64,000 bases of DNA from Hormiphora californensis (taxonomy: Eukaryota > Animalia > Ctenophora), in NCBI GenBank assembly GCA_020137815.1, contig CM035355.1, positions 6,448,001 through 6,512,000 of the forward strand, written 5' to 3'. The notes under the pieces are model-generated. The model was given only the letters and a program-made list of their open reading frames with translations, was not told the origin of the DNA and did not search any database. Each line of letters begins with the position of its first letter. Positions within the stretch are counted from its first letter, which is position 1. The translations under genes and the position numbers were made by a program. Of this stretch, positions 1-64,000 are shown piece by piece.

Positions 1-180
1 GAAAGGGATCTCCTTGTGAAACAGTCCCTTCTCTCCTTCTATCACTTGAAAGTCACCCGGCCAGGTCCTAACTCTCGTCTTGTGAAAGGGGAGTGATTTG
101 GGAACTTTAATCTCGGGTCGGCCGTCAGATAATAGTCGGTGGTGAGGTTGACAACATCGTGTTAATCTCCGACACAACAT
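1..180 (-). CDS. 5' end of an unidentified gene running off the window; N-terminus resembles a mitochondrial presequence
   Basis: ATG at 180 follows a pyrimidine tract and AG (cctatcttag ctca ATG). The frame is open for 60 codons to the window edge: MLCRRLTRCCQPHHRLLSDGRPEIKVPKSLPFHK... Confidence 0.6.
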   Translation of the reverse strand, partial: MLCRRLTRCCQPHHRLLSDGRPEIKVPKSLPFHKTRVRTWPGDFQVIEGEKGLFHKEIPF

Positions 181-386
181 TGAGCTAAGATAGGAGTCAG
201 GTTTAGTATGGGGTTTCTCTGTTTTTACCCTCCTTTTGGTGAGAGAGAAAGATAAAGTAGTGAGGGAAAACAGACATTTTGTACACCACTTTATAGGGTT
301 GAAAGAAGGGGTTAAATTATCAATTATATCTGAAATCTCAAAATACACAAACACACAGACAGTCATTCAAACACACAGCCCTCCCT

Positions 387-2913
387 TTAATCCTCCCCGG
401 CGGGCAGTGAATCTTCCAGGATTTTTACAAATTTGATCCTAATTTCTGTGGAATCATTGCCACGCAGGGTGTCCCCGACAAACGAACATTTAACGTCCAT
501 CTGGACCATCTCTAGAGCACCCCTTATCACCCCACAAATTATGTTGCTGTACCTGGGAAGGAGTGTTGTCGTGGGAACGGGTGTTGTCATTGAAACAGGG
601 AGTGTTGTCATGGAAACGGGGAGATACTAAACTTACCACAAAGTATCTTGACAGTTAGGAGGTAGTTCAACGTATTCAGCAAGGGGATTTTCAGTAATGA
701 CGAGGGAAAATTCATCTTTTGCGGCGGTCCAGTTTTTAATCTCCGGTACAATACCTGAAGAAGGGCTGTGATAAAACAAGAAAAACACCCCACATGGAAA
801 CAAACCCATGAAAAACTATCAAACATCAAACAAACAAACATGACAAACAAACATGATACACCACAAACGGGGGAGTTGACACTCGACCGATATTGACCTT
901 ATTTAGGTGCCGGCAGGCACCTCCGACCCGAAGAAAACAGCAAAAAACGAAAAAAAGAAAAAAAAATTTTTGCCCCTGCACAAAAACCCAAAAATGCCGG
1001 CCCTATTAAGAACAAAGAAAGGTCTTTTTTTTGGGGGGGGGGGGGGGGGGGGCAAAAAACATGTCAACGATTGTGGCCACACCGTTTGAGATATCGACTT
1101 GAAATTTTGTAGGCATGTTCTTGTAGTATTCCTTTGTGTCATGACGTTGGCGGATTTTTGAATTTTTAATTAATTAATTAATTATAGGTAATTAAAAACG
1201 GTGCAAGGGCACCGTGCCCCTGCACATTGCGTGTTCTGTCCCTTGCACCGCGCCCCTGCACCAAATTCTATTTTCCGTTCTGCTTAAAATATCGACTTGA
1301 AACTTTGTAGGAATGTTCTTCAATCATAAAAGATGATGTTCGAAAAGTGGGAATAGTCAAAATTAATTAATTAGTTAGTTAGAGCCGTGCAAAAAATGGA
1401 ATTTGGTGCAGGGGCAGGCAATGTGCAAGGGCAAATGGTTCAGGGGCTGCCCTTGCACCAATTTTATGATCGAACTGTGTCCACACCGTTTAATATTTTG
1501 ACACGAAACTTTCTATGCATGTTCTAGTAGCATAACTACGAGTACTAGAAGAGCCGTATGATTAATATATCAATTAGGTAATTAATTATAGGCAAATTAA
1601 TTAAAATTTGCCCCTGCACAATTTGTGCAAATTTCCCCTGAACATGTGCCCTTGCACCATTTTGTTTGCCCCTGCACATTTTTTGCAACTTTGATATTCA
1701 AACTGTGGCCACACCGTTTGAAATTTCGAAATGAAACTTTGCATGTATGTTCTAGTAGTATAACTACGAGTCATAACGGAGCCGGATTTTTGATTTTCTA
1801 ATTAATTAATTAATTATAATAAATTAAAACTTTTGCCCCTGCACCAATTTGCCCCTGCACAATTTTGGCAAATTTGATATTCAAACTTTGAGCCTTTGTG
1901 AAAGTAATGAAAATTATTTATTTCAGGTTATGATGAACAATAAGCTATAAAAACGCCCCTTTTTATTACACAAGCCTGTGCTTGGTATCGAAGACACCTC
2001 ACACTCTGTCGCCGGGCGACCTTCGCGTGCACACGCTGGCAAGGGGTAACTTCGTAACCAAAGCCTGTGCATTGTGCATAATGAAATGGATAAATTTTCA
2101 TCCAGTTGCTGGCGATAGAACTCGATAGAGTTCGATTGATTTACCATGACAACGGAGTTGGTTACCATACTAACCAGAGAATTCGTTGTAAAATAGTCCT
2201 TTCTTGCTATAAACTCGGCCTTTAGATAGAAAATTGATTTTATTCTACTCGCACTAATGCAAGGGCATTTCACAGTTTGGTGCCGTTATTTTTGTCTCTA
2301 TTTTTAATAGGATTTTGGGATTAGACTGAAAGTATGGGATCATTTGAGAAGTAGTGAAGATTTGAAACATGTTAGCAACTTGCCGGTTCGACAAACTAAA
2401 CCCATATGATTCCAACTTCGGGTCGGACGAGGGGAAGCTTGCCTTTTGCGAACATATAATACACCCCAAACATGACAAGTAAACAAACAAAGAACATTCA
2501 ACAATTACTAACCAAGGAACATTTTAAATCCCTGTTTACAGAGAATATCAGCAACTTCCTCCAGCGTGGTACATCGTGTGACACTGGGGGTATGCGCCAG
2601 GAAATCATCAATCAGCCGAACCCCAATATTATACCCCATAGACTCAAGTTGTTTATTTACCTGGTGGTGGTTGGGAGTTAGCCAGGAATTGTCCTACTCA
2701 AACTCTCAGAAAAGGGCTTTGGATGAAACTTTTTCGAGTCACAAAAGCCAGAAAAAGGATTGGATTAAGTGAAATTTAATCATGATGCATTGTAACTACC
2801 TCTTCAGGATTTTCAAAGTCCTTGAGTAGTTGTGCAACCATACACCCGTATGTGAGACTGAACAGCTCCGAAGAGACCCGCTTTGGGTCAACAGCACCAC
2901 GACCCCTGGACAT
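387..2913 (-). CDS. TRAPPC3: Trafficking protein particle complex subunit 3 (BET3), 4 exons: 2913-2800, 2660-2513, 754-637, 552-387
   Basis: The spliced translation [61 protein letters not shown].../...[11 protein letters not shown].../[19 protein letters not shown]...[10 protein letters not shown] is typical BET3. Introns are GT-AG with consistent phases. Confidence 0.96.
903..2021. mobile_element. Non-autonomous repeat in TRAPPC3 intron 2, Helentron/DINE-like architecture
   Basis: 5' hairpin aggtgcc-ggca-ggcacct. Many internal gcccctgcac/gtgcaagggc repeats. 3' gacacct followed by the hairpin gtcgcc-g-ggcgac. No credible ORF; boundaries approximate. Confidence 0.45.
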
Positions 2914-3302
2914 TATCTATACAAGAAGGAAAGGGAGAGAGAAATATCGAAGGAGATGGAGGATGAAAGATAGAGACAAGTGGGATAAGTATCACATCCT
3001 AGAGGGTATAGGTATCATCCAGTAACAAATTTACACGGGCTGAGAAAAAGCGTGTGGGTTCACCATGAAAATAAAAAACTCGGAGGGTTAAAATCAGCAG
3101 GGGTTAACAAATCAAGAAAAAAACATTTATAAATTAGAAAAAACCTTTCCCTCTCTAGACCCAATCATAGCAACAATGCCAGGCACAACACCTAACCTCC
3201 ATTTTATGGCCAAATCTTAGACATCCACTGCCCTGATGTTAACAGTCGGTTTGTGAGAGAGGGAGAGGAGAGTAGCCACTAGTCAAGTGTTACAGGGTGC
3301 TA

Positions 3303-6300
3303 CTAAAAAAACGTCTCCCTCCTTGGAGGCGTCGGAGAGGACATAGGCGTGACACTCCTACTCAGAATCTTCTGGATCTTCTTCAACCTTTCCAACCAAT
3401 TGCAGCTGTACGCCATTGTCCCAGTCACTGTTAGTCCATTACTCACTTGGCAGAGATGGTTGGCATTCACCGCCATCTGTCTAACCAGGCCCGCTAGAGA
3501 GCTGTTGCTCACCAGCAGCCCACTGTGCGGTTTCAGGTCTGACAGTTTGGTGGTTTTGTGACTCTCTAACTTGACAAGATTCATGCTGTTTGGTTGAGGT
3601 TCAATAATCACATCACACAGATTCAACTGACCCTTGATTGTTCCTTGTTTGTACGGCTGGCCACTGTCATTGTACACAATCGTCACAAAGTTGTTCCCTA
3701 TGTGCCGTTTCTTGTTGGTGCTCGTTGGATCCGTTTCATTTTGTGGCATGAGCGTGGCCACATGAAATATAACCTGGGTCGTTTTATCCCTCCAGCTAAT
3801 GGCATAATCCCCATCATGACCACTGGTATCCAACCCTCCCACGTACACAGTACTCTGATCACATTTACTCAGCCATATCATATCCCCCAGCTCCTTGACA
3901 AACTCAACATACCGGGTACTGCCGTACGTGTTCCTCAGGATCTTCACCTCGTTCGTCTGAGATGGACCCACGTACAACACTCCAATCTTGTGGGTATTGG
4001 AGACCAGTATCCGGTCAAGGGCTCGAAGGGACCGGGAGAGGTCCTCTGTATCCGGCATTAGGATTGGCATGGTTTCCATGTTGGCTGTGATGAGGGGGTA
4101 AACTTGCCGGAAGATGAAGGATGGATCAATGTCATGATGGCCACCGTCCTCCCCTCCAACAGAGAATTTGGAGCCGTTAATTTCCGCACTGGATGAAGTT
4201 CGGGAGTTTCCAGGGTAACGGGGTGATGAAAGGGGTGATGAGGTGGAGGAGTCCCGTGATGTTTCATCTCCACCCTCATCCCCCGCACCATGAGCAAGGG
4301 TTGTGGAGGGGGTAGCGGTGGAAGATGAGGTGGCAGTTTGTTCGGATATCCCATTTTGTTTTGCGTACTTGAAAAGGGATGGTTTGTGGAGTAGACCCTC
4401 CCCTCGAGCGGCTGATTCCTTATCACCGAACTTCTGGCAGATGTTCACAGTCATGGCTGACTTCTGCTCCTCGAAAGATCCACTGACCGTATCACGTAGC
4501 GAGTCTGCGGATATCCCCAAATCACTGTGGGATCTTGGCCTCACTTCAATCCCCGTTGTTGGTGTCATTTCATCGGCCTGTGGTGTACTAAGCCTTCGTT
4601 TCCGTTGAGCAACACCTCCGTGTTTTAACGAACCTGCCAGTTGTTCCAGCCGGGAGTCACTGTAATCAGACCTGATATCACGTATCAGTAGCTGAGAGAG
4701 ATCATCATCAAACAGTGATGTGATCTGATGACAATCACCCCCAACTCGTGCATCCAAACTGACAAAATGACATTTATTCTGCAATCTTATCACCATACTA
4801 CTGTTACTAGTAGGAGTCCTGACCTCCAACCTTGCATAATCCTTACACCAGCACCCACACGCTGGCGTGAGCACCTTTGCAACGTGATCCGTACTACTCC
4901 CACCAATGGGGATACCTGACCCATACTCCTGACTTGTCTCTGGACTAGAATTAAAGGACCGCTCACCCACCAGAGCCTGGATCATATCACACCTATCACA
5001 TTGTCCGCCATCTGAGACACCGGCACAGGAGAGAGTCGTAGTGATTGTTATCAGGGTATTCCGAACAACCCAAGTTTTCGTCTTGCCGTTATTGAACAAA
5101 AACTCAATCTGTGATGATTTTTTGATGATGTTACATCTCCCAGAGAACATCCACCTCTCAAGGAGATCCTCAGTAACGTCTATCAGTTGATGATGAGCTG
5201 ATATCTTTCCCTCGTCCTTGTTGATCGAGTCTGTGGAGGGAACCTTTCTAAAATTGGCACGTGCACTCGCCACCGAGCTGTGCCGACCGAAATCACCCGA
5301 TTTGGGCCGCAAACCCCGGGAATCCTTCGACTCGGTGGAGATCTTTCTCCGTTCTTTGTTAGGTGGATCCGGGTGGCAACTCTCGGCACGAGGTTTTCGC
5401 TGTTCAGCACTTTTAACCGCGCTCCTCAGCTGACTAAGAATATAATCCTTGAAAGCGGGCCGGTGCTTGTAATGACACCTCACGTACCAGTTGCACACAA
5501 CCACGTGTGCAAAATGGATCACGTACACATCGTATTTCACTGGGTCTGTGTATGGGAGAATGACGCTGATAACAACTTTGTACTCTTCCTCTGTAAAATC
5601 CCGGTATAGTAAGGGGTTGAGGGAGACGACCGATAGGAAGGAGAGAGTGGCTATAGCCAGATGTCGGCCCGCTGCTATCTGGGCTATGTTCCTGATTATG
5701 TTATAGATAAAGCTCGGTTTGACTAGTGGCGTCATTTCCATGGTTGCTATGATAAGCCCCTCAATACAAATCTTTGTAGCGTTCTTGTCAGTCAGACCGG
5801 ATATGAGGGATTTTAGGATCTTTCGAGCACCATCGCAACTCCCACATACTTTGTATAGTTGAGCTTGGTATGGAATCAGTCGGACCAAAACCTGAAAAAA
5901 TGTAACATAGCAAAGTTTAGAATTATATAAGGATGGATTTACAATAATTTCTGAGTCTCTTTAATGCTACCGTTCGTTCACGGAGACAGTACGGACACTT
6001 CAGTAAACATTTGCACATACCGGATATATTTTGACTTTCACATCCGAGATAGTGAAATCCTTGTGACTATGTCTCAGCTCCATAAGCCGGGTGGGATCCC
6101 CCAGGAGACCCAACAGCTGCCCTGTCACCGTGTCTACACTGGTCATAGTTTGGAAGTTAGCGTTACAGAATCTCTTCTTCATTATGGAGAGGGTGACTTC
6201 CAGCACCTTCCAGTCTTCCTCCTGCGGGAGATATATTTGGTTACCTAGTGAAATATAACAATACTTATGGGAGTTGCGTTTTAGCCTCTTAGAAAAACAA

Positions 6301-9300
6301 GGTACGAGTGAGAAATTAGATATTTTGCTATGTTTCCATTATAACTACCAAATAACTAACCTTGCTAAGACAATGGTACAATAAATGCTCCACGTGATTG
6401 TATGGCAGGTTAGACACCACAAATTCATCCTCATCAGCAGGTACCTCAGGTATAGGTAGTTCCAGCTTGTCCGGTGTCACCTGTTTACAGTAGGGGGATT
6501 ATGTTGGCACATGGAGAAAAAAGTAGGGGAGATTTGTGGAGTAGGGGAGATTTACTAGGACAACCCTTTCCCCCCCGAGTATCCCGGTAAATCGGGGCCC
6601 GACTGAGTAATAAGTACCTCTTGAGGCCGAAGGCAAACATCAGCAACGTTGACCCGTAAGAAAGGGCAGGTTACAAATCGTATTGCAGCGCAAGTGGCCG
6701 CCGCGGGTGGGAGGTATACAATAGTTTCCCCTTTCGATGACATGCTAATCCTCCATAGACACTCCAAAATCTGAGGGGGAGGGGGTGTAATAACATGAAA
6801 AAAGAGCACTTTGGGATAAAATTTGTTCGTAAACAAACGATATAGAAGTAAATTTATGTTATGCAATTCAAAATTTACCCGTTGCCGAATTTTGGCAGTT
6901 GATACAAAGTAGGGTTTGAAAGCTGTCGAATAGAATCCAGTTGCCAACTTTACTAGTCCTTCAAAGAGGAATAGAGCATGACGGCTGGGGGGCTTGGAAA
7001 CCTAAAATAGTAGATTGTAATTTGTAGAATATCAATCTGTATTGATGATCTATAAAAGAAACAGGAATTGAATATTTACGGATGATAATATGGTTGTACC
7101 TTGTTTATAAAAAGTTTAATAAGCTCATCACACAGTAGTATAGACTCGTTCTCATCCTTCTGCTGTACTACAACAGATACCACCTGGAGATGAAAACCAT
7201 TTAAATCATCTTGGGACCGGTAATCCAATCTGCATGATGTATGATTCTAAAACCATACTCATATAACTCTAACACCTTGAGTTACGGCTGACTCGAACAC
7301 CGAAATAATACAACCCTAACCCATATCCTATCCTATCCTAAACCCCCTCCTAAACTTTTCCACATCATCGTACCTTGAGTATAATATTGACGATGTTATA
7401 GAAGCACCTTGTTTTACACCGGTAGCATAACCATAGTAGAAACTGGACAGCTCGGTATCGGACCTGGCATGGGAGAGGGAATGATCACCATAGTAACGCA
7501 CACACAAACAAACAAACAAATAAACAAACAAACAAACAAACAAACGAACAAACAAACAAACAAACAAACAAACAAACAAACAAACAAACAAACAAACAAA
7601 CAAACAAACAAACAAACAAACAAACAAACAAACAAACAAACAAACAAATAAAGAAACTGACCTTAGGGTGGGGATCCAGATGGGTGTTAACCAGGGTCGG
7701 CAAGACTATCCTGTCCAACATTTCATCCTGAGCAGGGGGAGATGTAAATAAATCACAGTGCTAGGTAGCCACAGTATTATTCTCTAAATAAAACCCCATC
7801 ATTAATTCTAATTCCCCGATAAACACCCTTTGTAACCCCAAATAACACGCCTCATTCCCCAATTAACACACCTCATAAACAATGATAAAGCGTATTCCCC
7901 GGCCCAATTAACATACCTCATTCCCACCCAATTAACACACCTCATAAAGCTCATAGAACTGCTCCACGACACCCCGACACTGCTCCAGTGCGTCCCTCCT
8001 CATCCACTCAGGTCTGTTTGGCCCATGGAAGTCTGCTAGAAACTGGGCCAGATTGTCAAGCCAGTTTAGCACACCAGGAACTATGAGACGCTCCTTTCGA
8101 ACCATAAGAAAGTCAAATGACTCTTTCTGAAAATGAAAAAGAATCTCTTGGATTGGTCACTGCGCTGGCAAGCGCAAAGGTGACCATCCCCCCCCCCCCA
8201 GCCGCGCGTGCCAGAATGCAGTAATAACTTTTTTCAGTTTTTAGCCAAAAATGGCATTTTCCGACGCCCATAGCGAGGCCCCCACTGCACCGATCGGTCT
8301 GAAATTTGGTATACAGTGTTACATAGTATAGATCTACTGTAGTTTAAAAGGGCAAGTCTCTATCTCTTTTAGTTTTAGAGATATGGCATCGTGAAAAAAG
8401 CAATAAATGTCCCGGGTCTATGTATCTATGTATCTATCTATGTATCTATGTATCTATGGATAGACGCTGTTTTACCAAATTTATAATCGTTTTTGAGAGA
8501 AAACGACATAAGATAGACACTTCTCGTTTGTTGCATTCGAAAGATAATCGTTTGAATTGTGTAGACGAATAGTTTTCATGTTCTAGGTCCGACCAAAACG
8601 TCTTAACAAACTGTCATAAAGTTAAGACATTTTTCAAATAAACCAATTTTCTTTGAGCTCAATTTACACCCTGAAGACAGCTTCTGATTGAAAAACGGAG
8701 ACCACACTTAAACAGGATTTAAACAGGATTTAAACAATATACATCTATAATGGTACTTCATTGTCAGATGAAAAAGAAAGTTAAAGATGCTAAGGTGATT
8801 AAAGTTAAATTTAAGTTTTAAATCATTAGGCAAAAAACTTATGAAAGATAATCTCTATTATAATTTGGAGATGAACGTCGAAGTGGTCGTTCGTTCAGCG
8901 GTATCTAAGCGACAGGCTGCTCCTTCATAAAACGTTTTATAGGCCCATAGCTGTAAAGCTGCTATTCACACTTTTGGAACTTCCAGTGGAAGTTTGTTAA
9001 TATTTCCGAATGAATTTTAACATGCCAGTCCCCATAGTTACCAATTCAGTTGTCATGGCAACCGTTTTATTGACGTTGAAAAGGGCAAAAAGAACCACCC
9101 GGCGAAGCCGGGTGGGTTATCAAAAAGCCCTTACTTGAGGCGCACCCAATGGGTGCGCTAGTCTCTATTATAAGTTGGAGATGAACGACGTCGAAGTGAT
9201 GGCCGTTCGTTAGGCGGTATCTAAGCGACATACTGCTCCTTCATAAAACACTTCAGTGTGTCCAAAGCTGTAAAGCTTCCATTTACACTTTTGGAACTTC

Positions 9301-10000
9301 CAGTGGAAGTTTTTTAATATTTTCGAATGACTTTCAACATGCCAGTCCTCAGAGTTACCAATTCAGTTGCCATGGCAACGGTTTTATTGACGTTGAAAGT
9401 GAAAGAACCACCCGGCGAAGCCGGGTGGGTTATTAAAAACCCTTCCTTGAGGCGCACCCAGTGGGTGCGCTAGTCGTCTAAACTTTCAGAAACTATATCG
9501 CGAATTTGTGAAACTCTATTTTTAAGGGTCTCAAATCGCGTCTGAAGTGTTAAGACTGTATGAAAATAGATATGACGACAGTGCGTTTTTCACCATAGCG
9601 ACCTCAAATCTTGTCCAATCGATCTCAAACTTGGTCAGCATCTTTATCTAGATGAGCCTGATACTAATTTTCCACTAGCATGACGTTATAACGTCGTGAT
9701 GTCACGCTATGACGTCAAAATGACGTCAAAATTGAAATTTTCGTATTTTAGCGATTCCTGACGGTCTTTACACGTTCTGCTACGTCCAGACATGTCTTAC
9801 ATCGTATTTCATATCAGAAAATACCAAAAATATACCCCAATTATGCCAAAAACTAACAGAAATTAGTTGGCTGGAAAGGTGACCACTTTTGTTGTCAAAC
9901 TGACACCTTTGCCCGGCCCGGGTTATGGATATCATCGATGGGGTAAATCAGGAAGTTTGAGAAGAAAGAAAGAGAGATAAAGAGAGAGGGAGAGAGAGAG

Positions 10001-10046
<46 letters not shown>

Positions 10047-11619
10047 CTCTCTCTCGTCTCTGATCTCTCTCTCTATCTCTCTCTCTCTCTCTCTCTCTTT
10101 TCCCTCCCTCTCTGCTATGCTCTCCCTCCCTCTCTTGCTCCTCTCTTGCCTTTCTGTCTCCCCCCCCTCTCAGGTCAAGGTGTCATGTGACCACAAAATG
10201 GTCACCTTCCAGACCAATAATTTCTGTTAGTTTTTGGCATAATATTTAAATAAGTAATAAGGCCGCTGTTACTTATTTCACCAGTCACATCATTACAAAA
10301 TGAAGATCTTTGTTTTTCCTTAAATCCTTACCGGCCTTATCTCGATACAGCTCTCGACAATATCATAGAATCGATCACTCAGGACCTGTTGATTACAGTA
10401 TAGCGCCTCCCCCAAGTCTAAAACTTTGTTTAGTTGCTGGGTCAGTTCCTCGTGCCTAAATCCTCGTTCTTTCAACTGATGGGGGATTTGTTGATATGAA
10501 GAAGGCCTTGTATTGTTAAACTTTAAAGATTTGTCCGTAGGAAACGGATAGATCGGTTGGAGGAGACAAGGAAAAATTGAGATGGAGATGGGGTGAAGAA
10601 GAAATGAGAGTGTTTTAAAACGTTCCGCTAGGACCTAGAACATGAAAACTATGGACGCAATTATAATCTTGGTGCCTCACAGCCTGTTTATGTGATATTA
10701 GTAGCTAGCGGCCATGAATTTAGATGAGCCTTTGTCTTACAATCGGGGTGCCTCCTGGTTCTTAGTCGTGGTGCTTGAACAATGAACATCCAGTGATGAT
10801 GCAGTTTAAATGTTCATCTAAATTCGGATGTTTATATCTTTGAATTTATTGTATCATTAAAGATTTGTTCGAAGGAAACTGATATATGGGTGGGAGGGAA
10901 CGAGGCCAGCTAATCAAGAGTAGTCTCTCTAGATAGAGATGTCTCTCTAGAGAGAGAGAGAGAGAGAGATCATCTACGCTCGCGATATCGAGAGAGAGAG
11001 TAGAGAGAGAGACGAGCGAGAGTAGAGAGAGATCTAGCTTCTATCCTAGCGGAGCTCTCTCTTCTCTCCGCTCCTTCTATCTCGCTCTCTCTCGCACTCT
11101 CTTCTCTCTTATAGAGATCGGCTCGAGATAGCGAGAGAGCGAGACTCTCTCGCGTCTAGCGCTATCTATCGCCTTCTCTCGCGCGATCTACGCAGGTCGA
11201 TCGTCGTTATCGCGCTGATCATCCCCTGCATTTCCCTCCTTTGTCCTAACTTCTATCCTACTTTCATTTCCATATAATATTCCATTTGGATTGCTCCATT
11301 AAATGTGCTTGCGATATTTCAAAATATAATCCATGCATGGACGCTCTCATAGCTAGGCCAGGCCTTGAATCTCCACATATCTCCTTATCGAACTTTAAAA
11401 GATCAATAAAATAAAACGAACTCTGAGATACAATTCTTTTGCATTTTCATCTATGTATGGCCCGAACTTGAGTTTTTTATCAAAATGCCCCATCTTTCTT
11501 TATCTCCACTTTTCATTCCTGCTCTCTTTGTCGGTATAATAAAGGAACACTTCATTCCAATGACATGTTTCTGACCCAATCAAGCTCGCTCACAGCCGCT
11601 CACCTTCAGTGGGATGTAG

Positions 11620-11671
<52 letters not shown>

Positions 11672-12312
11672 AGAGAGCGAGATCTCCTAGCGCCCAGATA
11701 GAACGATAGATTGTAGTAGAGAGAGAGAAATGTAAGGTAGGTCAAGTAATATCATTATCAGCTGTACACATTATATGTAGACCCGCACACACAACACGCT
11801 CAATCTCCGATCTATTTGTGCTCCCCAACGTTTCGCTATGTTTCTCTCCTCAACGTTTCCCTATGTTTCTCTCCTCAACGTTTCCCTATGTGTCGTCTCC
11901 CCAATTTCCCCACACGTTTCGCTAGTTATCTCCCCTCCCAGTCCCCGTCATCTCAAAGGGCACCAGCCTTGGCATTATTAGTCCTATTGAGGTATGGTGA
12001 TCTATTAATGTCATAGTCGCAATGTTTTGGTCTCATCACTCGTCGATACCTTTCCGTCCATGTGAACACAAGTCTCTGTTCAACTGACGTTAGACGTCCT
12101 AATATTTACCCACCTTAGATGGTGTTTTGTTCAAAACTCCTTTTTATTGGAGGTTGTGGAAATAGGGGTCGAGCAGGAAGTTATATTGGCTGAGTTACTA
12201 CCGGCACCATTAAATTTTAGGGCCTTGAATGACGTGAGAAATCAAATTATGGGTTCCCATAGTGATCTATCTGTGAAAATTAAATAAAAAGAAAGGATTA
12301 AAGTTAAATAAC

Positions 12313-12356
<44 letters not shown>

Positions 12357-12431
12357 CGAGGAGAGAGCGATTGTTAGCTTGAGAGGGGTAGCGACAGTGA
12401 TTGCTCTTTATAAATATGGACTTGCCAAGAG

Positions 12432-12463
<32 letters not shown>

Positions 12464-14682
12464 TCGTTCTCAGAGAGATAGATAGCAAATAGAGAAGAGA
12501 GAAGATGATATTATTGGATAGATACATGCAGAAAGGGAGATAGATAGCTTATGTATTTCAGGGAGTGCCATCTGTCCATTAGATCTATCTTGCTAATGCT
12601 TTGTGGGTGGGGTTATTTGGGTATATTATAGTAAAAACAGAGGGAATGTAGTGCATTTTGGACCCATGTGAATCAACCTGTTTCGACACAGTTAGAAGGC
12701 GAAAGGGATGGTTGGGTTTACGAATGATAGTAGAAGAAGTGGTTCTATGTATCTAATATCTGTACTTGTACATAATAAATTCATTGGTTTTAGCAACCCT
12801 TGCACGCTACATCATAGTAGCACAAGTCATTTCTCTCGCTTTCTATCTTTCTCTTTTCTTTCTTTTTCTCTCTCTCAGCTCTGGTCTTGTAGTAGTGATG
12901 TAGGTGATTTCCAATTTTGAGATTGGAAAATTACAGCCTGATTTTTTTAAACACAGCAACCCATATAATATTCAGAATAAATTCAAGCGAGTGAAATTAG
13001 AATTGCTAGACGTCTTATATCTGGGAAGTGTGGTTTGGTAGAGAGAGTTTGATTAAACCTGCAGATAACTGACAGAAGTTTGTTATATGCGGAAGAAGGA
13101 GGGGGAGCCAAAATTAGAGAGAGGCGAGCGAGATTTTGACTGAAAGAGAGATAGATAGGGAGAGTGAGATACAGAGCTTGAAAACCACACTAGATCAATT
13201 TTAATTGCGGTTTTTCTTTTAACACCACGAGCTCTCGCCTCCTCTCGTCGCCTCTCTCTCACTCTCTCTCTCTCCTCTCTTCTCGCTCTCATCTCTCTCT
13301 TCTCTGGTCTCTCTCTCCTCAATCTCGTGTCTCGCTCGTCAATACTCTCCTCTTCTCTCTCTCTCCCTCTCTCTCTCTTTCCCCTACCAACCATCGCCGC
13401 CCCTCCCAACGCTTGGCCTTAAATTCCCCAGATGTGGGAACAGGTTTAAATCCCCCGAGCCCGGATCCTGTTGGATCCTGGAGGGGCCCCGGAGGGCCTG
13501 CGGAGTAAGGTAGGTAGAACATGTACATAGGGTAAGTTGAACAATGTACATATGTTCAATCAAAGTAAAGGGGAAAATATTTAAAGAGGGGAATTAAAGC
13601 TCATGGAGCTACGAGCATAAGACCTCCTAAACTAATCGTGGACAGACACGCCGCCCCCCCCGAATGTCCTTGGATTCACCCCTTGATAAGCCTACGCGAT
13701 ATGTACAACATTATCGCGGGGAACCAATTAACGTCTCTCATCCTCTCAAAGTCGTTTACCTTCCCTGCGCTTTCCATCTTCCTCACTCACTCCTCTCGAG
13801 CACTCGCTGCCATCACACATGTACTTACAGACAGAGGTGTGTACATGTCCATCGCCATTCTCTTGCTAGAATCAGTAACAGTAGCTTATAAAGGACGATT
13901 AAATTAGTGCTTCATTTGACTCGGTGCTTCCGGCAACCGGAGTTACTGGGGACTTCGATCTGTTTGCGGCTCTCGCCGGTCTCCACCATAGAGCAGGGCC
14001 TAGGGTCTACCTTACAATCGACATTAAGCCCACCGGGGATTTATCATCCCTTCGTTTGCCTCCCCACTGACTCACTCTTATTACACACTCTATGACTCGT
14101 GAATCTAGCTCGACTCCCTGATAGCTTTGTTCTTTGTGAACCCCCCCCCCCCCTCCCCCCTTGGAAACCCCACGCCCCCCCCCCCCGCCCCCTCCCCCCC
14201 CGTAAAGGTTATTTTCGCCCTTCCCCCGGTTTTTTCTTTTTCCCCCCCTACCAAAAACCTTGGTTCCCCTTACCCACCTTTTTCCCTCATTTCCTCCTAT
14301 CCTTTTTCCTCTTAATCGGGTCTCTTAGTGTTTATGTTCATTTTAATTCCCTGCATTTTAAACACACCCCTCTACTTCATCAATCACTGCTCTCTCGTGT
14401 CTCTCCTTCCCCCGGTCCTAACTAAATTTTCCCTGGGGGGTTATTAAACCGTGGAAATTAACCCGACCGGATTGGGGCTAAATTGGAGGCTGCGAGATTC
14501 AGGTAGGAAGAGAGAACAAAGTGAGGTAAAGAAAAGTAGAAGGGATAAGTAAAGGAAAGGAAAGAGGGAATAAGAGTAGGAGACGAAAAGAGACCTCCTA
14601 ACTAGAAGATCATTAGGAGAATAGGAAGGCAGCCATCTGAGATCGAGCCTGAAGAAGCACACACTTATGGCGGTCTAACAAC

Positions 14683-14722
<40 letters not shown>

Positions 14723-15817
14723 CTCGTGCTAGCGTGCAGGTATATTAAGAACTGTGGTACATTTATCTATTCTTCAGAATAGTAACAGTAGCTTATAAAG
14801 GACTAGTTAAATTAGTCCATTTGCTGCTCGGCTCCCCATACATTCGTTTTGTTAAATATCAAACTTATTTCTATGATAGCTAACTGATAGATTTGTTCTT
14901 TGGAACCCCCCCCCCCCCTCCCGTAAACTATTCTATGTGCGTTTAGTCTTCTGTTGCCGATATTTAACCGAGATATCTCAATTTTCATCTAAGCTATAAT
15001 CGTTGTAAATCTTTTTCACAATCACTGCTTCAAATAGAGAACTCACCTGTTGAACTATAATCGATAGCACATCAAGAAAAGCCTCCCAGTAGAGGTGCCC
15101 AATCTTTTGGGAATGGTTTTCTAAGTACAGCTGGATACCATTCAGGACTTCGCTCAGTAGTGCTTCTTTTAGTGAGCTTGCTCTGATTGCCTGTGGGGGA
15201 AGGGATGTTAAAACTTTAGGGAGGAAGTCCTGAAAACAATGCAGAGCTGTTTAATATGTAGCAGGTAGCTCCATCTAATACCACCGAATTCCGAAGATAG
15301 GACTAGCAATAATGCCCATCATACTATTTGTAGCTCAGACTGTTACTACTAAGTTGATATTTACTTAGCAGTATTTACTTCCTTTTTCTATGGGTTCATT
15401 TATCCTTTCTGAGTTAGCTTTCAATTATAAACTGTTTGCGGCATGTGTGTTTCCGTTACACCAAGTGCTTCTCTTTAGCTTCTAAAGTGATGATATAATG
15501 ATGCTTTAAAACTCCATTTCTGTCTATCTGTACTTTCCCTGTGAGATCACACCGCCAGTATCAGAAGTCAGAACCATCCATCTCAGCACCAGTATCTCTC
15601 CCAACTATAGCTCCTATCGAGCTTTAAAGAATAGTCTATACTATCTGAGTGAGATAATACCACCGCCAATTTCCCTCCTATCTCACCGCCAGTATCCCAG
15701 CCATCTAGCTCTTGAGGAGCTTTAAAGAATAGTCTAGAAAGTGAAACTAAAAGTGAAGAGAAGTCCAGTAGTAGCACGTTCTGTAGAAGATTAAACGACA
15801 GAATAAAGATAGAGGAT

Positions 15818-15884
<67 letters not shown>

Positions 15885-16694
15885 TAGAGGGCTGGAAGTG
15901 CTTGCCAACTTGTTGAAATGTGTGTGCTAGTTCTACCTCCTTTCTTTCTTCCTAATTTCTCTCTCCATTCCTCTCCCTCCCTCTCTCAATATCTTCTCAG
16001 CGCTGTAGGTTGGATTCAGGTTTATTTTCTGCCTGCAATTCTTCAATAGTCGGGGTCTTCAGTGGGCCGAATGACCACTAGCGTCGTGAAATCATTCCTC
16101 CATAACCACTATCTTCCCACCATCTCTCGCTCTTCGTTCTCTCTCAAGTTTGTGTGTTCCGCCTGCTCCGAAGTTGTAACAAATATTATCCCATGAGGCT
16201 CCAACTAGAGATATCTCTCTCTTTCTCTATCTATCTCTCCCTATATCTCTATCTCTCTAGCTTCCCTCTCTCCATGCCTCTCTCTATCTATCTCTCTATC
16301 CCCTCAGCTAGTATAGAGAGATTTCCTTTTTGTCTTCCTCTCTGCCTTGGGTCTCCCTCTGTATAGGTTTATATTGTTCAAATATTTAATTTATATTTTA
16401 GTGTGTGTTAGAGTTCGAACAACTAGAACTCTGTGTTTTACCGTTTTCGATATTATAATTGGAGCTGAGGGAACTGGGAAGGGGTCATTTAAATTAAAGT
16501 GGGCATTTAAACGTGCTAGTTACCTGACCTAACTAAAACACAGTTGTTTGCCAATTTGTGTAGTGGTAGTTAGCCTATCACACTAAAATATTGCGTGTAT
16601 GTTAGTGCGTCATACCATGATACCTCGTGCATGTATTTGTTAGCGGTATATCATATAATTTTGCACACTTCCCAGGCAGGCAGAGAGAGGGAGA

Positions 16695-16726
<32 letters not shown>

Positions 16727-19700
16727 TAGCATAGAGATATATAGAGAGAGAAGCTTCCTGTGTTATTACTACTGCCGCGGACAGCCTATAGTTATGTAGT
16801 TCTATTGGAACGTGTGGTAGATTGTACAAATTGCCGTCTGATCTCTGTCCCTCTCTCACACACATTTGTTGTCTCCATCTTTTAGAGTTACACCCAGTAG
16901 TTACACTGGAAAGTAACAGCACTCTATTTGTCTCATATAAGACTGTCCTCACCGGGTGAGGCAGCGTGAGGTCGAGCAGGATATAATATTATTACAGTCA
17001 GAGCCTGACAACTCTCTCTCTATGCATTATTATCCCTGTTTTGTCAAACAACATCTCTCTATCACACATCAAGTTCTCTTTGAAGCACTTTTACTCGATA
17101 ATTGCACGCTATTAGCACTACTGCTCTTGAACAATTACAGCTCTTTCTCTCTGTCTCTTCCTTAGTAGCGTTTTTGCGAGAAAGATCGCATGATAAGTAG
17201 ACAAGTTGCAATAAAAGTTGTAATAAAATTTAAATCGTCTGGAGACATTGTGTCCCTCTGTAGATCTATTTAACAATCTATTATGCTGTTAATATCGTGT
17301 CAATATACTGCTGCACTGTAGTGTATGTAGTGTGACAGTGATACATGTCGTGCTTTATTTACCACACATTCTGCAATTATCACTCTCTATCTCTATCTAT
17401 CTTTATCTCTTTATTTCTCTCTTTTTTTCTAGCTCTCTCGTTGAAAAAGTTAGCTTCAGAAATGAGGTTGAGACGCTCGGATAGTGAGTGAGACAGAGAT
17501 AGAGAGAGAGAGATAGATAGATAGAGAGAGCAGAGATATAGAGTGTGGAGCAACGAGAGATGGAAAGATAGAGAAATAGGCAAGTGTGGTGATTTCTTGT
17601 TAATTAAATGTCCCTGACGTCCTACTACAGTATGCACAGCTCACAGCTTCTCCTTACTCTCCGGTATATATTTGCCGGTCTCCGTGTGGTGTACTCTTTT
17701 TCTTGTCGCTCACTGCATGCTTTCCTATACCATTGCCATCCTCTACAGCTTTCCCAAACTAAAAGATTGTAAATGTTGAGACTTGCCGCTAATGTTATTG
17801 TTTCTCAAACTACTACAGCTTTCCCAAACTAACTCTATTGAGTTCTTTAATTTGCTGTTTCTCACACTCCTGTTTCTCACACTACTAAGTACTAATATTG
17901 TTTGTTTCTCACACTACTAATATATTCATATATTGTTAGATCATGTCTTCAGCTGCAGAATTCGATTCATTCATCAGAAAGAGAGCTTGGCGAGGTAGGA
18001 ATACGGATTACGGGTGGGGTGGGGGTACAGGGTGTGTTTGTTTGACATGTCCAGCTCTGGAATAAATTGGGCCAATTTGTTCGATGCAGAACTAAAGTCT
18101 TGTCTCTATAATGTACATCTCCGCAGGTCAAACGGCGGACGATGTCCTGCAACTACGAGAGCAATTTACTGAGCTTTCAAATAATCTCTACACTGAAATT
18201 ATCCTCGATTGGATCGCACATAGAAAACCTAAACAGGTTTGTTGTTTGATGATAGATAGAACTAGCGGTCCTAGCCACATGTCTCACAAAGACAGTGACA
18301 GGTTCTAACCACAGCGACAAACCCCGACAAACCAACCTTATAATGTGGTAACAGCTAAACCCCGCTGCGCCCCCACTGCAATGCCCCACTGATATTATAC
18401 TACCCTCTCAACCACCCCTCTCTCTTCCAGGAGGTAGTCACTACAATCTGGGACACATCAGTGCAGCTCAACCTAAACACCGATTATCAAGATATAATCA
18501 GGGCCCACCTAGCCCTCTCCAAATACCAACTACCCTACGTGTGTAGGACACGCCAAGTCAGTGAGCTGCAAACCCTCCAATGTTGGAGCCTCCAAGGAAC
18601 ACACCAGATAGCATCATTTCTGTCTGGGGAGGAGATCACAGTTCGGGCAAAATGCCAGATGAGCTCATGTACAAAGGAGGGTGAACACGGGGCGAGTGTG
18701 AGGTTGTGTAATAACGCAGGACGGATTGATAGTGTTGATATCTCCCCCACTGAACACAGCCACTCTGGGTACAAACATTGGTTTCTGGTAAAGGAAAATG
18801 GGCAGTTTGTGTCCCTGTACACCACACCACATGCAGTGCTGGTTGGTGAGCTGAAGAAGAGTAAAAAGTGTCAAATTTGTGTGCTTATCTTGGACCTTGA
18901 TTCTATACTCAGTGAACCTTGATATATCGGGGACATTTTAGGCGATATCTAACTTGCATGTACATCTGCAAAAGAAATAATCCAGCGTGTCTGGACTCTG
19001 GATGCAATGCATGTTTCCCACACAGCCCCACGAGTCAGTACACGCACAAAAAACAGCCGTACCCCTAATAACAAACTAACTGAGCGTGGTTTTGTGCTGG
19101 CAGCCCCTGTTCTACTCAATTATATGTTGTCCTGATTTTATCTAATACACAGTATTCTTACTGATAATAAGGTGATTTAACTAAAATTTTAGCCTCAACC
19201 ACAAAAAAATTTGTTACAAAGGATTTCCACCTCAAATGTACTCCTAAGGGTCCCCTCTATCGATTCCAACCAATGTTCATATTTGTTCAGGGGTACTAAG
19301 GCCTCATTTCCGGGTGGGCGTGGTACCTGTATTTTCAGCCTGAGGCCAAAACCATAAGTACCCTTAAAATAGGAGTAGAGATAAAATCGAGGGCACTAGA
19401 GTGATCAGCGTCCTCGCATTAGTGGGGGTATGTGCCGGAATTAAGTCTCTATCTCATCTGGTTAATTAGATAATTGGATAATTAGTTTTGCGCATAACCG
19501 TTTTTTGGCTATATGGCTATAGCCACTTAGGAATGGTTTAGAGACTTTTCATTGGTGCCATTTTGTAGACAAAACGAAGTTAAAGGGGGTCGACGTCGGA
19601 CTTTTAAGCTCTATCTTCAACCGTTTAGCCGTTATTTGGCTTTAACGGTGTTCAAAATCGGGGTTTTTACCGTATTTTGCTCATTTGGAGAATCTTAAAA

Positions 19701-22146
19701 GTCAAATAACGGCTAAACGATTGAAGATAGAGCTTAAAAGTTCGACGTCGACCCGCCTTAACTTCGTTTTGCCTACAAAATGGCACCAATGAAAAGTCTC
19801 TAGACCATTCCTAAGTGGATATAGCCATATAGCCAAAAAACGGTTACGCGCAAAACTAATTATCCAATTATCTAATTAACCAGATGAGATAGAGACTTAA
19901 TTCCGGCACCTACCCCCACTAATGCGAGGACGCTGATCACTCTAGTGCCCTCGATTTTATCTCTACTCCTATTTTAAGGGTACTTATGGTTTTGGCCTCA
20001 GGCTGAAAATACAGGTACCACGCCCACCCGGAAATGAGGCCTTAGCACCCCTGAACAAATATGAACATTGGTTGGAATCGATAGAGGGGACCCTTAGGAG
20101 TACATTTGAGGTGGAAATCCTTTGTAACAAATTTTTTTGTGGTGTTCCTGGCTTATCACCTTACTATGATTCAAGTATCAACGTGTTTTATTTTAGTGTC
20201 CAATACTAGCTAGACTGGCTTGAGTCATTTGTGTGTTTAAAATGAATACTACTAATCGCAATGACATTCTGAGACCAACCAATAATAATTGATAATGTAA
20301 CACGGTACCACTAACCGTTGAGACGGCCCCCAGGATAGCAGTACAATGGTGGTTCCTATTGTTTAAACAGTGCAGGTTACAGTTCCACAGGCAGCCACTA
20401 AGGAGAGCCACAGCTGACAACTGGATCTTATCGGGACCCACAAAGGACGCCTTGGGAGGGAGTTCCAAGAATCGACATAGAATACAGACACAGGTGTGTT
20501 CCATGCATTCAAGAGATAGTATCTTAGTCATCATCTGAGGAGAGTGGGTGTATTTAAAATTTAGATAAGCTCAATAGTCACTACTCACTGAGTACTACTC
20601 AGCCTTGAACTGACCCTAAAAGCCTGTAAACACTCAATCCTATACTCACGTTGTATAGTGACTGTGAGTTGGGTACATCGTGTCGGACAGTACAGATATA
20701 CAGGAGCACCGTTTCTAGGCAGTCCGGGGGGAGAATCGCGTACTGGACAACCACTTCAATGTAGTTTATACACTCATGTATCTGGATAACAGTAGGGATA
20801 CCAAGTTGTAGTTATATTTTATGCCTAGTTTTTGTGCAAAATAGACTAGCTGATTATATGGTCAGTATTTCGTTATATCATAACTGCAGTCGGACCCCGA
20901 TTTACTCAGGGGGATAAATTTTGGCCAGTAGATCAGGAACTGCAACACCATCTACATACCTCATCATTTGTCTGTTTGTTGCGAACATCAAAACACTGGT
21001 CAATGATCGAGCTAAGCAGATGCTGGTCGACATACGTAGAGTTGGTTTTAGTCAGATCTGCAATGAACTTGAGAACTTGTACCATCTTTTTCCTCTCTAT
21101 CATCAGGGGCAACAAGTTGAACAGGTGCTCACCTGGAGAGAAGTGTGGTTAACAATTCATGTGGTTACCATGGTTACCAACTCAAGCGGTTACCAATCAC
21201 GCGACGAGTTCCCTACTGAGTTAAAACCGTAGGCGAGAAGGTTACGCTTATCATTGGTTGTTATATCTGATGAACATTTAATCCTGTGGAGCCCTTACTA
21301 ATGTGTTCCTCCAGCATGTGAAGATTGGTTCCGTTCTCAGTGAGAGATGTCAGGAGCTGAAAACACGGCTCCACGTCCTCTGAGGACTTGATGAAAGCGA
21401 AGAGTGTCTGTCTCATCGGGCCTAGCTGGTCCAACTGAACAGAGAGAGAGGGAGAGATAAGGGAGTGTGTGTTATAGGCCAATCAAGATGAGGGAGTAAA
21501 ATATGATGACCAATTACAGGGTGTAGTAGTAAACAAATTTGATGAGTCTTTGCATCTGATACACATGCCATCAGAAAACTCCTGCCCTTACAAGTACTCA
21601 GATAAGAGGTGATCTACAACTCTGACTCATGCAAATCTGGTTACAGACTCACATGACTGCTAACAAGTGCATTTAGAAATCCAATGACCCGATGTCGGGC
21701 ATCCATCTGACCATCCTTCGTGATATCTTTAACCGCCAGCCACAGTGACTCAATGACACTCTTGTCCAGCTTCCGTTGTTCAACTTTTTCTACCAAACTC
21801 TTCAGTAACTTTAACCGATCTGCCAACTTTCCATTTTTAAGCTCCTGGAAGTGAGGGGTAAGGGGTTATTATTATTGTTCATTCACTGGGCAGAACCCTT
21901 CTAGTTCAGGCTCTGGCTGGATAGGCTACTATAAAAATGAAAAGTGTAAACAATACAATGAAGACCCATACCCCAATCTTAGATTTCTTGACTAGCAAAC
22001 TGACAAAATATTTTGCAGTAAAATCTAATATCTACCTGTAATGAAGCGTGATCAAGTGTAAAATCATCCTGGGTAGACCGAGAGGTAACTGTGCCTCTCG
22101 AACTTCCACCAAATATGGAGTGAAAGCTAAAGGATTTCCTGGCCAT
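3303..22146 (-). CDS. TSC2: Tuberin (TSC2), multi-exon, C-terminal Rap-GAP domain
   Basis: The large last exon (about 3303-5891) encodes THKIGVLYVG...GSTRYVEF...YVGGLD...DG...QVIFHVATLMP...NKKRHIGNNFVTIVYNDS. Tuberin-like upstream exons read at about 22146-22036, 21845-21652, 21440-21297, 20534-20316, 15190-15047, 8126-7941 and 7727-7662. At least one exon is not resolvable in the noisy region. Confidence 0.93.
7505..7651. repeat. (CAAA)n microsatellite in a TSC2 intron
   Basis: Roughly 35 near-perfect CAAA units. Confidence 0.97.
8154..9925 (+). mobile_element. Helentron/DINE-1-like non-autonomous element hosting a Helitron dimer
   Basis: 5' hairpin tggtcac...gtgacca. Internal (tatgtatc)n microsatellite at about 8418-8460. 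aaggtgacca recurs at about 9877, followed by a small GC hairpin. Boundaries approximate. Confidence 0.45.
8852..9473 (+). mobile_element. Head-to-tail dimer of a ~310-bp non-autonomous Helitron (8852-9161, 9162-9473)
   Basis: Each unit starts TCTCTATTATAA and ends with the hairpin gcgcaccca-x-tgggtgcgc plus CTAG. A second hairpin, cacccggcgaagccgggtg, lies upstream. The dimer sits between A8851 and T9474 with no TSD. Confidence 0.85.
9960..17600. repeat. Low-complexity region with many (GA/TC)n tracts; partly degenerate or noisy sequence within TSC2 introns
   Basis: (GA)n runs at about 9970-10100, 10930-11030, 11620-11680, 12315-12460, 14685-14720 and 15820-15880. Imperfect duplicated segments (13870-13910 vs 14775-14815). 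Confidence 0.8.
17943..18922 (+). CDS. Unknown 217-aa protein; 3-exon gene nested antisense in a TSC2 intron (17943-17994, 18127-18236, 18431-18922)
   Basis: ATG follows ttgttag-atc. Two GT-AG introns with matching phases (1, 0) give one open frame: MSSAAEFDSFIRKRAWRG/QTADDVLQLREQF...KPKQ/EVVTTIWDTSVQLNL...LDSILSEP*. Confidence 0.75.
19170..20161. mobile_element. ~1 kb palindromic foldback/MITE-like element
   Basis: 19199-19645 is the near-perfect reverse complement of 19695-20143. Outer termini aggtgat/atcacct are flanked by TA on both sides. Confidence 0.85.
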
Positions 22147-22389
22147 CTTTTGCCCCTGCTGCCGCTCCACCGGGGCTTGACATGTACGGGACCTAATTAG
22201 GGACACTGGAGGGGAAAAAGAGATTAGGTATGTCCTTAGCTACATATAAACTGCAAATCTTACGCCAAATGAAAATCAGTGTTTTCTATAAATTTGAAAA
22301 TGAAAATAACAAGTTATACAAAACGCGAATTACAAATTACAGACCTTCAAAAAACAAAATAACTTAGAAAATATTTAAAAATCAGAGAG

Positions 22390-23386
22390 TTAGTACATAT
22401 TTCTCGATAGTTGCTGTCTCAGTCTCTCCATCTCTCGTGTGTGTTCCAGCTTCTGGGCAGCTAACTTTCTCTTGTACATGTCCACATTATGATTGCTGCT
22501 GATGGACCTCTGTAATCTCTGGTACCTGTCCTCGAATTCCTGCTTCATTTTCGCCTGGATGTCAGAGTGCTCATTTTCCTGGTACTCCAGTCGGGTTTTC
22601 AGGGTACTGACTTCTTCCCGGAGAGAGCTTGTCTGTGAAGTGGTACACGTTATAAAAAGGAGTTGAGCAATAAAATAGGCTAGTGAAGAGATGAAATTGG
22701 TTGATAGAACCAAGAAAACAAACCAATTTATCGCTCTCGTCCTTCCTCTTTTCCATCATCAAGCGACCCTCCTCTTCCAACAGCCGCCTTTCATCTTCAC
22801 ATTTCTGTTTGATCTCCCCCACCTCTCTTTCTAACTGTTCACGTCCTTCGTCCGCTTTACGTACCAAATCATCGTACGCTTCTCGAAGTTGGGCGTGGTC
22901 GTCTTTCAATCGCTGGTTCATTTGTATCGAAATTATCTGCGAAACATCAGACTAATTAATTGTACAGATCTGATTATCAAATCTTTGAGTTTGAGAATGA
23001 AAAAAGTATTTTATGATTGAAAAGACTGAAGTATTGTGTGATTGTTTTGAGACTTCACCTTATCGAGTGTGGCGTTTTCGGTCTGATTCAACTTTTCACA
23101 TACATCCTTGTATGCACGGTCTTTGGTTTGCAGTTTAGTTGTGAGAATCTGTAACTGCTCTTCCAGCGAGTCAACCTGGGGGATAGTGGTGTAGTATTTA
23201 GACTCGCTCTGTCTCTGTCTCTGTCTCTCTGTCTCTCTCCCCCTCTCTATCGGTGACCACACAGCTGCACTGTTGTTGGTTCATTGCACTGACCTTGTTA
23301 TTGAGACTCTGGTTTTCATTCTTCAGGTTTGTAGCCGCAACAAGTGCCTTCTTCACTTCACAGCCCAGGTTATCTAAATCTTGCAT
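22390..23386 (-). CDS. Multi-exon coiled-coil protein, CCDC152-like
   Basis: Four coiled-coil-rich exons (ORF pieces 23386-23260, 23175-23059, ~22937-22725, 22632-22390). The C-terminus DMYKRKLAAQKLEHTREMERLRQQL resembles the CCDC152 C-terminal motif as I recall it. Confidence 0.65.
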
Positions 23387-23520
23387 ACCTCAACAAGGCT
23401 ACTGCAAGGCAATACTGATTACTGTTTTATGGGGCAAAGGTTGGGTAGAACAAGTCACGGATGCTCAAATCTTGTATAAAACCATCCAAATAATAACTTA
23501 CTATGTAACAAAACAAAACA

Positions 23521-24651
23521 CTATCCATTCAAAACATTTTTTGTCCGTTTTTCCTCTTTTTCGATCTTTTTCTCTCCCTCAACTTCCCTCAAACTAGGCT
23601 GCTTACCCTTGAGCAGCAAACTGTCATTCTGAGCTGCAATATACCGAGTTTTAACCTCCTCAATCTGTCCTCCCAACCTTCCAAACTCCTCCGACTGCTG
23701 AATATACGGCCTCAATACGCTCACTTTCCCCTCCAACCCGTGTAGTTGTCTGACAGTATTGGTCCGTAGTACAAGCTGTGTTACAAGCCCGACACTGTTA
23801 GCGGACACACAGTAAAGAATGAGGCTGGTTGGACACCACCCTTGTACCATGGTCAGAAGGAACAACTGGACGGGGGCTTTGAAACCAAAAACTGGTTTTG
23901 GGAGGATCAGACCGAAGGGGTGGTATCGTGAGATAGCCACGATTAGAGAGGAGTTGATGAAGGGAAGAAGGAAGTAGGGATCACATTCAGAAAGGTTGTT
24001 GAACCAGAGCAGTCCTCCTGTCAATAGGGGCTCGTAGGTTAGATTAGATAGGTAGGACAGGGAAATGAGAAAGGATAGAGGGATGAGTGTGGTGGCATAC
24101 ATCGGCCACATGCTGGGGAAGGTCATCAGGCTACTTTCCCTACAGAGCTGATCTCGTGCACTAAAAGCCCGTTTCAAGGCCTCCCCTGACCCAACTTGAA
24201 GCACATTGTCGAAGTATGTCCTGAGGAAGACACCCAACTGGGGTGGTGACTCCTTTACCAGAGTTTGGAAGTCTAGCCTCCACCTCACGTGGCAGGGGTA
24301 AAGGGATAACTTGATGGCAGCGGCGGTGACTCCAATAACAACTGCCCACGAAGCCCCAGTTAGACACTGCACATTGTTCAGGGTATGACTAATGACCATT
24401 GTTGGACTGGCATTAGCAAGGCTGAGCGCTGGCAAGGAACTCACGACATTGACCAGCACATCAGGAATGTAGTCTATCATGTGTTCCTCCATTCCTGGAA
24501 AAGTTCCAAATTGATCCAAACCACCCTCCTGTCCGTACAGACTGCCCGCCCTACTTTCCAGGGGGTCCTTCGGCAGGTTTATTGTGCCAATCAGGCGGCA
24601 AAGGGGCGCTGGTGGAGGTCGCAAACATAGCCTTCGTATTACTCCATGCAT
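23521..24651 (-). CDS. Oxa1/COX18/YidC-family mitochondrial inner-membrane insertase, intronless, 376 aa
   Basis: Motifs TGASWAVVIGVTAAAIKLSLYP and LLTGGLLWFNNLSECDPYFLLP. Several transmembrane segments and a presequence-like N-terminus. Confidence 0.88.
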   Translation of the reverse strand: MHGVIRRLCLRPPPAPLCRLIGTINLPKDPLESRAGSLYGQEGGLDQFGTFPGMEEHMIDYIPDVLVNVVSSLPALSLANASPTMVISHTLNNVQCLTGASWAVVIGVTAAAIKLSLYPCHVRWRLDFQTLVKESPPQLGVFLRTYFDNVLQVGSGEALKRAFSARDQLCRESSLMTFPSMWPMYATTLIPLSFLISLSYLSNLTYEPLLTGGLLWFNNLSECDPYFLLPFINSSLIVAISRYHPFGLILPKPVFGFKAPVQLFLLTMVQGWCPTSLILYCVSANSVGLVTQLVLRTNTVRQLHGLEGKVSVLRPYIQQSEEFGRLGGQIEEVKTRYIAAQNDSLLLKGKQPSLREVEGEKKIEKEEKRTKNVLNG

Positions 24652-24924
24652 CCTGGGTACACAATGGATTAGTGGTAGAGGGAGGGAGGGGTAGTTGGGG
24701 TACGGGTGGTGGTTGTAAAATATTAAACCAAACTTTCATAGGCAGGCATATATTACATATTGGTGATTATAAAACAAGAAACACAACGTAAGCTACTGAA
24801 CATTCATTCTCTCTTGTCATGCGGATTATAGTCGACTTTCGGGCACATTTTATCTTCTCTGGAGCGGCCAGAGCTGAGGGGCAGTGGAACAGAGGGCGCC
24901 AGGGTCCCAGAGGGGGTGCCAATT

Positions 24925-27508
<2,584 letters not shown>

Positions 27509-27692
27509 TTCCTGAAAAAGAAAACCATGATAGTAATTGAGTCATTTTCTAATTCAACCCCTGCTATGCTTTTTCGCAGTAAATTGGCATCCGGTTGACA
27601 GTATAAAACTCTTAAAATCAATCTTTGAGAAGTCAGTAGAGTTCAAGCATTAAAATACACTGTATTTAACATTTCGAATGTATATTGATGTA

Positions 27693-28484
27693 CTACTTTA
27701 CCTCTTTAACTGTTGTGCAAAGCGAGGAAGGCAGGGAGTTAATTGTAGTGAAAATACCCGATCTCGCTGTTTCAACTTTACTGAAAATAGGGGAGTTGAA
27801 AATCAAGCTATAACAGCTGGGTACATGGGATATCACCCGTCTTCTTGTATTCATCTGTTCTAGTACTAGTATTAGGTTACCTGTTGGTCTGTTTCACTGT
27901 TACTAGGTCACCAATTACCTGTTTGTCTGTTCCACCAGCTTCAATTTTTGATCTTTTTGAATTTTGATCATCTGAATGAGCGTTTCCAGGGCTTGGTGTG
28001 GCCTGAACTTGTTAATTAGATGGTGGAAGTTGCAGAACAGTAACTCAATGTCTTCCAACTTTTTTATTCGAATCGGACTCGCCCTGCATTTGATCAGGAT
28101 GTCTAACAGGTCTAAAAAGTTGACGAGGAGGGATGCGTTGATCTTTTTGAGCTCTTTTATGCTGTCCGCTGCGTCAGTGTAAAGCTGTGTCACTCCAAAC
28201 TCCCGGAGAGGCGCTAGTATCGATTTAGGATCGTCCGGCTGAGATAAGAACCAATGTTACAGAACTAATACTCCTTTTTTCAAATTAAAATTGAAACGCA
28301 ATCAGTACAATCTACATACGTTGTGATTGATTCCAAAAGCAGTGAAATCTGCAATTGGGGGAGGTGGTGGAGGTGGGGCAGTTCCTGCAAGGACAGCTTC
28401 CTTGGTGTACTGCTTAAAGTAAATCTCAGGAGGGGGCGCCATCACCGAAAGGAGCTTTTGATCCGGTTCCGTGGACTGTAACAT
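27693..28484 (-). CDS. MED7: Mediator complex subunit 7
   Basis: MAPPPEIYFKQYT...APPPPPPP..FTAFG/...ELKKINASLLVNFLDLLDILIKC...KLEDIELLFCNFHHLINKFRPHQALETL. Three exons; the end of the last exon is uncertain. Confidence 0.93.
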
Positions 28485-28740
28485 GTCGACTAGAACACAA
28501 TCGTTGTTTGAGAGAAACTCAATATTTGACAGGAAGAGGGGCAACACGAGTAGCCAAATTAATATAACGCTCACACTAACGCCGATTCCCAAACATAGCC
28601 CCAAAGAGACAAAACGGGTAGCCACTAGCCCTAACCCGTCTTGACCGCAAAAATCGATAGATTATTAGCAGTGTAAGGCACCAAAATTTGGGCGCCGTTA
28701 AGAGGTGCTCGGCTCACGCTGCCAAAGAAGTACCCTGCAA

Positions 28741-29302
28741 TAAAATGGCTCTAACCACCAAACCACTCAACCGTTAATAAAACTCCCTGACCGGAGTTCC
28801 GAGCTGCCGCCCCTGACATCCAGAGACTTGCTGGTAACCAGCAGCTGGTTTAACTGATAGGAAATCTCAAGCTCTAACCCCAACCTGAACCCCCAACTCT
28901 AGCCATAATCCTTATTTAGCCCTAACCGAGAGTAGTGACACCCAAAAACGCTAAAAAAAGAAGAGAAACACTCAGATTTCGAAAGTTTGCATTTGTCAAT
29001 TTTATTTTCTAGAAATAGACCGAGCCGCGGCATCGCAGTCTTAAATTTTTTCGCGCGTTACAACAATATCTTGTTTTGCAGCGCTGTTTTATTTGAAATC
29101 GTTTTAACAAAAAACCAGGCCTGTCGAGATTTTTTGGGCCAGCGTTTGGTGAGAGCTGACAAACGGTTTTTTAGGGTTAGGGCTAAAGTATGGTTAGGTT
29201 TAGGGTTGGGGTTTGGGTTGGGGTTAGGCCTTGACATTTCCTACCAGATAAACTTTGAATTAGCCAAAACGGTTGAGTGGTTCGGCGGTTAGAGCCGTTT
29301 TA
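28741..29302. mobile_element. MITE-like element with long imperfect terminal inverted repeats (TIRs) and (TAACCC/GGGTTA)-like subterminal repeats
   Basis: taaaatggctctaaccaccaaaccactcaaccgtt pairs with aacggttgagtggttcggcggttagagccgtttta. The inner arms are also complementary. Confidence 0.7.
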
Positions 29303-31216
29303 GTGAATCATGTCTATAGTGTGAGAGCGGGAAGAGTCACTTATATGACTCTAATATAAATGTTGAAGTTCATTTTCATTTCATTTTCAACTTTTTTGGC
29401 AGCACGCACCTGAAAACAGGCCACCAAACACCCAGATCGTAACAGCTGAGAGCTCGTATGAAATATTGTTTACGGGAGTATTCTGCCCGACCCCAAATAA
29501 GCAACCTCGGAAATGTTCAGGTCGAGTACAGCCTGAAAATTCCTGAGGTTCCTCATTAGAAAGTGATGTCAGCTGTGGCCGCGGCCTGTGTTAACCCGTA
29601 CTACTCCGTACTCGTAAGATGTACTTATCAATCACGCTCAAAACGTGTACAAGTGATCTTAAGCGTTCTGAGCTGTGATTGGTCAAAACATTAAAGATAT
29701 GGAAGCCAGAATCTTTATGTCATTCGTCACCTTAAGATCAACGATAAAAGAGACTAATATCTCTTTGAGGCATTGTGATTCAAATTCCATACCCTTCATA
29801 TCCTGGTACAGTAGAAGCTACCCCCGTCGGAAAGGCACCCCAACTTTTCTTGGGGTATGTAATATTGGAATTTTTTAAGAGACAAATTTCGAAACGTGGC
29901 ATTCGGGATAGTTGGTTACGTTAACAAATAAAATAAGTTATTAACTTAAATATTTTTGTGAATCACTGCATGCTGTAAAAATTCATTAAAAACAATGTCC
30001 ATTTTGCTCTATTCACGCTCTGTATTATGGCAAGTCTCTATGTTTTAATGGATTTAACTCAGGGTTTTTAACTAAAATCTGATCAAGCAGCAAAAAGGTA
30101 TATCACAACTAAAAACTAATAAAAGAAAACAATCGCTCATGCCGGAACTTCACTCTTCAGACCTAAAAGTTTTTGGGTACTTCACAAACGAATATTGGCG
30201 AAATTACATCGGGGTTGGTGTTATCGTGCTGCTATCGACTATCATTTCATGCTGGATAGTTGGATTGCTGAAATTGTAACAAGGTTAAAATGTTAATATT
30301 ATCCTTGAAAATATGGGTAAAGTAGTTCAGCATAACAGGGCTAGTAAATCGCATTATGCGTGGTATTTATTTATATTTACTACGTTATTATTAAAACCCC
30401 CCCCCCCCCCCCCCGGAATATCGGAATGGGCGGGCATCGCAGGAAAAAATAATTATGCGTATTATTTGTTTATGTTTACTAGCCCTGTTATGGTGAATTA
30501 TTATTAGCGACAGACACGGTTCCGTAACGGCAGACATGATAGTATGATACGTGAACAATAGGTTAGAACAATTCTATATAGCAACTAGCAAGCAAAACTT
30601 ACCATTTGTAAAAGTTGTAGATCTTTAAAACATTCCAGGGCCTGACAGCAATATAAATTCTTCTTGTTTCCCTGTTTGCACCTTCTCCTCAAGACTGCAC
30701 AACCTACAGCAGGAAAGATTGATACGGGGATTAGGATATTTCTTGTATCCTATATATATTACAGTGTCTCCTATCGGGTAGTCACATAAACTTAATAATC
30801 TTTCTCGAATTATCATAGGACGCATGACGCATCATTACACAAATTGAATGATCGACTAACGACTAACTAGTTTTCATAACATAACAAAAAACTACAATAT
30901 AAAATGTGCAAATAACAATGGTCTACCTCTTAGAGTCGGTGGTATTTGCCCGAATTTCTTGATGATAAAGTTGCAGGGTTTCATGTCCTTTTTACCGTGG
31001 TAGTCCTTAGTGTGCAAGGTTTCAAACTCGTCTTGTAAGCAGGACAAGCCTAATCTGGAAGAGATGAATTCGGGTAAGAATAAACGTAAAATATAGGCTT
31101 TGGGGTAGACGATCAGTGTCTTCCCTGGCAGACACAAGTCTTCCTGCACGTTAGGCCAAGGATTCCGTGTATTACAGTACACCATAATTTAAGAGATCGA
31201 CGTATGTGAAGACGTT

Positions 31217-31503
31217 TCAGTTTTCAGGCCAATGCCCTGACCACAGTTCTCGCACGCTCCGACTTCCGAGAATGAGAATAGGGTCGGGCCAATGCTCTGA
31301 CAACGTTTCAGAGGATGATCCTCTGCAGATATGAAAACTTCTCAAAAGTATCAAAAACAAGTTATATTGCTCCTATTTAAGTACACCAATTGGTACCTGT
31401 GATAGCTGTAAGGTTCGTTCCGCGATGAACAAGTTGACGTCATGACCGCAGAGAGAACCGCATCGGACGCCACGAAAAGTACCAGCAAGGTGAAAGATAT
31501 CAT
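31217..31503 (-). CDS. Possible small secreted protein (2 exons, 70 aa) or 5' part of a damaged Cys-rich gene
   Basis: An acceptor lies directly before the ATG (cttctcag t ATG). The N-terminus MISFTLLVLFVASDAVLSA is signal-peptide-like. The donor site (gtacca) is weak. Confidence 0.3.
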
Positions 31504-32880
31504 ACTGAGAAGTGTCATGCTATAGCAAATGAGGGGTTCCCTGTTTCGGAATGCCGCATATTATATAATATCAATTTCCAGCATATTACACAAAAGTTGG
31601 GAGAAAGATAATATATATATTTGAGACTTATACAGCTGCCACTTTTACATATGTGGGCTGCATTGAGAGGGGGGAGGTGGGATAAAGCGATCCTTACACC
31701 AATATCATTTTAACTCAATTACGGGCCCTTCATCATCATGCGACAGGGAGATAGGGAGGACGGAGGGTCACGTGATCATTAGGGTAATCTGTCTTGGTAG
31801 CCTAAATTATTTTATGAGTATAATTGTACATAATCATCTTCTGGTAGCGCTGAAATGTGTCTGAAAACTTGAATAAAAAGTTTCCTTCAGCAACTGCAGT
31901 TAGTAAGGTCGATAAGAGATACTGTAAGGGCGTGTACTAAGGCTGTTGATATACGGCATATAAGCTCTCCTTGAAGATCTGACAAATAGCATGATAAATA
32001 CGGGTGATGATTCATAACAACAAGGATATTGAAACGCCTAGCATTACATCGTCGAAATATATTTAGAATTTTATCGCCTTATGTGAAATGCGTGAAATTT
32101 TTGGAAGCTGTAATATCTACCTAAATAATAATGCTAAAGAAGGCAGAACTATATCTATATCCCCTGGTACGCGCTGCGTGAAGAAGCCACATAGTCCGTC
32201 ATATATTTTATGATAAAATATCTTAAGTATCTACTTATTCTATCAAAATTAAATGCCGCCCCTTCAAAAGATGCGGCAACACATCTGTAATATCCAAATC
32301 TTCGTAGATCAACCCTGAGACCGCACCCCTACCCTGTTAAGATGGAAATTCCTTTCAGAATCACTTGGTTACATGGTCAAGTCTAACAAGGATTAAACAA
32401 CATAAAGACTTTATATAATTCGATTTATAGACTATATAATGTTATAGACATGATATGCATAATATGATTGCCAATTTGTTAATTCGATCTACTTTTTGTC
32501 CTAAAAAGTGATAGTTTTGATACAGCAACTGCACTAAGTAAAGCCATGGGAAGATATATAATATCTAAAATCACGAGTTGGTATGCTAATATACATCCCA
32601 TTCGGTCGATGACTCAACGACTCAGTATATATACGATTTAAACACGCCTCACATAACTTCAACATGTCGCAATAGTTTAGTATTCTCGCCTTATTTAGAT
32701 GCAGGGTGGAAACCTTTAAAGCTGTAATATTTCCATCCATCGTCATCAGTCGTCTAATGACATAATGATACCATATGATACGGTTGGACCCCGATATACC
32801 GAGATGGTCCAACTGTAACATTACATCTTCGTTGTTTCCCAACACCTCACACTAACACATCTCTCCCTAATTACAGCGTT

Positions 32881-33570
32881 ATGTCAAAAACAGCGATCCG
32901 AAGCTTGTCCGGGGTGTGTCCGGTTCAGGCGGCCTCTCTCGCCGAGATGGTCATGTTGGTAGATCGCCATGACAACATCACAGGAGCTGCATCCAAGAAA
33001 GATGCTCATCTGATGGAGAACATCCGGAAAACGGGGATGCTCCACCGAGCGTTCAGTGTGTTCCTCTTCAACACTCGGAATGAGCTGTTAGTTCAGCAGC
33101 GTTCTTCAGACAAGATTACCTTTCCGAACCTGTACACCAACTCGTGTTGCTCCCACCCACTGTCCAGTCTGGAAAACGAACGTGACCCGGTGTCGGGTAT
33201 CAAGGAAGCGGCAGTGAGACGCATGAAACATGAGCTTGGAATCACGGAGGTTGGAGTCGAGGATATTACCCTTCTGACGAGGATTGTGTACTTTGGATCG
33301 AGTTGTGAAACGTGGGGTGAACATGAGCTAGATCACGTGTTGTTGGTTAAAAAGGACATTACTGTCGATGGAAACCCTGATGAGGTCAAGACGGTGCGGT
33401 ATATGGGGAAGGAGGAACTGTTCAGGGAGATGGAGAACGAGAGAGAGTTCCCTGTGACACCCTGGTTCAGGATCATTAGTGAGAGCATGTTGAGACCATG
33501 GTGGGACAGTTTGGAGAAGGGACAACTAGAGGGTGATGGGAAGATTCATGAGTTTAGTTTTCCAGAGTGA
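32881..33570 (+). CDS. IDI1: Isopentenyl-diphosphate delta-isomerase (type 1), intronless
   Basis: Motifs KKDAHLMENI, LHRAFSVFLFN, LLVQQRSSDKITFP, TNSCCSHPL, WGEHELDH and TPWF. Confidence 0.97.
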   Translation: MSKTAIRSLSGVCPVQAASLAEMVMLVDRHDNITGAASKKDAHLMENIRKTGMLHRAFSVFLFNTRNELLVQQRSSDKITFPNLYTNSCCSHPLSSLENERDPVSGIKEAAVRRMKHELGITEVGVEDITLLTRIVYFGSSCETWGEHELDHVLLVKKDITVDGNPDEVKTVRYMGKEELFREMENEREFPVTPWFRIISESMLRPWWDSLEKGQLEGDGKIHEFSFPE

Positions 33571-34051
33571 CTATGATACGAAAGAACAACCTCGGAAATA
33601 TCCAGATCTGCATCACGTGACCTGTGTATTGACTAGAGTTCAGATAAAACGTAATGCAAGTCTCGATTGCCATGCGGATTCGCACTGTTCTGAACTCTGA
33701 CTGGTCAATACAGATCGCAGGGTGAAGACCTGAACATTTCCGAGGCTCCTCAAGAAGCATGCTGCAATTATTGTAGGATTTTTAGCGAACCAACTTGTTG
33801 TCATGGGTAGTTAGATGTAGAACATTTTATGTGTTGACCCCTGATCTATGTTATGAAGTGAATTATTTGTTTTGACTTTGTATCCGATCGCATTTTATAC
33901 TCAATGTTTTCCCTTTATTTCTGCAGTTTTCCTAACCTCGGGTCATACCAATTTCCCCGAATCTTTTCCACTACAGAGATATTTTCCCAACCCTGGCCCT
34001 TGACCTTTACAATGAATTCCTCTCACTTCCTAGGAACCAATTGGTACGTCC

Positions 34052-36547
34052 ATGGCTGATCCACCTGCAAAGCGGCCCTGTCTCAACATCGACAAGTCCT
34101 CTCGGGAGCTACTTCAACTTCTTAGGAAGAACGATGATTCAAGGGATTACCCCACATTAAACTCTCTACTACGAAACATCTTGACGGAGTATTGTCAATC
34201 CCCAGATACGCTTGAGGTTCTCCATAAATCCAGATTCATGGACTCTTTCGTCACTTTAATGGCCAGCAAAAATCTTCCTTCTGATCTTGCGAACACCATC
34301 CTCTCCATCCTCCACGACGTCTCAGGACATAAGGAGTTGTTTGAAGTCATCCTGAAACTAAATTGTGGTGATATCGTGATTAGCAACTTTTTCCATGATC
34401 CAAGGTGCTACTATAGATCCCTTCGGTTCATAAACAAGATTAGAGAAAATGGTTACCAAGTTCGACTTGACACGAATATCCTTGAACCGATAATTTGCTA
34501 TCTTGAGGGTCATTTTTCGTCTGAGCAACCGAACGCTGTTCCGGATGAAAGTTATGGTTTGACGTTTGAAGAATTCGTCCCTTTAATCTCCTGTCTTAGT
34601 GATATTGAAATTATTATGTACAGGTTAAACGGATCGAAAAAGATGTTTCAATTTGTGGTAAGGGCTGCTAAACTATACCTGAGGACCCGATGCTTGGAGA
34701 AAGTACTCGTATTCCTGCTAACGGAACAGGCTATGATTTTTATGGTGTTGTCGCTACCAGATCATAAATCCGTCGTCAAGGAAATGAGACCTATCCTGCC
34801 TGAAATGGTTGAGGAAGTCTGTAAGTTGACCCCAGAGTGCCTGCTTGATCTTTATGTTGAGGATGATGAAGGAGTGGTGCTGTTTGGTGTGGCTGAAGAG
34901 AGCAGGAACAAAGTTTTCGGAGAGAGACTCCGAGTTGGGAGTGTTAGCGAATGTCAACAAATCTTGTACAGATTTCAGAGATGGAAGCCGATAACGATAC
35001 TCTTTACAGATGAGCTTGGTCAAGGCATTCATTGTTTCGTCTCTGAAACTCGGGAGCCTTTAGGTCAGTGGCTCGAAGCCTCACGAGATGCTTTGGCTAT
35101 CTTTCACAGCACACGATTTCCTTCACCAGGAGACGGTCTTCTTGAGGCTCTCGTAGCGTTCCTAAAGGCCCTTCGAGGTATGGATTGTGAAAAATCAGTC
35201 AAACCGGTGGTCACGAAAATAGCAGAGAACATCATGAAATTTTTTATGAATGCACTCAATGAAGGCCGCCATCCGTTATTAGAGGAACATATCATCCTGA
35301 TAGTGGATTTGTTCGCAAAGTATCAGACCAAACGGTTTAGCTCATTCTTTACATCGTATGTAAGCTCCTGGTCTCATCGCGATAAGCCTTCCCAAGTTCT
35401 ACAGACATCTTTCTTTTGGACCACCCTATCCCACCCGTACCTCCGGACTCTTGGAAGCCGGCACCTTTACGATTTCGGTTACAGAAACGGAAAACTCTCT
35501 GATTTTCAGTTTAGATTTTTGTTCTTTGACATCGATAACATCCTGCTCATGCTTGCTGAACTTCGGCAGACTTCCCCAGAGAAATATTTGGTGGTACTTT
35601 CCGACTACTTCCTCGCCAAAACGGATCAGACCTACTTGGAATGTGCTAAACCACATCGGTCCGAAGTTTCTTCTGTCTGTGAAGTTATACAACTAAAGGA
35701 GGACGACCCGCCCGAGTTACTTCTACGTCTCTTCCTCTGTCTGATCAGATATTTTCAGGGATGCTATTCAAAGTTTCGTCGGCCACGGAAGGAACAGTTT
35801 GAATACAAAGACATCAGGCTCTATGAAGGTCCGGATATTAGGGTACCCAGGGTATGCGAGGTGGTCAAACCAAGACCAACCAGATATCAAAAGGAAGCGT
35901 GGCACTGGCAACCATCTACAGGATTCACCAAATGCCAAGATAGGACCGTGAAAATCCAAGGAGAGGAGGGAGTGCCAGGGGTGGAGGTGAACGAACGAGA
36001 TCTGTCCTCTGTCGTTTTGAACAACATGCTGGTATCTAGTTTCGAGGAGAGTCGTACCTTGACCATTACCGTTCCTTCAGCCCCTCAGCGCATCCTCGAG
36101 GCCCTAAAATTGATCCTCAGCCAAAACGGGAAGGGTGTGGGGGATCATGCCTCGCTACAGGATGTCTGGGAGTGGCTGTTACCATGGGCAACGATGTACC
36201 AAGTCGACGGGGTCTTCAACTATCTGGTTTATGTGATGAGAGAGAAACTACCGGCCCGGCAGCGTCGTCTGCCATGTAACACCATGATGTCAGATGAATG
36301 GATGGTTGAGTTCGCAGTTCGCAGCAAACACCCTGCCTGGTTGATGCTTGTCTCTCAGAAGTTTCTAGTGGTTGATAACACTATGGTCGATCTACAGCCA
36401 GAGGATCTGATTTTCTCGATAACCGAACTGGTCAACGCAGCTAATACGAGAGATAACTATCTTGTTAACATAATCAGTTACTATTGTTGTCCTCGCCGTG
36501 GTGGTGAGGGTAGTGATTATACAGAGTATGCGAGTAGCGATGAGTGA
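34052..36547 (+). CDS. Tandem family paralog 1: 831-aa helical-repeat protein with C-terminal BTB-like domain (ARMC5-like architecture), intact
   Basis: Long single ORF. LSSVVLNNMLVSSFEESRTLTITV...LEAL...WATMYQVDGV matches the BTB pattern (S.yF.aMl.g.F.Es....i.l...A..y.v..l). The N-terminal part is Leu-rich and helical. Confidence 0.7.
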   Translation: MADPPAKRPCLNIDKSSRELLQLLRKNDDSRDYPTLNSLLRNILTEYCQSPDTLEVLHKSRFMDSFVTLMASKNLPSDLANTILSILHDVSGHKELFEVILKLNCGDIVISNFFHDPRCYYRSLRFINKIRENGYQVRLDTNILEPIICYLEGHFSSEQPNAVPDESYGLTFEEFVPLISCLSDIEIIMYRLNGSKKMFQFVVRAAKLYLRTRCLEKVLVFLLTEQAMIFMVLSLPDHKSVVKEMRPILPEMVEEVCKLTPECLLDLYVEDDEGVVLFGVAEESRNKVFGERLRVGSVSECQQILYRFQRWKPITILFTDELGQGIHCFVSETREPLGQWLEASRDALAIFHSTRFPSPGDGLLEALVAFLKALRGMDCEKSVKPVVTKIAENIMKFFMNALNEGRHPLLEEHIILIVDLFAKYQTKRFSSFFTSYVSSWSHRDKPSQVLQTSFFWTTLSHPYLRTLGSRHLYDFGYRNGKLSDFQFRFLFFDIDNILLMLAELRQTSPEKYLVVLSDYFLAKTDQTYLECAKPHRSEVSSVCEVIQLKEDDPPELLLRLFLCLIRYFQGCYSKFRRPRKEQFEYKDIRLYEGPDIRVPRVCEVVKPRPTRYQKEAWHWQPSTGFTKCQDRTVKIQGEEGVPGVEVNERDLSSVVLNNMLVSSFEESRTLTITVPSAPQRILEALKLILSQNGKGVGDHASLQDVWEWLLPWATMYQVDGVFNYLVYVMREKLPARQRRLPCNTMMSDEWMVEFAVRSKHPAWLMLVSQKFLVVDNTMVDLQPEDLIFSITELVNAANTRDNYLVNIISYYCCPRRGGEGSDYTEYASSDE

Positions 36548-37269
36548 AAGTGTAAAGCGTGTAATTGTATCTCCAGGAAAAGGATAGTTTTTAAGGGTTG
36601 TAATTTTAATTGATTTGTACACCAAGGGCTAAAGCAGCCGATATCATGTTACATTTATTTTATACTAGCACTATTTATTAAATCATGTTAATTAATTTAT
36701 TATTTTTAAACCGAAATGACAATTGCTTAATGCAGGCAAGTTTTTTACAATTTATTACCACAGTTTATACAATCAACCTATTTTACTATTCTAATTCAAG
36801 TTTATAAAATTCTGCCGTGTTTTATTACAATGCGTTAGCTAAGACCCCTGATAGCCCGAACCCCAAAACCTCAACTCCCACTCTAACTAAAATAATCTAC
36901 CAACTAACACACATAACCTATTCCTAGGACTCTATTGGTACACTCATGGCTGATCCACCTGCAAAGCGGCCATGTCTCAACATCGATAAGTCCTCTCGCG
37001 AGCTACTTCAACTTCTTAGGAAGAACGATGATTCAAGGGATTACCCCACAATAAACTCTCTACTACGGAACATCTTGACGGAGTATTGTCAATCCCCAGA
37101 TACACTTGAGACTCTCCATAAATCCAAATTCATGGACTCTTTCGTCACATTAATGGCCAGCAAAGACCTTCCTTCCGACCTTGCTAATACTATCCTCTCT
37201 GTTCTTACACGCATCTCTAGTCATCGGGAGTTGCTGAAAGACGTTCTTAGGTCGAATGCTTTGAACATG

Positions 37270-37839
37270 TGCACACTCCTACTCACTGCATTCACTGCTG
37301 CAGAGGACCGGACTTGATTGCTACGTTTGAAATTGGCGCTGGACACATGGGGGATACTGAGAGAGAGAAAAAAAAAAGAAAAAAAAAAAGAAAAGAAAAG
37401 AAATAAAGAGAGAAAGAGAATTTAACTTGTTTGTTTAGAATTATGCTAATAATAGATTTTCTTTTAACATAGTAGGGTACAGTGGTTGTAATTGTGCTGT
37501 CTGCAGGAAGGGGTGTATACACACAGTGCCACTACAATTAGTGTAATCCCGGTATCATAATAAGTAATCATAATGTAATATTATTAGTGTGTCATACCCT
37601 ATTACTTGGGTTACTGCCTAGTGCCTACTGCACTAGGTGGTAACAGGGGTGAACCAATGAGTTAGAGTGAGTCGGCGACAAGTACTGTAACTAGAGTTAG
37701 CGTGTTTAGGAAAGTCAGAGATGCAGGGAGTAGTTCCGAGACAGTTCAGATTTATACCTATCCTTCTATTTTGCACCACCAAGTTCTGTGTTTTATAAAA
37801 GTCTAAAAAGTCACCATAAAAGCCCGCAAGCGGAGAGCA
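37270..37839 (+). repeat. 5' LTR
   Basis: Matches 46562-47125 apart from A-tract lengths, a visible substitution and the first 7 nt. Confidence 0.92.
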
Positions 37840-37841
37840 TT

Positions 37842-37859
37842 TGGAACCCCCGGCGGGAC
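37842..37859 (+). promoter_or_regulatory. Primer-binding site (TGGAACCCCCGGCGGGAC)
   Basis: TGG-initiated 18-mer 2 nt after the LTR end, complementary to a tRNA 3' end (...GUCCCGCCGGGGGUUCCA). The isotype may be Arg; unverified. Confidence 0.85.
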
Positions 37860-37994
37860 TTCATACACCAGTGAGACGCACCTCCTTACCGAAGCTAAGT
37901 TCCCATCCAATCTTTTGCATTAATTTTGCTGTTTATCAAGTTTTATAATTATTAATTAGTTGCCCACAGATACGACAGGTTACTTTATTTTCAG

Positions 37995-39238
37995 ATGGGT
38001 TTGGATACAATGGATCAGCAAACTCCAGACCGGTCCGTACCTCCTGCTCCACGTCGAGATGCCTCAACAACCACACCTTTCAAATATCAAGCTACTTTAG
38101 ACTCTTTGACTGAGGAGCAGAAAGCAGCAGTTCGTGCGTACACCAATCACCATGTGCAAGAAGCCACGTCATTGGCTGCGGCATCCGAACTCAGGAAGAA
38201 CACTTCAGTGAATCCCTCAGCTAATATCAAGAGTAACTTTGCTAAGAGACCAGTCATGTTTCAACTTGATGATATGGATATAGACTTATTCCTCGACCGA
38301 TTTGAGGATTTTTTGGGACACACAGTGATTGCAGATAGCGACAAGATCCGGTTTTTCTGTTCATACCTGCCCGACAAATTAAACAGACGTCTCTCGCAGC
38401 AGGCGGATGTAAAAGCTAGGGAGGTATCCTGGGAGGAGTTTCAGGAGCGAGTGAAAGAGGCCGTGATGAGTATGAAACAGGAGACTGGGGCGCTGGCTAG
38501 AACCAAACTGAGAGAGCGGAAACAGTTGGAAGGAGAATCACTGAGAGACTATGCCGATGAACTGTTTCAACTTGCTAAGAAAGCCTGGCCCAGGGATGAG
38601 GATCATGCAGTCCGAGAAGTGATGCTGAAAGATATTTTAGCTAACGGTGCCAAAGTGGAGGAAGTAGCTGTTTACATTCTCCAGCATGCAGATACTAAAA
38701 CATTCAACACGCTGGTTCATGACGCAGATAAATTGGAGTCGTCATACAGGGTCAGAGCTGAACTGAAATCAAAAAGGGATGTGGAGGTAAACGTCCTTAG
38801 GGTCCAACAACAACCTACCGAGCGAGGACCAGATCCCTACCGACCTGTGAAACAAGATTACTATCCCTCTGTGCAGTATGGAAACGGACCCCGGCCCTCT
38901 TACTACTACAATCGAGATCATCAAGGTACGGACCGCGTCAGAGGAGAGGAGGAGGAGGAGGAGAGCCTCGCAGATGCTGGAACTGTGATCGCCCTGGTCA
39001 TATTGCCCGGAACTGCCGGAGCCCACGTCAACAACAAAACCGGTACCAAAACAATCATGCACATAGGGACCAATCTCACATGTTAGGGTACCAAGTCTAT
39101 AATGATAGGTGGGGGCAGCCCATGGGAAATCACCAAAATTATCCAGATCACCACACTCCGCACAATCCCCACATTCCTCAAAATACCCAGGCCCCGCAAG
39201 GTAGTGATCCTCAATCTGCACGTGTGTCAAAAAACTAG
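37995..39238 (+). CDS. gag: Gag with CCHC zinc knuckle (one single-base frameshift near 38950)
   Basis: Capsid-like region RKQLEGESLRDYADEL. RCWNCDRPGHIARNC lies in the adjacent frame after a GAG-repeat tract, and that frame ends AAAAAAC-TAG. Confidence 0.88.
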
Positions 39239-39262
39239 AAGATCCCTCTCTCGGCGAGAGGG
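39229..39262 (+). promoter_or_regulatory. -1 programmed ribosomal frameshift signal between gag and pol
   Basis: Slippery heptamer A AAA AAC (39229-39235) precedes the gag stop. A hairpin CCCTCTC-tcggc-GAGAGGG starts after an 8-nt spacer. The -1 frame reads openly into the protease. Confidence 0.85.
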
Positions 39263-42200
39263 TTTTTGAGAGCCTGCACTTTGAAATCTCGTCTGTAGAG
39301 TGCACCGCTCCGAGCATTGCTAGGCCTCTACTCATTGGAACTTGTTCTGGATGTCTTTACTTGGGTGTTACTATTAGAGAGAATTTGTTTCAAGCGCTTA
39401 TTGATTGTGGAGCATGTGTCAATCTTCTTTCATACAAGTTAGCTAAACGCTTGGACATTTGTGAGCATCTACGGGCTAGCAACGTTATGTTGGCTGGAGT
39501 TTCAGGGGCAAAGGTACAAACCCTTGGTAGTGTGTCCTTGATGGTTGAAGTGGGTGAATTTTGTGTCCCAGTTCGGTTTGTTGTGGCTGAAGTAGTGGAA
39601 GACTGTATTCTTGGGCAGGAGTTTCTCACTGAAAACGAGCTGGTGGTTAATTTCGGAAATAGGATGCTGATTGGTTCTGGGATAGAGGTTAAGCTCACAA
39701 TGCTTGATCGAGGGAAACAAAAGTACGGCTTGTGTACTACAGAAGAGTACAGTGAGGTTGGGAACTGGGTGATGAAATGTGGTGTAGTGATGGAAGGAGA
39801 GCTTGAGGAGCCGAGGGACGGTTCTTATGTTCTCAAATTTCAAGAGGAAATAAAATGGATGGTTGATGAAGAGGTGGAAGACCCGTTGGTAGTAGTAGTC
39901 TCGGGAGGAACACTGGAGCTACCAGTTAGTTTGGAGGGAGAAACTGAGCTGAGGATACCGAAGGGTTACCGAGTGGCTACAGTGGAACCTGTACATGATT
40001 TGTCTAGTGTAACGGCAAGGCAGCAGTATTCAGGGGATTTCGATAAGGAGCGTGTGAGAGTGAACTTCATAAACTTTTGAAGATTGAAAGTAAGGAGTAC
40101 CTTACACCTGATCAGCAGCAGTCCCTCAAACAACTCACACATGATTTTGCTGACATCTTTGCACTTGACCGGAGTGAGCTAACTTGCACAGACTTGATCG
40201 AGCATCATATCGATCTCACTACAGACAAACCGGTGAGAGCTCCTTATAGGCGTGTTCCATTGCATCTCAGAGAAGATTGTATAAAGGAGTTAAGAAGAGT
40301 TGCTGCAGTGTGGGATCATCCAGCATAGTGAAAGCGGCTATAACACGCCGGCTTTGGTCTTGAAGGGTAAAAATAAACTGAGGATAGTTCTGGATTTTAG
40401 GGAGTTGAATAAGATCACTGACAGATCGTACTGCACTGTACCTGCCCTCAACACCATTATTGCTGGTTGTGCTGGTGCTAAATTCTTCAGTTCATGTGAT
40501 TTTAAGGATGGGTTTCTACAGATCCCATTAAAGGACGAGCATCGCAAGTTTACAGCATTTGCGATACCAGGGATTGGCCATTTTGAGTTTTGTAGAATGC
40601 CACTGGGTCTGTGTTCATCTCCGGGTGTGTTTCAAACATTGATGGATCGTCTGTTAGCCGGATTACCTCCCACTGTTGCATCTGCTTTCATTGATGACAT
40701 TCTGTCTCCAGGAGAAACGGTTGAGCAGGCCTTGGAAAATTTGAAGGTGATTTTTGGCAGACTGAGGATTTCGAAGTTGAGACTTAGCCCTCACAAATGC
40801 AAGTTGTTGGAGACTAAACTTAAATTTTGTGGGGTCTACTTGAGTGCGAAGGGGATTGAGGCGGATGCTGAGAAGGTAGCTGCACTAAGGGAAATGCCGC
40901 TTCCCAAGTCGATTAAAGAGGCCCGGTGTATGATGGGAGCGTTTAATTGGTTTCGAAATCACATTCCTAAGTTCTCGGATAAGGCCAAGGGATTAACGGA
41001 CTGCTTAAGGAGCAGTGAGAAGTTTGAAGTAACTCTCGAGCTCAAGGAGAGCATTGAAACCCTTTTGGAGGAGCTCTGTAATCCTCCCATTCTTACGTAC
41101 CCTGATACTAAGAAAGAGATGATTGTGTACACGGATGCTAGTGAAAAGGGTATTGGTGGATCAATTGGACACATCATTGACGGGGAATATCATCCAATCG
41201 CTTACAGTTCAAAAGCGCTCACTCCAACTGAGCAGAGATGGCCCTCCTTTAAACGCGAGTTTTATGCATTGTGGTACCATATTACTCAAGCATGGCGTTT
41301 CTACTTGGTTGGGGCTAAATTCAAGTGCTACATCGACATGAAATCAATTACGCCGGAGGGTTTCTTGAAGCACAGCAACCAAGCCATTATGTTGAGGTGG
41401 TTCATGGACTTGTCGGCTTTTGATGTTGAGTTGATTTTTAAAGCGGGTAAAGATATGGATCTTCCTGATTGTTTGTCGAGGTTACCTAAAACCTCTTCAG
41501 AATTGTTTGAGTGGTGGTCTCAGGACAAACCTCTAAGTGAGGATGAAGAGAATGAGTCGGGGGAATGTGCAAGGGTCGCGTGGGTGCAGATTGGTAGCTG
41601 TTTGCCTGTGAATTGTTCCAGTGATGAAGCAACTGATGGGAATGAGGTTGTGAGTGGTTCTAAGGTAGGGGCTCATAGTGATACAGAAGGGACATTTGAT
41701 AAACCTTTGCCGCCTCCAAACAGTGACCGGCTGCGTGAAGTACAAAAGGGGAGTTTGGAAAGTGCAAGAAGTGGTAGTTTGGGTGAAAGAGAATGGGAGA
41801 CCAGAAACGTCCGAGGGGTTTTCAGAGTTCAAGCAGTGGGCGTGGAGATATTTTGAGCATCTGGTTTTGATGAATGATCAGCTCTGCTACAAGTACTTTA
41901 GATCTCCGTCGAGAAAGTTTGCAGCACTCATAGTTGTTCCTGATGAAGAGATTCAAAGAGTCATAGAGCTGCATCATGATCCCGATTTCTCAAGGGCACC
42001 AGGGTCCTAAGAAGACCCTAGGCAAAGTGAGGGACAAGTACTTTTTCAGGGGTATGACGTCAGCAGTTAAGATATTTTGTGAAACTTGTCCCTTATGTTT
42101 CTTACACAATCAGCCGTACAAACGAAATCCCGCAGCACCTATGAAGATGTTCATGTCATCGAGGCCCAATCAGCATGTTGCAATTGACTTGGTTGGCCCA

Positions 42201-43325
42201 ATTAGAGGGGGCTGTAACAAAAAGTGGATCTTGACGATCGTGTGCAAGTTCACTAGGATGGTTGAGGCTGTTCCGTTGACAAACGCTACAGCTGTTGTGA
42301 TAGCACGGGGTCTAGCAAACAATTGGGTTTTTAAGTATGGGGTGCCAGAGTGCATAGTGTCTGATAGAGGGGCGAATCTAACGACGGCTGTTGTAATTAA
42401 GGAGTTGTATGACGTTTTGGGGATAGAGAAGCGCCAAACAACAGCTTATCACCCCAAGGGTAATGGTCATGTCGAAGCCTATAACAAGGTGATGGTAGTG
42501 ACACTACGGAAAATGGTTGGAGAGTTTCCTAATACATGGCCAAACAAACTGCCTGCAGCCATATTTGCCATCAACAACTCTGTCTGTGAAAGTACGGGAT
42601 TTGCGCCTGCGTGTTTGTGGTTTGGAAGGGCTCTCAGAACCCCCACTGATTTAGTATTTGGGACGACCACTACGGAGTATTATGCTAGCAGTTATCACTG
42701 GGCTCGTAAGCTGTTTAAAGATGTGAGGGATACATTTAATATTGTAAGAGTGAACTCTAACAACACCCTCATGAAACATAAACTAGCTCATGACAAGAAA
42801 AAGAAGTTTCATCACACATATCAAGTGGGTCAGCGGGTGTTGGTGTGGAAACCTATAGCTCCGTGGGTAAAGGATTTTCGGAAGTTCAAGGTTGGGTTCT
42901 CTGGGCCGTGGGAAATCATTAAGGTCATCAGTGAATGGACATTTTTGGTAAAGTATGAAGCCACGGGGAAGCAAGAGGTAGTTCACTTTGACAAACTGAG
43001 GTTTATCGAAGACAGTTTACGAGCTACTCATTGGAACAAGAAACCTATGGGGCGGGGCACGAACAAAAATGTGACAGAGAAGGAACAAGAGACAGACTGT
43101 CACGTGGTGGATGAGGAAGATGAAAGTGATGAGGAGTTTCCGGGTGAGGAGATTTCTATAATGGACAACACTGGTTCTAATGTAGAAGAGCCAGAAAACT
43201 TCACTCTGGATAGTGAAGTGGTTCCTCAGCCCACACCGGTTGATGAAGGTCCAGTTGAAGAGGTGCAGACGGAAGAAAGCGATGAAGAACCTGATGTACC
43301 TAGGTATAACCTGAGACCTCGTTAG
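39235..43325 (+). pseudogene. pol: Pol polyprotein (PR-RT-RNaseH-integrase) with four single-base frameshifts (~40070, ~40290, ~41750, ~41990)
   Basis: ALIDCGA (protease); RIVLDFRELN, MPLGL, AFIDDIL (RT); VYTDASEKGIG (RNase H); GH..KKT...C..C, VAIDLVGP, IVSDRG, GHVEAYNK (integrase). Confidence 0.92.
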
Positions 43326-43742
43326 TGTATCGGGTAATGGGGTGAAAGATCATGGTGGGGTCCTGTATTCTATCGGTAGACGGTACCTTAGCATTATCAC
43401 TTGCATCATTCAAGATCACCTAGTTTTAGAAAGAAAAAGAAAATGTTCAAAAATATTATGAGAAAGTGTGTGAAAATCGTGTGCATATAGGTATAATAAG
43501 AAGGAATTCATATATCACATTAGAACACTCATACCGGTAAAGAGATGAACTGAAAGACTCTACAGGGTGATAAGAATGTGATATATGATTGATTTGCATA
43601 TTTTAGTTTTTGTGTTGATACCCCCTGCATCTCCCCACGAGAAAATTTTGGGTCATCGTGAGTAGAAGAGTAGTTTGGAGTTTGAGTTGAGACTAGTATG
43701 CGAGGTATACTAGAGATGTAATTAGTTGTTTGGTTCACCTCT

Positions 43743-44211
43743 CGGGGGGGGGTTCAGGATAAATGGTTCGGACGTATATGCCACTTAAGGGGGTGGGTGT
43801 TTTTTCAAAATTGCCACTTAATGTTTTTCGCTAAATGGTCATTTTTTGGCCAAATTTGGTCAATTTTCGGCCAAATTTGGTCAATTTTCGGTAAAAATTG
43901 AGATTCTTCGAGGTAGACCTGAAAAATTTTCAATTTTCAAAATTCAAATTTCAATTTTCTTGCGCGCGAAATTTTTTCTGGAAATTTTTTGGTTTTGTTC
44001 CCAGAAAACAGCCTAAATTTTGCCATTTTTTGGGCAAAAAAGCTAGTTTTTCGGTAAATTTTGGGGGTTTAGGGGTCTATTTGGGGTCTGACCACTAAAA
44101 GAAACTGATTAAGTGGTCAATTTTAGGGGGTGGGGGGGTCCTTTTGGATTTTGACCACTTAAGCAATTTTTAGGCATATACGTCCGACCACTTAATCCTG
44201 AACCCCCCCCG
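43743..44211. mobile_element. MITE nested in the gypsy 3' region, 7-bp TSD CACCTCT
   Basis: TIR cG9ttcaggat..tggt(t)cggacgtatatgcc at both ends. cacctct at 43736-43742 and 44212-44218. Confidence 0.88.
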
Positions 44212-44471
44212 CACCTCTGATAGTGTTATTATATAGCCTCTGTTTACTGTTAGTATGAATAATTCAGAATGAGATACAAGTGTTATGAAAGTGGAAGTAA
44301 TTTTGATATCTCCTTCTGGTGATCAACACACACACACGCCCTCCGTACAACGGTTATATAGGGGAATCTCACACACACACGGGCAGATCTCGGTCAAGGA
44401 GAGATTAATTGATTATTCAGAATAAAGAGATCTGAGCAAGAATTAAATAGGGAAGAAAATCGAAAAATACT

Positions 44472-44544
44472 GGGTTCGACCGGGAATTGAACCAGGGACC
44501 TCCAGAGAGACACGCTCGATGCTCTACCACTGAGCTACCGAACC
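44472..44544 (-). ncRNA. tRNA-like cloverleaf, inverted copy
   Basis: Reverse complement of 44841-44913. Confidence 0.7.
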
Positions 44545-44840
44545 CCTGTACAGATCGCATTTCTTCACACTGGTTCAATTCCCGGTCGAACCCAGTATTT
44601 TTCGATTTTCTTCCCTATTTAATTCTTGCTCAGATCTCTTTATTCTGAATAATCAATTAATCTCTCCTTGACCGAGATCTGCCCGTGTGTGTGTGAGATT
44701 CCCCTATATAACCGTTGTACGGAGGGCGTGTGTGTGTGTTGATCACCAGAAGGAGATATCAAAATTACTTCCTCTATCACATGGTGTCTAGCTAAGGGCA
44801 TGTGCTTGAACATAGTGTGAAGAAATGCGATCTGTACAGG

Positions 44841-44913
44841 GGTTCGGTAGCTCAGTGGTAGAGCATCGAGCGTGTCTCTCTGGAGGTCCCTGGTTCAATT
44901 CCCGGTCGAACCC
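44841..44913 (+). ncRNA. tRNA-like cloverleaf (pseudo-tRNA/SINE head), copy 1
   Basis: Acceptor stem GGTTCGG/TCGAACC, A box TAGCTCAGTGGTAGAGC, B box GGTTCAATTCC and TTTTT just downstream. The anticodon arm is non-canonical. Confidence 0.75.
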
Positions 44914-45160
44914 AGTATTTTTCGATTTTCTTCCCTATTTAATTCTTGCTCAGATCTCTTTATTCTGAATAATCAATTAATCTCTCCTTGACCGAGATCT
45001 GCCCGTGTGTGTGTGAGATTCCCCTATATAACCGTTGTACGGAGGGCGTGTGTGTGTGTTGATCACCAGAAGGAGATATCAAAATTACTTCCTCTATCAC
45101 ATGGTGTCTAGCTAAGGGCATGTGCTTGAACATAGTGTGAAGAAATGCGATCTGTACAGG

Positions 45161-45233
45161 GGTTCGGTAGCTCAGTGGTAGAGCATCGAGCGTGTCTCTC
45201 TGGAGGTCCCTGGTTCAATTCCCGGTCGAACCC
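45161..45233 (+). ncRNA. tRNA-like cloverleaf, copy 2
   Basis: Appears identical to copy 1, +320 bp. Confidence 0.75.
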
Positions 45234-45480
45234 AGTATTTTTCGATTTTCTTCCCTATTTAATTCTTGCTCAGATCTCTTTATTCTGAATAATCAATTAA
45301 TCTCTCCTTGACCGAGATCTGCCCGTGTGTGTGTGAGATTCCCCTATATAACCGTTGTACGGAGGGCGTGTGTGTGTGTTGATCACCAGAAGGAGATATC
45401 AAAATTACTTCCTCTATCACATGGTGTCTAGCTAAGGGCATGTGCTTGAACATAGTGTGAAGAAATGCGATCTGTACAGG

Positions 45481-45553
45481 GGTTCGGTAGCTCAGTGGTA
45501 GAGCATCGAGCGTGTCTCTCTGGAGGTCCCTGGTTCAATTCCCGGTCGAACCC
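45481..45553 (+). ncRNA. tRNA-like cloverleaf, copy 3
   Basis: Appears identical to copy 1, +640 bp. Confidence 0.75.
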
Positions 45554-45800
45554 AGTATTTTTCGATTTTCTTCCCTATTTAATTCTTGCTCAGATCTCTT
45601 TATTCTGAATAATCAATTAATCTCTCCTTGACCGAGATCTGCCCGTGTGTGTGTGAGATTCCCCTATATAACCGTTGTACGGAGGGCGTGTGTGTGTGTT
45701 GATCACCAGAAGGAGATATCAAAATTACTTCCTCTATCACATGGTGTCTAGCTAAGGGCATGTGCTTGAACATAGTGTGAAGAAATGCGATCTGTACAGG

Positions 45801-45873
45801 GGTTCGGTAGCTCAGTGGTAGAGCATCGAGCGTGTCTCTCTGGAGGTCCCTGGTTCAATTCCCGGTCGAACCC
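45801..45873 (+). ncRNA. tRNA-like cloverleaf, copy 4
   Basis: Appears identical to copy 1, +960 bp. Confidence 0.75.
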
Positions 45874-46561
45874 AGTATTTTTCGATTTTCTTCCCTATTT
45901 AATTCTTGCTCAGATCTCTTTATTCTGTTATGAAAGTGATATGAACGTGATATGAAGTGTTGAAATGAATAAGAGATTAAGGCTCGATCGAGCATGGGGT
46001 TGTATTGAGACAAGCCTCAGTTTTCCTACCTAAGACAGCTGCTTTAGATATCAGATATGAATATTTACTTAAATTATACGCATGTATAATCGCGTTCGAG
46101 TAACTGGGTACAACTGGTACACCCCTAATGAGCTCACTTTTCCCTGGTTGTACCCCTCCCTCTTATTGTCCTAAAAGTGATGTGTTAAGTGGCAAGTGTT
46201 CACGAAATGAGAATATGTGAAAAGATATGTGAATGAAATGAATAAGTGATATACAGAGGTTATTAAAGAGTTGAGGAGAAAGAGTTCAAAAAATGATAGA
46301 GGGGAGAGAGTGAGAGAGTTACAGTACTCCCTCAGTGTCTAGCATCGACGTCTCAATTTACAGTACGGGAGAATCTCATTCCCGCTTGAAAGTTTGTTCC
46401 TGATCACCAACAAAACATGGATCTCAATCCAAGCCTACTAACATCAAACCAACCTGAAACCTCGGACATCTACCTAAATGAAAGCCAGTTCCCGATCTAC
46501 ACAAGTTGATAGTGAAGCACCCTGTACTATGACACCTGCCACCGCTGAACTTGAAGAGCAT

Positions 46562-47125
46562 TCCTACTCACTGCATTCACTGCTGCAGAGGACCGGACTT
46601 GATTGCTACGTTTGAAATTGGCGCTGGACACATGGGGGATACTGAGAGAGAGAAAAAAAAAAGAAAAAAAAAAAAGAAAAGAAAAGAAATAAAGAGAGAA
46701 AGAGAATTTAACTTGTTTGTTTAGAATTATGCTAATAATAGATTTTCTTTTAACATAGTAGGGTACAGTGGTTGTAATTGTGCTGTCTGCAGGAAGGGGT
46801 GTATGCACACAGTGCCACTACAATTAGTGTAATCCCGGTATCATAATAAGTAATCATAATGTAATATTATTAGTGTGTCATACCCTATTACTTGGGTTAC
46901 TGCCTAGTGCCTACTGCACTAGGTGGTAACAGGGGTGAACCAATGAGTTAGAGTGAGTCGGCGACAAGTACTGTAACTAGAGTTAGCGTGTTTAGGAAAG
47001 TCAGAGATGCAGGGAGTAGTTCCGAGACAGTTCAGATTTATACCTATCCTTCTATTTTGCACCACCAAGTTCTGTGTTTTATAAAAGTCTAAAAAGTCAC
47101 CATAAAAGCCCGCAAGCGGAGAGCA
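46562..47125 (+). repeat. 3' LTR (5' boundary uncertain)
   Basis: Direct repeat of the 5' LTR; ends ...ggagagCA followed by the TSD. Confidence 0.9.
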
Positions 47126-49659
47126 CATGATCATCATCAACTTTATGGCGGATCCAAGGTGTTTATACAGGTCCCTACGGTTCATCAATAAGCTTAAAGA
47201 CAATGGAACCACTGTGAGTGTTAAAGGAAGTGTCCTCAACCAAATAGTAAGGTATATTGAGCATCACCTTGTCTATACTGAAGGACCGAACCATGTTCCG
47301 GATAAGATTATCGTTCTGATATTTAATATATTCGCCACTTTGATTACTGGTTCTTGTATTGAAACTCTCAGGACGAAGTACAACGGAAACGAATCAATGA
47401 TTTTGTTTAAAAGTATTGTTCGGGCCGCTAAGCTAAACAAAAGGTTCCCAAACTTGGATAAAGAACCCTTATTTCGGCTAACAGAACAGGCGATCGCTTT
47501 TATGGCCCTGGCGCATCCAAATCATTCTACTCTCGTTGAGGAAATGGAAACTATCTTGCCCAGCTTGGTGAAGGAAATGTGTATCAAAGATCCAGAGAGG
47601 CTCATTGACCTTTACACAGAGGATGGAACTCGTGTCTTGCGTAATGTGGCCGAAGAGGTGAGGAACGCAAATTTTGCAGACATTCTAAAAGTTGGCAGTT
47701 TTGCACAATGTCAAGAGGTCTTTGAAACAATTCAACGGTTGAAAAGTATAGTAGTAACCCAAGATCTGCGCCAGGGCATTCTTTCTTTTATGTCTGAAGC
47801 TCGAGAGCCCGTGGATGATTGGATAGATTACTCACTATTTGCTCTCTGTCTCTTCGATAAGAAGCGAGATACACCTACGGAAGTAAACCTCCTTGATGCT
47901 ATCGTCGGATTTCTCAAGGGACTCCGAGATATGAATTGTGAGAGATCAGTCAAACCAGAGGTCACAAGGATAGCGGAGGACATCATGCGACGTTTCAATG
48001 AAGCACTTTATGATGGTGAAGATGGTTTGTTAGATGAACATATCACCCTGATAATGGACCTGTTTGCCAAGTACCAAACCAAACGATTTAGCCGGTTCTT
48101 CAAGACGTATTTCTTCCATGGATCCTGGAACAATTCCAAAAAGTCGCACGAACTTCTACAAAAATCTTTCTTTTGGCTCACCATATCCCATCCGTACCTC
48201 CGGACTGTTCCAAACCGGGATCTTTATTGTCGCAGTTACAGAAACGGAAAACTCGATAGTTTTCACTGGGATTCATTAATTTACTTTAACATGGATCGTC
48301 TCCTGTCCATGCTTGCTGAACTTTGGCAGACTTCCCCAGAGAAATACTTAGTGGTGCTTTCCGATTTCTTCCTCGCTAAAGAGGATCAAAGTGACACATT
48401 CTGTGCTAAATCGCATCGGTCTGCAGTTTCGTCTGTCTGTGAAGCGATACAGCTAAGAGAGGACGACCCACCCGAGTTACTTCTACGTCTCTTCCTCTGT
48501 CTGATCAGATATTTTCAGGGGTTCAGCTCAAAGTTCCACCAGGCTTGGGAGTACCAGTTTGATTATATGGGGATAAAACTCTGCAATACTGAAAGTGTGG
48601 ACATTAGGGTGTGTGAGGTGGTCAAACCAAGACCAACCAAATATCGAAAGGCAACGTGGCACTGGCAACCATCTACAGGATTCACCAAATGCCAAGATAG
48701 GACCGTGAAAATTCTAGGAGAGGAGGGAGCGACAGGTGTGGAAGTGACTGAACGAGATCTGTCCTCTGTCGTTTTGAACAACATGCTGGTATCTAGTTTC
48801 GAGGAGAGTCGTACCCTGACCATTACCGTTCCTTCAGCCCCTCAACGCATCCTCGAGGCCCTGAAATTGATCCTGACCCAAAACGGGAAGGGTGTGGGCG
48901 AGCATGCCTCGCTACAGGATGTTTGGGAGTGGCTGTTACCATGGGCAACGATGTACCAAGTCGACGGGGTCTTCAACTATCTGGTTTATGTGATGAGAGA
49001 GAAATGTAACACCATGATGTCAGATGAATGGATGGTTGAGTTCGCAGTTCGCAGCAAACACCCTGCCTGGTTGATGCTTGTCTCTCAGAAGTTTCTAGTG
49101 GTGGATAACACTATGGTCGATCTTTTCTCGATTACTGAACTGGTCAACGCAGCTAATACGAGGGATAACTATCTTGTTAATATAATCAGTTACTATTGTT
49201 GTCCTCGCCGTGGTGGTGAGGGTAGTGATTATACAGAGATAGAGAGTAGCGATGAGTGAAAGTGTAAAGCGTATAATTGTATCTCCAGGAAAAAGGATAG
49301 TTTTTTAAGAGTTGTAATTTTAATTGATTTGTACACCAAGGGCTTAAGCAGCCGATATCATGTTACATTTATTTTATACTAGCACTATTTATTAAATCAT
49401 GTTAATTAATTTATTATTTTTAAACCGAAATGACAATTGCTTAATGCAGGCAAGTTTTTTACAATTTATTACCACAGTTTATACAATCAACCTATTTTAC
49501 TATTCTAATTCAAGTTTAAAAAATTCTGCCTTGTCTTATTATAATGTGTTGGCTAAGACCCCTGATAGCCCAAACCGCAAAACTCCAACACCCATTCTAA
49601 CCAAAATAATCTACCAACTAACACACATAACTTATTCCTAGGACCCTATTGGTACATTC

Positions 49660-51504
49660 ATGGCTGATCCACCTGCAAAGCGGCCCTGTCTCAACATCGA
49701 CAAGTCCTCTCGTAATGTGACCGAAGAGGTCAGGAACGCAAATTTTGCAGACATTCTCAAAGTTGGCAGTTTTGCACAATGCCAAGAGGTATTTGAAACA
49801 ATTCAGCGGTTGAAAAGGCTAGTAGTAACCCAAGATCTGTGCCAGGGCATTCTTTCTTTTATGTCTGAAGCTCGAGAGCCCGTGGATGATTGGATAGATT
49901 ACTCACTATATGCTCTCTGTCTCTTCGATAAGAAGCGAGATACACCTACGGAAGTAAACCTCCTTGATGCTATCGTCGGATTCCTTAAGGGACTCCGAGA
50001 TATGAGTTGTGAGAGATCAGTCAAACCAGTGGTCACAAGGATAGCAGAGGACATCATGCGACGTTTTAATGAAGCACTTTATGATGGTGAAGATGGTTTG
50101 TCAGATGAACATATCACCCTGATAATGGACCTGTTTGCCAAGTACCAAACCAAACGATTTAGCCGGTTCTTCAGGATGTATATCATTCGTGGGTCTTCGA
50201 GTAGTTCCAAAATGTCGTCCAAGATTCTACAGAAATCTTTATTTTGGCTTACGCTATCCCATCCGTACCTTCGGACTGTTGGAAACCGGGATCTTTATCG
50301 TTGCAGTTACAGAAATGGAAAGTTCTCTGATTTTGATTGGAGTTTATGTGTTTATTTAGACATTGATCATATCCTACCCATGCTGGCTGAACTTCGGCAG
50401 ACTTCCCCGGAGAAATACTTAGTGGTGCTTTCCGATTTCTTCCTCGCTAAACCGGATCAAAGTGGCACTTTTTGTATTAAATCCCATCGTTCCGCAGTTT
50501 CTTCTGTCTGTGAAGCGATACAGCTAAGAGAGGACGACCCACCCGAGTTACTTCTACGTCTCTTCCTCTGTCTGATCAGATATTTTCAGGGGTTCAGCTC
50601 AAAGTTCCACCAGGCTTGGGAGTACCAGTTTGATTACATGGGGATAAAACTCTGCAATACTGAAAGTGTGGACATTAGGGTATGTGAGGTGGTTAAACCA
50701 AGACCAACCAAATATCGAAAGGTAACGTGGCACTGGCAACCATCTACAGGGTTCACCAAATGCCAAGATAGGACCGTGAAAATCTTAGGAGAGGAGGGAG
50801 CACCAGGGGTGGAAGTGACCGAACGAGATCTGTCCTCTGTCGTTTTGAACAACATGCTGGTATCTAGTTTCGAGGAGAGTCGTACCCTGACCATTACCGT
50901 TCCTTCAGCAACTCAGCGCATCCTCGAGGCCCTGAAATTGATCCTGACCCAAAACGGGAAGGGTGTGGGCGAGCATGCCTCGCTACAGGATGTTTGGGAG
51001 TGGCTGTTACCATGGGCAACGATGTACCAAGTCGACGGGGTCTTCAACTATCTGGTTTATGTGATGAGAGAGAAACTACCGGCCCGGCAGCGTCGTCTGC
51101 CATGTAACACCATGATGTCGGATGAATGGATGGTTGAGTTCGCAGTTCGCAGCAAACACCCTGCCTGGTTGATGCTTGTCTCTCAGAAGTTTGTTGTGGT
51201 AGATAACACTATGGTCAATCTGCAGCCAGAGGATCTGATTTTCTCGATAACCGAACTGATCAACGCAGCTAATACGAGAGATAACTATCTTGTTAACATC
51301 ATCAGTTACTATTGTTGCCCGTGTCGATCATCAGCAGAGGAGGATCATGGAAGTTTACCCGATCCGAGTGATGACTGGATAAATCAAGATGATGTCGTTT
51401 GTGATGATGGCGGTCAGGGCGGTGAAGGCAGTCAGGGCGATGAGGGTGAAAGTGATAGTGATAGTCTAGAGTTTGATTACGAGAGTTCGATTACGAGAAT
51501 TTAA
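49660..51504 (+). CDS. Tandem family paralog 3, 614 aa, open frame with in-frame loss of roughly 260 N-terminal residues
   Basis: MADPPAKRPCLNIDKSSR joins directly to NVTEEVRNANF. The BTB region is intact and there is an acidic tail. Confidence 0.8.
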   Translation: MADPPAKRPCLNIDKSSRNVTEEVRNANFADILKVGSFAQCQEVFETIQRLKRLVVTQDLCQGILSFMSEAREPVDDWIDYSLYALCLFDKKRDTPTEVNLLDAIVGFLKGLRDMSCERSVKPVVTRIAEDIMRRFNEALYDGEDGLSDEHITLIMDLFAKYQTKRFSRFFRMYIIRGSSSSSKMSSKILQKSLFWLTLSHPYLRTVGNRDLYRCSYRNGKFSDFDWSLCVYLDIDHILPMLAELRQTSPEKYLVVLSDFFLAKPDQSGTFCIKSHRSAVSSVCEAIQLREDDPPELLLRLFLCLIRYFQGFSSKFHQAWEYQFDYMGIKLCNTESVDIRVCEVVKPRPTKYRKVTWHWQPSTGFTKCQDRTVKILGEEGAPGVEVTERDLSSVVLNNMLVSSFEESRTLTITVPSATQRILEALKLILTQNGKGVGEHASLQDVWEWLLPWATMYQVDGVFNYLVYVMREKLPARQRRLPCNTMMSDEWMVEFAVRSKHPAWLMLVSQKFVVVDNTMVNLQPEDLIFSITELINAANTRDNYLVNIISYYCCPCRSSAEEDHGSLPDPSDDWINQDDVVCDDGGQGGEGSQGDEGESDSDSLEFDYESSITRI

Positions 51505-51897
51505 TAGTCCTTGTAAGAGTGACATAGGTCTAATTTTAAACCAAAGCCTTTTTAAAGAACTGTTTCGCAAGAGTGTTTCATTATTATTTTAACATGTAAC
51601 ACGTAAGTTTTATACCTACAGCACAAAGTATCTTATAAAATTAATTTATTATTTTTAATTCGAAATGACCATTGCTTAACGTGGGCTGATTTTTTACAAT
51701 TTATTAACTCAGTTTATAAAATCAAACTATTTTATTATTTTAATTCAAGTTTATAAAATTTTACCGTGTTTTATTATATAATGCGTTAGCTAAGACCCCC
51801 TGATAGCCCGAACCCCAAATCCTCAACTCCCACTCTAACTAACATAATTTACCAACTAACACACATAACTTATTCCTAGGACCCTATTGTTACACTC

Positions 51898-54800
51898 ATG
51901 GCTGATCCACCAGCAAAGCGGCCCTGTCTCAACATCGATCAGTCCTCTCACAAGCTACTTCAACTTCTTAGGAAGAACGATGATTCAAGGGATTACCCCA
52001 CAATAAACTCTCTACTACGGAACATCTTGACGGAGTATTGTCAATCTTCAGATATGCTTGAGGCTCTCCATCGATCCAGATTCATGGACTCTTTCGTCAC
52101 TTTACTGTCCATCAAAAACCTTCCTTCCGACCTTGCTAATACTATCCTTTCTGTTCTTACCCGCATCTCTGGTCACCGAGAGTTGCTGAAAGATGTTCTT
52201 AGGTCGAATGATTTGAACATGATCATAAGCAACTTTATGGCGGATCCAAGATGTGTTTATAGGTCCCTACGGTTCATCAATAAGCTTAAAAACAATGGAA
52301 CCACTGTGAGTCTTAAAGGAAGTGTCATCAACCAAATAGTAATGTATATTGAGCATCACCTTGTCTATACTGAAGGACCGAACCATGTTCCGGATAAGAT
52401 TATCGTTCTGATATTTAATATATTCGCCACTTTGATTACTGGTTCTTGTATTGAAACTCTCAGGACGAAGTACAATGGAAACGAATCAATGATTTTGTTT
52501 AAAAGTATTGTTCGGGCCGCTAAGCTAAACAAAAGGTTCCCAAACTTGGATAAAGAACCCTTATTTCGGCTAACAGAACAGGCGATCGCTTTTATGGCCC
52601 TGGCACATCCAAATCATTCTACTCTCGTTGAGGAAATGGAAACTATCTTGCCCAGCTTGGTGAAGGAAATGTGTATCAAAGATCCAGAGAGGCTCATTGA
52701 CCTTTACACAGAGGATGGAACTCGTGTCTTGCGTAATGTGGCCGAAGAGGTGAGGAACGCAAATTTTGCAGACATTCTAAAAGTTGGCAGTTTTGCACAA
52801 TGTCAAGAGGTCTTTGAAACAATTCAACGGTTGAAAAGTATAGTAGTAACCCAAGATCTGCGCCAGGGCCTTCTTTCTTTTATGTCTGAAGCTCGAGAGC
52901 CCGTGGATGATTGGATAGATTACTCACTATTTGCTCTCTGTCTCTTCGATAAGAAGCGAGATACACCTACGGAAGTAAACCTCCTTGATGCTATCGTCGG
53001 ATTTCTCAAGGGACTCCGAGATATGAATTGTGAGAGATCAGTCAAACCAGAGGTCACAAGGATAGCGGAGGACATCATGCGACGTTTCAATGAAGCACTT
53101 TATGATGGTGAAGACGGTTTGTTAGATGAACATATCACCCTGATAATGGACCTGTTTGCCAAGTACCAAACCAAACGATTTAGCCGGTTCTTCAAGACGT
53201 ATTTCTTCCATGGATCCTGGAACAATTCCAAAAAGTCGCACGAACTTCTACAAAAATCTTTCCTTTGGCTCACCATATCCCATCCGTACCTCCGGACTGT
53301 TCCAAACCGGGATCTTTATTGTCGCAGTTACAGAAACGGAAAACTCGATAGTTTTCACTGGGATTCATTAATCTACTTTGACATGGATCGTCTCCTGTCC
53401 ATGCTTGCTGAACTTCGGCAGACTTCTCCAGAGAAATACTTAGTGGTGCTTTCCGACTTCTTCCTCGCTAAAGAGGATCAAAGTGACACATTCTGTGATA
53501 AATCGCATCGGTCTGCAGTTTCTTCTGTCTGTGAAGCGATACAGCTAAGAGAGGACGACCCACCCGAGTTACTTCTACGTCTCTTCCTCTGTCTGATCAG
53601 ATATTTTCAGGGGTTCAGCTCAAAGTTCCACCAGGCTTGGGAGTACCAGTTTGATTACATGGGGATAAAACTCTGCAATAGGGTAGACCGGGGTAATTTG
53701 GACGGTTTTGGCATTCAATTGGTATTTCAAGAGCCATTAATTTACTTAATCAATTAGTTAGCTACTCAATTTGTGCAACTGAACCTTTATCTTGAGCCTC
53801 AGAACAAATTTGAATCGAAAACACAACTTTTAGATAGCTAATTAATCTTGTTAATGAAGGTAAGTCGGAATATTTTTGATCGCGAGACACGGGGCAATTT
53901 GGACTAGTGGCTTCTACACCAATCACAATGCGCGCATTCAGTCACGTGACCGCGACACACCACATTGCCCCAGCTGTAAATCTGCGATGTAAATCAGACC
54001 GAGGTTGGGGCTATTTGGACAAACTTAGATTGTAGCCACAGTTTTTGAGATATCGATTTCAAACTTTTCAGTCATCTAGTAATTTAGTATCCCGTGATAT
54101 TCCTTTTTTCAAAATTAGTTAATTAAGTAGTAATTAGCCTAATTAACCAAAAAATTAAGTGTTCATCAGATCTATATCTATAGGGTGCATTTTCGAAAGC
54201 TCAGGATTAGCCTAGTCGATTAGAAAAAGATTTAATCTAATCCCAAATAGGGTTTTTGAGAAAATCGACATCAAAGATCAAAAAACCACAAATAAAGCTA
54301 CGGTTTTCAAAGGAATGCTGTTTGTGTTTTCAGGTGCTTACAAGGCCAGAAATTACTATTATGGGGATCCAGTCTAATTAATCATGTTAGTGGCCGATTC
54401 CCACTCAATGCAATTCCCTGGGGTTACTATAGCAATGGAGTTTGTTACCATAGCAACCGGCGAATTTGCATTAATGTACTATTTTCTTGCTCCAAATTCA
54501 CCCATTACATCCGTATTATTAGACTATCGATTATTTAAACATGATTGTGAGTCACAATGAGACATTAGACTACCTTCAGTTACCAGCCAGTCAGTGGCTT
54601 TGGTTATCAAATGTATGCCTATTGCTCTAAGTTAGCCTGTAATTTATCCCTTTATTCAGTTATATCAGCTGCATATAATGGATGATTATCATGATAAAAC
54701 ACTACTTTTGGTCATCAAAGCACCAGTCCTAGATATTCTGGAGCACCCTATGAAGTTGGTTCGTCGAATGCCACACCATGGATTGACTTGTTACCTTGGC

Positions 54801-56220
54801 ATCCAGAGAATTGGTTGTAAAATGCGCCTTTTTTTCTATTTTTTTGGTCTATTTACTCAGTTTTAGCCATCTATATTGATTGAATAGGATAATTATGAAA
54901 GCAGGTTGTCTATGGTTACCATAGAAACGAGTATAATGGCGCCATGAGGCCAATTTGTTTTAACCAATTTGCCCCATGGGGCAATTTGGTCTAGTCCAAA
55001 TTGCCCCATGGGGCAATCTGGATTATGACCGAATTGCCCCCGATTTTTTCGTCCGAATTGCCCCAAATTGTCCGAATTGCCCCTCTTCATTAAAATGCCA
55101 ATTAGCTAATTAAATCGAAAGCTAATGTCATTTTGATGATGAAACTGAATAGAAAAGTATCATATTGTGAAATTCTGACCCTTAATTTAAATAATTATCA
55201 TAATTAAGTTTACCGAAATAAAGTTTAACTTTAAAGTCGTCATATTTCGTTATTTCACACTAAACACCACAATTTAAAAGTCCCATATAAATCACTAGTC
55301 CACATTGCCCCGTCCTGTGACCACATTGCCCCACCGTCCAAATTACCCCGGTCTACCCTACTGAAAGTGCGGACATAAGGGTGTGTGAGGTGATCAAACC
55401 AAGATCATCGAAGCATTGTAAGGTAACGTGGCATTGGCAACCATCTACAGGGTTCACCAAATGCCAAGATAGGACCGTGAAAATCCTAGGAGAGGAGGGA
55501 GCACCATGGGTGGAAGTGACTGAATGAGATCTGTCCTCTGTCGTTTTGAACAACATGCTGGTATCTAGTTTCGAGGAGAGTCGTACCCTGACCATTACCG
55601 TTCCTTCAGCCCCTCAGCGCATTCTTGAGGCCCTGAAATTGGTCCTGACCCAAAACGGGAAGGGTGTGGGCGAGCATGCCTCGCTACAGGATGTTTGGGA
55701 GTGGCTGTTACCATGGGCAACGATGTACCAAGTCGACGGGGTCTTCAATTATCTGGTTTATGTGATGAGAGAGAAACTACCGGCCCGACAGCGTCGTCTG
55801 CCATGTAACACCATGATGTCAGATGAATGGATGGTTGAGTTCGCAGTTCGCAGCAAACACCCTGCCTGGTTGATGCTTGTCTCTCAGAAGTTTCTAGTGG
55901 TAGATAACACTATGGTCAATCTGCAGCCAGAGGATCTGATTTTCTCGATAACCGAACTGGTCAACGCAGCTAATACGAGAGATAACTATCTTGTTAACAT
56001 CATCAGTTATTACTGTAGCCCGCATCGTTCATTAGCGGAGAAGGATCATGGAAGTTTGCCCGATCCGAGTGATGACTGGATAAATCAAGATGATGTCGTT
56101 TGTGATGATGGCGGTCAGGGCGGTGAAGGCGAAGATGGTGGAAGTGGTAGTGAGAGGGAAGAAAGTGATAGTGATCATAGTCTAGAGTTCGATTACGAGA
56201 GTTCAATTACGAGAATTTAA
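51898..56220 (+). pseudogene. Tandem family paralog 4, split by a DNA transposon and carrying a CGA>TGA nonsense change at about 55525
   Basis: Removing the insertion restores ctctgcaatactgaaagtg as in paralogs 2 and 3. gaatgagat replaces gaacgagat. Confidence 0.9.
53681..55358. mobile_element. Non-autonomous DNA transposon, 26-bp TIR, TA TSD (Tc1/mariner-pogo superfamily-like)
   Basis: gggtagaccggggtaatttggacggt ... accgtccaaattaccccggtctaccc. TA at 53679-53680 and 55359-55360. Internal ggggcaat/attgcccc repeats; no transposase ORF. Confidence 0.92.
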
Positions 56221-56693
56221 TAGTCCTTGTAAGAGTGACATGGGTCTAATTTTAAAGCAAAGCCTTTTTAAACAATTGTTTCACAAGAGTGTTTTATTAA
56301 ATTATTATTTTAACATGTATCACGTGTGTTTTATACCTACAACACAAAGTATCTTATAAAATTAATTTATTATTTTTAATCCGAAATGACAATTGCTTAA
56401 CGCAGGCAAGTTTTTTACAATTTATTACCACAGTTTATAAAATCTAACTATGTATTTTATTATTTTAATTCAAGTTTATAAAATTCTGCTGTGTTTTATT
56501 ACAATGTGTTAGCTAAGACTTCGAATCCCCCAACTTGGCCTACGCTGCAGTGAGCAGTCCCCAACTCTGCTGTCAAAACGTGTGCACTGCAGCACATGCC
56601 AACTCCCCAACTACAAACCTTGATCTTTGTTTCCATATCATCATTTTAGCTAAGACTTCGAAACCCCAACTCCCCAACTACACTACATCCTTT

Positions 56694-58736
56694 GGCAGGT
56701 GCACAGTTGCTCGACAGTCTATTTCTGGCTGCTATTTCTGGCTGCTATTTCTGGCTGCTAGACCTATTTCTGGCTGCTAGACCTATTTCTGGCTGCAAGC
56801 ACCCAGAAATAGGTCTAGCAGCCAGAAATAGATTTTAGCAGCCAGAAATAGGGTTTCTCTCACGTGATCTCTTTATCTCTGTATGGGTGAATCGGTGAAG
56901 TAATTCGGTATCTGCAACTAATTGGGTATGGGATACGGGAGACGAATCGGTGAAATGATTCGGTATCTGCAACTAATTTGGTATGGGATACGGGAGACGA
57001 ATCGGTGAAATGATTCGGTACAGTCGGACCCCGATTTAGGGACCCCCGATTTAGGGACACCCCGATTTAGGGACAGGATTTTTTTCCCCCAAAAATTTTT
57101 TTTGGGAAATTTTTTGTGAAATTTTTCAAAAAGATTCCAGCCATGTCCGAATCGTGTTTCGAATCGGTGCATCTTATCGCATGTCCTTCTGCTAATTAGA
57201 CGGTTCGGAACGAACCGACACGTGATCCCCATGGTGCCCATTGAATCACAAGTTCACCAAGGTCCAAGCGTCAAAATTTCGATTCGATGGGGATCACGTT
57301 TCGATTCGTTCCGTCTAATTAGCAGCAGGACATGCGATAAGATGCACCGATTCGAAACACGATTGGGACGTGGCTGGTATACCTTTAAAAATTTTTATAA
57401 CTTTTTTTGCAAAATTTTACAGTACGATTGTCAATGCTTTGATCGGTGCTCCCCATAAATTTTGAGAGAAAAAGTTATTTTGAAATTTTTATACTTCCTC
57501 ACCCGCTTAGGGTGCCCCGATTCGGTATGGTATCACGTATCGGTTCGTTTTGAACCCGCTAATTAGACAGGATATCCAGTAAGTTGCACCGATTCGAAAT
57601 ACAGACCGGACGGGCTGGTATAACTTAGAAAATTTTCCACTTTTTTTTGAAAAATAATTATTTTATATTTTTCTTTTTCTAATCAGAAATGATCATGTCA
57701 TCAATACACGAATATTGCATATAACAGTTAGAGGTGTCTTTAGTCTTAATAATATAGCATTTTGGGCAATAAAATAGGTTTTTTGGGTCAAATATGGCTC
57801 ACCCCGATTTAGTGGACACCCCGATTTAGTGGACAAGACCCTTTCCCCCGAGGGTGTCCCTAAATCGGGGTCCGACTGTATCTGCAACTAATTGGGTATG
57901 GGATACGGGACCTGCCAAATTAGTTGCAGATCGAGTATGGTGTAGTCCTCAGTCGGGCGCTACTGCTGGACGTGTTGGCGAGGAAGATGGTGGTCGCATA
58001 GGAACTGGTCCACTATGGTCCTCTCGATGTGCGTATTCGGATCCAGGTTTACGGTCCTCGATACCTCCCGGCAGGCACACAGGTTGGAACATACAGAGGG
58101 AGCAAGTGTCGAGCCTCCTCCTCGATGTTGTCCCCGACCAAGGAGTGTTCGTGGTTTTGTCGTTTCGTGGGAGAGAAGGTATAGGAGCTGTCCGGTGGCG
58201 GCTTCGTAACAGAGGCATAATTGATTGCGATGCATTGACGTCAAAAATTTGGCCTTTTATAATGGATTGTCATAATGGGTCCCATCCACCTTGTTTGTGA
58301 CACGAGGCATGAAAAGTTACACGATAAGAGATCTGTTTATCAGTTATCCTATCCCGAAATGTTACACAGCGTGATATGAGATCAGTTTATCGGTGATTTG
58401 ACGCAATGGGTGTGATAACACATATTCGATGTCTTGAATTTCAAGTTTGGAGCTAGAGGACCGGTAAAACAAAAGAGGTTCCTCTCGTATCCGGTATCCC
58501 ATACCCAATTAGTTGCAGATACCGAATCATTTCACCGATTCGTCTCCCGTATCCCATACCCAATTAGTTGCAGATACCGAATCACTTCACCGATTCGTCT
58601 CTCGTATCCCATACAGAGATAGAGAGATCACGTGAGAGAAACCCTATTTCTGGCTGCTAAATCTAGGTCTAGCAAATAGGTCTAGCAGCCAGAAATAGCA
58701 GCCAGAAATAGAATGTCGAGCAACTTTGCACCTGCC
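56694..58736. mobile_element. Non-autonomous long-TIR DNA transposon, 8-bp TSD CATCCTTT (Merlin-like)
   Basis: ggcaggtgcacagttgctcgaca ... tgtcgagcaactttgcacctgcc. TSD at 56686-56693 and 58737-58744. Tandem subterminal repeats (ctatttctggctgc and ~52-bp units) on both arms. Confidence 0.85.
57021..57878. mobile_element. Pogo/Tigger-like MITE nested in the previous element, TA TSD
   Basis: TIR cagtcggaccccgatttagggac ... gtccctaaatcggggtccgactg flanked by TA. Related TIR fragments occur at about 6586-6605 and 20887-20905. Confidence 0.88.
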
Positions 58737-58820
58737 CATCCTTTGACCTAATGATACCTTTGTTTCTTGTTGTTTCCATATATCCATATCATCTCTATTA
58801 TATTTGTAGCCAGGTCCAGT

Positions 58821-61800
58821 ATGTCAGGTGGTGAAGCCCCACCTCCATGGACTGTAGATGATATTGAGGGCGATGCCCTTTCCTGGTCCCTCTCCTCTGA
58901 CTCTAACATGTTACAACTACTACAGGTCTGTTTCGAGTGCAGGACACACTCCCTATATATGGGCTTGTCCCATTATTTGGAATATCTCACAGTTCGCACA
59001 AGAACTTATTGTTTTCCACAGCTTCTTCAGATTTACCATCACCGATTTTTCCCCAGGTATTTTCCGAGGATATGTCGAGCAAGTTAAACAAGACATCATC
59101 TGCATTGGAGGAACTCATCACCTTTACTAATGTAAGAAAGCGTTCATAACTCACGGAAAAATACCCTTTTTTTTGGAAAAAGAGTCTAATTTTGCCTTTC
59201 AAGTTATGTTGACTGGATCTCCACACATAATATTATTCACATCCCCCCGTTATCAGTTTCATATATTTTGTAACATGTCCTTTCTAACGTTGTTGCAGAA
59301 GGTAACCTCGGAAGTTAGTAACACCTTCAACCAATTCAACATGTTGTCCAACACACAGTTCATTGAATCGGTGAGTACCTACCTGCGCCACCACGGGAGG
59401 TGTTATCCCTTTCGCAACCTTCAACTAATTCAACTTATTCTTGCTTCGAAACCATAATCAATCACCCACCCAGCGTGTGTTTGAAGATGACGAGACGGAG
59501 GGGACAGTAGAACTGCCCCCAGTAACAGATCAGGAAACTCCTGAACTGGTGGGAGCGAGGATTAAAACTAGCGTGGAGTATGGTCTAACCGTGTTGGATG
59601 CGGCTTATAATATAGAGTACCTACCAGGTTAGTCAAGTCTTCTTGGTCCTGGGCAAGTGAAAATGAATAACATCATGTTTTAGAACGTACCGGGTTCGAT
59701 GTTAGATTTAAACTTTGTCGATTTGTCTTGTTTCTTTAGCTAACCTTAATGGCGCCTGTTAGGCTTCTCTAGTCGCCATTCTCCACTCGAGTTTTAACAT
59801 TGATGATCTTAATTCAATGTTAAAAATCTCCAGGATCAGGAAGAATCCCCAATGGGAGTTGCCCACCCTTCTGAATTATAGGACACTCCTACACGATATG
59901 CCCGGATATACCCCTATTGTCTGGGTAGGTGTGTCCCATGACTCCTACCCTCCCATATGACACCCTCCCACACCCACCCTCCCCCGCTACTTCATAAAAT
60001 GCCCCTCCCCCGCCGTTAGACTTCTATTGTAAGTCTACTGCTAGGTAATCCACCCACTAACTTATTTCATAAGCACTCTCCTAGGAGATTCCAAATGAAA
60101 TAACGAAACCTAATTCGATTATCAGAGCAGCTCCTCTGATAATCGAATTAGGTTTCATTATTCCATTTGGAACGGACTAACGACATTGAATACTTTGATT
60201 TAGAAGGGATTCCTGGTAAAGTGCTCGACAGAATCAGGATTCTGGAGCTGGTCACAATGAATACTAAATATATATCAGCAGCCTTGCACTGCATCCGCCT
60301 TCTGTACCAGCCCCCTTCCATATGCTATATATCTGGGTTACGGTTACAATATTCATTCACGAGTGTCGACCATATCGCAGTGTCGCGACAGTCTTTATGG
60401 TTCTCCAACCCGAATTGAAACCCGAAGAAGAAGGTTCCAATCTTTCTGTCTCTACCACAACGATCCTTTCTTGCAGATATAGATGAAGAGGTGAAGTTTG
60501 AGTTAAATGATCCATACAGTTCCAGGAAGCTGCCGTATTTCATTGGAAGTAGTGAGTACTGTGCTGAGGATAATGTCGGCCTTTACTCTCCTGATGGTAC
60601 GTGGTTTTTGGTACAAAATTATTGGTTACAAATTATCAAATACGTGCTATTGCTAAGTCGTTACTTTATTCCTACACATTTTCACCGTCAATGCCTTGGT
60701 TTCAAGGTAAATGCTTCATCCAAACGGCATCTCAACATCAGAAATCAGAATCTGTCATGATAAATTCCCCCCTCTGTTAGCTCACACCCTCTCTATAATC
60801 CCCCCTATAGATATCAGTCCACAAGATGCACTAAGTAGTGATGAAAGTGAAGATGAGGAAGATGATGATGATAGTGATGATTATGATGGAGGAAGGACTG
60901 TTTCTGATCCCACCTCTCCTGATCCTCTTCTCATTCCCGAGTCTGGGGGAGGAAGACAACAAAGAACACCAACTGTCGTGGCGCCTACTAAATTCGGTAT
61001 AGTTTTGACACACATTATTTCTGAATGGGTTGAAACTTGATGTGAAGTTTAGTCAGCTGTTGATTGGTTGGTAAAGTCAAATACTGTGATGAATTTCAGA
61101 TTCGATATTTTCATCTTCGGAGGATGAAGATGATGATGAACCAGCAGGACCCAAACCGCCAGGTAATATTTGATTAGGGCCTAATATCATATATCGCCAG
61201 GTAATTGTCACGTTAAAATATTATTAGACATACCTACTGCACTGCTGTGTCGGAATTGTGGGTCGGGCTCATAATTGTCCAAGGAAGAATCGTTCCAAAT
61301 CTCAGATTTCCACCATTATTGAGGATAATTGTGTCATATAAATCTCGTTTATTTGTCTAGACGACTTTCTTGTGGCACATCAAATTAGATCACACAGTAT
61401 GTCCTAAACACCCCGTTTCTTATTTCACTCCCCCTCCCTCCTACTAACTCCCACCATTCATCTGCAGAAAGGGATGATTCAGGAGAGGAAGATAATGTTA
61501 CACAGGAAGGGGAAGACAAACCAGGTACATATACTGTGGCCTGGACAGATCTCTTTGTGATATTGGATATTTAACCCGGAACTGGGTTCTATAAGGCACC
61601 TTACATGAGTTTGTCAACCAAGATGGTATTTTGAATTGTGTATCTAGACACTCCTTACACCTCCTATCACCTAGCTGGTGGTGGTGGTCTGGCTGCCCTG
61701 ATTGGTGCAGCTGCAGCACAGCGCAACAGGAGAGTTGGTGTTTTTGAGGACAGTGATAGTGATGATGATGTCACGGCTACAAATGATGACGTCATACCCC

Positions 61801-64000
61801 CTGCACGTGACGTCATGCCTCCTGCACGTGGTAGTAATCAGGATTCAGTCGGTCAGAAACAGGCTGCTCCACCAGGGAAAACATCTACCCCGAATAATGG
61901 TGAGAGACCAAGTGAGACGATCTATACCTTTACAGTTTTAAATCAATGTGCTGTTTCCTGATTGATAACAATTTATCTAACCACCATTTTACTTTCTAAC
62001 CCCCCCCCCTGCAGTTGTAAAACCCCCGGTACCCCGTGGGGGTTTGTTTGATTCGTCCTCTGAAAGTGATGAAGAAGAGGTGCAACCAGCTCCTAGAAAA
62101 CCTACAGGTACAATGTGTGGGGGCTATAACAGTGGACTACGTTGCGACAGCAACCAATAAAACAATATTTAGTCTAGGATCACCAATACTGGATATGTAT
62201 GTTCCAGCTGATGTAACACTGATACCTTCTCTCAGGGGGTGTTTCAATGTTTGGGCCAGGCGGGTTCGCTCCCAAGGTCATTAATGATAAGGATGCTGGC
62301 CGTGATGATGTCATCGTCTCCTCTGATGGGGGATCAGCTGTAAGAGATTCCAACAAACCTACCAAGGTAAATTACATCATTATTAGTTCTTGTTACATCA
62401 TTAATATCTGGAGATGGGATGTCTACACCTTTCTAACAAGCAATTAAATTGGGGCACGAAATGATGAAAATTAATTTCAGCTATTGATTCCAAATAGTAA
62501 CCGCCCTTTCTCCCTACTGCAGGTGACTCAACAATCCGCCAAAATGAAGAGTCTCTTTGACACAGATGATGATGATTCTGAACCGGAGGAACCAAGGAAG
62601 AGTGTTACACTTCCCAAGAAGTCTACCACAGCCCCGACAGGCCCCAAGAAGACTACCTCTGCTGCATCATCCGTTCTAGCTGCAGCAGCAAAGTCAGGTG
62701 GATTGTTCGGGTCTTCGTCAGAGAGCGACGAAGAGATAACAACCCCTAAACCAGCTACTAGACCATCATCTAGAGTGGCTCTCCCTGGCATGACCGGAGA
62801 TCAGGGGACTAAGAAAACACCGGTTGCTAAGACGGTTACCAAGGCGACGGTTGCTAAGAAGAAAGATGACCTGTTCGGATCATCGTCTGATGATGACGAT
62901 GGTGGTTTGTTTGGTGGTCCAACAACCAAAGTAGCGCTTCCTGGACTTACTGATGTGAAACCGAGAGAGGAGATTAAAAAGGAGGTTAAAAAGGAGACGA
63001 AGAAGAACAAAGATAGCTTGTTTTCTAGTGATGATGAATCAATCGCTTCCCCTCCCAAGAAAAATATAGAAGCTCCTAAACCTGTAGTAGCAAGCTCGAA
63101 TCCCCCAGCTCCGGCCAAGAAAGTTGTTTCAGATCTGTTTGGATCGGATAGTGATGAAGGAGATGACTTTTCCTCAATGTTTGCTAAACCCGTTGCCAAG
63201 GTAACCAAAGAACAAAAAAACACCGGTGGTGTTAAGAAGAAGGGACTGTTTGATTCGGACAGTGAAGAAGAAAAAGAGGAAGAAGAGGTGAAGCCCAAAA
63301 CTGCTGCACTACCCCACAAGAAGGAACCACTGTTTGGTGATGATATAGTACAGCCTGATGGACAGCAAGAGAAGAATGTGAAACAGACAGATCCCCTGTT
63401 TGATTCTGATGATGATGGTGATAAGGTTGTGGCACCACCTCCCAAGAAATCCACTACCAAAGTGGTGAAAGTTAAGGATTCTCTCTTTGATTCAAGTAGT
63501 GAGAGTGAGTTGGCTCCTTCACCAGTCAAGAAACAGCCAACAGCTGCAGTAGACCCACTTAGTTCAGATCAGGAGAGGTTCCAACCACCAGCCATGACCC
63601 CTGATCCAGTTCAGAAGAAGTCACGTGATCAGAAGAAGTCACGTGACATTCTCTTTGATGAGAGTGAGGAAGAGGAAATAAAAGAGGTGGTGGTGGTTAA
63701 AAAGTCACGTGACACCTTGTTTGACAGTGATGATGAAGATGATGTTCCAGTTGTTGTTGAAGAGAGCAAGTCAGACTACCTGCAGAACACATCTGGAGAT
63801 GTTCCTGATATTCCCTCTGTTCACCCAACACCTGATCTGGATTCTTCGAAAGTGGACGATGTTCAATCATTAGGGGTGGAGGAAGTGGATAGCTCTAAAT
63901 CATCAGGGGTGAATTGAGGTGGTAAATTCTAATTCGGTAAAGGCAACAGGAGCGGTGAAAGATTCATTATTTGCTTCGTCAGATGAGGAAGAAGTAAAGC
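58821..64000 (+). CDS. WASHC2: WASH complex subunit 2 (FAM21), multi-exon, runs off the window
   Basis: N-terminal exons read WSLSSDSNMLQLLQ, NTFNQFNMLSNTQFIES/RVFEDD and DPYSSRKLPYFIGS. A long low-complexity tail has many LF-acidic (LFa) repeats such as SLFDTDDDD, GLFGSSSESDEE and DLFGSDSDE. Confidence 0.93.
60089..60172. repeat. 84-bp near-perfect palindrome in a WASHC2 intron
   Basis: ttccaaatgaaataacgaaacctaattcgattatcagag-cagctc-ctctgataatcgaattaggtttcattattccatttggaa. Confidence 0.85.

What the first reader, a model, noticed from the sequence alone, without database searches (positions are those of the whole stretch)
44281..45938. Retroposed concatemer of a 320-bp tRNA-like unit inside a gypsy element: possible circular-RNA/retrozyme-like mobile element
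Seen: apparently identical 320-bp units. Each has a 73-nt cloverleaf (intact acceptor stem with an extra G:C pair, A and B boxes, T5 terminator, broken anticodon arm), a TATATAA box, (GT)n tracts and a hairpin-prone segment. The array is circularly permuted, starting in the T-arm rather than at the tRNA 5' end. It has an inverted first copy, lacks a poly(A) tail and is bounded by a single 13-bp TSD, so it inserted as one event. Known: ordinary SINEs insert as monomers with the tRNA at the 5' end. Tandem permuted ~300-bp units with inverted 5' parts are typical of Penelope-mobilised elements, retrozymes and schistosome SM-alpha, which use hammerhead ribozymes. I find no CUGANGA core on either strand. 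Inference: a hammerhead-less relative in which the tRNA-like fold (RNase P/Z cleavage) or an unrecognised ribozyme processes multimers, with rolling-circle reverse transcription producing the concatemer.
Basis: partly seen in the sequence, partly recalled or inferred. Interest (0 to 1): 0.82.

Follow-up and report, generated by a model that had tools for sequence, protein, structure and literature searches.

The report
tRNA-derived Penelope-style tandem retroelement
A 320-base non-coding unit carrying a decayed tRNA sits here as four identical head-to-tail copies plus one inverted partial copy inside one 13-base target duplication; it belongs to a high-copy family and was likely inserted in one step from a multi-unit RNA by a Penelope-type jumping gene, with no recognisable ribozyme.

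Summary
44570-45927 is 4.24 identical 320-bp units, preceded by an exact 279-bp inverted piece (44293-44571), inside a 13-bp target duplication, without poly(A), in the 3' non-coding part of a young gypsy element. Read contigs show a high-copy family under two organism labels. Many other copies are short, 5'-truncated fragments that end at one of two internal places: unit position ~118-149 or 252. These are the two outer ends of this insertion. All four forward units that reach position 291 carry an allele at 0.3% of depth, so they come from one template. The layout matches Penelope-like element (PLE) insertions and internal, two-strand priming (PMC3846280, PMC8557442, PMC11167929). Best reading: a non-autonomous, hammerhead-less, tRNA-bearing PLE parasite copied from a multi-unit RNA. 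A circular RNA is not excluded but is unsupported: no ribozyme match, no unusual fold (z +0.2), mixed RNA evidence, and tRNA-processing cuts explain neither end. No autonomous partner could be tested. The scan noted the same layout before in another animal genome (334-bp unit, e1-7881736; unchecked by me). New variant of a known kind.

The parts
44281..44293 (+). left copy of the 13-bp target site duplication (last base shared with the element)
44293..44571 (-). inverted, 5'-truncated 279-bp copy (unit positions u294 to u252, counting the tRNA start 44841 as u1); its outer end is recurrent end B
   Evidence: exact match; end B in other copies
44472..44544 (-). tRNA-like fold in the inverted copy
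   Evidence: Rfam RF00005 39.8 bits
44570..45927 (+). forward array, 4.24 identical 320-bp units, from u50 (T-arm) to u125-127; its outer end lies in recurrent end zone A
44841..44913 (+). tRNA-like fold of the first full unit (repeated at 45161, 45481, 45801): A and B boxes, 8-pair acceptor stem, broken anticodon arm, T5 just behind
45270..45288 (+). small predicted stem-loop (u110-128, in every unit) at end zone A, with one compensatory change in a variant; candidate RT recognition site (weak)
   Evidence: fold z -1.9, 8 of 200 shuffles as good; variant rows
45330..45412 (+). segment u170-252 ((GT)n, TATA-like, (GT)n) that also occurs alone as an 83-bp dispersed copy ending at u252
   Evidence: contig pieces
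45926..45938 (+). right copy of the 13-bp target site duplication (first two bases shared with the element)
37274..47125 (+). host gypsy-type LTR element; the array lies between the integrase ORF and the 3' LTR

Best explanation
This is one young insertion of a high-copy, tRNA-derived non-coding retroelement that likely borrows the RT-endonuclease of a Penelope-like element (PLE) and likely was copied from a linear multi-unit RNA. Shown: one target duplication, head-to-head inversion, identical units, no poly(A), and recurrent internal 3' ends shared with other copies. Inferred steps: (1) a tandem source locus is read through, probably by Pol II, because a Pol III transcript should stop at the T5 run about 80 nt in; (2) the PLE protein nicks both strands of an AT-rich target about 13 nt apart; (3) both 3' ends prime internally on the tRNA-sense RNA, one in zone A (u125) and one at site B (u252); (4) the cDNAs of about 1358 and 279 nt are joined head to head through a 2-nt microhomology; (5) many other events likely abort early and leave 80-100-bp fragments. 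No monomer processing or ribozyme is needed. The tRNA is likely a passenger or a promoter of short transcripts, not the cutter.
For: Anatomy. End B recurs: loose ends behind u252 in 8 contigs of X5 and 7 of X7, flank agreement about 0.5. Summed depth falls behind it 13-22x in X9 and 6-11x in X5. End zone A recurs: pieces stop at u118-149 and depth falls 16x in X7 and 5x in X1. Short copies flanked on both sides: 5 of 27 listed pieces and 4 of 24. All 4 forward units carry an allele at 0.31% of depth in X3 and X5, and absent from X9: one template. Contigs cross both cuts I made in the unit, in DNA runs and in RNA run X16. Probable empty site in a second individual (X5 contig 18). Literature: head-to-head inverted pLTR with 8-10-bp TSD (PMC3846280); hammerhead-less Naiads in ctenophores and multicopy head-to-tail non-autonomous Chlamys (PMC8557442); internal RT start, both strands cut and extended, hammerhead dispensable (PMC11167929); short 5'-truncated PLE insertions, median 128 bp (PMC9977147).
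Against: No autonomous partner was found or could be tested: no genome is held, and collection scans found 0 matches. The two ends are 127 nt apart, not the 30-40 nt of the PLE tail, and share no significant motif (score 12; 6 of 305 other positions score higher). The TSD is longer than the 8-10 bp in PMC3846280. The depth drop behind B is only about 2x in X3, and summed contig depth is not copy number. Only 21 of 397 and 16 of 209 loose-end rows were shown. RNA is mixed: 0 contigs on the unit in X22 and X15. The TATA box is not conserved. No source array was seen, and the rare-allele depth in X3 (6.5-9 single-copy equivalents) leaves limited room for one.
Confidence: 0.5

Rival explanations
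1. Same PLE-type insertion, but the template is a 320-nt circular RNA copied by rolling-circle reverse transcription; the circle is made by host tRNA-processing and ligation enzymes or by an unknown ribozyme.
For: Identical units with a private allele, and little depth left for a separate source array. In RNA run X16, 9 contigs cover all 30 bins at fairly even depth (12-43) and together close the circle. One X16 variant keeps an acceptor-stem pair by a C-G to U-A change. Several listed short copies start at u33, in the anticodon loop. Hammerhead retrozymes of this size make circles (PMC7229834).
Against: No ribozyme family at E<=1. The four one-mismatch CUGANGA sites lack a usable GAAA and stem. 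Circular fold is no better than shuffles (z +0.23 plus, -0.63 minus), whereas the coral retrozyme circles are described as highly self-paired (PMC7229834). Contigs cannot show circularity, and DNA carry-over in X16 is untested. X22 and X15 have none of the unit. The u33 starts adjoin two polymorphic sites and may be alignment stops.
Confidence: 0.18
2. One insertion of only about 1.2 forward units plus the inverted piece, expanded afterwards in place by unequal exchange between its 78-bp terminal direct repeats.
For: It explains perfect identity and the shared private allele without a long template. TSD-(SINE)n-TSD arrays occur in a bivalve and are ascribed to recombination (PMC11481361); SINE-derived satellites occur in reptiles (PMC10702118, abstract).
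Against: The locus is very young (LTRs 99.5% identical; probable empty site in X5), so several exchanges would be needed quickly. Even 1.24 units need a template crossing the unit boundary, so a tandem or circular RNA is still required.
Confidence: 0.14
3. A LINE (L2/CR1/RTE/R4 type) rather than a PLE retroposed a read-through RNA of a tRNA-SINE-derived satellite, with L1-style twin priming giving the inversion.
For: 5' truncation, TSD and inversion with microhomology are general TPRT signs (established knowledge). A stem-loop lies at end A, as in L2-type tails (recalled).
Against: No poly(A) or simple-repeat tail. Two internal ends instead of one 3' terminus. In L1 twin priming the inner priming site is not a fixed position, but end B recurs in independent copies.
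Confidence: 0.13
4. DNA-level origin: a Helitron/Replitron-type rolling-circle element, reinserted circular DNA, or an assembly artefact.
For: Tandem arrays, (GT)n tracts and hairpins occur in such elements (recalled). A tandem Helitron-like pair lies at 8852-9480. One Replitron makes variable TSDs (PMC10288648).
Against: The ends are not TC...CTAG, and there is a 13-bp TSD, a head-to-head inversion and polarised truncation. Read depth of the private allele (6.5-9 single-copy equivalents in X3) fits a real multi-unit array.
Confidence: 0.05

Closest known systems
Non-autonomous EN+ Penelope-like elements (Chlamys-N/MRC1; Naiad-type hammerhead-less PLEs; PMC8557442, PMC9977147)
   Same: Head-to-tail multicopy insertion, adjacent inverted 5'-truncated copy, no hammerhead, many short truncated copies. 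Naiads are listed in two ctenophores.
   Different: The unit carries a tRNA-derived fold with A/B boxes; the two outer ends are 127 nt apart; no homology to an autonomous PLE has been shown.
Animal non-LTR retrozymes (PMC7229834; bioRxiv 10.64898/2026.07.22.740005)
   Same: About 300-bp non-coding tandem unit, long TSD, no LTR/PBS/PPT, proposed PLE dependence.
   Different: No type I hammerhead, no unusually stable fold, circle not shown, tRNA inside.
Schistosome Sm-alpha/Sj-alpha (PMC2770079)
   Same: tRNA-derived SINE-like element in very high copy; described as satellite DNA in the cited title.
   Different: Sm-alpha has a hammerhead; this unit has none.
Tandem tRNA-SINE arrays of the bivalve Scapharca, and SINE-derived satellites (PMC11481361, PMC10702118)
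   Same: TSD-(unit)n-TSD arrays and palindromes of tRNA-related units.
   Different: Those start with a complete tRNA head and end in a LINE-derived tail; here the tRNA is internal to a closed repeat with two internal ends.

Membership tests
non-LTR retrozyme | tandem non-coding unit of a few hundred bases, long TSD, no LTR/PBS/PPT | tested here: met
non-LTR retrozyme | type I hammerhead in each unit | tested here: not met
   no ribozyme family at E<=1; no CUGANGA; 4 one-mismatch sites without a usable GAAA or stem
non-LTR retrozyme | abundant circular RNA | not testable with these tools
   only contigs; X16 covers the whole unit, X15 and X22 none of it
non-autonomous EN+ PLE | adjacent inverted 5'-truncated copy, head to head | tested here: met
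non-autonomous EN+ PLE | partial or multicopy tandem inside a short TSD, no poly(A) | tested here: met
   TSD 13 bp against 8-10 bp in PMC3846280
non-autonomous EN+ PLE | two internal RT start sites 30-40 nt apart (optional tail) | tested here: inconclusive
   two recurrent ends, but 127 nt apart; zone A itself spans about 30 nt
non-autonomous EN+ PLE | 3'-end or pLTR homology to an autonomous PLE in the same genome | not testable with these tools
   no genome held; no significant other match to the unit in the window
tRNA-derived SINE | tRNA-related region with A and B boxes | tested here: met
tRNA-derived SINE | monomer with tRNA head at the 5' end and poly(A) or simple-repeat tail | tested here: not met
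   array starts at u50 and u294 and has no tail; listed short copies start at u7, u33-39 or u170
Sm-alpha type SINE | tRNA-derived region plus hammerhead | tested here: not met
   hammerhead absent
functional tRNA gene repeat | intact anticodon arm with invariant anticodon loop | tested here: not met
   3 Watson-Crick pairs; loop positions u32 and u33 vary at 39% and 60% of depth in X3
Helitron | TC...CTRR ends, no TSD | tested here: not met

The most novel reading that the evidence does not exclude
A ribozyme-free small circular RNA: the tRNA-like fold recruits host tRNA-processing and ligation enzymes to cut and circularise the 320-nt unit, and a Penelope-type RT copies the circle round and round from two internal start sites. 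That would be a retrozyme life cycle in which a tRNA mimic replaces the hammerhead, possibly arisen more than once in animals.
Probability: 0.15. Interest if true: 0.85.

Novelty: new variant of a known kind. Interest (0 to 1): 0.52.

Why it matters
SINE partners are normally LINEs. A tRNA-bearing element moved by Penelope-type machinery without a hammerhead would add a SINE-like parasite class for PLEs. It would also give a simple, recently active substrate for an open question: how PLEs build inverted-plus-tandem insertions and where their RT starts. That both outer ends of one insertion match the two recurrent ends of dispersed copies is a direct prediction of two-strand internal priming and can be tested genome-wide. 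If the RNA were circular, the interest would be much higher. Ten literature searches (judged from listings) showed no paper on a hammerhead-less tRNA-derived PLE-type tandem element; Repbase/Dfam entries and subscription papers were not searchable.

Tried and rejected
No whole genome was available. Pattern scans found 0 matches: metagenome contigs twice, viral contigs, genome contigs. So no second full locus could be read and no covariance model was built. The sequence look-up in earlier findings found no look-alike. Hidden hammerhead: the minus strand has a CUGGUGA core variant and a GUC triplet framed by a 7-bp stem (seen by eye), but no GAAA within 110 nt; another site has G8 changed to C and no stem II. 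Both rejected. A shared motif at ends A and B looked plausible by eye but was not significant. A viroid-like rod fold was rejected. The TATA box as a conserved promoter is not supported. The ARAGORN call of tRNA-Thr(TGT) is not trusted, because the loop is polymorphic; the parent tRNA was not determined. The pile of loose ends at 45925 (20, 14 and 17 contigs) is confounded by my cutting the unit 2 nt later, so zone A rests. The depth fall behind end B is at the edge of the laid stretch, so the fall is taken. Absence of the unit in X22 and X15 is no proof of silence. The protein search for the host gave only unnamed marine relatives above 55% identity and named animals and fungi at 47-54%, so it does not name the host.

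Full report
Observation. The finding is real. Tandem Repeats Finder and an exact comparison give 4.24 copies of a 320-bp unit at 44570-45927 with no difference. An exact 279-bp reverse-complement piece lies at 44293-44571, overlapping the forward array by 2 nt and forming a palindrome of 203-bp arms around a 74-nt spacer. A 13-bp duplication (44281-44293, 45926-45938) brackets the whole; it occurs only twice in the window and its chance is about 1.5e-6. Each unit holds a 73-nt tRNA-like fold (Rfam 39.8 bits) with 8 acceptor pairs and only 3 Watson-Crick anticodon-stem pairs. There is no poly(A). The insertion lies between the integrase ORF and the 3' LTR of a gypsy-type element whose LTRs differ by 2 mismatches and 1 gap, so it is young. 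Positions are given as u, with u1 = 44841. The forward array runs u50 to u125-127; the inverted piece runs u294 to u252. Both have the tRNA-sense 3' end pointing outwards, which fits priming from both target ends on the tRNA-sense RNA (inference).

Host. No genome is held. A host protein had no named close relative. Earlier notes on this genome call it a likely comb jelly and describe Penelope-type palindromic insertions there (unchecked by me). I treat 'ctenophore' as likely, not shown.

The family elsewhere. Twenty of 22 listed runs hold the stretch or part of it, under two organism labels and in marine metagenomes. I laid 8 of them, all contigs. DNA runs put 1437, 1120, 695 and 3873, 537 contigs on the stretches. 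Summed depth on the unit is about 1e5-1e6 in X3 and X5, against about 500 on the gypsy flank. This is no copy count, but it points to hundreds or thousands of copies. Copies are variable: several sites differ at 14-82% of depth in X3. At u291 the array's letter makes up only 0.31% of depth in X3 and X5 and is absent in X9, yet all four forward units that reach u291 have it. The units therefore come from one template lineage, not from template-jumping between unrelated monomers. Its depth in X3 equals about 6.5-9 single-copy equivalents, which fits a real array of four on one or both haplotypes and argues against an assembly artefact. In a second individual (X5), a 289-nt contig at flank depth (556) is laid only over 45929-46043 and runs 174 nt further left in sequence that is not the unit. 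This is probably the empty site, though its letters were not shown.

Two recurrent ends. Loose ends pile behind u252 in X5 (8 contigs) and X7 (7 contigs) with flank agreement near 0.5, i.e. different neighbours. Depth falls behind u252 by 13-22x in X9 and 6-11x in X5, but only about 2x in X3. With the other end placed centrally, pieces stop at u118-149 (8 contigs at u118 in X1) and depth falls 16x in X7 and 5x in X1. Short copies flanked on both sides by other sequence make up 5 of 27 listed pieces (u7-109, u33-122, u39-125, u170-252, u171-252) and 4 of 24 (u33-118, u36-86, u170-252, u171-252). The X7 and X9 pieces are the same sample and probably the same two loci. Only 21 of 397 and 16 of 209 loose-end rows were displayed. 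So many copies are short fragments ending in zone A or at site B, and this insertion uses A at one end and B at the other. The two ends share no significant motif. A small stem-loop at A (u110-128; 8 of 200 shuffles as stable) shows one compensatory change in one variant and a broken pair in another, so it is a weak candidate recognition site.

RNA. Metatranscriptome X16 gave 9 contigs covering all 30 bins at depth 12-43; two variants cross the cut, and the pieces together close the circle. One variant keeps an acceptor pair by C-G to U-A and turns a T-stem mismatch into U-G, but changes a D-stem pair to U-U. X22 (possibly RNA of the same species label) gave 0 contigs; X15 gave 3, all on the gypsy flank. 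Contigs show neither strand nor circularity, and DNA carry-over was not controlled. Expression is therefore only hinted.

Ribozyme and fold. Rfam at E<=1 found only tRNA and weak unrelated hits. There is no CUGANGA; four one-mismatch sites lack a usable GAAA or stem. Linear and circular folds are no better than shuffles (z 0.03 and -1.07; +0.23 and -0.63). RNase P or Z would cut at u0 and about u74 (established tRNA processing), which matches neither end. The TATA box is replaced in many copies.

Mechanism. The typical Penelope insertion has direct pLTRs plus an adjacent head-to-head inverted one inside an 8-10-bp TSD (PMC3846280). Naiads lack hammerheads, occur in ctenophores and share the tandem/inverted layout; non-autonomous Chlamys elements form multicopy head-to-tail insertions (PMC8557442; supplement rows). 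A purified PLE protein cuts and extends both strands at AT-rich DNA, starts internally at two sites of an unprocessed multi-copy RNA, and does not need hammerhead cleavage (PMC11167929). The target here is about 69% AT. The simplest model is therefore two-strand internal priming, at A and B, on a read-through multi-unit RNA, with the two cDNAs joined at a 2-nt microhomology (confidence 0.5). A fold-back of the long cDNA resolved at B would give the same structure and cannot be told apart here. Rivals: circular template 0.18, local expansion of a 1.2-unit insert 0.14, LINE partner 0.13, DNA-level origin or artefact 0.05. The PLE partner is inferred from architecture only.

Comparison and novelty. 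It works like a non-autonomous PLE and like a non-LTR retrozyme in size and layout. It fails the retrozyme and Sm-alpha tests (no hammerhead) and the canonical SINE test (no 5' head, no tail). PLE membership is met on architecture and untested on partner homology. tRNA-derived elements with hammerheads (Sm-alpha, PMC2770079) and tandem SINE arrays (PMC11481361) are known, so each part has precedent; the combination was not seen in ten searches (listings only). It is a lead that the design recurs, not independent proof. Verdict: new variant of a known kind, interest 0.52.

What I saw of each paper. PMC11167929: parts 1-2 of 4. bioRxiv 10.64898/2026.07.22.740005: parts 1-3 of 5 (supplements not seen). 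Passages only: PMC8557442 (plus two rows of one supplement), PMC7229834, PMC2770079, PMC9977147, PMC10794172 (not used), PMC11481361, PMC3846280, PMC10288648. PMC10702118: abstract and outline. Hammerhead core, Helitron end and L1 twin-priming features are recalled, not from a call.

Noticed in passing
window 8852-9480: Two tandem ~317-bp copies (87% alike) with TC...CTAG ends and GC-rich hairpins near the 3' end: likely a non-autonomous Helitron pair.
   Followed up: partly
window 43743-44211: MITE-like insertion with G-run/C-run terminal inverted repeats and a 7-bp flanking duplication, 70 bp left of the array in the same gypsy 3' region.
   Followed up: partly
window 34034-36547, 47106-49259, 49642-51504, 51880-53757, 55528-56220: Tandem family of long related ORFs, split by the gypsy insertion; the one tested has no Pfam match.
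   Followed up: partly
window 56764-58711: Long inverted arms (83-97% alike) with internal 55-bp tandem units: a foldback- or MITE-like element.
   Followed up: no
window 28848-29253: Inverted pair of about 80 bp, one arm with degenerate TTAGGG repeats.
   Followed up: no
window 45193 (u33), contigs: Several short family copies begin at u33, inside the anticodon loop (6 contigs in X3, 4 in X5). It may be an alignment stop at two adjacent variants, or a real RNA 5' end from an anticodon-loop cut.
   Followed up: partly
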